From the NCBI GenBank assembly GCA_973895155.1, contig OZ316893.1, forward strand, positions 1,302,860-1,366,859: a stretch of 64,000 bases of DNA, read 5' to 3'. Below, piece after piece: positions 1-64,000 of the stretch (positions within the stretch are counted from its first letter, which is position 1; each line of letters starts with the position of its first letter). The translations under genes were made by a program, and so were the position numbers. The notes under the pieces were generated by a model. It was not told the origin of the DNA and ran no database searches. It saw only the letters and a program-made list of their open reading frames with translations. Origin of the DNA: Marsupella aquatica (lineage: Eukaryota; Plantae; Marchantiophyta).

Positions 1-1717
1 TGGGTCCCTTAACCAGAGTTATGGGATGAACCATGAATCTGTTTGTACCTTTGGTCTTTGGTACAAAGAGTAACTGCAGAAGAGGTCAATAGTGGACAAA
101 CTTTAGAGCTCAAATGAAAAGCCAAATACAGACCTGAAAACCTAGAAAATCAAGAAAACATAAAGATGTACCAGTGCAGCATTATGATAATTTAATGGTT
201 CAATTAGCATGGCAACTAAGTGTGTAAGTGGGATATGAATGTCCCTTAAGGGGGCAACCCGCTCTTGAGAAGGGGTGATGGAGGGAAGTACAATGAACTC
301 TCATAAATTCACACTCCCCTTAAGAAGCATCCGGAGTGAAATTGACTGGGCTTTGCACCATGACACAAGTGCAAAAATTTGAATTAATTTGCATCTATTG
401 ATAAGAGTGTATGGCTTGGATCTCTTTGTCCAATGTGCAATGATGGGGGATATACGATTTAGTAATCCCCTATCTCAAAATTGCAACTTTCACTCTGTCT
501 AAAAATGACATGTACTCGTCAAGAAGTGTAAATCAAATGGATTGTGCACTTATCCATAAGAATTTCTAATCCCTTCTTTAATATTCTGATTTATTGGAGC
601 CCTCGTTGCACTTCCAAAAGGTGCCAAAATAGGTTCAAATGGTCAGAAAAAAGGATATATGGGGATGCCAGGCAATTATTATTCAGGGTTTGCACTTATG
701 ACGTAAGCACTAATATGATTAGGAAGTTTTCGGCTTGCTCACAAACATCAAAAATAGTTCAATCAGTTGGGTATGCAGCCAATATTGATTGATGAGGACA
801 ACTTAGTATTTAAATCAGTGTTGTGGGTAATAATGTCAGAGTTGGGCCAACTCCGTAAAATATGATTCTACCTAACAAGATCACCTAGATCCACCTTGTA
901 TGAGGCATGCCAGTGACACAATAAGAATTGATATCCCTCGTTTCCCTAAATTCCCTCCCTCCATCCACCCCTACTTCCTTGGCTCCAACTTACAAAACCT
1001 TCCTTGCATTCAACAGCGGGAGCGAGAGAATAATAACCCCTACTCACCTACTATAGTAGGGAGCTAATCTAGAGGGAGCTAGAACCGCTGCTCACCTACT
1101 ATAGTAGGGGCCTACATCTTGTAGGAGCTAGCTACATATAGAGGGAGCTAATGTAGAGGCGAGAGAAATAATGAAGCTGTCTTTACGTTCGAAGTGGTGT
1201 GGCCCCTCTCGTGCAAGCATTGACTGCGGTCCTTCCCTCCCTCTGTCAGGCTAAACCCACTCGTGGCGGATGCGGGAGTGATGGGGTGGGGGTGGCGGGG
1301 CCGGGGGAAAGGGGGGAACCGAAAAAGAGGACCGGATCGAAAGAGGGAACTGTGTATCTTAATATTATTATTACTTCCTTGTATTGTATTGTATATATAT
1401 GTACACAATATATTACATTATATTTATTATACAATACACAATAGAATAAGATAGAAAATGGGTTTCCGAGGCAAGGGGAGTAGGGAGAGGAGGCGATGGG
1501 TCTGGAGGGTGAATTGGCGGTGCGCGGATGTGTTTTGTTTGCAATGGCGCTTGGTCCGGAGTTGCGTGTTGTCGTGATGATCCCTCGCGCGTGCGTGTCG
1601 TTCTGCGGCAGCTTGTGCAGGCGCATTATTCATGCGAAGCCGGACGAGGCTGAAAAGGGCTTTCGAGGTCGCCTGGTCCCGTGACTGTGGTCATGTGGGG
1701 GCTTTGCTTTTCCGCTC

Positions 1718-1812
1718 ACCTCGCCTCGCCTCGTCTCGCCTCGCCTCGTCCTGCCCCAGTGCCCCTAGTACTGCTCCTATACTACTGCTCCTATACTGCT
1801 GCTCCTATACTG
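1718..1812. repeat. Short tandem repeats (CCTCG)n and (TACTGCTCCTA)n upstream of BES1/BZR1
   Basis: Direct reading: cctcgcctcgcctcgtctcgcctcgcctcg, followed by three near-copies of tactgctccta. Confidence 0.85.
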
Positions 1813-2220
1813 CGGCAGCCAACAACACAGACACCACACAATGAGAGCACTGTACATGTGCGACTGTACGAGAGTCTGCGATCTGTGATCGCATTTGTTA
1901 ATTATTACTGCTCGCACGCTTTGGGGAACGGGTCGGGTCGGGTGATCGGGTTGTGTGTCTGTCTGTCGTCGTCCAGCAAAGCAAGGAGGGCATACCTGTG
2001 TGCGTGGCTGCGTGCTTGTCCGGCTATCGTTCGTTGGAATTACTGCTACTACCGATTGCACCTGCCTGCCTCTGCTGCGGTGCTGCACTGCTGCCCCTGT
2101 TGTTCCTGGTGCGCCTGTGGTTTTTCCGAAGCGGGTGAGTCGCTTCCCATTCCCGCTGCGACTCTCTGACTACCTTTGTCGTCCGTGCCTGTCGGGCATC
2201 ATCCCGTCCATTCTGCGGGT

Positions 2221-2292
2221 GGAGTTGAGTTGAGTTGAGTTGAGTTGAGTTTGAGTTGAGTAGTGGAGTGGAGTGGAGTGGAGTGGAGTGGA
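2221..2292. repeat. Compound pentanucleotide microsatellite (TGAGT)n-(GGAGT)n
   Basis: Direct reading of gagtt repeats switching to gagtg repeats. Confidence 0.95.
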
Positions 2293-2925
2293 GAGTCGTC
2301 GATCGATGAGTGTGATAAGAAGTGTGGCAGAGCAAAGTGTCGCCTGCTGCTGCTGAGCTGAACTGTGCAGCTCTGTGATCTGCGCGGCACTGCTGCGGCT
2401 CGCTCGTGGAGTGGATTGGGGTGGGAGGAGGGGGGACGGAGGAAGAGCTGCTGTCCAATTCCCGCTGTTATCTGCTGCGTTGTAACTTGGTAGGTGCGTA
2501 GTTAGATAGACAGATCCAGAAGGACCAGAACGATCGATTGCGAAGGACGAGGAGGCTGAGGAGAGCAAGGTGAAAGCGGGCGTTTCTTTGGAGGGACCAC
2601 TAGAAGCTTGTGCGATTTCCTAGCTGGAGGAGCGGAAGCTGTTATGCTGTCTATCCTGAGAGGGCGGAACCGCTTTCTTCTACCACTTTTTGGTTGAATC
2701 GTTCTTGTAGCTTGGGGCTCTGGACGATCGATCGCGGAGAGGCGATAGAAGTTATTGTGGATAGGGCTGCGAAGTTCTACGATTCGACTGTGACAGGAAG
2801 TTGTTGGTACAGTTCATATTGCTGGTCGGTGGTTGTTGGATCCTTTGCCGAGGTATAGGAGGAGATATCGTTAGGAGGGATCGTTGCCGAGTTCCCGGCT
2901 TCAAGATGGAGACATAGGCCAGCAA

Positions 2926-2987
2926 GCGAACGACAAGCGAAAGCAATCGAACGACAAGCGAAAGCAATCGAACGACAAGTGAAAGCA
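2926..2987. repeat. 21-bp tandem repeat x3 in the probable 5' leader of BES1/BZR1
   Basis: cgaacgacaagcgaaagcaat repeated about three times. Confidence 0.9.
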
Positions 2988-3084
2988 AGAAGTGCAGGGC
3001 AGAGCTGCGGAGCAGCGGAGTGAAGGTCGTGAACTGGGGAGTTTAATCTTAAACGAGGAGTGTTCGCCAGGAGGTGTGGATAAC

Positions 3085-4601
3085 ATGACTTCAGGCACAA
3101 GGTTGCCGACTTGGAAGGAGCGAGAAAATAACAAAAAACGGGAAAGGCGAAGGCGAGCCATTGCGGCGAAGATATTCTCCGGGCTGCGGCTTTATGGCAA
3201 CTACAAGCTTCCCAAGCACTGTGATAACAATGAAGTCCTCAAGGCTTTATGCGCTGAAGCAGGTTGGACTGTAGAAGAAGATGGGACCACGTATCGAAAG
3301 GTAAGGACTCTGAGCGATATCATATGCTTTTTCCAAGTCAAGGAGTTTATTGTAGGTTCTTGAGGATGGAACTTATCGAAAGTTGACGCTCGGTTACAGT
3401 TTGCTAAGTGCTGGCATGGGAAGCCATTAGCTGTGTGCAGTGTTTCGTAGCTGTTGCTTGTCTTGTGTGCTATGGGATTAATATGGCGATTTTCTAACAG
3501 GGTGCCAAGCCCGCTGCTGAGCGTATGGATGTGTGCACTTCACCGTCAACCAGCCCTACCTCCTCGTATCCAGGGGCTAGTGAAGGCACATCTTTGATAC
3601 CATGGTTGAAGGGTCTTTCTTCAGGGAACGGGGGTGGTGGTAGTGGCACAGCAAGCACTTGCAGCAGTCAGGGACTACCCCCATTGCATGTGATGCACGG
3701 TGGAACTTCGAGTGCTCCCATGACTCCTCCCCTCAGCTCCCCGACCGCTCGAATGCCTCACGTGAAACCGGACTGGGACAAGGTTAACGAGGCTGGGATG
3801 CCAGACTGCCCCGCATCGGCTTTCTGCGCCGCAGTTAGTGCTTGGACTCACCCTCACTTCCTCGCTGCTGTAGCTGCTTCGAACAATGGAGGAGCTCCAG
3901 CCCCGCCACAACATCAGATCCGCCCCGCTGTTCATCCAGCAGCTGCTGCTCCTGCTGCTCCCCATCCAGCTCCAACTCCGGCTCCTCCAATATGCGAACC
4001 AACGGCAGATGTTTGCCGTGGGTCTCCTTCCGATGGTGGTGAATCTGACGCCTGCCCTAGCGCTGTATTGGAATTCGTAAGTGGTTGTAGTAACAGTGGA
4101 AAGTGGACCAATGGTGTGCGGGTTAGGAGTGTGTCACAGGCTGGATCAGCTCTCGGACTGTCTGGTTGTTCGTCTGGGTCGAGATTTCCAGGAGGCATGG
4201 GACTCGGCCCTTTCCCGAGCTCGAGAGCGGACTCTGGTAACGAGCCATTCAGTAATTTTGCTTGCTCTCGTGCGGACACGGGCGCTAACGAGGCAATGTC
4301 TGGAGCCTGGCGTCCCGGCCATGTGCATCAGGCCACATCCCCTAGCATATCCGTGGGTCGGGGCGACACGCTTGGGAAGTCCATCACAGGTGTTCAGGAT
4401 CACATGGGATGCAGAGGATTAGATCTGGAAATGTCGACGATTAGCTCAGCAGCACCGGGCATGTCGAGTAAAACAGCCTCTCCTTGGGAAACCCCCGAGA
4501 GAAATAATCTGGCAGATGATACTGAGAAGAAGGATGATCTCGAGCTGACTCTGGGAAGCTCGACCTTAAGAGTGAAGGTGAAATCGGAATCGAGATATTG
4601 A
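3085..4601 (+). CDS. BZR1: BES1/BZR1-family transcription factor; exon 1 3085-3300, intron 3301-3500, exon 2 3501-4601; 438 aa
   Basis: Exon 1 encodes [72 protein letters not shown], the BES1_N DNA-binding domain. A phase-0 intron (AAG|gtaagg...ctaacag|GGT) at the position typical of the family joins in frame to exon 2. Exon 2 has SLIPWLKGL, the S/P-rich [13 protein letters not shown] segment, a late PWE motif and a C-terminal EAR motif DLELTL. Confidence 0.96.
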
Positions 4602-5903
4602 ATATATATATACGACCACCATCAGTGGAAGAGATATTTCATACTTTTGTAACAAAGATAGCCGCAGAACGAGAGTAGAATGTCGGAGAGGTAGTGCGCT
4701 AGTATTACTACAAGCTGCAGCGGCTCGTATTGCTCCTCACGCAGGAAGCGAGAGAAGACCAGGGCGGCTTTCAACCCTTCCAAGTTTTGTGTACACGACC
4801 AAAACGCCGGATCGGAGCAAAACCTAGGTACATGTTCGCTCCCTCTACCTTGAGTGCATAGTATTATATTTAAGCGATTCTGGTGTGGGTGGACTCTATT
4901 AAGGATTTGATCCCCTGATACATTCCAAAAATGTTTTGGACGTAATAACGCGTTAGATTGGTTTCAAGTCACGAGTTCGAAAGCTGCTCTTCAACTCTCG
5001 GATTTTAGTCATTTTACTCTTTACTGCAGCTTCATCTGTTTGTATTTAGTTCTTTTATATGATGTTTTTTCTCAACTGTGTTACTGGAATTTCCAAGTTC
5101 TTTCAAGATGAATTGTAGTTTGAAGATGACCGTGAACTGGTGCTTTCTCGTGCAGGTTGGGAATTTCCTCGCGAGCTGGGTGGTGCGTTCTTTTTCAGTC
5201 CGGAATGTTCGCATCGGTATCTTGCAGGTAGGAGTGATGATCGAAAGTCCCAAGCGCGGCGAAGCATACTTAGTTGTAGCACAATGATCAGGAGTGTTTT
5301 TAGGAAGGAGGGAAGAGGGGCCCAGGCAAGCCCTTCCCTCTGCACTTGTACCATAAGTAGATCGGCAATCAGATTTAGTCGGGTAACCCTAGGGCTGGCG
5401 GCAAGACTCTCTCTCGGAGACGAATATGTTTTTGTTTCAGCTCTTAATGCCGACCAAGGCCATCACACTTATCTCTCGTTTGCAATTGTTTCGTGGATCC
5501 CACAGTCGTCTCACCATGATCATCATTGTCTTTTGTAGTTGCATATCCGTCCCCGTTCCTTTAATTCGTGAGCACGTTATACTCCGTGCTTGTCGGAGTA
5601 CCTTCTGAAAACGAGCAGAATGACGGGGAATGTTGTGATGTTATCGTTGTGGAGTGTCTTCATTAATTGGCACTCTTCCGTTCGTCGCACAACCTGTCCT
5701 CTTTAAAGATTCCTTCGCCCATTTACTCTTAAGTGTCCTTTCTTTCCCCGTTTCCCCTCATTACACCCGCCGAAACAAGTATGTAGATTCGGCCTTGGCT
5801 TGAAATCTCTGGATCCTGCTTCCTTATAACCCCTCTATGAGCCAATCATTCCGCACATTGGCAGAAGACCTGCAATGAACCACAAATATCAAATTTTCGG
5901 GTC

Positions 5904-6274
5904 GTGCTCCTTTGTATTGCCATTCCTCTGCAAGGTTTTGCAATACTGTTGCGAATCCATTTCGATCGTTGTATAAAACGTTGGTCAATCAACATACCAT
6001 CCATCACGTATGCACCCTGACCTCCTGTGCTCCTCGTATCGCCATTCCTCTGGAAGGTTTTGCAACACTGTTGCGAATCCATTTCGATCGTTGTATAAAA
6101 CTGGTCAATCAACAAACCATCCATCACGTATGCATCCTGACCTCCTGTGCTCCTCGTATCGCCATTCCTCTGGCCTCTGGAAGGTTTTGCAATACAGTTG
6201 CAAATCCGTTTCGATCGTTGTATAAAATGCTGGTCAATCAACATACCCTCCATCACGTATGCATCCTGACCTCC
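5904..6274. repeat. Tandem repeat, three copies of about 120 bp
   Basis: gccattcctctg recurs at 5919, 6041 and 6161, followed each time by the same ...tttcgatcgttgtataaaa...catcacgtatgca... body. Confidence 0.92.
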
Positions 6275-7249
6275 AGCGGTTCTGGATTCTCTCCACAATT
6301 CACAAAACTTGTCCCCTACCCTACTGATCTAAATATTTTCTAGTAGAAGTTGTTCAATTTCAGGCCAGGAATTTTAGTCTCCTGGACCCTGCACGAGTCC
6401 CACCGTCCCCCGTCAGTTAAGTCAGATTGCACAGAGTGTCGTAGTCGTCGTAGACTCATAGTGTACCGCCCTACAATGCGTGCAGAAAATAGGTTTGTCA
6501 TTTCTGCCCCGCCCACACAAGCGAAGCTCTGCCACGCTCTCGCTTTAATTCCTGTGTGGCAGTTTTGTTGTTTTCTGCTCCCCTATCCTCGTCACTTTCT
6601 TCGATGCATCCATCCCATAGGAGCCCATACTGTATTCCCCTCGTGTAGCCGCTGCCATAGCCCTACCCTCAGCTGCCTTCACTCCGGTCCCTCCACGCCA
6701 TGTTGGCTACTGTGGAGCGCGGCCCTTCCGCCTCATTCACATTGACCGTGACAATCATCGTGTCGTGCCTCCCTTTCTGTGTGCACATGGAGCTCCTCCC
6801 CGCCCCTCCCTGACTGCATCTGGGCCCCCTCCTACCTATGACACTATAAAAGGCTCGCCTGTATTTATTTTAAAGCTCACCTTTTGATTTTGGAAACCTG
6901 TTTTTTCAGATCTCACTTAAGTTTTATTTACTAGCCCATTAGTGATGGTGAGGCTCGGACCGCAAGGCTGATGGCACATGGAGAGAGCTCACAGATCTCA
7001 CTTAAGTTTTATTAACTAGCCCAATACCCATGGCACACGGGGAGAGCTCACAGGGAGGTGTATTTGATTCATCAAACAGTAATGTTGGAGCACGGGGAGA
7101 GCTCATAGGGAGGTGTATTTGATTGATCGAACAGTAATGAAAAAAAATAGTTATTCCTTTCTCGATGTCAAGATGGCAAACAATTTGCCATCTAGCAAGA
7201 ATAACCAAGATTATCATAGTGTGTAGATAGATTGGCGAAAAATAGAAAG

Positions 7250-9510
7250 AAACTAGCCCGAGCAGAAAAAGACTAAGAAACCCAGAGCTTTTTGAGATGT
7301 TGAGATTTTAAACAGACTACCATGTTTGACCCCAAGGATAAATCAATGGTGATTGGGCTCTAAAGCGGAACAAAGTACTCCCTCCTACCTCTACCTGTGT
7401 CTACACCATAAAAGGTTCTTCTGGATTTTCTATTTGGGAAAATCTGGAATGCTAAGCCCAGAGGTTTGTTGTCCAAAGCTGGGATGGACCAGAACATCAA
7501 AAAATGTTTGGACCAACTACAAAAGTGAAACATCCTTTCCTTAAGTGGTAAAGTCACTGCTCATACCAAAACTACTCAGGGTCCTTCACAGAAATGACCT
7601 TCCCCAAACTGATTACCATACCAGTTTTGCACGCATTGGCAATGAAGCAAATGATATCACAAAATCTCAAACTATGTCAGATAATACATTGGGCTTAGAG
7701 AACATGCTTGATAAATTTAAGTTTAAACAAAGATACACAAGCTATCCAAGAAAGTGCACAAGTCTTCCAAAAACACAGATGCACAAATCTGCCAAATACC
7801 AATAGTTTACAATGGTCGGGCACCTGGAAAAACTACTCAGGTGTCCTTCTCAAAAGTGAGGAGACTTTTCTAAAGCAGGCTGTCACCATGAATTTTGGGT
7901 ACAACGTGAGGCAAATGACTTTGCAGAGTCATTGGGGATGGGCAAAACAACCACTCAATCCGTAAGGGCGTAAATACACAGAAAAAAATGCTTTTCAGAA
8001 CTTTACTTTTTGTTTCTTTATTGGGGGAGACAAAGGGAAACCAACCCCCAGCACGAGGAGAAACACAAAGCTTTCTGAGAAAGCGATGCTTGAAGAGACT
8101 ACCCTTATAAAGCTTGGATGGATGAGAGGTTTGTAATACCCATCCCCAAGGACAGTGCCAAGACATCTGCCAGTTTACACTAGAAAGGAAAAGTCACTGC
8201 CTGGTTGCTTTTGGAAGGATGTTTCACCAACCAACTCTAACTTGTTCATTTTGGGTAGGCTTGTGCATTTATTTGTACAGCTTTTGGATCTATGTTTAAG
8301 CTCAAATTTTGCCAATATGTTTTGTAATGTCCAATGTATTACCTGAAATTTTTTTGGAAATATTCTAAGATCAATTGCTCCATTTACAAGGTCAAAAACA
8401 CTAAAACAACTGCCAAGGGATGTTTCACTTTTGTGAAGGACGCCGTGAATTACTGTCAGGTAAGCTAGTTGAAACCGGCTGCAAATGTTCAGGCCGCTCA
8501 TTTACAGGCCACATTCAGTAAAAGGCATTATCTGAGCATGTTTAGATGTTGAGTGTTAGTTCATCCAAGCTTTGGAAATCCATCCAAGCTTCCGCAAACC
8601 CCTTGGTTCATCAAGGCTGTTTATTCACAGACTACCACACCCTAGAACCTGGCTCTTCTGGAATATTCAAATTCAAAGTTTTAAGAAACATCTTTTTTTT
8701 GGCAAAATCTGCGTCTAAGATTTTTTGTATTATTTAGTTATTGGGGTCTGGAAGACAAAAACCAAGCTGCAGCAGAAGGAGAAACCCAAAGCTTTTTGAG
8801 AAGTTGATACTTGATCGAACAGACCACCATGTTTGACCCAAGAATAACCCGTGGAAGTTGGGCCCAACGGCGGAATAACGTACTCCCTCCTAACTACCTT
8901 TGTTTACACCCTAAAGGCTCTTTTGAAATATCACTTTTAGATTTGGAAAATCTGCCTTAAAGATTTTACTTATTATTTAATTTCAAGTCCCACCCCTGTG
9001 CTGTACAAGAAGGGTACTTACACATAGACTCCCATGTCCATGTCCGTTTCTACTCACAAACATAGTCTAACCATCAAAATTTCTGTTAGGGGAGATACTA
9101 CGGGCTTATGGCTTCACTCTATGGAGTAGATATTTAATTGCACAAATGAGTCCTATGCCTGTGGGTTGCACGATTAGCAAGGGCGAGGCATGGATGGCAA
9201 GTTGAGGCATAGAGAGTGAGGCACGGAAGCGATTTGCATGGTGTGTGTGTGGGGGGGGGGGGGGGGGGTGGTGGTTTTGGCCTATCAAATGGTGTCAGGA
9301 AATTACTTTTTCAGTGAACGGCCAAGATTAATTTATTCCTGTCCAGATGAAAACTTGTAAACAGGAGGCTTACCAGAATGGGTTGGATTGGATATTATAG
9401 TTCACTTACTGGGGAAGACAAAAGGAAAGTAGCGGGGAACAGCCTGAATCTATTTAAGAAGTTGTTGTTTGACCAGACCGCCATGTTTGACCCAAGGATA
9501 ATCCATCATA
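7250..9510. repeat. Degenerate repeat complex with direct and inverted copies, probably old TE debris
   Basis: cagac(t/c)(a/g)ccatgtttgacc recurs near 7313, 8820 and 9474. The segment at about 7670-7775 is a diverged inverted copy of about 8245-8350 (both ORF translations contain KCTSLPK). Confidence 0.6.
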
Positions 9511-12500
9511 TTTGACATGGAATCCATTCTTGTCATAGTTGGAGGAGCAGTGCTATGTTAATCAATTAATACTGTAGCCACAAACATAGTGGATCAAGCC
9601 TAGATAGTATGTAGCTGTGGATCCTCTACGTATTGACAAGGCTGTCCACTACTTATCTCCCTCATTTTGGGTCGTTTTTTATTGCTGTGTTTTGCTAGGC
9701 GTAGATCTCAAGGAGATCTTCAATCTGAGCCATAGATTGCCTGAAACGGTGAACAAATGAGATTCCTGGGAGGTTCGATCGGAGGGCTGTGGTGAGGCGC
9801 GCGTCTGCAAATGCAACACTTGCGATTCTGGAATGACTACTCCGGGTGACTCGGAGTACTTAAACCACAATTAGTGGTTTAACATAAACATATGGTGACC
9901 ATAAATGGGAAATAACATGGGGTGCATGGCAGCACCTGGGAGGGCTAGCTACTAAAAATCACACTGACTACTATACCAATGTAGATGATATTAGGGGCTA
10001 GTACATTAGGGAACGTTGATGCATCCACCATGGCTTGGGCACAGCCCAAGTCTGCAGGGTGCGGAAACAGGGTAGCCTAGCCCATCCATATTTCAACTCT
10101 GTTCTGTCAAGCTTTTTCATGGAATATCCATCGTAAGCTAAATTGGACAGAGATTTCTCAAATTTCAAAATGCACTTATGGCTGCCAAGTGAACCCCAAT
10201 ACATTGAAAGATTCCTCCTTCTCTAGGCTCATTGGAAAGATCGTTCCAAGCCATTTCTAGCTACCTGAAAAGAAAAATTCCATTGATTGTCCAAGTCACC
10301 TTGATAGCATATGGAAACACTGCACCCTCCCAGGCTACTAACGTTGGCTTCTAATTAGTGTTACTAACATAAAAAGGGGGAATAATGTTTATTGACAATA
10401 ATTCATGCATGCTACGGCCAGGGAAGTTCATGCCTGGTTCCGAAGGGCACACACCTTCATTCCGTTGGGCCCAAAAAATGTTTAAAATGTGTGTAAAGTT
10501 TTCCTTTAAGTAACACCAATTCATGAGTGTAGCCGACAAATTTGCCACCCTATTTGCTTCACATTCATGAGTGTTGCAGTGAACAGTGTATAAGTCAGAT
10601 AGTGTCGACCTTCCGAGTTCAACTAAATGTAAGTTAAAAGCCAAAAACTATATAATATTTACAAGGGGACAGAATAGGAGTCATAATCTGAGCTGCATAA
10701 AGTTCAGCTCTCAATTATCTACTGTAGCTATTGAATCGGAATGGTCCCTACATGCAAAGTATAAACACTACGGACGGTCTCGCCGAAAAGTTGGTGAATC
10801 GTTACATTCTCTTCTTCTTGCAGTTGCATTTATTTGGCAGGAAATTATTATTTGCGAGATCCTCTCACCAACATAAAGAAGAACGACTGAGATCACGGCG
10901 AAAAATAAACACAAGACACACCAGTTAAATGCCTTAAATTGGACTGTCATTGGAAACCCTGTGCGACAATATATTAGCCATGGTCAATGTGATTTGAATT
11001 TTGACCGTTGTTCCTTAGGAATTTATTACAATCAAGGTCGTCATCAAAGCGGAGTGAACCTGTGATGATAGTCTTGCACTCTTGCAGACGTGATTCTGAA
11101 TCTTACTTGCAGAGATTGTGAGATTATAAGCTCGCACAAAGTCTGGAGGAGTTCTCTCGAATCTGCTCTTCCTCACGAAATTTGACAAAACCACTTTAAA
11201 GAGTCCCTGGTCAAACAGTCACAAATCGATTCAAGTTGGGGAAAACTTGGAAACCACACGGGACCCCGAAATCCATCCGCCATTGACCAATGCTTACTTT
11301 TCGGTGAGACAACGAGGAGCAGACCAAAGCATTTCCCAATGATGGAACACACTCCGTATTCCATCACTCAATCACTGCAATGCAACTTACTGTTGAGAGG
11401 GCTAAGCTTGCTGGCGATCGAGGAGTAGAGGAGAGTGTCCCACTATGTCAATTACAGCCGAAGTTATAAGTCCATTAAAGCTTGAGCACGCCTTCTCACC
11501 GAGCATGAGTCATATTCAATTCTTCCCCACGACTGAGAGCCATTGCACTCCGCTCGTACAAGAGTTGCGCACCTTTTTGGAATGACATTCAGATCGTACC
11601 CACATCCGGTTTCAGCCCAGGCTACCGAGGCAAACGCAGCATTGAGGATCTGGCGTCAATTGCTGCCTTCTTGGTTGGGTACTTCACGCCTTGGTACAGT
11701 CCTTTCCAACAAATGGCTTGGTGTTCACCATTGGTGTCTCCTCTCAGCTCCCATGGGACATGCAACCCAAATCGGAGTTGAGCAGCTTTCGTCCTGGTTG
11801 ACATCCCATTCAATAGGGCCTCTCAAATTTGTTGTTTGCTGTTTCTTTTGTTTTTGTTTTTCCCTCAAAAAAACTAATTGAAATTCATCAGGGCCTCTTA
11901 AATTTGTTGTATCCTGTTTTCTTTTTCATTTTTCCCCCCCTAAAAAAAAATTAATTGAAATTCATCCAAAAAGCTAACATACAAAAAGGGTGGCCCCACA
12001 AGAGGGGGTCATCACCCCAGGGGGACCAAAGGTCGAGGAGCCCACAGGACCGGAGAGGGCGGCACCAGGAGAGGCCAGCCCAATTTGTTGTTTCACGTTT
12101 TTTCCAGTTTGCGGTTCTAAGAAATCTACATTGGCTTAGTAGACCAAAACCCACTTTTGGGCTGCCTTAGTTCACAGGGTTTCAACATGCTCTCGCGGGT
12201 GAATTTAGGGGCCAATTAGTCTTGAATGGTTTCTGACTATTCTTGTAGGACACCAATGCATATTGCGTGAAGCAATTTTTGGTGCGGATGGTAAAGTTTT
12301 GTGGGAATCGCATATGTTTGGTCCGTGAACTGGCCTGCAACATTGCAGTCGCAATAAACCAGGATTAAAGTGAGTTCATGTTAGAAAGTGAGTCAACTGT
12401 GCTTTTCAGTCAAAGGTGTTTGGAATTAGCAAATAGAAAAGGACCACTTTACTAAAAATTATTATATTCCAAAAGAACCAAAAGTGCCTAATTGGGAGGC

Positions 12501-15500
12501 AGGACTTCAGAAGGAAGGCAGGAACCCCACTAAAAGGGAAAGACATGGGAAAAACATGGGAAGGACAAATTTACTGAAAAGGCCAAACAACGTACAATAA
12601 AAAAAATCTAAAATTAAACAATAGACTCAAAGTAAAAGAGTTTCCAATAAATGATAGGTGGAAGAGTAGTGTACTATGATATACAGAGCAAAAGCTTGAA
12701 GACTGGTGCTAGATTTTTGTTGTCCTCCACCCCAGAGATTAAGCATTGAAATGCATGCTCCAAAGCAGGACATCTATCCTCTGTTGGATGGGCCTGCTTT
12801 CAGTTTTCAAGGCAAAAAAACTTACCATGGTGTGAGATAGCAGGTGGACCTTAGGCTACATTGTGGTGGCCAACCCTTTGCATCCAGACATCATTGGGAT
12901 AGTAGTGGCACAGAAGCATCAGTGGCAACACAGGCACCATGGACCAAAGAGGCAAAACATGCAGCTCGAGAGTCATCAAATAGCTCCCCAGGGCCCTTGC
13001 TATTGAGATCTTTGGGATACTACATCATCACTTTGGGGTTCCCCTTTGCACACTTCTCTTGAGTTTTGTTTGTCGGCCTTGGACCTCATTTGTTTGTTCT
13101 TCATTTTACTTTGTTTGGCCCTTTTGGTAGATTGAGATTCTTAGTTCCTTATTTAACAGTGGCAGTGTAAAGTTTGACTCAACATAGCCCATTTTTTCAA
13201 AATTGTTTAATGAGACCCATATTAGTATGGCTTGTCACTATTACAATTAGTTTGAGTACCCCTTGGTTATGTAAGCTTGTTTTATTGAACTATTTGGAGT
13301 TGCACATTATAATAGATAGATGAGAGGACAAACATTAAATGGAGGATTCTAAATGAAGTGAAATTTAAAGATAGTTAGGACAATTTGATGGAAGACAAAT
13401 AGGAGTACATTCATTTATGGTAATGGTGAGAGTAAAAGGTTCCCTTGGTATCACTATGTCTATATAATACATATATGTAACATTCTGTATACTCCTCTAT
13501 CCATAGTAGCCAAAGGGTTTATTAAGTTACCTTGGTGAATGCTTGGTAAATGTTAGAGAAGTCTAAAAATTTCTTGGATTTCTTATGTTACCTTGGTAAA
13601 TGTAAGAGTAGTTAAAGAGTTTATTTATACTTATCAATATGTAAATTAAATAGAAAATTGAAATAGATTACTAGAAAACACTGATAATATCAATCACAAC
13701 TCATCCAAAGATTAATTTATTTCACCCCTATTTTACCCTTTTCTTTGTCCATTGTTTTTAAAGTTATAGGGTCTAACTGTTTTTCTTTACCTGGTCTCAA
13801 ACACAAATAATAAAATTTTGGTTCTTTTTGCATAACTAACTGTTATTTTTGTGACAAATCATGCTCATGTGACTACACGTGCCCCAAGGAATTTTGGAAG
13901 TAACTTCCCATGGGTGTCCGTAAATAGTTGGTGAATAATTAATATTCACCCCCGCTTTGAGCCATAAACTTGGACAGGATCCCAAATATACTCTTTCTAT
14001 AAAAAAAGTCAACTTTGTTTCCCTAAGCATTAGGACCAAGCTCTTCCCATGTTGACCTATTATTGGATGCTTGACTACCCTTTGAAATCCCAAATTGACG
14101 TGTTTTCACCTTCCTGTCACAAACTTCTGTTGCTACAAAAGGCTTGGGTTGTCCCTCACCATCTTCTGCAACAATCCCACTCAAAAGCAATCAAGCCCTG
14201 CCGGTGAATTGGTAGCAGTGTAAGCAAAACCAAAGAAGATTCAAGAATGGTCAGAAAGGCACAAGGGACTATAAAAATCTTGACAAAGGGCTTTTTAGGA
14301 TATCAATCCACCGGGTAGTAGATTGCTATGCCATCAAAGGACCTTATCATATGAGATTTCTTATGAATTTACTTCAATGTATTCTTTTGTTTAGTCAAGA
14401 TTTATTTTTGGCTTATAACTCCATATGTGCAATTTGAGTCAAGAGTTTGCACTTACTGCAATTATTATTAAATGTAATTCATGGCATGAATTACAAATAT
14501 CGTGGTTGATTGTGAATTTCAAGCAGAAGTAATGTCATTTTTTCCTCCTAGCAATGTACTCATGGGCCAATAGCAGTGCTTGTGAACAACAAGATTGACT
14601 CAAGCACTCACAAGATGTGCAGGAGCCAATGGAGAAGCAAGAGCGACAAGATCACCCCGTTCTCACGGTTCAGGCTGTTCCCATTTGCTTGCCGCTAGTG
14701 GTTACAAGAATCACTTTTGCTTTCTCATTGTGACATAGTAGGTCACACATGTTATCACAACAGACTGGGCTCACACTTACAAAGAAATTGGATAATTGCA
14801 ATGCATTCATGGGGATTGACATAGTTGCATTTACAGAATTATGCATTTGGAAAAACTTTTCAGTGCACTGTTACATGTATGCATTAGTGAAACATTGCTC
14901 TTATAGAGGATTGCACTTATCCATTTGTTATTTAGTGAATCCCAAATGAACATCTGCATAAGCAAGAATCCTGCAATTCCTGTGTAGTTGTTCTGGGAGT
15001 ACCAAAAAATTGCACTAGTAGAGGGATCTCACTTATGGAGGTAGAGTACTGCCACCAATCACTATCTGGCCCGGCTGTGAGCGAATATAGGGGGACCAGC
15101 CCATGTACTAACCCATCTTTTGAACCCCGACCATGCTAGTCTCCACACCCCAACCTTGCGGCCAAACCTTTTTACTCCCAGGGCTGAATTCCTTCTCTTC
15201 AAAAGCTAGCAGGACAAAGCTCAACAAGATCAATCAGCAACCGCAATCAGCCCCCTCACTTCTGTTGGAATGTCTCTTCAGCTGCTCTGACTGATTGCAT
15301 TCGCCACTTCAGCTTTTCTTGTGGTTCAAACCACAGCTGGCCATTTTGGGTGAGTGAAGGTAGGACAGATGGGGAACCCTGGAGCCCCCTGGTGAGCCCC
15401 CTCTTGAGATAGATTCAGGGCTGTCTTGCATGTGATGGTCTTTGGAATTCTGGCCCTCTACATTCCTGAACATGCAAGGAAAAAGTAGATTTTGTTTGTC

Positions 15501-16238
15501 CACAAGATCTCTGCAAAATTATGTGTATCATTTGTTCTTGTAAAGTAAAGTACTTTGTTTGTTATGAAATTTGAAGGTCTTGAAGGGGAGGGCTGGAAAC
15601 TTTGCGGCCCTTGCCCTTAGATTTCCTCAAATGCTGCCATCAAGCCTCCCTAGGGAGATGGGTCACACATGAAGCACTCGCTCAATTATAAGGTCACTTG
15701 AGTTGAAAGGGCCAATTTTTTAAGGACAGTGGACATGCAAGACGGCCCTTAGCCTTTCCCACCCATCCTCACATCGGCCTGTTCACTTGAGTATGAAAGG
15801 GAGGGCCTGGTTGGGAACCCGGATCCAGGGGGCCTCGCCGGCTCTCTAAATCTTCCCAACAACAAGGTTTTTTTGGTGTGCAGCTGTGGGAGTGCTCTTA
15901 GGGAGGGATGAGTGGAGTCTCTGCCAGCAATTGGGCTCATGGCATGCCATGGGTAAGGAAAGATATCGTGCATACGATGATAGTATAGTTATACTGTAGT
16001 GGTAATACAGAGTACGGATAACTGTAGGATAAAGGTATGGACCAGGTCCACGTGACCGTAGCAGTCCAAGCGTGAGAATTCTGGGAAATGGGTGCATGCA
16101 TGCATGGATGCCTGTTACATCAATGGGCGCATGCATGCATTGGTACCTATATTACATCAATGAGCAGATGAGTGGAGCATACGGGACATGATGATATCGG
16201 AGCACCACCATTTTTAATATTTTACTCAAAGTGTGGAA

Positions 16239-16470
16239 GTGGAAGGAAAACCCGGATAAACACAAGGTTTCACAACGTGCTGGGATAGATTTTGAGAGGC
16301 CTAATAAGGACAATCCAAAACAGCATATTATACTCCCATAACACCATTTGTAGTGTGGAAGGAAAGCCCGGATAAAGACAAAGGTTTGACAACGTGCTGG
16401 GATAGATTTTGAGAGGCCTAATAAGGACAATCCAAAACAGCATATTATACACCCATGACACCATTTGTAG
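16239..16470. repeat. Tandem duplication, two copies of about 116 bp
   Basis: gtggaaggaaa...caacgtgctgggatagattttgagaggcctaataaggacaatccaaaacagcatattata...acaccatttgtag occurs twice (starts 16239 and 16355). Confidence 0.92.
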
Positions 16471-19400
16471 TTTTTTCAGAATACTTTGATTCTGCGTTGT
16501 TAGAGTAAGCTCTGATTCTGTGCATTCTAGTCTCATAACCAACCTTTGTGTCTAGGGCTGCTTTTCTTTCTTAGTTGTTATTGCAGTGGAAATTCCTCAC
16601 TTGAGAAAAGGTGCACGGAGAAAATGGTGAAATCATATGATCAGGTAGTGCTGATGAGTAGTATGCTGAATTCTATGACTAGTCCCACAGCATAGTAACT
16701 TGGTTCCCTATAATTCTCAAGTACAAAAAGTTCCTTTTATTGCTTCCAGACTTTTGAAAGTGACCATTTTTCTCAGTCTATTTTTCAGGTATATTGCTTC
16801 TCCTTAGCCAAAACATGTGTTTGCGGTCAATTTCAACAGATCCCACCTATTAATGGGGGATATCTTACCCTTGGATACAGGATACAGGTTCCAGTTTAGC
16901 ATCCCACCACATCTTTTTCACTTTGTTTAGTCAAGAATGAGCTAAAGGTAATTACTATTTTTTTAGCAAGGAGGGACATCCTGCAGCAAAACCACATTCT
17001 CAGGCAGGGGAAAACCCTGTTTGAACAAAAAACAAACAATCCCCCCGAAATGAGCGGCACCACCCTGAACCCAGAGGACCAAGGCAGAGACCCAATCAAG
17101 CCATATGCGAAAGAACGCAACCGCAAACGCAACGCAAACATGCTAAGTCTCATCTTATAGTGTGGTTAATGATAAACTAGACAGGGATACCGATACAGCC
17201 AGCGAGAGAAGTTGAATGAGTAGGCTAAACTTTCTCAAATCTGGTTGAAAATAGTTCTCATCTCCCCTTGCTAATTTCCTTAAACAAGCAACCCATTTCC
17301 TAAAATTCTTTGGACTCCTTGCAGATCCATTAAATTGCATTTCCAATAATTAATCTTCATGGCTGCTCTTTGTCTTGGCACCTCTTACATCACCATTGAT
17401 CGTTGCTTAGCATTCGTACTCTCTTCCCGTCTTCACCCCTTCTAGTTGCTCTCATCCCAACGGAATACTGTGTTGCATATGTAGTATGGGCTAAATGGCA
17501 TAAAAAGTGATTTGACCTTCTCTGTCCTATATGGCTTCCATACTGCAGCCCATAAATTCTTCTGACTTGGCGCACCCCTTATTTCTGTGTGCATTTAGTC
17601 AAGCATGTATTCACTGCTATCTTGTGTGCTTCATGAATAGTCCTAATACAACATGAATTGTGGAAAAACAACTTACTGCTCATTGCAGTTTTTGTTTTGG
17701 TTGAGCCTGTTAGCAAGAGGAACGCCACTGTCAGTGAGGGAAAGGCCGTTGGGCTAACCCAACACAATATTTGAGCACACAAAAAAAAAAAGGCTTTACA
17801 TCTAGCTTTCATAAGGAGAAAGGTAAACTAAGGTAATCCTGGTTGTTTAGGGGGGTTGGATGGTTTCATGTGGAGAGTAATTTAGTAGAGCAAGTTTGAG
17901 AAAAAAGAAAACTTGGATGTCTTTCACAAAACAGAACTTCTTTTAAATTCTTATTTCAAAAAAACTCACATACCATAGTGTTCTCTACACTGAGGAGTTC
18001 ACCTATATGGTTGAGGGGGAGTATAGAGCAGCCTGGTCTGATGACCGTTGGATGGGGTCAAGTGCACACTTTCACACAGTCAAGCCTTCGAGAAAATCAT
18101 GGGCTGACTTTCTTTTTCCTCTTGAAATGGAGAGTAACTTTCTTAGCAATAAAGAGTCAAACACGGGACAGGACACCTCAATATATGAAGTACCAGTTGG
18201 CAAGGTCAATCACTTTATATAAACTCAAGCCCATGCATCAAGCCTTGCACTTTCTTGTTATGCCATTTGGCTTGTTCTCAGGGCTTCTTTTCCTTTTGTT
18301 CATGGACCACTTCTATGACCACCCACGATAACAAAAATATAAATATTGCGTCTCCACTATATTTATAAAGTAGCTAAACGACATATCTACCATCGTACAA
18401 ATCTCCATCTCAGTTTGAGTCTAGATTCACCATGCCACTACAGTAGGCCTCTTCTCTTTATTTTCTCAACAAATCCAATAGGCACGGTTCCTCAAGAGGG
18501 TAACCTGCCACTCAGGGTAAGGTAGACAAATATGACTGCCTCACTAGCCACACCAATAACTGAAGATGAATGCCTTTATAAATATGCTGGTGGCAATTAC
18601 TATCAGGTTAACTGTATTTACTCGCCCAAATATCATAGCTTATGCACAGGAGGGGCTCCCTATGCTGAGACTCCCCATGCCCTTCCCTGTTCATAAGTAT
18701 AATATAATTACTAAAGTTTCTATTACCAGAAAAATTATGTGGATGATTTTGTCCTACAAGTAGGTCATGACCGGTAGACATCCATTGCAAAATTGTAAAA
18801 TAGATAAACTAGCCTTAATATCTGAGATTTGCTTATTTAGAGTTCATCTTTGCCCATTTCCTGTTCCACCGAACCTCAGTTATGCCCTTGCCCATTTCCA
18901 CCGAACCACAATTATGCCCCTTGCCCATTTCCACCGAACCACAGTTGTGCCCCTAAAGTAACTGTCTAAAGACTTCACTCTTGGTCATAGGCACTTCAGA
19001 TATTTTAGATACTATAGTTTTCAATCGCACTTTACTAAATGGAGATCTATGACCAAGCAACCCTTGACCATTACTCACAAACATAGGTGGTCAGCTCTAC
19101 GAGTTGAACATGAAAGCTACACTTCCATCCCAAAATCATAGTATAGAGAGCTCTGACCAGGCAACCTATAACAAATTGTCAATTCCGATCTCCTCACAAT
19201 AGCATCCTAGTATTAAGTAGTAGTGGAATTGAGCTTAGAGACCACAACATTCCAGAGCTCTTCACCTTTGAGTAGGTCCTTGGAAACTTTATTGAAATCT
19301 TCTCATAGCTCGTTAAAGTTTTCATTTCAAGGCAACGTCATACATACTAGATGATAACTTTCTTTTGATCGGTTTCCTCGAGACGACCCTTTCGCTGGCA

Positions 19401-20184
19401 TTGAAATTACTGGTCTGTCGAGCGCGAACGTTTGTAATGATCGAAGCAATTGCATTTCGAGGATTCCACATTTCGATAACTGTGAGCAATGTTTCCCGGC
19501 ATTGAGATGGAGAGATCTCCGAGAGTCCACGTCTCTCCTTAAGGATTCGTTTGTCCGAGAGTCTACCAATTCGTTTGACTCCGAGCAGAAATCCTAGCGC
19601 TGCATCAAATTCGCGCCGTCAATTCTCTCAGGGAGATATATTTCAATGTTGTCTGTTTTCTCGAATTAGAATATCTCGTGGGCCATGAGGCTGGCGTTGG
19701 TGTAGTGGCAGCCCGAATTGGAAGGGAAGAGACGGGACAGGAAGGATGAAGGAGGAGGATGGGCGGGAGTACCTGCAGAAAAAAGCTGAAGAAAGGTGAT
19801 ACAAAATCCGCAGCCCCACATGACATCTGAGCATAAAATAATATCCCACTAGCTCGTTGTGAAGAAGCCTGCATGCTAGATCTCTTGCTAATAGTAGGTG
19901 TCTTTAGCAATCTTGTGGGTCCGTTTGTGCCGCAGAGCAAATTCTCGTGGGACCCTGGTTGGCTTTCAGCAGTCTCATGGGTTCAGAGCAAGCATTCGTC
20001 AACAGCTTCGGGTAATTCTTCTGTGCTACACCCCAAGCATTGTCTTCCGTCAAGGATCATAAAAGTAAATGCAGATGCTGAGGCTATGGACTTCTATTAT
20101 TTTCAAACTTGTCCACGAAAGTTTGATTAGGTTGGATTCAGCGATTCAGACAAATTTGCTCTAATACCTGAACGAAATCGTTTC

Positions 20185-22561
20185 TCGCCTCAATCATCTC
20201 GATGCTCAATATTCGATCAAAAGTTCTCCTGGCATCAAATGAGGTTATGTCACAATGACAAACTTCAAGTTTGTAATGCCTCGCTTCTTTTCCTGCGACA
20301 CAGAAAATTTAGCTGCCATCAACACAGAAAGGAACTATACTATCTAAAAATGGAATCAAAAACACCGTAGGAAAACCCGTGTCGATCTTCGAGGTACAAG
20401 TCAGGATCCTCTAATCTTTTCTATCAACTGGGAAGTTGTTTGCCAGGCTGATTAGATCACCAACATTATATACTTCATACAAGAGTGCTAACTGGTGTGT
20501 AACTTGTGAAGGTCCAAAAGACCGCATGGCTTGGCACTCAATCATACCACAAATGAGGTTATGTCACAAGTGACAATCTTCAAGTTCGTAAGCCCTCGCT
20601 TCCTGCGGTGATACAGAAAATTTAGCTGCCATAAACACAGAAAGGAACTATAGTATCTAGAGACCTCCAGTCTATCCTTGAAAAATGGAATCAAAAGCAC
20701 CATAGGAAAACCCGTGTCGATCTTCGAACTACAAGTAAGGATCCTCCAATCTTTTCTATCAACTGTCAACTTTTGATGCCTGCCAGCCTGATCAAAACAA
20801 CAACATTACATACTTCATACCAGAATGGTAACTTTTGTATCACTTGTGAAGGTCCAAAGCAGGACCTGGCCCTCAATCGTACCTAGCTGATTACATATTA
20901 TTGCCAAGGAGGCTTTTTTCCCTCACATAAGACGCAGCCCCATGAAGATTCAATTTGGCAGAACTAATAGAAGGTTGCCAATCAACTCACCGACAGTCCT
21001 CATCTACAAAAGCCTTTTGCGTTCCAGAGTTTAAAACCCCCGTGAACCCCATCCACAGCAAGATCTAGCACAAACTGGCCATCTTCTAATTCAGCTGTTT
21101 CACTATAGATTTCTAGCATTGCCTTCTCTGCCTCATCGAGAGAAGTGGAAGGCGTTGGAAAATATGCACGACTGCAGCCAAAATTTTCCAACAATGTCCG
21201 GCTTAATACACAATGGTCAACACAGTGAGCACGTCTTACAAATTTTTCGTACTCGCCAGTCCTGCTTGTTATGCATTATCGCAAAACGCAACAATTTCAG
21301 TGCGTGGAAAGGGAGTTAAACTTCACAATAAAGAACTCTGACCCACGGGCAAACTATCCAATATCAAAGCCCAGGCAGGATAATTTTAACGTATTAAAAA
21401 TTTGACCAAGAAAGGGGTAATAGTTTCCGTGTCTAAATCGTGGTATTCATTGCAAAAGCCCAATAAGATAAATGCAGCTTGAGAACCTTTGAACAGCATC
21501 TTCGTTCAACAATGTCGACTGCTGTTCATGAAGCTTGAAAAGTCAAACATCCACCACTTTACATATTTATGTCCCAGCTTTTGTATCCTGCAGAAATATC
21601 TGCGAGTCAGCATCAACCGTCAAAGCATTCGACTCAAGTTCAGCTCTATCTGGTCGTTGTTCCAGGACATTGTTTTTTTAATTGTACCTGTATTTGAGAT
21701 GTTTTCCGAGAGCGACCTTATAGAATTTCAGTTGGGACTTGTAATGCTGAACATTGGAGTCCTCTTTATTCACCGCGATGGGCATCTCATTCAATGCTGC
21801 CAAAATAAAATAACAAAAAACATGACCCTTCACATCAGCTCGCTTCATTCAGCCGCCCACCAAGATATGTTGTTGACCGTCGCACCAATTCAGTCAATCT
21901 ACAGACACAGCGGGGTTGAAGCCTTGCTTTCGTTTGAACTCTCTGCTGAGACTCTTGTCCTGTCTACCGGCACATTTTTCCTCTGCCAATTCTACTTACC
22001 TCTTCCTTAGTCTACCTTCGCCGATTCGTTCTTTACTAATTCGTCTTGTGTTCCAGAGGAAACGGAGGGGCTCCGGGCGGAACAGTTTTTGTGGAATCTG
22101 GACGAAAATGACTGGATTACAGGGAACCGGCAGGACAGGGGAACACAGTAAAGGACAGAGTTCACCATTACTATCCATTCCGACAACGAGTATTTGCCTG
22201 ACAACGAGTATTTGCCTGAGCTGCATTCTTGAAGTTGTCTCGACCACATCACTTATCTAGGGACGCTACCAACAACAAAATGCATGAAAAAAACGCATTC
22301 TTCATTTTGTTTACTCGAACGTACCTTTTGAAGGCCGCACAAACGTATATATAAATGTAATGGATGCTCACAGATATTGGGTGAATCGCAAGAGCTTTGG
22401 AGCCGCTTCTCTCTAGTAGGCTGCATGAGCGAGACGCGAGCAGCTGCCGGGTGCCGAGCCGAATCAGCCAGGTCTGGGAGTACATTTGTGTACAAAGCTC
22501 GCATTCCCATTCGTGCTGCGTATTCGCTGGACGCTGCCACTATTGACTTGGACGTGCCCAT
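20185..22561 (-). pseudogene. (S)-coclaurine N-methyltransferase-like / CMAS-family SAM methyltransferase pseudogene, multi-exon
   Basis: Reconstructed minus-strand exons: 22561-22372 MGTSK...NVLPD(fs)LIRLGTRQLLASR; 21796-21688 LNEMPIAVNKEDSNVQHY...FYKVALGKHLKYS (cag/gtac splice sites); from 21171 AYFPTPSTSLDEAEKAMLEIYSETAELEDGQFVLDL(fs)CGWGS; about 20615-20550 KRGLTNLKIVTCDITSF; about 20295-20185 ...DITSFDARRTFDRILSIEMIE. These are family motifs in the expected order, broken by frameshifts. Confidence 0.82.
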
Positions 22562-22799
22562 TCTCTTGGGTTGAGTTGGACTGTTCTCCACTCCACTCCA
22601 ATGCAACCCAACTCGACTGCAACCGGGTAGAAAGGCTGATCGATCAGAATACCACACAGGAAGAAGAACTAGAGGAAGGTAAGTATTCCGGTTTGGATTG
22701 TTGCTTCGAGCGGGCTAATCATGTGCTCCTGGTCATCTGGGCTTACGCTATCTGCGTGCTTGAAAGCAACGGCAGTGGTCCGGGTGCTCCTTCATGTCC

Positions 22800-23042
22800 T
22801 GAACTACATTCGAAGAGATACAGATATTTAACTCGACATCGGAGCTCCTTACTAATCTACATTTGAAGAGAAAGAGACATTCAACTAGATCTCCTACTAT
22901 GCTCAACTACATTCGAAGAATGATACATTCAACTCGACATCGGAGCTCCTTACTACTCTACATTTGAAGAGAAACAGACATTCAACTACAGTAGATCTCC
23001 TACAATACTCAACTACATTCGAAGAATAGTACATTCAACTCA
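22800..23042. repeat. Degenerate tandem repeat (unit about 105-110 bp) just upstream of the methyltransferase pseudogene
   Basis: aactacattcgaaga occurs three times and aactcgacatcggagctccttacta twice. Confidence 0.8.
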
Positions 23043-24104
23043 AGATTGGTGTCTTCGAGGAGAGGAGCGATGAGAGGTGGTCAGGGGTCGAGCAGAAATA
23101 CAAGTGTAAAAGACTCTGTGGGGGCGAAAATACAACGGAAAATACGTAATACTGAACAAGAACACGACGAAGTGTACCTTTGGAGGGAAACGGAAAATGC
23201 AGAGAAATGTTGAAATGTTGAAATGTACATTGGGGGCGAAAGAAAAAATGGGAGGAATATGCCTTTGGGACGAAAGGGAAAATGTAAGGAAAGGATGAAA
23301 TATGTAGCTTTGGTGCAGAAGGGGGATGCAAGGAGAAGACGCCATGATTCTACCTATAGAGAAACATGAAATACAAGGAAAGTACTAGAAAAGAAGATGC
23401 TTGCAAAGAAAATGAGGCGTAGGAAATACAAAGACAATGTATAGTGTGAGTACTTTTCTAGAATATTAAGCAATGATGGAGGGGCAATGATGGAGGGGCA
23501 ATCCCCATGAATTGGGGAAGTTCATCAGACAATTTATATTGGGAAAATCTAGTGACATACTTTTAGACCAACCTTTCACTTTTGCAAAGGATGCCTCAAG
23601 TAATTCTCCAGGCACCCGAACTATACCTTAATCACAATCACTGTCTTGGTTTCAGGTTGGTTTCAGGTTACCTATATATAAACTATTTTGGGTTGCCCTT
23701 CTATTCCCCTCCTCCTCACACATCTGACTTCAGGGTAGCCCAGTAACATTACCTATGGAACTCTGTAACTACATTACAAAAAACTCTATAATGTAGCTAC
23801 GGAACTCTGTAATACAGCTACGAAACTTTGTAACTACTGGATGGGAAATGAACATTCCGTCCACTTCAAAAATGTTCCGTCCAAACAGCTTATTCTGTCC
23901 ATTCAGTTGGCATTTTCCATCCTCTAGCAAGCTCAGAAACTGTCGAAGCTAGGTGATTATCAGGCTTGAAATACCCTAAAATAGAAACATTCAATGGTTG
24001 ACACACTCATTAAAATATTCTTGTTGTTACAGGTGTTGATCTAGCCAGATCTGGAATAATGGTAAGTTGATCACCACCCTCTAATGTCTGTTTTTATGTG
24101 CTAA

Positions 24105-24131
24105 CGAGCCCTATGCCCGTGCGCTGCACGG
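24105..24131 (-). mobile_element. Probable canonical Helitron 3' terminus (hairpin plus CTRR-like end)
   Basis: Minus strand reads CCGTGCAGCGCACGGGCATAGGGCTCG|T: a CCGTGC/GCACGG stem about 8 nt before CTCG, one mismatch from CTAG, followed by T. The 5' end was not identified. Confidence 0.5.
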
Positions 24132-24779
24132 CACAAGGAGGGTCGGCCCATAGGGAGTCAGGCCGGGGCATTTATGGGGCAGCGTGGGGAAGCACATATG
24201 CGCCAGGGGTGCCCATTTCCTCCATCAATGATCAGTGAAAATAGTCAATCGAATCCAACGGCTATGGATCTTTCCCGCCTAATAGCTTTTTTGTATTGGG
24301 ACAAAGGACAAAAAAGGTGGGATCCCTTATTATAGTTGTCGATGGAGCTAATGTACTAGAGTATCTCACCAAGACTAACATAGTGTCTGGTGATCTTGTA
24401 ATCAGATTAATCCTACTAACCTCTAAATGAATTACAAAAATCTGCAAACTAACTAGTTACTAGCCTACGTTCTCCTTCTCATCCTCCTCCCCGCCATAAC
24501 AATTTTTATTGTCACTGAACAATTGTGGAAAGAGTTTCCAGAAATGTTGTTGCCCACAAAAACTCAGCCATGTGCTGGTTGTGAAATTCTTGCGTGAAGA
24601 TCAGGGTTTTGCTTAAGCAACTCGCCCACCCAGTCAATTTTGTCGTAGGACAAATCCCATTTGGCAGCATCCGCATTTTGTACAACCATATCTCCATACA
24701 TGTCTACATTCCTTCCTTCTTGCCAAAAACCAAAGTCACATCAATCTCTTGCTACAAACATAAGCAGGAAAGTCAACAG

Positions 24780-27115
24780 TAAAACTCACGACCCGGGCTT
24801 CTGCTGGGGTAATTAAGCTCATCCCCAAGAATCAGGATACCGTTGACCTTATCAACTGGAGACCGTTGACTATGCTCACTATCACTGAGAAATTGATAGC
24901 TAAGCTTGTGGCAAACCGTGTGAAGAAGGTGGCATCTCAGCTTGTGGACCCACAACAAACCGGATTTCTGGAAGGAAGAGACATCTTGGACAACCTGATG
25001 ACTTACAAAATGGCCCAAGAGTACACACAACTGACTAAACAGCAGCTGCTTTTTCTCAAGCTGGACTTCACCAAAGCCTATGACTGGGTCGCACACTCCT
25101 TCCTGTGGGCTGTGCTTAGGGTGATGAATTTTGGAGAGGAGGTGATCACTTTAATGAAAGGTCTGGTGAAGCAGACCCAACCCAAAGTCCACATAAATGG
25201 GAGGTTCACTGAACCGATTGACCTATAGAGAGGAGTGAGACAAGGATGCCCCCCTTTCCTCTCTCCTTTTCACCCTCACCACTCAACCGCTTATGGCTTT
25301 GCTCAAGAGAAGAATTGAGTGTAGGGATTGCAACGGGCTGGAACTCTGTGGAATGTGGATCACAGTCTGTGAATCACATTCCACAGACTGTGCTATCAAC
25401 TGTTTGCTGACGATCCACAGTCTGCTAATGTGAATGTGGATCACAGTCTATGGAATGTGGATGCAGACTGTGCTATCAACTGTTTGCTGACGATACCGGA
25501 CTATTCCTTGCAGCCACTGAAGCTGAGTTCACTTGTGCTAGGGAAACTATCAAGCACTATGAGAACATTTATGGGGCATTGCTGAATGTGCAAAAATCTA
25601 AGATCATCCCCATTTCACCTCAAGGACGGAATCTACCCTGGGTGGATGCAAGCTACGGGATGTAGGGTTGCCAAGGAGGGGGAGGTCACCAAATACTTAG
25701 GGAGCCCTATTGGGTACAAAGTCAGGCCCGCACATGAAGCTGCCTTTCTCATTGGGAAATTGAGAAAAAGACTGTCTCACTGGACCAATAGAAGCTTAAC
25801 TATGGCTGGCCGATCAATTTTACTAAAACATGTAGTCCGGTCCATCCCCACCTATCACTTGATGACATTGGAGCTATAACAGAATGGGTACAAAGAGATG
25901 GAGAAAGTTTGCAGACAATTTCTGTGGGGGCCCTCACGACAGACTGGCTGCAAGAAAGCTTTGATTGCTTGGAAGGACATTACTAACACCAAAGGTGATG
26001 GCGGATTGGGTATTCAACCATTTGAGGAGCAGGCCCAAGCCTTGAAGATGCACCACATTACTAAGCTCATCATGGGCACTGACAGAGAATGGATCAAGAT
26101 GGCTCATGACATCATCAAGAGAGGGCTTCATTTTGGACCCAAGAAGAAAGAGAGAAGAGGATGGACAGCTAGTGAAGCCATACTTCTGAGTGACAATCTC
26201 AAGCTCAAAGGATCCACGACGCTGAAAGGTTTGTTAAGAGGATGGCACCAAAGGAGCAAGCAGCTGAAGTTCAACTTTGGGGAGGGGCAGCTCCTTGCCA
26301 ATCTATCTATTGAGCAGACCGTTCTCTTGTATCTACGCAATAACACTATCTCTGATCTTGGAAGCATCCATTTGAGATGCTTCTTGGCTAATCGTGGAAT
26401 CAAGAAACTCTTGGACCTCAGAATAGGGATGGTGGGTGGATTCCCGAAGAGGCTATCACCCCAAGGTTGCGAAGCACCAGGATGGTGGGATTCGAGGAAT
26501 TCAGCATTTTCTACACCAAATTGCAGCAAAGCACAGGTATCACTGAGCACAACTTGCACGAGAGTGAGGGCTGGCAGTGGGGATGGAAGGGAAGAAATCG
26601 GGGCTGGAAATTCCCCAACTCTGTGTGGGCCACCTGCAACAAATGTCAACCATTGGATGTCACGAAGCTAAACAGAAGATGGGGACAAATCAGTCGACCA
26701 CAACAATGGCAACAAAAATGGAAGAAACTGTGGGGTGGGTGCCCTGGGCCCTCACGGGGGCCCTCACTCCATGTAAAAGAAGTGGACCCCCTGCGATCGG
26801 GCCCTTTTTGTGTTTACCCCTTGTTATTTCTGTTTTACCATTAAAAGTTCCCTTATTACCGGTAATAATTATAATTATTAGTTTAAAATGAATAAAAACT
26901 ACCATTCAAGCGTTCGCACGTCCTCCATGTATTAGTTAAGACTGAGGGCCCGGGGGTGGGTTCCCTAAGGTCCGCTTTCTCATCTGGCGGTTGATGCACC
27001 ATCATGGTTTCTTCACAAATGGCAGGGCCAGCCACTGGGGAGTAAGCAATGGTATCTGTGCTAGGTGCAAACTGCAATTTGAGGACACTGAACACCTTTT
27101 TTTCAGCTGCCGCAC
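24780..27115 (+). mobile_element. 5'-truncated, decayed L1-type LINE ORF2 (reverse transcriptase plus zf-RVT)
   Basis: GVIKLIPKNQ...NWRPLTML, QQTGFLEGRDILDN, KLDFTKAYD, RGVRQGCP, QLFADD, KYLG, FLWG...IAWKDI...GGLG and C-terminal CARC...EDTEHLFFSC. In-frame stops end at 25228 and 25879, and there are several frameshifts. Confidence 0.93.
26742..26954. mobile_element. 213-bp hAT-like MITE inserted in the LINE zf-RVT region
   Basis: Ends are CCCTGGGCCCTCA and TGAGGGCCCGGG, flanked by GGTGGGTG and GGTGGGTT (8-bp TSD, one mismatch). Removing the element plus one TSD restores the LINE frame KKLWGGFPKVRFLIWRLMHH. Confidence 0.75.
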
Positions 27116-27355
27116 CTTTTACCAGATGGCAGTACCCCTTTTACCAGTATCCCTTCCTACCTTGTGCACCTTGTTGTACCATACATTATGCACAAGAATT
27201 GTTATGGCCTAGCCTGCATGAAGAGATCAGGCTTTGACAACTCTCCTTCTGGAGATAAATGACATTTATACCTTGGTTTATACAGATTCACAATAAACAC
27301 AAAATAAGCCTCATAGCTATGATACATCTTCCTAAACTGCTCTTTGTTGTACCAA

Positions 27356-30126
27356 CACTAGTAGAAACCGGGGCATTTCATGACCAGACCAGTTATGACA
27401 GGCTTGACCACCAGAGTGCTTTAATAAAACGTCAGTCTTATGGATGTGACCCCACATGACTTGACAGTCACTAATGAGTCTACATAAGACACTAGAGCAT
27501 TGAAATTCTGAACAGTGGATAGTCCTAGTCATGCCTAGTCTAAGTAATATAAATGCAGTTGGTCCAACCACGTCCAATATAGTCATCAATTGGCTTGAAC
27601 ATTCTCATTGTGGGATTAATCCCGTTACTCCCACTTGGGCAACTTCCATTTTACCGTGGCGGTGTGGCTCACATGAACACTACAAAAAACCTTCAGTGAA
27701 GCAGAGTTTAGGGCAAAACTATGAAAAGTTTCCTTCCTACTACTTGTGAAGGGTGTGTGCACCCCTCAGAAAGTGGCCCACAGGTCTGTTAGAGGATTTT
27801 TAGGCTTCATAGAGAGTAATTAGTATAGTCGAGACGTTGTTTTGGAGCAAGTATGAAATGGTAGAAGTGACAAAATGGTTAAATAGAAATAGGAATTAAG
27901 CTCTATGCCCTTGACTTTTAGTTAGCAATAGGTGACATGAAGATTAGTTGAGAGAAAAAGAAAGAATTTTTTTCAAGCCATATTAGTATTGACATTTGAT
28001 AGTCTAAATGTAAGTTTTAGACAAGTGTCGGGATAGATAAACTAAGCTACTTAGGACTTGGGATAAATATTCTTCTTGGTGTTAGATTAGTAAGGGAATA
28101 ACCAGGAGTAGTTCTAGTAATTAGTCAAACTGCTGTAGTTGCTTGGAGATCAATCATGTAGAGGAATTAGTGAAATTTGGGGTTACACCAATTTGGCGGT
28201 GCCGCTAAATTGAATAGCTAGCTTAGAGGGGGACTTAGAAGGCCTTGCTACTGGCCAGTAACGAGGTGGAGAAAGGTCCAAGGGGGAGAAAATGTTGAGC
28301 CTAAAGTACAAGGGTCGAGCAGGAATCCAAGAGACCATCGAAGGTTTGTGGCTATGGAGGTAGCAACAGATCGGGAATTGTATCTTTAGCTTCAATTGCT
28401 CATTTTTGCATTGCATAGGTGCATTGGATTTGTCTTTGGATGCTCTTGCGGATGGCAGCTTTGATTTAGGCTTTCCTGGTACACCTCAAAGCTAGTAGAG
28501 GTCGCCATTTGACATGGAATCCAAAAATTTCCCTGGTAAAAGTTGCAGCAAATCGGGAGATGTATCTTAGCCATTTCTTGATCGTTTTTGGATTGGATTG
28601 GGGCATTGGATTTGCCTTTGGATACCCTTGATGCTATGAGCCAAGAATCAAGTCTCCCATCAGCTGCTCGAAGCTGAAGGAGCTTGAAGTTTAGGGTTTG
28701 GAATAACAAAGGCCAAATTAGTGCTACGGTTTAGGGAGCTGTATCTTTGGCATTCTACCATCATTTTTGGATTGGACAGCTAGGTTGGGATTGTCCTTGG
28801 ATTCCCTTTGAGGACATGCATTTGAACCAGGGCTTCAAAAGAATCGTTGGATGCTATAGGAGTTAGATCTGGGAGCCGGAAATTAGGGATTTGAGTGAGA
28901 AGATGCCAAAATCTGAGTTATTGCTTGACATGAGGGCTAGCTCGTGGCTTTCCTTGTTGGTTGTTGGATTCCAGGGGAGTAGTTGAGGTGTCCCTGGTTG
29001 CCATTCAGTGGAGATTGAGGTGCAGGACAAGGAGACAAGGAGAATTGATGCAAGATTTAATGTTCTCGTCAGGGAGAGCATAGTGTGACTGATTTGAGGT
29101 GGAAAATTTGTGTGCATTGCTGGTGGCTTGTGGGTGCTGCTCAGGGATCCAAGGAGTGATACCAGGGCAAGTGGGCACCCCAAGGTTGAGTATTGGAGAG
29201 ATCAGAGTGCTGTTGGAATCCACGAGAGAGATTTTAGGGCTAAAATGAGTGCCCAGGATACAATGTCAGAAATTATTGAGTTACTACTAGAGACCAGGGA
29301 GGAGCTACTAGAGTAAAAATTGAAGGTAGGAGCTAGGAGGAGGTACCCACGGAGGCCAAAAGTGAATTCAGTTCAGGAGTGATGCATGGAGGTTTGTGAG
29401 AACTTACCTAGGTAGTGAGTAGGACATTTAGAATAGATGAGCAACAAGTTAGCCAAATAAATTTCAGTTTCAAGCTTTGCAAGAGAGTAATTAGATGCAT
29501 TGGATGCTGTGATAGGAGGTAAAGAAGAGACAAGGAGGAGAGCAGCTACTGAGAGTGAGTGAGCTCTCAAGTTTCAGTTATTTAGTTGTGCAAATTTTCA
29601 GTTTCAGGGGCTTGTATGTTGTTGGCTGGTGGAAGCTATGTGCATTTTTGCTCAAGCCAAGCTGATCAGCACCTGTAGTGTCCCAACTCTAGGAAAATAG
29701 TGTGTGTATGAGAGACGGCTCAGCTTAGAAGATTCATCTGTGTTGGAAGCTTTGAATTGTGAGTTACATAAAGCAACCCTCTTGACTTATCTCACTCTAT
29801 TGTCCTATTTTTGATGTTGTATATGACTGGTGGGTTTGTATTATCTTCCATTTAGTCTGATGTTGAAGGTTCAAAAGTGTTAATTGGTTGTTCATAGTAG
29901 ACTATAGCACATTCTCATCCAAAAATGCCCAAGTATGGATTTGGTCATTATTAGTCACAAAATGTGTCTTAAAGCCTAGTCACAGATCTGACCACTCGAT
30001 TTCAGTCACTTTAAATAAGACACTATGTCAAAATTACGACTGGCTTGATACCCCCCAAACTTTAGTCACAAGGAGTCATGGGCAGTCGTAAAACCTAGTC
30101 ATATAACACCCTGTTTTCTACTAGTG
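27356..30126. mobile_element. Complete non-autonomous CACTA (EnSpm) DNA transposon, 2771 bp
   Basis: Left end CACTAGTAGAAACCGGGG; right end reverse complement CACTAGTAGAAAACAGGG. The 3-bp TSD CAA is present on both sides (27353-27355 and 30127-30129). Short TAGTC/GACTA subterminal motifs are present and no transposase ORF is seen. Confidence 0.9.
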
Positions 30127-31189
30127 CAATCCAATGTACAAGTTACTCTTACTCTGTCACTCCTCAAACCTGAAACAAGCTCAGTAAAAACTCTGTCAGT
30201 ATTCACTGTCAACCGCAAAGATTTTAGAAAGCTAAATGTCGCAAATATTATACAAGCTCACACTTACTGCAAGTAATTCCTTCCTACCTTGTCAATGCAC
30301 ACAAAAAAGTTGCCTCTATGCAAGTCATACAGCTCACCACCTCCATGAATGCCAAGCGTTTTTGGCATCTGTGACTACTTGTCAATTGATGGTCAATGTC
30401 AGCCATGATGGCTTTTTCAGGCCCCTCTGTTAATATGGAGTCATGCAAAAGTCAGACCGACATACATAGATCTGCAAGGCAGCACACAAAAGCTACAACC
30501 TGCAGAAAACAAGCTCACAACTCTCACCTTCTATTGCTTCTTGTTCGCCCCTTCTTTTGCAGACTTCTTGATTGCAGCTTTTAACACAATCTGAGCTCTT
30601 GTGAAGGCTACATGTGAGTTAATATTGAAATCTCTTGGTAGAATAGAGCTGAAACTACTCAAAGACCTCAGATCACTTCCACATCTCAAAACTCAGTTTT
30701 GAACTCCCAAGTAAATAGAAGTACTACACACTAGTGAGAAAGAGGCTCTTACATCGTGGTTGATGATTTTTGGTCCGGATGACATGACCATTTCTAGTTA
30801 ACATTGTGAGAATTGGGATCTGAAAGTTTGGACTGATCGTTGTGAGGGGAATGTCTACTTCTACCAAAGAAGGTAAGACTAGAAGTATCCATGTTTCATT
30901 GATCCAATTCTGGTTTGATTTGAGGCGATCTGGCTTTGTTCATCCCCTTTTTTGTATTGGCAATTAAGATTCGTCTCTCCTAGGGCCCAATATTACGTGA
31001 TGCCATGGACATTGCGCATGTACAACCAGAAGTATTTCACCATTGGAGACATTGTTATGGACCAAGATGGGTACATCCAAAATTTCAACTCCCAAAGCTC
31101 AAAAGATCCATTCAACATCAACATCCCTTGCGTTTACTCCTATCGAGACAATTGTCAAAAGAACAAACCGCAAGGAGGTCCTTGTTGCC

Positions 31190-31800
31190 ATGAGAATCCT
31201 GAGGCCCTCTATTCTGGAAGATGAAGCTGACCAAATTATTTTGAAGGGTTGTTTGGAGAAATTGGGATGTGACTCATTGTTGTAGTTTCCATGGAGTTTT
31301 TGGAGTGAAGACATAGTTACGGAGCTCCGGAACATAGAGATTCTGGTTGAGTTTAAGGAATCTGCCCACGGCCATCCTAACTGATGGACAAAGTCTATGA
31401 TTGCTTCAATTTTTGCATTGGAGGATGAGGGAGAAGGACTACTAGGCGAGCTGCTATGCAGGACTATCAATTTGACAGCCCCTTACTTCAAAGGAGAGAT
31501 ACACACAAATGATGGATTCTTGCCTTTTTGATCCCACTATTGTTTCCTAAGAAATCTAGCTAGGAGTTACTATTGGACTAGACTTTGCTATCATTGTTGC
31601 CTACATAGGAAAGAAGAAGATTTCTTGGGCTAAGATCATCCTTGATTCTCTTGAAGAAGTTGGTACAAAATCTATCTAACAAAAGCCAAACCTCTCTCTT
31701 GCTACTGGCGCATCTTTACATGTTTGAAGAAGTTTTATTCAAGCTGCAGGAGAAAAAGTCTTTTCTTGCCACGTTTAACTAGTTTGTGAAATATGGAAAG
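31190..31800 (+). pseudogene. Decayed ORF of probable TE origin, function unknown
   Basis: A protein-like reading continues through stops: LEDEADQIILKGCLEKLGCDSLL*FPWSFWSEDIVTELRNIEILVEFKESAHGHPN*WTKSMIASIFALEDEGEGLLGE... No catalytic motif recognised. Confidence 0.35.
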
Positions 31801-33299
31801 TTTGACCAAGACATCACTCAATCCACTTTTTATGAAATTTGGAATTTGTGAAAGAATGCCAACCCAGAAATATTTTTCACAAAATTAATATGAGGATTCA
31901 GACTCTCAAATGTTTATAGACTTAGGTTTAGTATGAAGTCTAGTTCCCTGCATGATGCTAGTTTTTACTTAAAAACTATAGTTTACATTTTGTTGCTTAG
32001 ATTTATCTAGTTAGTTTAGGATTGGATTTGAAGAGGTATATCTTTTCAAATTCACTTTTGGGACTTCACATATGAGGATAACAAAGAGACCCCAAATCAA
32101 ACTTTGAAATACATTCTATTTCTTCATTGAGTGTTTTGAAATAAATCAATGTCATTCCCTTTTTTCATATGATTGAGTAAAGAGAATAACAATTTTGGCA
32201 ATTCTTGAGTTGCCATGAAAATTTTGATGAATGCTAGTGTGCCTACAAAATTGTTGGAAGAGATCTTATGACTTACCAATATAGAAGATCCACTAATGAG
32301 AGCATTAACATATATTTGCATGGAGCTCATTTAAGCAATCTTGAATACATAGAGAGAAGTAAGTTAATTTCAAGGGTATCCAAGTATCATTTGAAGACCA
32401 GAAAAGTGTCTCGGGTGAACTTACATAATGGTCTTCTAAATTCAAGAGATCGAGAGGAATTTCTATGATAAATTAAAAAGCATATGCAACATTGTTTACA
32501 AATTCTTAAATTAGGCCATAATCCTTGTTGAAGGAATGGTGATAGTCAAAATTCAGTGTCCTTGCTGGATGAAGAGTCAAAGTGTTTCTCTCTAGTTTAT
32601 TTATTTATTATTTATTTATAGTATTATTCTTGCACTGTGGATCATGCAGATTATCCACTAGAGTCTTGTGGTTAAACGCTCATGTTATGGAAAATCATTA
32701 GAAATTTTCCCAACTTGAGGAATGTTGGTGTAACTTCTCAAATCATGTCAAATAAGTCTTTGAGATCTCATCCACTCATAACTGAAACAAAAACAAGTTA
32801 TTTCGGAGCTAAATAGTTATTTATCTCTTTATCACTTACTACTGCATGGTATTGCAATTGTTTCCTAAAATGACAAACATATTTCCTATTACCAACATTT
32901 TTTTTTCTATTACTAGCAAAATGTTACTATTACCAGGGAAAAGTCATTCTAAAAATGTCTCATGAAAAGGAACTTAAAGTCAAGATGGACTGATAAGTTG
33001 TCTATGAAGCCCCATGGACAAACCAAACTTGGATGTACTTGACTCAAACACACATACATGCTTGGATACTATTTGTTACACTTGTGTCCAAAAATACCAT
33101 GTCAGATCATCACTTTTGTTCACCTGTCCAAAAGTACCTCGTCAAATTACCATCTTTGTCCATTTTTGTCCAAAGATACCATGTACCAACCAGATCAGCG
33201 TTGATTGCCCGGTTTAATCTGACGGGCACCTTGACGCCTCGTCGGGCACGTCAAATCGTCAAATGACGGCCCGAAAACACGCAATTTGACGTATATTCC

Positions 33300-33895
33300 T
33301 GAAGATTCTCCCGAACGAACCCCGACTTCCCCGGACCTTTCGCGAACACCTCCCGAGCACCCCGGACCTGAACCCGAACTCCCCCTGACCCGAACCCGGA
33401 CTCCCGGGCCCTTCCCGGACCCTCCCCGGACCCTCCCGGGCCTTTCCCGGAACCTCGCCGGACCCTCCCCCGAACACTCCCCGGACTCTCGGGCCTTTCC
33501 CGGACCCTCCCCGGACCCCCACCCGAACCCTCCCCGGACCCTTCCGGGGCCGGCCGGGGTAAAGGTGGCCCGGGGGACGGGATTCGGGGAACTGGGGACG
33601 GGGGGCATTCGGGGAAGAGGATTCGGGGAACCGGGGAAGGGGGGGCGGGAAAGGGGGGCCGGGATTCGGGGATTTGGGGAACGGGGTTCGGGGAACGAGG
33701 TAGGGGGTTCGGGGAAGGGGGTTCAGGTAGGGGGTTCGGGGATGCGGGGAACGGGGTGCGGGGTGCGGGGTTCGGGGAACGGGGTGTGGGGTTCGGGGAC
33801 GGGGCTCGGGAATTGGTGGTCGGGGAAGAGTTAGGGGCGGGATTAGGGTTAGGGGAGCGAGATTAGGGTTAAGGGAGGCGCAATTAGGGTTAGGA
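33300..33895. repeat. Left subterminal repeat array of the hAT: C-rich CCCGRAC half, G-rich GTTCGGGG half, then TTAGGG-containing units
   Basis: Direct reading; strand composition flips near 33550, and TTAGGG units lie at 33831-33894. Confidence 0.88.
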
Positions 33896-34025
33896 TCAAA
33901 GATTAAGAGTTTTAAGAGAGGATAAGAAGTAGATGATTTAGTATAAGTAGGAATAACTAATTCATTTCACTAATCCAAAGTCTCATTGTGTTTCTCTCTC
34001 TTGTGGTTTAGCATTAGGGAGAGAT

Positions 34026-34380
34026 CGGAGGGATACATTGGAACTCTTGTACGCGCATGCTTTGAGCTCGGCTCGGTCTGCGATAATTCGTACGAGAAGT
34101 TCCTTATATCGCCTTAACAACTTTGCATCATTGTTTTGTTTGAAAGTGAACTACTTGCGAGTAAAGAGATACCCATGTGCATATGCTTAGAGCTTTGGCT
34201 CGGTCTATGACATTTCATATGGGTATCACGATTTCTCGTACATATGTTTACTTCAAAGATAAACTATTGTGAAGTTATAGATATTACATAACATTGGTTG
34301 AAGTAGGGATGTTGACAAATATAAGAATTTGGGAAACTTTCCTGCGCATGCTTTGAGCTTAGGCCCAGTCTGCGATAATT
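34026..34380 (+). promoter_or_regulatory. Three-motif module upstream of the transposase; inverted homolog of 43416-43768
   Basis: Copies of GCGCATGCTTTGAGCTCGGCTCGGTCTGCGATA at about 34053, 34178 and 34344. The module ends about 95 bp before the ATG at 34471. A regulatory role is inferred from position only. Confidence 0.55.
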
Positions 34381-34470
34381 CAGGAAAGTAACCCATTGTA
34401 CTATATTTGTTATATTCACAAAATCAAAAGAATCAACCCTTTTATTTTTTTACCATTGAGAGTCGTAACA

Positions 34471-37392
34471 ATGTCCGATGAAGAGGATTCGCATGAAACT
34501 GGATATCATTCCACTACTCCCAGGCCTGGTCCAACTCGTGTGCAAGAACACCCTTCAAAACAATCTCCAGTGTGGAGATATTTTGAATGATGTGATGCGC
34601 CTTCAACATGTCATGATGTCAATCGTATCTATCGAAGATGCAAGTATTGTTTAACATACGTTACTCATCATGCAACACGAGCAAAGGCGCATTTGATGGG
34701 AAACATCCAAAAAGGGGATGCGCCCCCTTGCATGCAACTCTATGGTGTCGTCGATTTGGATGCCATCAACATTATGTACAATGTGATAAAGGTTCCACCA
34801 ACCTTAAAGTACAAACGACGAGATGGAAGTCATATCTTGCGGGATGTGAGAGGTCGTAGGCCAAGCGTTGGAAGTTCATATTCGCAAGCATCCACACAAG
34901 GGTCAAACTATGTTGACATGGATGATACACATGTAAGGGAAGGAGATAGGCCAGTAAATCTTCCTAACCCAATTATGGATGCCTATCAAATTCCAAATAG
35001 AACAAATTTGGATAAGCTTTGGGCGAAAGCTTTCTACACCAGTGGTATTCCATTCAATGTTTCAAATAATCCTTTTTTTCCAGAAGCAGTCATAGAGACT
35101 TCAAAAGGGATTGTCAATGGTTATTCTCTACCTACGATGCGAAGTTTGCGATTGAAATTATTGGAAGATAGTAAGGAGGATCTCACAAAGGACATGACGC
35201 ACACTTTAAAGGAGGCAAAACCTTATGGGTATTCTCTTTCTTCAGATGGATGGGAAAACGTTCGAAGAGAACCTTTGATGAATGTCATGTTGTTGACTTC
35301 TAAAGGTGACTTCTTCTTGGATAGTTGGAATGCTGCGCAAGCTGACAAGAAAGATGGGAAATATCTTGGCGACATGTGGTTGAAATACATTGAGGATATT
35401 GGTGCAGATCATATTATTCAAATTGTAACTGATGGAGCACCCGCAAATCGCGTAGCAGGTTGTGAGGTAGTCATGAAAAAGTATCCTCATGTCACTTGGA
35501 GCTGGTGTGCTGCCCACGTGTTTAATTTGCTGCTAGAGGATATGTGTGGTCACAAGCGTGTAGTGCTAGATGATGCTGGACAGAATCCATTCCAAAAGAT
35601 TTTTAAACGGTTGAGGTGGATAGTAAAAGCAGTTTCATCATCGCAAAAGCTTTCTGCAATATTTGCAAGAAAATCTCCTGACAAAAAACTGTTGAATCCA
35701 AATGCAACTAGATTTGCGACCAATTTCCTAATGGCACAAAGAGCGTTGGAGCTAAGAGGAGCTTTACAACAGATGGTCATTGATGATAATTGGCAGTCTT
35801 ATCGTGATAGACTTCCATTGCGACCAAAATCAGCTGGACACATGACGAGGGGAAAGGCAGACGAACTTAAAATGTGGATACAGCAAGATACATTTTGGGT
35901 TGAAGTGAAGGATACAGTTAAATTCTTTACTCCGTTGGTCAAGATGTTGCGAGAATTTGATGGTGATTCTCCGCAATCAGGTTGGTTGTATTGGAGTTTG
36001 AAAAGAGGGATTGATGTTTTGAAAGCAAGCATGGAGGATTGTCCATTGGTAACAGAGGTATTGAAACCAAAGATACTAAAAGTGTATTTGGATCGGAAAA
36101 AATCTCTTACCACTGATTTCATGCTAGCGGCAGCATATCTCAATCCCCAAATGTTTTTTGATGAGGACATAGATGTCGCTAGAGATCCAAAACTCTACAG
36201 GGGTTTCAGTGAATACATTGCTAGATATTCAGAACAACAGGTGAAGGAAGGGATCAACCATGATCGCGACGTCAGAGAACTTATTTCTGCCATCCACAGT
36301 CAAGCCATTGACGCCCAAAAAAAAAATCCCAACACATCAATAGCGATGGGAGCCGCCCAATCATGTATAGGTAATGTCAGTCCAGCAGAGTGGTGGCATG
36401 CGTATGGTGCAGATTATAAACATTTGAGAATCCTGGCGCGAAGAATCTTACACCAAAAAGTGTGCGCATCAGCTTGCGAGCAAAACTGGAGTTCGTATGG
36501 ATTTATACATTCCAAAAGTCGCAATCGATTGACAAATAATCGAGCAAAAGATTTGGTGTTTGTATTTACAAACATGAGGGTAGAGAAAGGGCTCACAAAT
36601 GTTCGAAACCCGCATACGTTTATATATGAACGTTATGACCAAAGAAGAAGAACAAATGATGGACCTAGACCTATCTCCATGGAGTTGTGCAGCAATGAAG
36701 AGTACGATGCAACACGTGCGGCTCTTGGTGAAGAAGATGTCAAAGATTATGATACAATTGATGATGCTGATGAATTGCTACACGGATTTTCACTGGATAA
36801 GGATAGTGAGTTCTTGACTCGTATTCCACCAGATACAGACATCATTGCTGCAGAGGAATGGGAGAATGAAATGGATTTGGAGATGTATCCTACAATTGAT
36901 GAATCGCAAATCCAAGACGAGGAAGATGCATCACTGGACAGAAACTTTGTGATGCCTTCCCAACCAAGGTCACCTTGGTCGAACTTTGCGAATGATGTTG
37001 ACACAAGCAGACCATATTTCAACGAGCAACGCACAGGCACAGCAGGGCATCCGACGAATGGAAGGACATCAACCTTTTTTCATGGATACAACAATCATGA
37101 AGGTCAAACTTCAAACGACCCACATGCAAACTGGCAACACCATGCAGGTCCACCCTTGAATGCGTATGCAGGGCCAAGTGTCATGAATCCATATACGTCG
37201 AACAGGCCTATTGGATTGGTGGGTTTCGAGGAATATCATCATTTCAAGAAACATCGCACAATGTTCAGTCACACAATCGTGATCCACTCAGTTGGGGCGA
37301 CAAACAAGACGAGTGGAATGCGCTTTTGTGCAAAAATCTTAACAACAATGCACGAAATTTCTCTTCACAGCCTTGAAGCATCTTTTCATTAG
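34471..37392 (+). pseudogene. hAT transposase (BED zinc finger, DUF659/RNase H-like DDE core, hATC dimerisation domain) with one premature stop
   Basis: ATG at 34471: MSDEED...SPVWRYFE*CDAP...RCKYC...TRAKAHL (BED finger, in-frame TGA at 34588-34590), continuing in frame into the 899-aa ORF. That ORF has SSDGW, VTDGA, WCAAH, TRF, EWW..YG and ASACEQNWSSYGFIHSKSRNRL, and an acidic low-complexity tail. Confidence 0.95.
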
Positions 37393-37659
37393 GATAATAT
37401 CAAGTGTTGCTACTCTTATATTGTCGTATCTGACATAGACAAAATTATAAACAATTATATTTTTTGTAACATGATTGTATTGTCTTGCAGTGTGTTTATT
37501 ATTGTACAATGATTGAATAATTTATTTGTATTTGCATTTGAGAATGTCATAGAGACACACCAACGCAACATGTTTTCCAAATCTCCAACACTGACTATTT
37601 CAAAGTACCTTGTTGTTGGCCATAGCAGCCGTAGTCCATACCAACCCCCTCCATTAATT

Positions 37660-38940
37660 GGTTAGTTCATTTCACTATGCGAAGATTTAGTCCAGCAATA
37701 GAGCACCGTCATATTCAATAATAATGAGGTCGAGAGGACCTCATTATTGGACCTGAGAATGTCATTGCTTGAATAAACCTTCTCGTAATAAAATAAACTT
37801 AGTTGAACTTGAAGTTGTAATGAGGGCCCATTTTTGGGGTGGGTGAATGTCGTTGACCGTAGCAGCTGCACTACTTGAAGTTGGGCAGAGTTTATATGAC
37901 TATGAGAGAAGTTGTGAAATGAACACATCGCCTACATAATCAGTAACCTTCTCATAATCATATAAACCCCGTTCAACTTGAAGTTGTAATGAGGGCCCAT
38001 TGGTGGCCAAGGAGAGCAATGTCATGATGATGATCAGACACGGTCACGGGGATTCCGCAAGATCGGTCACCAAATTGATATGCAGACGCAAAATACAGTC
38101 ACCAATTTCAAGTCAAAGTTCACCCGTTTATATCCTCTCCTGTCCGAATTCCAATTCGAGCTTGGACACCCTCTCGTCAGCAGGTCTCCACCCTTTCAGT
38201 TGCTCCTCACGCGAACCTCTGGATTCCTCAAACACTATGAATGATGCATTGAAATAAAATAGGTTTGAGGATTCTAGAGATTGCTATCTTGGTTTGCGTG
38301 AAGAGCAACTGCAATGGTGGAGACCAGCTGACGAGAGGATGTCCAAGCTCGAATTGGAATTCGGAAAGGAGAGGATATAAACATGCAATTGTGCGAATTA
38401 ATGTCATAGGCCGTAGCAACCGTACTCCAGTAATTGGTCAGTTCATTTCATTATCAGAAGATTTATTCAAGCAACGGAGCACGGACATATTCAATAATAA
38501 CAAAGTCAGGAGGACCTGAAATATTGACCTGAGAGTGCCATTGCTTGAATAAACCTTCTCATAATGAAAAAAACTCTGTTCAACTTCAAGTTCTAATCAG
38601 GGCCCATTTTTGGGGTAGGCAAATGTAGAGGCGTTGGCCTCGGTTTGCATGTGCATGAATGTCATTGGTCGTAGCAGCTACGCTACTTGAAGTTGAACAG
38701 AGTTTATTTGAGTACGAGAGAAGTTGTGAAACCAACGGATCGATGACATACTCAGTAATTTTTTGCTCGAAGGACCTGAAAATTTGACCTGAGAGTGCAT
38801 TTGCTTTCAGAATTTCTCTCGTACTCAAATAAACTCCGTTCAACTTCAAGTTGTAATGAGGGCCCATTTTTGTGGTGGGCAAAGGAGTAGGCGTTGGCCT
38901 CGGTTCGCATGTGCATGAATGTCATTGGCCGTAACAGCAA
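37660..38940. repeat. Degenerate modular repeats inside the hAT spacer
   Basis: gtt(c/g)aactt(c/g)aagtt(g/c)taat(g/c)agggcccatt occurs four times (about 37802, 37971, 38578, 38838), and further blocks (...atgaatgtcattgg..gta, ...gacctgagag) are repeated. Confidence 0.8.
38126..38382. repeat. Long inverted repeat (fold-back hairpin) inside the hAT element
   Basis: Outer arms 38126-38217 and 38291-38382 are reverse complements with about 7 mismatches in about 92 nt. An inner stem of about 20 bp (38218-38238 with 38259-38278) closes a loop of about 20 nt. Confidence 0.9.
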
Positions 38941-39443
38941 TAGCGGAAAAAATTATGAAAGACAGGAAAAGTGAGTGGACTTAGGTATACATCCTTCTAC
39001 AAAATCATTCTCAACTTGGGCGGCTACAACCATTGCGATGTTGACTTTGTTGAACTCATTGTGCTACACGATCTCCTTTTGGAAATGATTTCAGAGAAGG
39101 ATCAGTACCTGAGTCCACTGTGCTACCGTCTCTCATCACGTCTATTTTCCTCATACTTGTCCAAAAATATGATTGTGAGCCCGACAATATGCTTCCAAAA
39201 CCTATGGCTGATTGGAGGATGGAATATTCTTACGAAAATACACATTCTCCAAAAGGCGACGCCATGCCCCCAATGAAAAATATATGTACTCAACGAGATA
39301 TGCAATGTAATGTCACTCCAAAATCTCTTTACCAATTACAAGTTGAAAATAATTGTCAAAGAGGATATGCCGCTTCTATTTTAACAAAATGTCTCTAATA
39401 GTAACTACATGAAAATAACATCAAAATGTAGAGACTATTGGTT

Positions 39444-41402
39444 TTAGTTCCTTTTGTTGTTATTGTCAACAGCTTCTGTTTTCACCTCTGCCTGTTGTTG
39501 ACGTCCTCGATGGCGCCGAATGGATCGTTGCAAATTTTGCTCATCTATTGATGGCTGGTTGGCTGCCGCATATTGTTTCCACTCATCGAGTCGACCACTG
39601 AATAACAACCTGTCAAATTCCCCATCTGACAAATTATATTCATTGATTGTGAAATGTTCAATGGGAGTTTCATCTATTTGCATCGCCGGTATAGTATCTT
39701 CAGTCATATCTTCAGTCATATCTTCAGTATTTTGTTGAGTCTCCATTGATGGCATTTGCTTCAACAATCCTCGTTGCTCATACTCGCGTTCATGAAATGG
39801 TGTGCGACACCAACATTTTCGGCTTTTCTTCAACCATTTAGACAAGCAAGCATGATGCCATATATGACCGCAGGTTCCCAACATGGAAACAGATTCAGGG
39901 CCCCAAGGATATAGGCACCAAGTACACTTGTCATCCTTTTCACGAACAAATGCTGCCATAGTTTCATCCTTTTTCCACTTATCAAAAAACCTATCAATAC
40001 CTTCCGCGTCAACCTCCACATCTGGAAAAAGGTTGCTGTGCCCTATAGGATCTATGATTTGCATGTTAACAAAATTTGGCGACGATAATTCACCTTGCCC
40101 TTTGTTTGACCTCATCCCCAAAGCACCATTGTTAAATTCTTGCATCTCTTCGTGAAGATTTGATATGATGATTGCTTGCGTTGCAAGTTCACTTTTAAGA
40201 TCATTAATGATCTTGTCCTTCTCCTCAAGTCGTGCCAGTTCATTGCATTGACGCTCTTTTTCAGCAAGTTGTTTTGTCAGCTTATTGATTTCTTCCATCT
40301 TGTCAAACAATTGACACTTGTACAACATCACTTCCGAATTGGTCGTCAGCTCGTTCTACTTCTTCTCAAGTGATCTCATCTTTATATCAGCTTGTTGCAA
40401 TTGTGACTTGAACTTTTCGATGCTGCCACATTCACATAGCTCCACTACATACTTCGTGCAGAGATTTGTCTCAATCACCTCTGCAACATCTGCCCCCAAG
40501 CTCTTGCATATGTTGTGCAGGTTGAACTTATCCTTGTTAGCATCAGTAACATTGTTGTTCTTTGCATGTGGAGTTCTACTCCCAACACCTACAAGGATTG
40601 GTTTTTTGGTGTGCGTTGACTCCACATTGGTTGGTGGTGCTGCACGGTCAGGCATGGAGACTCGAGGAAGTACAGCCACTTTCCCCTTCTCATGCGCATA
40701 TCCCTCCCCAGTGTCATCTAGCTTTCTTTTGGATCCCTTGTTGGAAGTCTCCATTGAAGGGTCCTTTGCAATAGTTGTATTCCTATTCGTTGCAATCGCA
40801 ACCATTGATGGATGCACCTGATGAGTCAGCTTGCCAGCACTGTTTTCCCAATGGTAATCCACCTTCCACTTGAGAATGAATTCAGCAATCAGACATCGGA
40901 TAAAAGGAGGGTAAACGGAACTCATTTTTGTTTGGGCTTTGTGTGGAGCAAACTCTCGATATCGTTGCTGCCAATGTGATTTAACACCTGCATGTGTTAC
41001 TTTGGACATGGTGAATTTTTCTTGCGCCCATGATCTTGTTGCCCAAAGATCCGGATCGTGAAAAACTTGTTGTGCTAATGGCCAAAAGTCTTTCTTTGGC
41101 ATCAACATCTCCAATTCCTTTGCATTCATGGCCCATTCGTCATGGGGAGGATTTACATTGGGCGTTAATATACTCCATTCATCCTTCATATCCTCATCTT
41201 CCCATCTTCTTGTGTTTGGCGCCGGTGTTCCATCAACCTTGGGTTTAGCCTCATAGTGAATGCCAATGGTTGTAAGATTATCCAACACATTATTACGAAG
41301 AGCTTCATCGTCACAATAGGATCCTTGACCATCTTGCATGGTAAGATGTTGTGTCGTGAACTCTTTATCTTCATCATCAGAAGACAATTCCCATCGTCCC
41401 AT
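39444..41402 (-). pseudogene. hAT cargo: about 650-aa coiled-coil plus RING-H2-like protein (putative E3 ligase) with one premature stop
   Basis: ORFs 40356-41453 and 39444-40331 are in the same frame, separated by one TAG (SLEKK*NELTTNSEVMLY). The probable start is MGRWELSS at 41402. A heptad-rich segment (MEEINKLTKQLAEKERQCNELARLEEKDKIINDLKSEL) precedes CTWC...CGHIWHHAC...W...KCWCR. Confidence 0.8.
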
Positions 41403-41582
41403 GTTTGCGATGTGTACAAAAGGTCTACGATATTTGACAATGTACAAACACATTTAGCATAATTTTGGGCATTCACGACAAAGTTTGATAGAATATTATC
41501 AACAAAATGCAGAACATTGTAATTGACATACAATGAATAAACATATAATCGTTAAGGTGACCTTTACAAAATTGTGTAAACC

Positions 41583-43193
41583 CTAATCTCTAATCTCTAA
41601 GATATGGACTGTTGTGCAAATGCAATGTGCAATCTGGAAACGTTTGAAAGCACAATCCATTCTTTTCTTGGCATCCGTGGCCATCATTTCACGGATTATG
41701 ACATCCAATTTGGGGCCATGCACTTGTGCACTCCAACCCCTCCCCAAAAACCGTGAACCCTTAGACATTCCATCCCAATTCTCTGTCAACAATGTCTCAA
41801 AAATATTCCCCAAAGCATATATATCGGTACTTTCACTAAACTCGACATGGGTAGGTTGAACAAGCTCCGGAGCCAACTGTGGAAATTGTTTTTGGTATGT
41901 TGCTACTTTTTCTGTTGCTGTGGGCCACATCCGATTAGCTGGTAATTTGCACATAAACCAACATACACCTTAATAGCCACATCGTGCTCGTGATCGAAAT
42001 GAAGAAGGATGTTTCCAAAGTGAAGATCACAATGAAATCGATCATGCTCATGCAAGTATTGCAGTGTCTCCAGCAAAGCCAAGGCGATTCCCAACCGGTT
42101 CTCCAACAAGAGTTTCTTCTCCGAAATAAACTTGAAATCAAGGTCCGTCGTGATCTGTGCCTTCTCCTTGCTCTTTGACGATATGCCGCATTTATCAATA
42201 AAGCTACCCAAGTCACCTCCATTATAGTGATCGTAAATAAGTTTTGGCGGATCCTCAATAGTCAACGCAAGAGCTCCAACGATTCCCTTATGATTCAGTC
42301 CTCCCATAAGCACTTCTTGTAATGCGTCAATTCGTCTCTTATGCTTGTCTCCATCCTTGAACCACTTTGCGACTAAGGTCACGTTGACGGGAATGAGAGG
42401 ACAATGTAATATACGACAAGTGTATACCTCTCCTTGGATTCCTTTCCCAATGCGACGTGTGTTGTGCACCTGCTCAGGTTTAAGAAAATGGATACTCCTA
42501 ACCTCTGGAACTACACGCGATGGACGTGTTCCTTTTCGAGAACTTTTGATGCTGACATCCCCAAAGTGCACAATCTCGTTAGCATATTTGACATTGCTAT
42601 CAGATTTTGCCATTGCCAACTCCTTACTCCACTTCACTAGCAATTCTCTCTTGTGTGTGTACATCCCGGGGTTTCCAAGCAATGTAGTGTCACCCTCTTC
42701 CACTTTGGCTGCCAAATTATCCCAAACATGCTTCTCCAAGTTGAGTGCCAAATTTTCCAGAAATCCTCCCGGTTTCTCAGTTTCATCTTCAAATGACTTC
42801 ATTTGCTCTCGTGTGAAATTGTCCTCCTTTTGTACACTTTCCCGCATACAACGGGTTATCTCACCAAGAAAGTTCTTGTATCCATTCTCTCCGTGTCTTG
42901 TGAACTCCCTCTCGAACCCGTCCACCCCATACTATTTCGGTAGTGTAGCGATAAAGTATCTCTTTCCATATCGACACTACCACATTGTGTCGAACCTGTT
43001 TTGCCTCTTCGTTTGCCCCCTTCCGTTTTCCTTTCCCGGCCACTTTGCTAGAATTCCTAGCATGTTTGAGAGTGTTTCGAGCGTTCTTCAATGCATCCAG
43101 AGCAACAAGATTCGGCTCATATCCCTCATTCACATGTTTTGTGATCATCTCCAACACTTGCCTATACTCTAAACTAAAATTTTTGATGACCAT
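41583..43193 (-). pseudogene. hAT cargo: protein kinase with an N-terminal extension of unknown function; two frameshifts
   Basis: IGKGIQGEVY (Gly loop), VAKWF (subdomain II Lys) and HCDLHFGNILL (catalytic loop), then after a frameshift near 41950, LAPEL and STDIYALG. A second frameshift near 42925 joins the 43193 ORF (EIVWG/VDGFEREF). Confidence 0.88.
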
Positions 43194-43415
43194 GTTTTCC
43201 CTTCACAAAAAGAATATGTGAGGGAGGAACAAGATCTTACCGGGATTTAAATAAAATCCTTCCAATAAGGATTCAACGACCAACCTGAAAATTACAAGTC
43301 GTATTGTTATTATCTTTTCCCGGTTTATTTCTCCCATGCATTATGTATTTTTATTGCACACATGATTTTAATTACCTTTCTATATAATAACAATAAAAGA
43401 GAAAGACAACACTTG

Positions 43416-43768
43416 TGAAATATCGCAGACCGAGTGGACGCTCAAAGCATGCGCACAAAAGTGTTCTTTTCTTTCAAAGTTGTTATATTCCTGCTTCGAC
43501 ATATGTGATTTGGTGTCTATAACTTAACACTCATTTGTAATTCAAGTAAAAACATTCTCGGCAAATCGTGGTATCCATGCAAAGTATCGCAGACCGAGCC
43601 GAAACTCTAAGCATGCGTACATGGATTCCTCTATCTCCGCAAATGTTTTACTTAATAAACAAAGGAGACTAAATTGTTAAGGTGATATTAAGAAATTCTT
43701 GTACGGAGTATCGCAAACCGAACTGAGGCTCAAAGCGTGCGCGTACAAGTGTTTCTTTATATCCCTCC
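43416..43768 (-). promoter_or_regulatory. Three-motif module upstream of the kinase cargo gene; inverted homolog of 34026-34380
   Basis: TATCGCA(G/A)ACCGA...CTC(A/T)AAGC(A/G)TGCG at about 43421, 43585 and 43709. Spacer sequences also align in reverse complement with the left module. Confidence 0.55.
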
Positions 43769-44084
43769 ATTTGGCTCTAAGGTTAGGGTTTAAAACACAA
43801 AAAAAACTTAAAAAATCACAAAACAAAACACAAACAAATAAAAACAAACCAAAAATAAAAAATAAAAACCAAAACCAAACACTTACCTCCTCCTCCTCTC
43901 CTCCTCCTCCTCCACTCCTCTCCTCCTCCTCTTCCTCCTCTCCTCCTCTCCTCCTTTCTGCAAAACCGAAAATGAGGAGGGAGAGGAGGGATCTCCTCCT
44001 TTTATCCTCTCCCGAGCCCCGACCCTTTCCCATCCGGCCCCATCCTCCAACCCTAAATCGCGAAACCCTAATTCTCCGAGCCTC

Positions 44085-44455
44085 AATCCCGAACCCCGAA
44101 CTTCCAAACCCCGAACCGGACCCCGAACCCCGAACCCCGAACCGGACCCCGAACCCCGATCCCCACCCGGACCCACCCCGGCCTCCCGGACCCGAACCCC
44201 ACCCGGACCCCCACCCGAACCCCCCGCACCTCCTCCTTCCGGACCCGAGCCGCACCCGGACCCCACCCCGAACCCCCACCGAGCGGTCCCGAACCCCACC
44301 CGGACCCCACCCCGAGCCCCCACCGAGCGCCTTCGCCCCGGACCCGGACCCGATTAGTCATCCGGACCCCCACCCGAACCTCCTCCCGAACCTCCTCCCG
44401 AACCCGAACCCCGAACCGGACGTTTCCTTTCCCGGACTGCTTCCGAACCCGGGTG
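44085..44455. repeat. Right subterminal CCCGAAC/CCGGAC repeat array of the hAT
   Basis: Dense cccgaacc/ccggaccc units; their reverse complement matches the G-rich half of the left array. Confidence 0.88.
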
Positions 44456-47400
44456 CCGGGTTGTCAATTTGCCGCTCTCAAACGCCCAGTTTGACGGGCA
44501 AGGTCAAACCGGGGTTGATTGGAAGCTCATTGTATTCTCTTTGTATCCTTTTCCCTCAAGCTAGTCACTTTTACCATTTTTTTAGAATTCAATAGAAAAA
44601 ATATAAATGTGTAAGGTATGTTTAGGTATTTGTATGCATTATCTGGCCTTTATGGTAATAAAATTATATAGACTAAGCTCTCCACAATTTACTCTAGTGC
44701 CTCAAGTAGTTTGTTCAATGAGCAAAAGCAAAATTATTCAAATTTTTACTCAAGAATATTTTTATGCTTATAATATATAGATCGCAAAAATCCCACAAAA
44801 GGGGGAAACAAGCAACACAATCCCCGTGAACCAATATAACAATTTTCACTAGGAAAACTGGGTGCGAATCTTGATTTTCATAGAGCATTGCTCTTGAGGC
44901 GAAATTGTATTTTCCATAGAGTGTCGCTCTTGTGTTAAGGAGAGGTTTGACTTATTTAGCTGCAACAAAATTATCTCAGATTTTAATCTAAGAGAGTTTG
45001 TTGAGAAAACTTATTTTTCATAGAGCATTGCTTTTTCACGAATAGCACTTCAATTAATTTCCCACTGCAAAGCTCCAAGAAATGATTTTTCAAAGAGCGT
45101 TACTCTTGTTACAATAAGCGCTTCCGGTACTTTGCTGTCGCGGAGGTCTCAAAAATTTCAAATACAATACTAGATGTAAATCTTTGTTTCATTCAATACA
45201 TATTTTCAGTTCAAGTGTACATAGACTCCTAATGTACTTGAAATGTAAGTAAACAGCTAATAGAATATTGATTACCTAGATTTTTTCATCATTAAGTGTA
45301 AAATGCTTAGTTTATGTGTCACAGTCCATGGGGACGATGGGAGATAACCTTCAAGTACATCCGAGCTTTGGTTTCCATGAAAAGTCTCATTTTCCAAAAT
45401 TCTTTAAAACATAACTTCTTTTGGCTAGCTTTGGGCACTATCATTACCAACTCTGGGCGCTAGCAAAACAATGTTAACTTATACCAAAATAAACTCATTT
45501 TTTCATTTAATTTTTTAAAACTATTATCACCCATTTCCTCATTATTAGTAATTGTTTCCTGTTGTTTGTAAATACCTCCTACAACAAGATACAAGAAAGA
45601 AAAGTAAGCAAAAAATGAAGAGCAAAAGCAAACAAAAAAGTTGGAAGCCCACACTCAATGATTGCAAGTGGAGACAATCAGTGAAATTTTATGACTTTTT
45701 GAAATCAAGGTACACACAAACACACTTGGAAAGATAGTAGTAACATGTGTTGAGTCAAGAGCTCAAGGGGTTAATTAAATGTATATTTTGGGGTATCACG
45801 TGCAATTCTAACCTAATATAAATAAACCTATTTTATAAAGAAAATATTCAAAAAATATTTTCAATATTTAATATTAATAACCTATTTTACTTTATAAAAA
45901 GTAGATATTAAAGGATAATTAATAAATATGTGTTTATAATACCTTCTTTTGTCTCCTATGCTTTTTAAAAATTTAGTTAATTTCTACCAAAAATACATAT
46001 TTTGGATTGCATGTGATTCCTAAGATTTGTTATAGTCAACCCCCGAGGTCAAGAGAAACTAAAATAACTTGCTTTGGAAGAATACTCACTCTATTCATGG
46101 CAAAAGAGCAAAGAATTGGCTAAAGAGTGCATGTACTCTAGTACTTCATCTCAAAACTGAAGGATAGGAAGAAACTTAACTCCATAGATTTAACAAATCA
46201 ATGAGGTATTCATAAATCCTAGCTTAGAGTACTAGATTTGTTTGATAAACAACATGATTAATCTAGTTTCTTCTTCTTGTCATTTGCAAAATAGTATATA
46301 AGGATTGATTACAATAATTAGACTATATAGATTAGACCGGTCTGCAAAAAGATATACATGGACATGCTCCTTAGTTGTTGAAAAATTAATTTTTTGATTT
46401 ACAAATGATACCTCCTGACAGAGCAAGTAAGCAACCAAATGCATTCAAATAATTTAACATTTTTAAGTTTTAAAAATAAAGCAAATAGCAAACATCCCGC
46501 AACCTTTAGTGACTCAATAAAAATCTCCAATAAGAAGAACCTCTTTGGCAGTCTTAGGGGCCTCAATCCAAGAGGTTTCCCATATCACGCGCAAAGTTTT
46601 TGAGAAATAAACACCTTCAAACTTAAGCCACTAATTTGATTTTATGGTAATGTTTACCCCTAATTTAACAGAATATTATTGGAATATTTCCAAATTTGGT
46701 CTTAAAAAACACTATGATTCTTATAATTATAAAAAATGGATTAAAACAACCCTAATATTTTAAAACTAAATTTTAAATTATTTTACTAAACCCAATTAAA
46801 AACCATATATTTATTTGCGCATGATGGGTTGGAAGAAGAGAAGTGAGGACCTAGGGCCAGCCGTATGCTATTCTATTGTATAGTAAGAACTATCTAATAA
46901 TAGTTTGACAAATAAATTGCTTTGAAGATGATGTGAAGCCAGACAATGAAGGAGGAGTGAAAAAAATGAGAAAGCTTGCAATAAATCTTTTGATGTTATA
47001 TTTTGTATATGTAGTTTACTAATTTTTGATTGATTCTCAATGATTTTAAGTACACCAAATTGAGAAAGTCAAGTTAGTTCTAAGTAATGCGTTGGAGTTT
47101 GATTTTGATATTAGGTTATTTTGAATCAAAATTTAAAGTGTAACTCTAAAATTTTGACTGACCTTGAGAGCGGCGCATGTAAAAGCAAGATAGTAGAGTA
47201 TTGTAAGTTGATCTATTCAGCACATAAGGTGCAAAATTGTAAGAAAAAATTCAATCATCGATCAAGTTTACAATAATGTAGAATAGCCAAGATATAATAA
47301 TTTCATGACACAACAAAAGCATAATACAGTCCAAACAACAAGGCATTTGCAGGATCAAACAAGGGCCAAGAGAATAATGCTCAGTCTATATCTAAGAAAG

Positions 47401-48990
47401 ACTGCAGACAACTCATCTCTTTTAAACCTACTCCAACTACATAAAGTCAATCAAGGAAGTCATTGGGCTTGATCAACTTCGTCGTCAAAGGTAGATAGAC
47501 AATGTTAACCCAAGACAATTCACAAACAAGTGATAACATGAGCCGCAACACAAATGAGTTGAAGATGTCCAATGAGAGATTGGATTAGAGCTTCATATTA
47601 TTTTAAAAAACTCTGCATCAAGAAGAGAGATAATATATGATTAAGTATAAAATCGATTAAACTACTAATAGATAGTGGAAAATTTTATATGAAGAATATA
47701 ACTTATTGTAGACATAAAAAAGATTTTTAAAAAATCATAATTTTGTAAATTTAGATTGGAACAAATATGTGAACAAAATTTTCATTGCATGTTTTTTTAG
47801 ATACAGATTTTATTTAGAAAAATAATTTTACTTGTATTAGATCATTAAAAAAATTTAAATGAACCAATTTTGTGAATTGAATAAATTTTACTGATTTTTT
47901 TAATACTGAAAAAGACTTTCAAAGATGAGCACCAAGATATCCTATAGTTTTGAGCAAGATTTATTGTAGCACAGTGCATCAAAATGTCAATACATCAATT
48001 TGGACAAAATCCTAGAAGACATTGTAGAGAAGGTTGAGTTACTATTATCAACTATGATATTTACATATCACTTATGGATGGAGATGCATTTTTTTTAGGA
48101 AAAGTGATAGGCATGTACCTTCACTACAAAGTTTGGTAATGGATCCTCTGTATGTAGTTGCCTTGATATTAAATAAAAAATTGAGAAAAGGATTTGCAGA
48201 TGTTAAGAGATGCAACCTTTTGAGTCAAGAATGAGGTAAATTATTTTCCGAAAGTATTGCTTCTAAATGTGTTGATTGATCATACACAAGTTGTAGGCTT
48301 GGTTGTATGGTGTTTTATAAGTTTTTTTATATGTATATTTAAGTAAACCATCAGATTTTTTTTTTAATTTTTACATTTTAATTTGTATTAAAGTCATGCT
48401 CAAAGTGCATGTTATGTTGCTTTTTGCAATGTTACAACCTCACAACCTGGATTGATGATATGTATTGAAAAGGAAATAACAACTATATATGTACAAAAAG
48501 TTTAGTATAAATCATTAAAGGTAAATAAAGTTTAGTGTGCATTGGACACTACCTTCCTATCATAAGTTGAACAGCAAAAATGTACTCTTGATCAACCACA
48601 AAACACTACTTCAAACACTTCACTATCAGGTTGGATTGCAGAGAGAGAGCTGTGATTCACATAGCACTTTTGCAATGATATTTGTAGTGAATGTCACTAT
48701 TCTATTGTTATCAAAAAATAATAATTTTATATGTTTTATTAAGTTATATATTCCATGGTGGTGACTATAGTGAATTAGTTCGTGGACCCCCACCTGTTTT
48801 TATTCGATTGAGATTGAAAAGTGGATAGTTATTGATACAAATAAAAATGTGTTAAAAAGTAGATAGTTATTGATATAGATAAATATGTTTCGGACAATGG
48901 GTATCTTTATTGGGACTTGTCATTTGTTTTTGCATGATACACCACATTGTTCTGAAAAATGAAACTTGTACTACATCATGGAAACAATTG

Positions 48991-49860
48991 TCACATCGCG
49001 TTGAATTTCCGCTTGGATGTGGTGGGTTGTTCTGTTGTTGTTTGGGCAGGGACGTCAGATAGCAGCCCCTGGTCGTTGCTCCTCCTCAGCCTGTCGATCA
49101 GGGACTGGGATTGCTGATGTGTCAGCCCTACCAACATATCAAGTGGCATCTTGAAATCATGCCTCAATCTGGTCAGTTACTCTAGACGAGCTCCCTTTGT
49201 GACCTGGATGTACTCACGCATCCCGTCCTTGTAAGTGAGCTGGTCTTCCTCGAACGGAACTGCCATGTACCTAAGAATCTCCTTCATGACACCTGCATTT
49301 GTTTTCAACACGGAGTTAGTGCTTAATGTGTGCATGAGATGGTTTAATTCATTTTTTATTGGGGGTTTTCTCTTTGTGCTTACCAGTCGCCGGTTTATCT
49401 CTCTAATGATCATAGAAGTCGGCCTTGAACACTTTCCTCTCCTCGATCATCTTCGACAGTTCTCTCCTCTTGATCCCATTCACCATCTCAATTGTCTCGA
49501 TTCCGAGACCGTTGCCGAAAGCAATTTGTTTAGCCGTTACCTCCTCGTCAGTCCGAAAGTCATCCGACGGCAGCTCTCTCATGATCATCCTTGCCATCTC
49601 CACGGCTGTCATGGGCTGCAAAGGAAAGACGTGAACAATGTGTTAGAACAATAGTGCCCGTCAATGTTAATGAATCTTGCAACTTTTGTATCATCATTTC
49701 ATTATATATCGCTTGCATCAACAAGGTGAAGTATGATGTGGACACTGTTTACCTGAACTGTTGTAGGACTAGCGCTTGTCGGATTGCTATTTGCGCCTGT
49801 CATTGTTTCTCGTTGTTGTTGTGATGCCTTCGCTGCCTTGTTGCCTTTGGTGGTCGACAT
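48991..49860 (-). pseudogene. Spliced accessory gene downstream of RepHel, function unknown (about 240 aa reconstructed)
   Basis: Exon 1 49860-49753 (MSTTKGNK...SPTTVQ, 36 codons); phase-0 intron 49752-49616 (CAG|gtaaac...cctttgcag|CCC); exon 2 PMTAVEMARMIMREL... with a frameshift near 49410. An in-frame TAA ends at 49177, and reading continues LTRLRHDFKMP...SKRKFNAM* to 48991. Confidence 0.6.
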
Positions 49861-52800
49861 CTGCTTGTTGAACACGACGAATTGGTAAGTGGAACACTTT
49901 GAAGTCCGGCGGCGTAAGATCTCCAACAATGCGCATGAATGCTCTATTTGTGACCCTACTCAACATAACGTACACCAGTCCCGGTATGAATGCACTGTTT
50001 ATTTCTAGCATGACCTTGCCCGCTAGTGTGAAACCTTGGCTCTTGTGACCTGTTATAGCGTATCCGAGCATGAGAGGGAAAGTGGATTCCCGATGGGTTT
50101 GCTGTCCCGAGATGAACTTGTTCTCGTGAACCGTGCGGTTGATCTTTACGAGGCAGTGGTTGAAAGACATTCTCACAAAAATTGACATTTTGCCTTCGGC
50201 TTCTGTAGTGATTTTCTCCACGATTCCTCCGTTGCCGTTCGCGGCCTGCTTGGAGAGGTCGATGTTGTGTGTGAGAATCACCTTGCATCCGATTGCAACG
50301 TTCGTCAGTGTGTGGAAGGAGGGATCTTGTATCCAAGGCCGGGTGGATTCGTCTGAAGGGGCATTGGTGAGTATTGGGACGGGCACGATCTCTTGGCGTG
50401 GAAAATATCTCCGTAATGCCCGTTCATTGTAGTTGTTGACTGTTTCTCTATGTGTGCATATCACGGTCATCGAGGCATCGATGAAATCATGGGCTTCTTG
50501 TTTGGACATGTAACAACGTCCCAGGCACTCATCGATCGATTCTTGGGTAGGGAGGCCTGTGCGGATGTTGTTAAGGAACTTCATGAACTCCCGATCTGTG
50601 CTCTATCTGAGCACAGTGCTGAGGTGAAATTTCTGCATGGTCTCAAAATATGGCGAGGACGAGAGGTGGCACGACCTGCATATGTCGTTGGTGTGGTGGG
50701 TGCAAACCGGAGGCAATTGGCACATGTCTCCGACCAGGATGACCGTCTTATTTTGGAACGGGTCAGATGAGCGGTCCTCGTCTTGGAGTGTCTCGTGTAG
50801 TCTTGTGGAGACGCAACGCAACAGTCTGGGTGTCAGCATGCTCGCCTCGTCTATGATGAACACGTCATTGTTCCTCAAGATGCGGTATTGGGAACTGGTG
50901 ATGTGCAGAGGCCTGAGCTCTCCTTGTATTGGAATGCTGAATAAGGCATGCATTGTCACCGCGTCCGCGTGAAGGTTTATGGCAGCCGCGCCCGTGGTGG
51001 CACACATCTTCACCTTCCTCCCTTTATATGTCCAGTATTTGTTCATGAAAGAGATGAAGAAAGTCTTGCCGGATCCCGGATTTCCATCAATCATGAACAT
51101 ACCGCTCTTGACATCCTTGAGTGCCTCAAACACTCTGATTTGGTCCGAAGTCAAGTTGACGGTCGGGAGAGTTTTGTCATTGAGCACCGCGCCAATCGGT
51201 TTCTCTACGGTGACGGTGGGGACCGCTTGGAATGTGGCCGCGTCGTTGAAAATTTGGTGGGGAAGCTTTTCGTTCAGCTCTTGTAGCAGGTGGGATGTGT
51301 GGTGGGTGGAGTAGAGGTGCGATGCACAATAATCAAGCACCAACTTGTGTACGTTGTTGACGCTGGTTATCAACTTGCGGTGTATGCACTCGTGCAAGTA
51401 GCTCCACGTCTCGCTTATGGGCCTGAGGAGAATCTCGCCTTCTGCACGGAATCTCACGACCTTCAGGAGGTAGTCGTAGAAGAAGCCGTTCATCTTGTAT
51501 ACTGGATGATACTCCGAAAATTGCACGAGCCGATCCGTCCGATACACAAAATTGCCTTGCAAATCCCTACCGACGTAGTCTTTGGTGGTGCTTTTCTTAT
51601 TGGTGAAGACCTCATGGTTGGTGAAGTAGTCGTAGAAGGACATTGCAAACATGTCCTCGGGCCTCTGTGCATAGAGTCTGGTGGGATGCAAACATATCCC
51701 CGAGGACTTACGGTAGATGGCGGACCTCAGTTCCGGAGGCGACGAGTCCATGAATGCCACTATTTCCGAGCGATGGATGATGCTGATTTTGAGGCACGTC
51801 AAGGCCGCCTCCATGGCACACACGCTCCGAGACACGACGGCTCCGCTGACGAGCTTGAGTTGGACTTCAGACAGGTCCTCGAGTCCTAGAGTGCGCGCAT
51901 CGTTTGCATTGAGCTGGAGTGATCCCAAGGGCTCGCATTTGATCGCATACTTGAGCAAATAGAATGACCAGGCCGCATTTGTGATGCGCTGCAGGTTCAT
52001 GTGCGCGCCCCACAATAGCAACACGAGCGGGTGGTATGGCATGACATTTTGGTGATGGTCGCTTGGCCTATGGTACCTCCATTTCCCCGTGGCGGGGTCG
52101 ATGGCCGCATCTTTGTCGAGGTGAGTTTCTTGGGGGAAACCCAACTTGCAGTACTTGAGGCCGGTTTGGGAATGCCTTTGCAAGCACAAACCCTCCTTGC
52201 AGTAGTGAAGTTGTTTCGTCACCACGTTGCGATACAGGGTCTTTTCTTCAAGTCCATTCGGCTCTTCAAATCTTCCAGATGTCGAGTCGAATCTGCCAGG
52301 GATGAATGCGGAAATTTTGTTTGTGACTCGATCGACGTCGCAATCCTTGACCCATAGCACCATGTGGGCGTGGAGTGATCCACGGCCCTGCAACTCGTAC
52401 TTGATGATGTAGTGGATCACATTTCCAATTATGGCGCGTTTCGACAAAATATAATCCCTGAAAAAACGTTGGATTCGTTCGTGGAAGAGCACGGCGCATT
52501 CGACAGGACAATCTTTCCATGAGAAGGTCGGATTCATCCTCTTCACAAGGTTCTCGAGGTCGGCGATCTCAGGCCAACGGGTGTCGCTAAGCTCATCGCA
52601 AGTGAGCGTGAGGAAGAAATGGGGCAGTCCCCATTTTCTCACCATGCACTTGAGGTCGTCGATGTGTCTTTCGTGCCAAGCCGGGCTCCCAGGAACGGCC
52701 TGCATGATTGTCTTTTTTATCAGCATTTTGTATATTTCCTTCTCGCTAAAGTGGGGGCACTTCTCCTTGATCTGCATGTATTCCTTGTCGATTACTATCG

Positions 52801-53960
52801 TTCTGCTCATGCTTGCTACTTGGCTGGCCTGTCGCAATTGGTACATGATAAGCATGTACGGCTTGTACAAAGTGAATATGCTGAACAATTGTTGTGTCCT
52901 CTATTTCATGTAGTCGATCAAGCTGAGTTGTCCTCGATGGAAACCCCTTGAGTGGACGAACAAGAACGGGAACATTGCATTTTCCAATGTCAATTGTGGA
53001 TCGTTCGATAGTCCTTCCGCGTCGGTGTTGACGCTCTCTTCGGAGCACATTCTCTTGCGGTCGTACACGGTGCCGGAACGAAAGACCTGGTACTTGCGCT
53101 TGTGTGAAGTCGGGATCCTGTACTGCACATCTTGGAGGATGTGCAGGTCGGGGTCGAATGTGTCAAAGTTCATGGATCTCGTGGTGATTCCCTTTGCCCT
53201 CTTGTCTTTGATGATGTTCTCTACTCCGTCGGAACTTAGGATGCACAGTCCCAGTGACGGGTCTGGCAACTCGACCAATGAACGTATCTTCTGAAAAGTT
53301 GGTTGGTCGTCAAATTGAGTTCCATGACCTTGTATATCTGTTGCATGATCTCCTCTTGATTATTGCACTCTAGCGTGTCGAGATTCCAGGATATGAGCAG
53401 GTTGTCAAGGAGGCTTTCCTTTTTGTAGAAGCTAGAGTGGAAGCCATTGTACTTTTGTATGATGCCTAATCGAGAATCGATTAGCGAGAGCAATTGCATG
53501 TACAACGGCTTCGCGGCTAGGATGTCGATCGCATATTGCGGAGATATGAAGGAGTTTATCTTGATACGGGCGGGGTTTCGCACGCAAGTCACGCACACGT
53601 TGATTGTTCCATCTTGGTTCTCAATGTACTGGTTGACAAATGCGTTGCATATGCCGTACGGCGTCATGTTCACCTTTGGTACAGTGGTGAATGTTTTGTC
53701 GATCCTCTGAGTGTTTCCGTATCGAACTAGTCCGCACATCCCGCACACCTTCATGCCTTAGATTGTCTTTTGGCAGATGGCTCTCCATTCTTGGAGATAA
53801 AATGGGGCTGAGGCCCATCCTTGACATAACGGACTCAGTGACTTGGCACAGGTGTTTATTGCACGCCTTCGTGCGGCATGTCTCTTCTCGGACATTGTAT
53901 GCCGTGACATTTTTGGGGAGACCTATGCAAAGGATTATGAACTCGTGAATTTTCTTAGCT
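49787..53960 (-). mobile_element. Decayed Helitron-like RepHel transposase (Helitron2/Helentron-type motifs)
   Basis: N-terminal CGMCG...VCVTC; HUH Rep motifs GSPAW, HFFLTLT, YELQGRGSLHAH and YLLKYAIK; PIF1 helicase motifs GNPGSGKT, ATTGAAA, IIDEASM, GDMCQLPPV, FPLMLGYAITGHKSQG and YVMLSR. In-frame TAGs end at 52901 and 50603, with frameshifts near 53280 and 53755. The 5' limit is approximate. Confidence 0.93.
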
Positions 53961-54009
53961 AGGGTCCATCCAAAATTCGCTCAATGAAATTCCAGAAACG
54001 AGACTTGTT

Positions 54010-54430
54010 TATCACAATCTCGTAGTTCCAAGAAGATTTGGTTGCTTGGCTCCAACCCAAGTTAGTAGAGCGCCAAACACCTCTTCAAAGTCATGCCATA
54101 AACACTACTCAAAGGTCATGCCACTCATGAAGCAGGCGGCCGCGCCTGTATCCACCAACGCAACACCCAAATTACCGTTAGAACTTGTGACATTCACAAA
54201 AATTGGCTTGTCAGGATTTATTGTCATAACCTTACGTAATTTCTCTCGCAACAACACCTTCTCTCCAACAGGCATATCCCCTACAAGGACCTCATCAACT
54301 ACTAAGGGTTTGGTCAGAGCAATACTTAAATTATTGCCCTTTTGCCCTCCATCTTCGCTCGGCTTGCCACCTTTGGTGGAACAATCCTTACTTCAATGAT
54401 GACCCATGGCGCCACACGTGAATCACTATA
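54010..54430 (-). mobile_element. LTR-retrotransposon gag zinc-knuckle plus aspartic protease fragment (knuckle duplicated at about 54603-54765)
   Basis: Minus strand reads *FTCGAMGH...SKDC (second copy *FTCGVMGHQSKDC, CX2CX4HX4C with the first Cys now TGA), followed by GVALVDTGAAACFMS (protease DTGA at about 54152). Confidence 0.75.
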
Positions 54431-54960
54431 AAGTTGTGCAGTTGTGTATGTAGGGTCTCTTGCCCCGTCGGGATACACACCAACTGGTTTTGATAATAAG
54501 TGATGAGCTTTTGGATATCACCCCTAAAGCTCATTTACCAAGACTTGTACCAAGTCAAGGCATAGTTCTCCTAGGTATTTCGGTTAGAGCATTACTTCAT
54601 GCCCTTCTGCCCTCCATCTCCGCTCAGCTTGCCACCTTTGGTGGAACAATCCTTACTTTGATGACCCATGACGCCACACGTGAATCACTAGAAAGTTGTG
54701 CAGTTGTGTATGTAGTGTCTCTTGCCCCGTCGGGATACTCACCAACTGGTTTTGATAATAAGCTCATTTACGTTACACATCTCTAACCGTGCCGCTCTAG
54801 GTACTTAGTGGTGACAGAAAGTGGTGACATGAGCACGAAGACCCTCAACTAGGTTTTCCCAAGTTAATGGCAAGGAGGAGTCCTCTTGCGACTTCTTCCA
54901 AGACTTGTACCAAGTCAAGGCATAGTTCTCCCAGTTTTGGGTATCACCCCTAAAGCTGAA

Positions 54961-55225
54961 TCAAGAAATTTGTCCAAGACGATGATCCCAACCGGGATCA
55001 AGTCTTGCGTTTGGACGCTATGCTGGTGAGGACGCTAAGGAGTTTGAGGTGGAGGCAATTCTATACGTTCGTTACAAACGCAAGTTGGGAAGGCAAATCT
55101 TAGAGTATTTGGTGAAGTGGGCTGGTTATGACCAGGCCGAGAATAATTGGCAACCGGAAGAAAATTTGGGTAATGCCTCAGAGATCTTTGGAAGCTATCG
55201 TAAGCGAAGCGGCCTACCGCCTTAG
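54961..55225 (+). mobile_element. Chromovirus (Ty3/gypsy) integrase C-terminal chromodomain fragment
   Basis: From 55040: EFEVEAILYVRYKRKLGRQILEYLVKWAGYDQAENNWQPEENLGNASEIFGSYRKRSGLPP*. The preceding frame reads KKFVQDDDPNRDQVLR, resembling an integrase-chromodomain linker. Not in the ORF track because it lacks a start codon. Confidence 0.85.
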
Positions 55226-55582
55226 TTTGTGAATTGGTACAGGTAACTATAGAACCTTGTAATCTAATCTAATGAATTATATAGGTTTAATACTCAGTCA
55301 ATATAAAGATATATTTGTATATATATGTATATATTAAAATATTTCTTCATGTTCTTTACGAAGTGAGGATCTTTGTTGCAATTCAAAATTGTAATGACAA
55401 AAAGCAATTCAGACATGGCTATGATTTGGAGTTGGTCTGGATTTGAAGCACACTAAACCGTCTTAAAGGACCGCAACAGAGTAAATGCCAAATTAAATAA
55501 CCAAAAGTTATATTAGAAAATAGCAAGGAGTTTAGGGTTCAAGAATCATGTTAGACACCACACAAAAAGCAGGAAGAACTTG

Positions 55583-56745
55583 AAGTCAGGAGACAGCAAA
55601 CCTGTATGTAGAAGCGTTGTTTAACTTATTTGGAGCTTCTCTTCTCTAGGTAACTTGAAAACTCACGTCCAACTTCCCGAACACCATTAAGTAAGTCGGC
55701 CGACACACCATGCCCTTTCTGCAAGAAGACTTGTGTGAGTACCAAACAAACTTTCCATTAGATAAAGTGTCCACCTCTAGTAAGTTACACTAACTAGGCC
55801 TCTTACCCAAGACTCCTTGAAACTAGAGATATGAAGGAAGAAAAAGCTTGCACGGAAACAATTCTAAGTATGCTTTAATTTGGGTTCATCTTTGCCCATC
55901 TAGAACTTCTTTGTTCACCCTCCCCCATACTATTTTTTTTAAAGTCAGGAGACATCAAACCTGTATGTAGAAGCGTTGTTTAACTTATTCGGAGCTTCTC
56001 TTCTCTAGGTAACTTGAAAACTCACGTCCAACTTCCTGAACACCATTTAGTAAGTCGGCCGACACACCATGACCTTTCTGCAAAAATTGTGTGAGTACCA
56101 AACAAACGTTCCATTAGATAAAGTGTCCATCTCTAGTAAGTTACACTAACTAGGCCTCTTACCCAAGACTCCTTGAAACTAGAGATATGAAGAAAGAAAA
56201 AGCTTGCACGGAAGCAATTCTCAGTATGCTTTAATTTGGGTTCATCTTTGCCCAATCTAGTTCTTTGTCCACCCTCCCCCATACTGTTTTTTTGTTATCT
56301 TCATTTTTTAAGTTCTGTGATTATTAAAGACTCATTATCAGTTTTGTCTTTATTGGGAGTTGCCAAATCTAGACCATAGGCCTTAAGTATCTTTGCAAAT
56401 TTTTAGTAAGATAGCTTAGCCTATAAAATACATCTCACATAAAATTGTGACTCACTTAAGTTTATTTCAGGTGTCAACCTAATTATAAATTTCAGTCTAG
56501 TTATAGGCTCTAAGTATACTGTTTTTTTTAAGTCAGGAGACATCAAACCTGTATGTAGAAGTGTTGTTTAACTTATTCGGAGCTTCTCTTCTCTAGGTAA
56601 CTTGAAAACTCACGTCCAACTTCCCGAACACCATTTAGTAAGTCGGCCTATAAAATACATCCCACATAAAATTGTGACTCACTTAAGTTTATTTCAGGTG
56701 TCAATCTAATTATAAATTTCAGTCTAATTATAGTCTCTAAGTGTA
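55583..56745. repeat. Tandem segmental repeats: two copies of about 359 bp plus a partial third, and a duplicated block of about 100 bp
   Basis: aagtcaggagaca.caaacctgtatgtagaag starts at 55583, 55942 and 56530; cctataaaatacatc.cacataaaattgtgactcac occurs at about 56420 and 56647. Confidence 0.92.
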
Positions 56746-59700
56746 GGTCGCGTGACTCATTTTATTTAAGGTGTCTCTCTAATTATAGGTCACATGATGT
56801 CCAGCTTTCAGTCTTTCACCTCTCGATCTCTCGATCTGTGATTTGAACCCAGTCTAAGCATTTCCTGCATTCAGCAGAGAAGTTACAATGTTTTAAATTG
56901 CCATACTCCTTGCATCCTTACAAATAAAACCCTATAGTAGTCACCTCTGGAGATGCTCGTATGGATGACTGGCCACGAAAGGGAAAACAAAATAATATAA
57001 CATAAATAAAAGATTCTCTATGTATATCAAATAAAAGTCAGCAGTGTTTGTCGCCCGAGTTTCACCAATGGAACCCCAACAACACTTTTTAAACGAGTGG
57101 CAGGAGACTTCTCATTGGGCCGCCAAGAAGCTCCAAACGAAAACACTCACTTTGTATCTGCCTTTCAGTCTCGTGGAGGAGGAGCAGTGACAATTGTCGA
57201 CACTTGCAATTTGAGGATTTCATATTCTCGTCTTGTAGCTCTCTGTGTTTCTCGTCTCCCCTCATTGATTGATCGAGTGATGGATCGATTGATTGATTGA
57301 ATTTGCTTGATTGTCCATCGTCCACAGACAGAGAATTTCGTAGGACAGGGAGACGCAGAGTGAGTGAGACAGAGGACGGATTGGATTGGATTGTAGTTGA
57401 GAGCTTGAGAGCATTGGCGCAGTGGAATTTGATGTAGCAAGGTATGAGGTGAGGAGGAAGAGGAGGAGGAAGGAAGGGAGGTGAGTGAGTGACATGAAGG
57501 GGAAGGAGTAACGGAGCCGGGAGGCATGGGAGGATCTTTCAGCGGGACCGGTGTTGCACCGCGCTTGAGGAATTAGGGTACATGTGCAGTAGATTGGAGG
57601 GCCTAGGTCCCGATGGCGTTTGTTCAGTTAGCCTGAAGTGAACATCCACTCGGGATGCGGATATCTTAGACATTCTGGAAGGGAAAGGGCTCGAATGGAA
57701 GGAGTTGGTTTGCTACACTGAGGGAGAATGGTTGTGCTATGATGGGAGAAGTGTTTCACTGAGTTAGTGAATGGATGACTGAACTATTTTGATGTCAAGC
57801 TGCTCCTTGCAGTGGCAGTGCCTTTGGCGTGTTTGACCTGTCATGAGCCTTCTTCAATTTGAGTAGTGCGCTTGAAGTGTGGTTAGTGTAGATTTCAATT
57901 TGATGGATGGCGTAGGACACGGATGACAAGGAGAGATTTAAGATGAGGCCCCAGCTTGGCTGTGTGCTTTAGTGGAGGGCAGACGGGGCGTGCTAGCACG
58001 CACAATGACAGCTCTTGCCCAATGGCGTGTTTCGACAGGGCAAAGTGCCTGTTCCGGGTCTCTATTGGCTTCCTCTGTATTTTTGGGGGATTGAGAGCGA
58101 ACTCTTGCATCGTAGACTTGGCGACTTTGAACTAGATGACACGACTCACCGATGATAAGATGATGACCTTTTCCAGGGCAACTTTGTTCCTATCTGATCC
58201 AAGGTAATCTCATCGGAGATACCTGGAATGAGTTGCTCAACATGTGCCCTCCAAAATACGTTCCGTCCACCGAGTAAAATCAGCCTCCCTATTCAGAGCT
58301 TGAGCTGAATGCCCAAGAGCATAGTCAAGCCCTTGAGAAAACAACTTGAGAACCAACATCCAAAGCACAGGCTACTCGACCAGCGCTAGGAGGTTCGTAT
58401 AATCACCCTACCAACACCACGTACAGTGATCTTTCCTCAAATTAAATGCCCTCCAAAGTACCATTCCATCCACCGAGAAGAGTAACCCTCACTATTCCGA
58501 GCTCGAGCTTGATGCCCGAGGGCATAATCAAAGCCTTTGGGATTCTAGCAGAACAACTTGAGAAACAAGATTTGAAAGAGAAGCCACAGCAGCACCGACA
58601 CGAGATCTCATCATGGGCGCAATCATCCCGTGCGTTGATTCTGTGGTCCAAGAAATAGCTCTCACATACGCGCGGCATAAGGTTGGAAACATAATGTTCT
58701 CTCCCTCTTGGTCATTTATCTCTATAACGTGATGATCTATAATTCCATTTTCGTTTCCAGCACCAACGCAGAAACTTTTGAATAGTAACAAAACGAGACA
58801 TCCTATCAGCTAAATGCAAACGTGACTCAATTTCCTCAGGTGCTATAATTGTTCAGTACGTAATCCTGCAACTGCTTAGAGTTCAGACAAGTGTTCAGAA
58901 GCGTCCTTCACTCAAACAACTACAACCAGGAATTCAATGACAACCACTACTCCTACTAAAAAAGTCCTCGAGAGACTGGCTTACCGGCCCCAAAGGAGCT
59001 CGGGACGATGTCTGTCATAGGATCTTAAAAGTTACGGCAAATAATTGATAAGCCCTTTCTAACTGGGAAACAAAAATGCACATTCGAGTACTTCAATTTT
59101 AAAACATGGCCACCATACGAAACGAATTGATTGGTAAATGTTGTCTATGCAGATAGAGACAGACAAGTTCTGGTCTGGGCTATTTCAAACGCTAGAGTGT
59201 TGTTTCCTTCCACAACAGACATCGATCCTCTGTGTCAGAGGAGAATCTACATCGAATGTCATTATCCATTCTAAATACCGGAACTCTAAATCCCATTCCT
59301 TCATCGAAATTCAGTTCAGCTCAGTGACGGGTCATCAGGAAAATACGATGATTGGAATAATGTAAAAATACTTAAAATACCCGCTTCCGTTTCCATAACA
59401 TCCTTCTGCCTTACGATCTTATCTAACAGGGGATCCGACACCAGATGGTGTGCAAGAATCTTACAGAAAGGGGATTCGGGCGTTTGTTGCAACGTCTGTA
59501 CAAATCTATGGAACCTTAATGGACAAATAATGAAAAGAAGTGCAAAAGATTTGACGCACCGGTGCAATGGAAGGAAGAGCCAATTAATGGAGCAGGGTTT
59601 CTTAGATGGGTTCCTCCTACCTGGAGAATTGAAACTAGAGTCGTTCTCGGTGAGAGATTTGTAGTTGAGCTTCGGTGATCTGCTAGAGTAGTTGAGGTTG

Positions 59701-62700
59701 ATCAGTCCTTATCGATCTTGTCAATGTCCTTATCGATTCTCTTTGCTTCTCCTTCTTTCTGCTCGATCTATTTGTTTCTGATTAAGATGTGCTGCGCCTC
59801 TTTATTTCTGTCCTCGATCAGTTCTCATTTTTGCTTTCTTCATTCGGCTTCTGATCTTTTTTGATTTTGTTTCTCCAACATTCCTCTTTACTTTGCACTT
59901 CAAGAGGCGAAACTCCTTTCAAGCTTTCGTCTTTTCATTACTTTCATCAAAAGCCTTCCTCCCTTTCGAAATGTTGATGTGCTTCTTTTGTTCTGACGGT
60001 TTTATTTCGGCAGTTACATAGGAATACGGTTACTTTTTACGTTGAACACTATTTACTTTTATAAAAAAACATTTATAAATTTAAGTAAAGAGAATATAGG
60101 TGAATGTTTTTAATCTCGTCCTTTGTATCAATAGATTTGGATGAATTACTTTTAAGTATTTTTACATTATGTTTTGACGGCACGGCGTCCATAAAATTAC
60201 ACAAAAATTGACGTAAACAAGATGGAGAGGAGGTTATTCGTTGCGCAAACATGACCATTCTTGTTTGTTGCGGTTGTTGCTGATGTGGCACGCTGTGGTG
60301 CCAGGAATTTTGGAAGGAACCTCTAGTGGGGTCCGTAAATAGCACATAAGTTGATCCAAGCAACTACACTATAGTCACCACCATATTTCACTATAGTCAC
60401 CATTTGCAATTGGAACTTGTCATGTGATTCATTGATCTTTCTTAATTTATGGTGAATTTATGTGCAATTTATTTTTAAAATAATAAATATCAATGTTATC
60501 ACATGACAAGTTTCAATTTTGAAAATCATATATTTTCAAGATATATACCCTTACTACGATCAAATGTATTCAATCTCAACCATAGCAATGCATTGCAACT
60601 TTACTCATGCATCCACCATACCTATCACCATAATATATACCTCAGTTAAACACATGCATGTTAAAAACATTGTTTATAAATGTCAAAGATGAACATTGAG
60701 AAGTAAATAAATGCCCCTAAATATAAAGTAGGTTTAGGATTTACCTCATGCGTTTACAAGGTGCCTAAGAGGAGCCTTGTTTGTGCATGCTTTCTTGCCT
60801 CAATTTGGTTTTCTCACTAAGTCAAGAAGACAATTGACTGTGGGCAATGTGAGTGAGCAGCAACAATACCTAGGAATTGCCAGTGAGTTTTGAGAATTGT
60901 AAAAGATTGTTTCCAAAATCTAGAATTAAAATAATGTAATTCAAAATTTAATAATATTGCCAAGGTTGTACATTGAAAAGCTTCTTTTTTGTTGCCAACA
61001 TTGTCATGTAATGATTTATCATTTTACATGTTTAAAGACATCCATGGAAGTTTATGTTGGTGTCTTAAGTATGTTATCTGCTAATCTTATTTACTTAATA
61101 TGTAATATGGATGACATAGAAGTAGATTCGTCATATTAGTAGATATGACTGTTAAGTCAGCGTCATTTATTTAGCCTAGGTAGGCTTGGAATGAAGCCAC
61201 AAAGTGTTGTTAGCCTAGGCTTCTAGGTTATTATTAACTTTATTCTGGGTTTTACTGATACAACCTAACGGATGTCTGTTTAGCTTAGAAGTTTGATTAA
61301 TGTTAATCCAGGTTTTATTGATACAATCTAACAAATGTTTGTTCAGTATAACACAAAGTCTAATTGCTGGTCTACCATCATTGTGATAAATTCATCTTTA
61401 AATCCATGTTTGCCAAACCATTTCATTCCAATGATTAAATTATACAAGACGTGCAACCTTTCACTTTATCATCCGGCTCAAGTCTGCCTACTCATTGCCT
61501 TTTACATTTTTTTATTAGAGTTAGATAGAAAGGTAGCTCAGGGGGTCACTATATGGAGTATCATACATTACGTGCAGCGTTTTAGGGTTTGACTCTCAAC
61601 TTATAAGTGAATTGTTTTTTGCAACACCATTTTTCTTCACATTTAGCCATTTGTAACCTAAAAACCCCCCAAAAAAATTAAGAAAACATTTTACAATTAA
61701 ATAGGCTGGTTTGTTCTTTAAAGCCAAACAATCAATAAAACATGCCCTATTTGTTCTTGGAGAAAATTGTAGAAGTCTTTTGCCACAATCATTTAAATGG
61801 GCCTATACATCATCGGATGTGATGTGCTAATTCCGTTGAACTGACACCCTCGAGATAGGTAGGGCACTTTTTAAAAGTAAATTGTTGCTGAGTAAAATTT
61901 TAACTTGCAAATCTTGTTTTCTTTAGCGAGTCAATGAGTTACTGGAAAATTGGTGTGCAATAAAGTCCTAATTTGTGGTGTGAACTTGTGTTTGGGAGCC
62001 TATTGAGTTTACTTTGTCTTATTGAGATTTTTGATATATATTTTTGTTTCACTTTATTTTAGACAAGGTGTATCCTTTCTCTATTTGGACTTTGAAACTA
62101 TTTTTAACCATCTCTTGATGTTTTATTTTTATTTTTAGACCTCTATTTTAGGTCTATATTTATTTTTTGATCTTGCCCATCCTTTGTTATGAATTGACTA
62201 TTTTAATCCCTACATTCAAGTTAAATTAAATTGACTTTTGTTATACATTATGGATACCTAGAAAGTAGACCATAAGTTATATATTACTAAGAGTGTGATG
62301 GAATCCAAGGGGTGTCATAAACAAACATGTGACCCCCTCCCCTCTTAACTACAACTCAAAGATCTGTTTCCTAAGTTTATGGTTTTGAGTGACTTACATG
62401 TTGCTAATCTGAGTCATTATGAGAAAAAACCGTTGTCACTAAATTTTTTCTATGTATCACAATGCCAGTGTTCTTGGTTATGGGTTTAGAAAATTAACCT
62501 TGGTTAGCTCTTTCACATCCAATGCCTGTCATTGCACCTAGCCTTGCAATTGGGCGGCTCCGGTCTCCTTCAATGTGACTTTGACCACCCGCAATAAGAC
62601 AAATATAGAGGTTGTGTGCAAGGACAGGTTGGCCCTAGACAAAGGCTATGCGTAGACTGGGAGGACTGGATCACCCGACCCACCCCTTGGTGAACTGATC

Positions 62701-63127
62701 CAAGCATGGTCAAAGTCATGTTGAGGATACTTGGGCCGTCCAATCGCAAAATTGGGTCTAATGACAACCATTCAATATGAAAGAGCTAACTTGGGCTAGC
62801 CTTCTTAACCTATAAACAAGAGCAATGGCATAAAAATCAAGGGCAAGGTATATATTATGCCAAAAAAGAGTGGCAATCTAGGAAATTAGAGTTCTTATGA
62901 AAGGATTCACAATTATTTAGAAGCTAATTAAATAGTTGTCCACTAGAGAAATAGCACGTGGGAATAAAAGTGGGGCCAAACACTTTGTAAAGGAATAAGC
63001 ATTGAGGCACAAGCACCAAGTCACCCAAAACCAATTTTTTTTTGCTTACTAAAAAATTCATCGAAACTCTAATATATAAGGAATGATTAATTGTTCTTCT
63101 CAAGATGGGAATCCTTTCGAGCAGAAA

Positions 63128-63142
63128 CACTACAAGACAAAC
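63128..63142 (+). mobile_element. Possible left terminus of another CACTA element
   Basis: CACTACAAGACAAAC resembles the classic CACTACAAGAAAA TIR. No partner end lies in the window. Confidence 0.3.
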
Positions 63143-64000
63143 TATTTAACTTTCTTTTGGGATCCTTACACTTTCAGGTATCTTGAAAAACAATTGTTTC
63201 TTTACCTAGATACAATAGTCCTAACAACTTGATATTACCATTTGGAGAACAGTGCTTAAAGTTGGACCAACCCTAACAAACAGAACTAACAACCACAAAG
63301 GGTATTAACTAATTAGCTTCGATCAACCGCAAGGGTAGATGTAGTACTGTATTGTACAGTAGCATGTGCACCATTTGTTCTTGCCGTCCCTGGCCCTGAT
63401 GCACTGAATGTCCCTTCATGGCAGCTAATTGCCACCAGTCCCAAAATGATCTGGCCCCATGGGAGCCAAGCCTCGCCAAGGCCCCAGCGAATATCAGGAA
63501 AGACCAGGCCATCGCGGGTGGGCATGGAAGTACTGTAGTAGGCGATAGTTACCAGCTATGACGGGGGAAGCCTTGGTAGCACTGTGGTACTAGCTTTGCA
63601 GTTGTAAAAACCAGACAAGGCACACTGCCATGCCTAGGAAGAAGGCAGGTGGGTTTGCAATGAACGACAAGTCCTGCGATAAGTGTCGCGAGCTTGCTGC
63701 GGCTTTGGGCTTCAAGAGTGTGAGAGGGTACATTCTACTCTTCTTCCTCAGTGCATCCATGGAAGAAGCCAAGGCCTTGCATTCACTTAATCTTCCACTC
63801 TTACATGGTCACTGTCAATCTCTAAAACCTGGATCTATAAATGATGGTACAATTATTGGTGCTACAGTGCCCTTGGCTGAGATGAATGTATCAAGTAAGT
63901 GGGCTTTGGTGTTTCTAGCTTTTATATAGCCAGTGGCGGTTTAATGCCCTTTGTATTATGAAACCGCTCCTCTATTCTTATTGTGTTATGGCTCACAATG

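Follow-up and report, generated by a model that had tools for sequence, protein, structure and literature searches.

The window analysed here, a 64-kb stretch of the genome of the liverwort Marsupella aquatica, contains an 11.3-kb transposable element with a forward-strand transposase gene and, on the reverse strand, a head-to-tail pair of genes for a protein kinase and a coiled-coil/RING protein (ORF3), along with five predicted hairpins (Table 1). A hAT dimerisation domain, a DUF659 core and an 8-bp TSD are all present and place it in the hAT superfamily. The same genes and orientations had been predicted from the letters alone, and Pfam confirmed their domains; the close packing (180 bp from the kinase stop to the start of the RING ORF) and the lack of introns also proved correct, the coding regions lining up with homologues without introns. 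The cargo ORFs had been described as full-length, but none is intact: the RING ORF contains a stop, the kinase has three deletions and the transposase, too, is interrupted by a TGA. The hairpin cluster, the mirrored 350-bp blocks and the 140-amino-acid N-terminal domain of ORF3 were overlooked at that stage.

Table 1 Features of the element (positions in the 64-kb window)
Feature	Position	Strand	Remarks
hAT element, 11.3 kb	33208..44513		begins CCCGGTTT, finishes AAACCGGG
TSD, left	33200..33207	.	GTTGATTG; empty-site-like paralogues of target repeat
TSD, right	44514..44521	.	GTTGATTG; read from sequence
TIR, left, 8 bp perfect	33208..33215	+	depth step and foreign flanks here
TIR, right	44506..44513	-	inverted match to left end
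Subterminal array, left	33308..33900	.	G+C-rich, CCCGAAC/CCCGGAC-type motifs
350-bp block, left copy	34027..34382	+	three motif repeats; upstream of transposase
hAT transposase ORF	34471..37392	+	973 codons, TGA at codon 40
Five predicted long hairpins	37655..38858	.	between convergent genes; 37655-37800, 37860-37995, 38120-38388, 38430-38585, 38678-38858
ORF3	39444..41402	-	TAG at 40356-40358; N-terminal domain, coiled coil, RING-H2, C-terminal region
Protein kinase ORF	41583..43193	-	three small deletions; helical N-terminal region and TKL-like kinase
350-bp block, right copy	43416..43768	-	upstream of kinase
Subterminal array, right	44040..44460	.	G+C-rich motifs

A scan of the 64 kb for TSDs and matching ends gave three hits, two of them unrelated, and an 8+8 match taken alone is about what chance would yield. 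We regard the ends as real because the depth of assembled run contigs steps up at 33208, contigs join this left end to three or more other flanks, and paralogous copies of the target repeat, in which the 8-bp target stands once as in an empty site, continue into right-flank-like sequence; the exact ends and perfect 8-bp TSD of the original prediction are thereby confirmed. The first 70 bp are common to more abundant relatives (depth in run X1 about 900–1,250 there and 174 past 33280), so the foreign left flanks may belong to copies with or without the cargo. Most hAT ends start with C/T-A-purine, unlike the CCCGG start of the ends here. Perfect inversion covers 8 bp only, with 11 of the first 13 positions agreeing; hAT TIRs are given as 10–25 bp in the available part of PMC3942097. 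The motifs of the subterminal arrays are absent from the element interior, and the arrays are likely to be bound by the transposase.

The transposase matches DUF659 (PF04937, 104 bits against a cut-off of 34.7, E 7e-30) and Dimer_Tnp_hAT (PF05699, 37.3 bits against 21.4, E 2e-9). All six aligned proteins contain SDGW, TDGA, CAAH and CE motifs, which we take to be the catalytic D, D, E and the CxxH of a hAT transposase. The N terminus has a W..F, CxxC, H pattern, with no Pfam BED match on either of the two pieces tested, and the tail is long, acidic and weakly conserved. At position 34588, C, which leaves the codon open, accounts for 584.5 of the 604.1 depth in X1, making the stop a minority state.

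Relatives of the kinase are about 550 amino acids long, and its kinase domain is recognized by Pfam at E 9e-12. In this copy lesions near 42941, 41951 and 41647 split the reading frame into three, one deletion taking the DFG; in sister copies, read by hand in contigs, the DFG-coding letters are present, and the deletion is a minority state. We count the three indels against the explanation preferred below. The family keeps the Gly loop, VAIK lysine, helix C glutamate, HxD..N, DFG and APE, the DFG being missing from this copy. HCDxHxxN occurs in 13 of 15 alignment rows (the other two are truncated), and of the 11 homologues long enough to include the DFG, 10 have it, which suggests an active non-RD kinase family. 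With dN at 0.32–0.39 and dS at 2.07 or saturated, the gene is under purifying selection. Only 3 of the 12 inner branches in the 15-row tree were strong, and a poor structure model (pLDDT 54.9) showed no more than a general resemblance to kinases (best Z 11.2, rmsd 3.5, 123 residues aligned). The kinase and the RING protein each belong to a closed, unnamed family.

Read through its TAG (codon 366), ORF3 encodes an unnamed N-terminal domain of 140 amino acids, a RING-H2 domain and a conserved C-terminal region. PF13639 scores 28.2 bits on the ORF3 piece (cut-off 27.3, E 2e-6) and 26.8 on the whole read-through; the RING-H2 ligand pattern is present, with CxC as the final ligand pair, and the ligands are kept in the relatives P0042, P0019 and P0035. 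Intact relatives exist at 57% and 38% identity, and the protein is probably an E3 ligase. The stop is not among the sister-copy differences listed (40 of 1,243). Although its N-terminal domain was modelled well (pLDDT 88.5), Foldseek gave no match at E ≤ 0.001, the best VIA match had a Z of 2.8, and the Atlas returned unnamed clusters and a weak MULE-linked cluster, with recognition under threshold. None of 13 family members has a Pfam match to a MAIN/PMD-like (VANC) domain. We also compared the N-terminal domain with the kinase and rejected a relationship, finding no homology.

The left 350-bp block matches positions 43768–43416 in inverted orientation at 72% identity (E 2e-46), and the right block has a homologue ahead of the kinase at a metagenome locus, L001. 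The left block is likely to be a promoter, and the mirror-image pair may co-express transposase and cargo. The window holds three copies of one 9-mer, each ORF having one of them upstream, but the motif was picked post hoc and two of its copies are not independent. Of 28 metagenome loci, L001 and L002 were strong and were examined; the other 26 were weak (22–32% identity). At L001 the same block and kinase stand beside a non-hAT DUF6729 gene, presumably of the Zisupton/KDZ type, in the place behind the kinase that ORF3 occupies here; kinase and RING are therefore not an obligate pair. The kinase and ORF3 pieces annotated in Calypogeia fissa are partial and have non-adjacent accession numbers, which we also count against the explanation preferred below. 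A viral origin was rejected: of 116 and 78 pattern matches in viral contigs, none was a relative of kinase or ORF3.

Four of the five hairpins are paralogues with a common 21-bp stem, and their folding z scores run from -4.5 to -23. They combine the stable fold-back and conserved 21-nt duplex of plant MIRNA genes and may be processed into small RNAs. Among the four paralogues, 5 of 19 stem pairs are altered on both sides, a count reached by 5 of 500 shuffles; in tandem paralogues, arm-to-arm conversion can also produce such covariation. Rfam gave no family at its gathering score, and an origin from known genes was rejected (0 of 14 arm peptides matched Pfam, and PDB matches were at chance level). 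Within the element and L001 the best target penalty for 650 guides was 5.0, within the 4.0–7.5 of shuffles.

Four of the seven runs were used (X5–X7, with shares of 0.16, 0.08 and 0.05, were left out), and contigs of two studies cover all three genes at about 10–15 times single-copy depth and about 99% identity. In X1, which may itself be the sample from which the window derives, six interior contigs, which between them take in the transposase, spacer, ORF3, kinase and both subterminal regions, show depths of 183.5–243.1 and 4–10 differences per 596–1,604 nt, against 14.3–18.2 for left-flank contigs. Interior depth is 360–427 against 28.4 for the flank in X4, and uneven in X2 (870 and 2,544 against 66). 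Depth is even across transposase, spacer and cargo in X1 and X4, and contigs bridge transposase and spacer (36743–38345), ORF3 and kinase (40930–41621) and kinase and subterminal region (42799–43785); the case for linkage of transposase and cargo across copies is made from depth and from these short bridges. These figures suggest a recent cut-and-paste spread to some 10–15 copies, contig depth itself being no copy number. A subfamily at 86–88% also appears in the run contigs.

A search for an inner TIR/TSD around the cargo gave nothing but six chance matches of 2 bp, and no ordinary host kinase or E3 is a close relative among 12, 2 and 19 homologues, in a search made outside the host genome. 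With the even depth and the purifying selection on the kinase, this supports the proposal, made in the original prediction, that kinase and RING are accessory genes integral to a TE family, which in this case is a young hAT family. Cargo-less copies, nested termini and a neutral single-copy host gene, the three outcomes that the prediction had set against itself, were not observed, and the cargo does not have the character of a Pack-type transduplicate, made of host-gene fragments evolving neutrally.

We think it probable that the element is a broken copy from a multi-copy hAT family whose gene set comprises transposase, kinase, RING protein and hairpins, and whose accessory module acts in trans against silencing; anti-silencing would be the likeliest function of that module. 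A more tentative proposal, to which we give somewhat less than an even chance, concerns the mechanism: the kinase would phosphorylate a host chromatin or silencing factor and the RING protein would ubiquitinate it, possibly after recruitment by the ORF3 N-terminal domain, while hairpin RNAs would reduce a host transcript, and the module would in this way maintain the family's transcription and mobility despite host silencing.

Another reading is that the accessory genes are integral and serve the machinery of the element itself: the kinase would modify the transposase and the RING protein turn it over, tuning the timing and dose of transposition. The co-expression suggested by the mirrored blocks, the poorly conserved acidic tail of the transposase and the purifying selection reported for the zinc-finger/kinase ORF of TBE elements (PMC4724952, in the part available) speak for this, but the L001 kinase and block adjoin a DUF6729 gene, which fits a substrate independent of transposase type, and we consider it unlikely. 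Rather less likely is a toxin–antidote or gamete/spore-drive pair that penalizes loss of the element. The pair is tight and head-to-tail, the kinase has suffered more damage than any other gene of this dead copy, and the available text of the sources describes Mavericks with KRMA kinases and a toxin–antidote element derived from Maverick cargo (10.1101/2022.07.12.499685) and an Enterprise element bearing Spok drivers (PMC8092012); however, about a dozen dispersed copies would gain little from drive at a single site, the L001 kinase has no ORF3 behind it, and the kinase is of the eukaryotic TKL type, unlike the HipA/CtkA-like KRMA. Functionless cargo, captured Pack-type or by nested insertion and hitch-hiking on a recent burst, would fit the broken state of every ORF in this copy, and the accessible part of PMC6710886 describes fungal 9.5–9.9-kb DUF659 hATs with decayed histone H3 copies; the missing host donor and inner termini, the selection on the kinase and the upstream block common to the transposase and a distant kinase locus nevertheless make this quite improbable. 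Retention for the host's benefit, as a stress or defence kinase–E3 pair spread by a transposon, agrees with the long-term conservation of both proteins but is the least credible reading, because in Calypogeia fissa the relatives are several partial proteins lying on different contigs, which is the picture given by mobile copies in decay and not by a host gene that has become fixed.

The element shares DUF659, the dimerisation domain, the 8-bp TSD and subterminal repeats with the hAT superfamily (Ac, Buster and Tip groups; DUF659-type), its short TIR resembling theirs in part, but exceeds the 2.5–5 kb given for hATs in the part of PMC3942097 available and adds two genes and a hairpin cluster. 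From the available parts of the sources, the H3-carrying hATs of Pseudocercospora fijiensis (PMC6710886) are likewise DUF659 elements of 9.5–9.9 kb with an 8-bp TSD, amplified with their cargo, but that cargo is a RIP-damaged retrocopied housekeeping gene, whereas here no close donor was found and selection is purifying. Oxytricha TBE (PMC4724952, partial text) is also a three-ORF DNA transposon whose zinc-finger/kinase ORF, of unknown function, is under purifying selection; it is, however, a 4-kb Tc1/mariner element of another kingdom with an ANT target and a single ORF for kinase and zinc finger, and no hairpin cluster is reported in the text available. Mavericks similarly have a novel kinase family preferentially tied to a mobile element but are virus-like and found in nematodes, and KRMA is a HipA/CtkA-like kinase with a ubiquitin-like domain (10.1101/2022.07.12.499685, available part). 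VANDAL Mutators with VANC are, like this element, plant DNA transposons that carry accessory genes and recurring non-coding motifs, and TE-encoded anti-silencing proteins bind tandem non-coding motifs (both from the accessible part of PMC5735166); VANC is a MAIN-like protein (PMC13547354, available part) with a demonstrated demethylating effect, and no domain of that kind was detected here. The claim that no hAT with this gene set has been described stands in so far as no publication describing a hAT that carries kinase and RING genes came up, in a search lying mostly outside the subscription literature and Repbase; 'hAT' or 'kinase' as whole words are absent from PMC13317346, PMC13547354 and PMC6431247. 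Kinase cargo in DNA transposons and 9.5–9.9-kb cargo hATs are related precedents, and novelty is therefore somewhat lower. New here are the five long hairpins and mirrored 350-bp block, the unnamed kinase family and the unnamed 140-amino-acid domain.

hATs are usually regarded as one-gene elements. Two conserved enzyme-type genes together with hairpins offer a testable case of a plant DNA transposon acting through phosphorylation, ubiquitination and small RNAs, beyond VANC of Arabidopsis, the sole well-studied example. In sister copies the transposase codon appears to be open and the kinase DFG present, so a direct search for substrates is feasible. Caution is warranted, as such transposon genes carry host-gene annotation in liverwort genomes. 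More speculatively, and in our view doubtfully, bryophyte DNA transposons may carry a swappable counter-silencing kit in three parts, with its own kinase, E3 ligase and microRNA cluster, which a duplicate of the transposase promoter drives and which passes between hAT and Zisupton/KDZ-type elements; if so, that kit would be the transposon counterpart of a viral silencing-suppressor module.

By its transposase and target-site duplication the element is a real hAT transposon. Inverted ends and a duplication enclose it as originally predicted, an 8-bp match that on its own is close to chance (a scan of the window returned three matches, two of them unrelated). Inside each end sits a G+C-rich array of CCCGAAC/CCCGGAC motifs, and the interior has none. 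CpG depletion is weaker within the element (0.58–0.74) than in the flanks (0.26–0.38), as expected for a young insertion. The insertion target is a high-copy, AT-rich repeat that is possibly a MITE-like element.

Features of the element, its target and other parts of the window
Feature	Position	Strand	Remarks
hAT element	33208..44513		GTTGATTG on both sides; 8-bp inverted repeat at ends
hAT transposase ORF	34471-37392	plus	domain search
Protein kinase ORF	43193-41583	minus	three small deletions
ORF3	41402-39444	minus	coiled coil and RING-H2; 180 bp behind kinase
Purine-rich stretch	43886-43956; near 34012	minus (first)	between acceptor-like and donor-like sites
Target repeat	33009-33207 and 44522-45333		~1 kb; CCCCATGGAC at left, its reverse complement near 45324
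Helitron Rep/PIF1 helicase remnant	49787-53754	minus	Helitron_like_N E 8e-25; PIF1 E 1e-21
ORFs	1693-4601; 21528-22010; 25898-26671		158-358 aa, no Pfam match; some in G+C-rich, repeat-rich DNA
Tandem duplication	55580-56745		356-bp, plus additional partial copies

The genes had been described as full-length, which does not hold for this copy: none of the three ORFs is intact, with one stop each in the transposase and in ORF3. The close, head-to-tail packing of kinase and RING gene was borne out. We compared the window with contigs from four of seven listed sequencing runs (X1–X4; two studies). At position 34588 nearly all contig depth has C, which makes the transposase stop a peculiarity of the window copy. 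Contigs from X1, X3 and X4 have extra letters at 41951, which by hand reading give the DFG that the window kinase lacks. The ORF3 stop is absent from the 40 listed of 1243 difference rows, and homologues read through it. The purine-rich stretches and splice-like sites suggest that kinase and transposase transcripts may have spliced 5′ leaders.

In X1 the element from transposase and spacer through ORF3 and kinase, together with the two subterminal regions, is covered by six interior contigs, whose depths are 183.5–243.1 with 0.4–1.0% differences, against 14.3–18.2 for the left flank. The corresponding X4 depths are 360–427 and 28.4; X2 interior contigs are uneven. Contig depth, which is not copy number, suggests roughly 10–15 near-identical copies carrying the whole cargo. 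An older subfamily is indicated by further contigs that match each of the three genes at 86–88% identity.

Depth at the left end in X1 passes from 106 to about 900–1250 at 33208 and to 174 beyond 33280. The flank value of 106 is lower than 174 even with target-repeat paralogues counted in, so many of the sister copies must be elsewhere, an argument that X1 permits and X4 does not. At least three other flanks join at 33201–33207 (the listing covers 12 of the 20 loose ends and 16 of the 203 pieces), and target-repeat contigs continue beyond 33208 into sequence resembling the right flank in the window, which is what paralogous empty sites should show. The initial 70 bp (33208–33278) is several times deeper in X1 than what remains of the left arm, and 33276–33278 is where other contigs part from it. 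This terminus is shared with a related or non-autonomous family of greater abundance, so single flanks are not assignable to cargo-bearing copies. Inner TIRs or duplications were sought within the element and none brackets the cargo, which speaks against a nested insertion.

The kinase has 12 relatives among 2095 candidates (51–82% identity); of these the nearest is an annotated protein of the liverwort Calypogeia fissa, which suggests a liverwort-like host. Catalytic motifs are all conserved across the family, whose HCDxH loop is unusual, and the kinase matches solved structures weakly (TKL and tyrosine-kinase types; best E 6e-8). Against two metagenome loci with strong kinase relatives, L001 and L002, dN is 0.32–0.39 and dS 2.07 or saturated. 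The L001 kinase is intact; head-to-tail behind it come a DUF6729 gene (E 2e-11) and an ORF whose motifs are transposase-like, presumably of Zisupton/KDZ type. Directly behind that kinase (2584-5521), the DUF6729 ORF and a 653-aa ORF without a Pfam match are apparently one transposase gene split by an intron. The 330 bp 5′ of the L001 kinase align with the block upstream of the window kinase (119 nt, 70%, E 3e-8), itself an inverted copy (72%) of the one that precedes the transposase; the likeness between the two loci marks kinase and upstream block as an old module. On this 5.8-kb contig, the module may have been exchanged between superfamilies, or a second element may have inserted behind the kinase.

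A search of 1.84 billion representatives gave 19 relatives for ORF3, some of them intact, such as those of 632 aa (57% identity) and 624 aa (38%). RING is the family's only consistent Pfam match; its conserved 140-aa N-terminal domain has a confident predicted fold (pLDDT 88.5). In C. fissa each cargo family is represented by multiple partial proteins; they are spread over different contigs and their accession numbers do not adjoin, a pattern that would fit decaying mobile copies and does not show linkage. Transposase relatives reach 68% and 60% identity (three matches at E ≤ 1e-40 among 7993 candidates).

Between the convergent genes, 1.2 kb contains five long predicted fold-backs (z −4.5 to −23), four of them tandem paralogues with a common 21-bp stem. 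Five of 19 stem pairs are altered on both sides, a count attained in 5 of 500 shuffles and in no slid control, the structure having been predicted from the same four sequences. The hairpins have the look of a putative MIRNA cluster; an Rfam search of them gave no family at cut-off. One arm (37770-37800, minus) translates to L-F-Y-Y-E-K-V, which may resemble a catalytic motif of DRM-type DNA methyltransferases, possibly by chance; the three paralogues fit less well.

The element is over twice the usual hAT size, given as 2.5–5 kb in PMC3942097. Precedents exist: DUF659 hATs of 9.5–9.9 kb with H3 as cargo (PMC6710886), TBE ORFs encoding zinc-finger/kinase (PMC4724952) and the KRMA kinases of Mavericks (10.1101/2022.07.12.499685). 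Our literature search found no published hAT with transposase, kinase and RING genes; supplements, Repbase or subscription journals may contain one.

Most likely, the family would move by ordinary hAT cut-and-paste, with cargo and transposase co-expressed from mirrored promoters. Both the kinase and the RING protein turned up here only where the surroundings look mobile, and long-term selection on them argues for a benefit to the element. Two alternatives are live: that the pair regulates the element itself, or that it is a toxin-antidote pair. The kinase also lies beside a non-hAT gene, which makes a host substrate likelier than the transposase. Plant transposable elements counter silencing with accessory proteins, as PMC5735166 describes, and we chose counter-silencing as a tentative cargo function because silencing is the pressure known to be met in this way. 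More broadly, and with somewhat greater assurance, this is probably a multi-copy hAT family with an integral accessory module that may act to keep the family mobile against silencing.

What the first reader, a model, noticed from the sequence alone, without database searches (positions are those of the whole stretch)
34026..43768. Mirror-image architecture: the same three-motif module precedes both the transposase and the cargo arm
Seen in sequence: 34026-34380 and 43416-43768 are diverged inverted homologs lying about 0.75-0.8 kb inside each end. Each has three copies of an approximately 33-bp motif (GCGCATGCTTTGAGCTCGGCTCGGTCTGCGATA) and alignable spacers, and each points inward at a start codon (34471 and 43193). 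This recalls the inward-facing TIR promoters of MuDR (mudrA/mudrB) rather than a typical hAT. Inference: a duplicated promoter co-regulates transposase and cargo, which argues the cargo is a functional part of the element. The CATGC core resembles RY/B3 sites, but this is speculative.
Basis: partly seen in the sequence, partly recalled or inferred. Interest (0 to 1): 0.78.

Follow-up and report, generated by a model that had tools for sequence, protein, structure and literature searches.

The report
Triple RNA hairpin leader in transposon
In a plant (likely liverwort) jumping gene, the transposase gene and a passenger kinase gene are each preceded by the same three fold-back hairpins, whose pairing is kept by compensating mutations even in a distant relative, so the module likely acts as a folded RNA switch on both transcripts rather than as a DNA promoter.

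Summary
The mirror module is real, but it is probably not a set of promoter boxes. Each of the six motifs is the cap of a long hairpin. All six are predicted to fold the same way on the strand reading into the gene: long stem, 6-nt bulge, short stems with G·U pairs, 2-nt bulge, variable loop. Stem sequences drift while pairing is kept (11 of 20 pairs change on both sides; 0/500 shuffles reach this). A model built from them finds the same hairpins, in the same order and strand, upstream of a distant homolog of the cargo kinase in a metagenome contig; the next gene there is a different, non-hAT transposase-like gene. No Rfam family matches. The host element is an 11.3-kb hAT (8-bp TSD, 8-bp TIR) from a multi-copy family. 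Best reading: an undescribed structured RNA leader that travels with the kinase and was copied in front of the transposase, likely gating both genes through a bound protein. Transcription, start sites and ligand are untested.

The parts
33200..33207 (.). Left target-site duplication (8 bp)
   Evidence: identical to 44514-44521; only TSD+IR solution found
33208..33221 (+). Left terminal inverted repeat: 8 bp perfect, 11 of 14 match the right end
33220..33545 (+). Left subterminal short repeats (TGACG cluster, then C-rich CCCGRAC array); likely transposase-binding sites (inferred)
   Evidence: hAT BED domains bind short subterminal repeats near the tips (PMC10368747 passages)
33610..33894 (+). 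G-rich array and TTAGGG (telo-box-like) repeats; candidate true promoter region (inferred)
33970..34011 (+). Branch point + pyrimidine tract + AG: candidate 3' splice site just before the left module
   Evidence: pattern scan; untested
34028..34115 (+). Left hairpin 1 (cap 34054-34088)
34119..34276 (+). Left hairpin 2, long stem (cap 34180-34215, with two double compensatory changes inside the cap)
34325..34405 (+). Left hairpin 3 (cap 34345-34380)
34471..37392 (+). hAT transposase (BED-like N-terminus, DUF659, hAT dimerisation domain); stop at 34588-34590 in this copy; homology to P0014 ends near 36840
   Evidence: other copies differ at 34588
37650..39125 (.). Cluster of long, related fold-backs between the convergent genes (pre-miRNA-like or foldback repeats); they lack the module motif
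39444..41402 (-). Cargo gene 2: unknown N-terminal domain, coiled region, RING-H2; one in-frame stop at 40356-40358
41590..43193 (-). Cargo kinase: basic N-terminal segment, helical domain without a PDB match, protein kinase domain; broken near 42941, 41951-41987 and 41640-41649 in this copy
43236..43241 (-). Donor-like GGTAAG about 45 nt before the kinase start; same position in L001
43385..43488 (-). Right hairpin 3 (cap 43418-43453)
43519..43676 (-). Right hairpin 2, long stem (cap 43582-43617)
43680..43767 (-). Right hairpin 1 (cap 43706-43741)
43881..43886 (-). Consensus 5' splice donor followed by a U-rich tract, upstream of the right module; suggests transcription starts before the module (inferred)
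   Evidence: sequence
44040..44505 (-). Right subterminal region: telo-box-like repeats and CCCGRAC array
44500..44513 (-). Right terminal inverted repeat
44514..44521 (.). Right target-site duplication

Best explanation
The mirror module is a run of three hairpins with compensated base pairs and one shared bulged cap, lying on the sense strand before both start codons, and it likely works as a structured RNA element in the 5' leaders that binds a protein and gates expression of the kinase and transposase transcripts together. Shown: duplication, predicted fold shared by all units, compensatory change, position, and the same trio before a distant kinase homolog. Inferred steps: (1) transcription starts upstream, in the GC-rich/telo-box region, so the module is transcribed; splice-like signals lie upstream of both modules. 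(2) The stable stems and 8-11 upstream ATGs per leader would hold expression down by default. (3) Three copies of one cap form a multivalent site for one protein. (4) The module belongs to the kinase cassette and was copied in front of the hAT transposase, where selection on pairing continued. (5) The ligand is most plausibly element-encoded, and the kinase, with its basic N-terminal segment, is the first candidate. Odds: selected single-strand structure about 0.9; cis-acting RNA control about 0.6; kinase as the ligand about 0.2.
For: All 6 window units give the same cap topology on the sense strand, z -2.5 to -5.5; the antisense folds differ among units. Six units: 96.7% of 120 cells paired, 11 of 20 pairs with a change on both sides, 0/500 shuffles. 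Eight units with L001: 93.1% of 160 cells, 12 of 20 pairs, 0/500; the cap helices alone are 97.7% paired with 3 double-changed pairs. Folding one module alone and testing it on another gives 10-20 double-kept changes against nulls of 3-11, p 0.0005-0.004 in all 6 comparisons. A model built only from the window finds L001 82-170 and 245-334 at E about 1e-6, on the sense strand, upstream of a kinase 43% identical to P0005; the 3' half of a first hairpin sits at the contig edge. The next gene in L001 is a DUF6729 protein, not a hAT. L001 40-350 folds at z -6.4 on the sense strand and -2.3 on the other. Among pairs that are Watson-Crick in another copy, G·U outnumbers A·C 40:14 on the sense strand (43:19 with pairs taken from the antisense fold). 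Of 7 double changes private to the transposase-side module, 6 keep the pair (structure fitted on these rows). Upstream ATGs: 8, 11 and 11. A K/R-rich 8-mer (4 or more K/R) is present in 17 of 18 kinase N-termini.
Against: There is no RNA evidence: transcription, start sites, splicing and ligand are untested. Only one distant locus was found (1 of 39 candidate stretches), and it shows the module before the kinase only. Common family variants in the right module keep pairing in 9 of 13 paired sites, not beyond the null (mean 7.9, p=0.2; 25 of the 40 rows shown were used, and 39 more rows were not shown). Unpaired columns lean the same way as the G·U excess (15:10), so that excess is weaker evidence than a 50:50 test suggests. 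L3 folds better on the antisense strand because of an A·C mismatch. The sequences are related, so shuffle counts are not probabilities. The basic segment may be only a nuclear localisation signal, and the kinase's helical domain matched no known RNA-binding fold (inconclusive).
Confidence: 0.6

Rival explanations
1. The three hairpins are a polycistronic small-RNA precursor, or a Dicer decoy, embedded in the leader or its intron. The cap would be a processing signal and the lower stems would yield the small RNAs.
For: Lower stems of 25-70 bp.
Against: The same paper saw no sequence conservation outside miRNA/miRNA* in such precursors; here the cap is the shared part and the stems vary. No Rfam miRNA hit falls on either module. 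Small-RNA data were not available.
Confidence: 0.15
2. One reading: a duplicated double-stranded promoter/enhancer whose three motifs are transcription-factor sites (RY/B3-like).
For: Position before both start codons; motif 80% vs rest 67% identical between the arms; MuDR has convergent genes driven from promoters in its TIRs (PMC3440606 passages).
Against: Double-stranded sites give no reason for compensated stems or conserved bulges. The motif is not better conserved than the rest against L001. No CATGCA in any cap and no TATAAA/TATATA in either module. Splice-like signals lie upstream of both modules.
Confidence: 0.12
3. A DNA-level feature: transposase-binding subterminal sites, single-stranded DNA hairpins, or an old foldback insertion whose arms were homogenised by template switching with no selection on RNA.
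For: It lies within 0.8-1.2 kb of each end, in mirror orientation; hairpins also form with DNA parameters, only 4-7 kcal/mol better on the sense strand; palindrome correction can mimic compensation (general knowledge).
Against: Better candidates for transposase sites lie nearer the tips: all 38 CCCGRAC copies in the element are outside the modules, and studied hATs need only about 100-220 terminal bp (PMC10368747 passages). The module precedes a kinase beside a non-hAT gene in L001. Homogenisation should erase the 6-nt and 2-nt bulges and the G·U pairs, which persist in 8 of 8 caps.
Confidence: 0.13

Closest known systems
hAT superfamily DNA transposons (DUF659 + hAT dimerisation type)
   Same: 8-bp TSD, short TIR, short subterminal repeats, BED-like N-terminus and hAT transposase domains
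   Different: 11.3 kb with two cargo genes, an internal mirror module and a central hairpin cluster; the TIR starts CCCGG, unlike the usual hAT start (recalled, not from a call)
MuDR (mudrA/mudrB) of maize
   Same: Two convergent transcription units, each starting from a homologous inward-facing region (PMC3440606 passages)
   Different: MuDR's ~215-bp TIRs hold the promoters and transposase site; here the TIR is 8 bp, the shared unit is 0.75-0.82 kb inside, is only 72% identical, and is conserved as structure
VANDAL/VANC sequence-specific anti-silencing (Arabidopsis)
   Same: An accessory gene on a DNA transposon plus a repeated non-coding motif that may be its target (PMC6719617 passages)
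   Different: VANC depends on a short high-copy tandem motif; here there are six long hairpins, and the accessory genes are a kinase and a RING protein with no VANC domain found
Lentiviral TAR / 7SK arginine-sandwich hairpins (works-like lead only)
   Same: A 5'-proximal hairpin with a short U-led bulge next to a short capped stem; a basic peptide and a kinase in the same system (PMC6189040 and 10.1101/2025.11.01.685830 passages). Five of 6 window caps have A-U as the second pair above a two-base U-led bulge
   Different: Both L001 caps have G·U there, so the U·A-U triple is not conserved; no Rfam match; the hairpins probably do not sit at the transcript's first base; no homology is claimed
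Plant miRNA precursors (short loop-to-base class; TE-borne miR820)
   Same: Long imperfect stems with a structured top of similar size
   Different: The conservation pattern is inverted: cap shared, stems free; fixed 6-nt one-sided bulge

Membership tests
hAT superfamily | 8-bp target-site duplication | tested here: met
   33200-33207 = 44514-44521
hAT superfamily | Short TIR plus short subterminal repeats | tested here: met
   8-bp perfect TIR; TGACG and CCCGRAC repeats near the ends
hAT superfamily | hAT transposase domains | tested here: met
   DUF659 E 7e-30, Dimer_Tnp_hAT E 2e-9; 68% to P0014 over 790 aa
hAT superfamily | Empty site or independent insertions with other flanks | tested here: inconclusive
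   No empty-site joint among the 15 of 95 joints shown; no genome held
MuDR/Mutator | Long (~215 bp) TIRs that hold promoter and transposase site | tested here: not met
   Ends read inward are only 39-49% alike over the first 400 bp
MuDR/Mutator | MULE-family transposase | tested here: not met
   Pfam gives hAT domains only
RY/Sph (B3) promoter element | CATGCA core (recalled consensus) | tested here: not met
   0 of 8 complete caps contain it
Promoter (any) | Start site downstream of the motifs and activity in a reporter | not testable with these tools
   No raw-read RNA run available
Known structured RNA family (Rfam 15) | Match to a curated covariance model | tested here: not met
   No hit at gathering score anywhere in 33000-44700; of 19 sub-threshold hits only one (E 2.8, 33973-34043) touches a module edge
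Plant miRNA precursor, short loop-to-base | Structured terminal region of about 42 nt | tested here: inconclusive
   The cap is 36 nt; cut sites unknown
Plant miRNA precursor, short loop-to-base | Sequence conservation confined to miRNA/miRNA* | tested here: not met
   All 13 invariant columns of the 8 units lie in the cap
Plant miRNA precursor, short loop-to-base | Precise small-RNA duplex in sequencing data | not testable with these tools
   No small-RNA run
TAR-like arginine-sandwich element | Bulged U in a triple with an A-U pair above it | tested here: inconclusive
   A-U in 5 of 8 caps, G·U in 2, mismatch in 1
TAR-like arginine-sandwich element | Binding by an arginine-rich peptide and transactivation | not testable with these tools
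   Basic segment present; binding untested
VANDAL/VANC-type anti-silencing | Accessory protein causes family-specific demethylation through a short motif | not testable with these tools
   No methylation data; no VANC-type Pfam domain in the cargo

The most novel reading that the evidence does not exclude
A portable 'kinase + triple hairpin' cassette gives liverwort DNA transposons a Tat/TAR-like switch. The element's own kinase binds the hairpin caps on its nascent transcripts and turns on, in a family-specific way, any gene placed behind the hairpins. Transposons of unrelated superfamilies have picked up the cassette, and this hAT put its transposase under it by copying the RNA module.
Probability: 0.15. 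Interest if true: 0.93.

Novelty: new variant of a known kind. Interest (0 to 1): 0.74.

Why it matters
Control of DNA transposons is usually read at the DNA level: TIR promoters, subterminal binding sites, methylation. A conserved, compensated RNA structure shared by transposase and cargo leaders would be a new layer. It is in no Rfam family, and my 10 literature searches found no description of it or of this kinase family. It ties the cargo kinase to the element's life cycle. A 2019 review counted only three TE-encoded anti-silencing mechanisms (PMC6719617 passages); this gives a directly testable candidate for another kind, with compensatory mutants already supplied by evolution.

Tried and rejected
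No own genome was held, so copies could not be aligned directly. Exact motif scans found nothing in metagenome, viral or prokaryote contigs. Kinase or transposase scans found nothing in viral and prokaryote contigs. The look-up of sequencing runs: no RNA holder listed among 7 runs; this is not evidence on expression. Minimal uORF idea (ATG-CTT-TGA in 3 of 6 window caps): rejected, absent from both L001 caps. Self-targeting small RNAs: no 21-mer from the modules or central hairpins scored 3 or better against the rest of the window or L001; host targets untested. Known ribozyme or riboswitch: no Rfam match. Kinase helical domain: folds confidently (pLDDT 88) but has no clear structural match (Foldseek best E 0.5; VIA best Z 5.6, rmsd 3.3, 82 aligned); this does not show a new fold. 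The full-length model was poor (pLDDT 59) and matched generic kinases; the ESM Atlas gave generic kinases. Gene 2 N-terminal part: no longer homolog, only sub-0.9 atlas leads. Long degenerate TIRs: rejected; only 34008-34407 clearly exceeds the ~60% alignment background, and the 65-67% at 33608-33807 is low-complexity. Earlier scan findings: four look-ups empty, one returned unrelated bacterial cases. Complex prediction was not used, as it takes no RNA partner.
Full report
1. Observation. The two segments are inverted homologs: 316 of 446 aligned bases identical, score 381 against at most 106 in 100 shuffles; blastn gives 34027-34382 vs 43768-43416 at 72%. The window holds six complete motifs and no more. 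One 8-bp duplication with an adjoining inverted repeat was found among 10^6 position pairs, placing the element at 33208-44513. The modules are therefore 818 and 745 bp inside the ends. Homologs support both start codons.

2. The element. The plus strand encodes a hAT transposase (DUF659, hAT dimerisation) with one stop in this copy. The minus strand encodes a protein kinase, broken in three places here, and a second gene ending in a RING-H2 finger, with one stop. The best named relatives of kinase (82%) and transposase (73%) are from Calypogeia fissa, so the host is likely a leafy liverwort; this is an inference. The family is multi-copy: 1457 and 5254 contigs of runs X2 and X3 lay on it, with depth in 30 of 30 bins including the cargo, and other copies differ at the break positions 34588 and 42941. 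Depth is not copy number, and X2 may be the source sample. Full-length kinase relatives keep the glycine loop, lysine, catalytic loop and DFG, and several copies sit on different C. fissa contigs.

3. What the module is. The bases flanking each motif are complementary. Folded as RNA on the strand that reads into the gene, all six units give one topology: a long lower stem, a 6-nt bulge on the 3' side, 4 bp, a 1x1 loop, 3 bp with two G·U pairs, a 2-nt bulge, 3-4 bp and a short loop. On the six-unit alignment 96.7% of 120 cells pair and 11 of 20 pairs change on both sides; no shuffle of 500 and no slid register comes close. RNAalifold finds the same structure unaided. Because that structure was derived from these sequences, I also folded each module alone and tested it on the others: 10-20 double changes kept pairing against nulls of 3-11, p 0.0005-0.004 in 6 of 6 comparisons. 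Among 42 windows of 390 nt sampled across the 64 kb, the modules ranked third and fourth for excess folding energy, behind two long fold-backs. Rfam has no matching family.

4. An independent relative. The one metagenome locus with a kinase relative (1 of 39 candidates; L001, 43% to P0005) carries the same hairpins. A model trained only on the window finds L001 82-170 and 245-334 at E about 1e-6 on the sense strand, and the 3' half of a first hairpin sits at the contig edge; the leaders align colinearly over 400 nt. With these two added, 93.1% of 160 cells pair and 12 of 20 pairs change on both sides. In sequence, the cap is no better conserved than the rest against L001 (59/91 vs 136/232). 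The gene after the kinase in L001 has DUF6729 and no hAT domain; I take it for a transposase of another superfamily from recalled motifs, and no paper in the library names DUF6729. No hairpin of this kind precedes it. So the module tracks the kinase, and the transposase-side copy is likely the derived one. It carries 7 private double changes, 6 of which keep the pair, against 1 on the kinase side (fitted structure, units 2-3 only).

5. RNA or DNA. For RNA on the sense strand: L001 folds at z -6.4 vs -2.3; G·U exceeds A·C 40:14, or 43:19 using antisense-defined pairs; the cap's wobble pairs would be mismatches on the other strand; the orientation is sense in 3 of 3 loci. Against over-reading: unpaired columns lean 15:10 the same way; common family variants keep pairing in 9 of 13 sites, p=0.2, although two pairs vary on both sides; L3 folds better antisense; DNA parameters also give hairpins. 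A consensus splice donor with a U-rich tract lies 120 nt upstream of the right module, and a branch point, pyrimidine tract and AG lie just before the left one. This suggests that transcription begins outside the module; it is not shown.

6. Mechanism. A fixed cap with one-sided bulges on free-varying stems is the pattern expected of a protein-binding RNA site, repeated three times (inference). The leaders are very stable and hold 8-11 upstream ATGs, so they would repress by default unless spliced out, bypassed or opened. I favour a cis-acting RNA switch shared by both genes (0.6). The ligand is unknown. The kinase is the first candidate because the module travels with it and 17 of 18 N-termini carry a basic segment, but that segment may be a nuclear localisation signal, and the helical domain has no informative structural match. 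Rivals: small-RNA precursor (0.15), double-stranded promoter (0.12), DNA-level or neutral foldback (0.13).

7. Comparison. The element meets the hAT tests and fails the MuDR tests; it resembles MuDR only in layout (PMC3440606, passages seen). hAT BED domains bind short repeats near the tips, and about 100-220 terminal bp suffice (PMC10368747, passages); the outer arrays fit that role better than the module. Short loop-to-base miRNA precursors have a ~42-nt structured top without sequence conservation (PMC3787264, passages), the reverse of the pattern here. VANC and miR820 are the known accessory systems (PMC6719617, passages). The window caps resemble the TAR/7SK bulge motif (PMC6189040 and bioRxiv 10.1101/2025.11.01.685830, passages), but the key A-U pair is G·U in L001, so this is a lead only. 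I read no supplements; repeat libraries and supplements of liverwort genome papers could already list the element itself. Ten searches (listings seen) found no description of the RNA module or the kinase family.

8. Verdict. Observation confirmed; interpretation partly supported and redirected from DNA promoter to structured RNA leader. New variant of a known kind (a cargo-bearing hAT) carrying an apparently undescribed RNA family. Interest 0.74.

Noticed in passing
window 37650-39125: About six long fold-backs between the convergent genes, four or five sharing related arms; 38127-38381 scores E 1e-16 to a plant MIR model but far below its gathering score. It could be a transposon-borne miRNA cluster or nested foldback repeats. 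No targets found in the window.
   Followed up: partly
window 39444-41402 (-): Second cargo gene of about 650 codons: unknown N-terminal domain, coiled region, RING-H2; no homolog found for the N-terminal part.
   Followed up: partly
L001 2527-5521: DUF6729 gene with transposase-like motifs (recalled) directly after the kinase, same strand: the kinase cassette appears in an element of another superfamily.
   Followed up: partly
window 43200-43290 (-) and L001 440-545: Beyond the three hairpins, the kinase leaders share small hairpins and a donor-like GGTAAG about 45-50 nt before the start codon, too close for a normal intron; possible regulated splicing.
   Followed up: no
window 43206, 43441, 43685 (loose ends): More distant family copies carry cap variants closer to the L001 type, and two contigs of run X3 show a cap-like sequence right next to the kinase start.
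   Followed up: no
window 33208-33215 and 44506-44513: The TIR starts CCCGG, unlike the usual hAT terminus (recalled); the left end has opposed C-rich and G-rich arrays, the right end only one array.
   Followed up: no
window 32500-33200 and 44520-45200: Both flanks are themselves repeated in the laid runs and hold short tandem units: the element probably sits inside another repeat.
   Followed up: no
proteins P0038, P0044, P0047: A more distant kinase group with a helical N-terminus (E 1e-18 to 1e-22 to the family profile); the two looked up are known only from Logan contigs. Possibly sister transposon-borne kinases.
   Followed up: no
window 3498-4601 (+): ORF ending in an EAR-like motif that resembles the last exon of a BES1/BZR1 transcription factor (recalled; no Pfam hit).
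   Followed up: no
window 24764-26671 and 49787-53757: Decayed LINE reverse transcriptase and a Helitron Rep/helicase.
   Followed up: no
window 62401-62831 and 60408-60518: Further inverted repeats, the first strongly folding.
   Followed up: no
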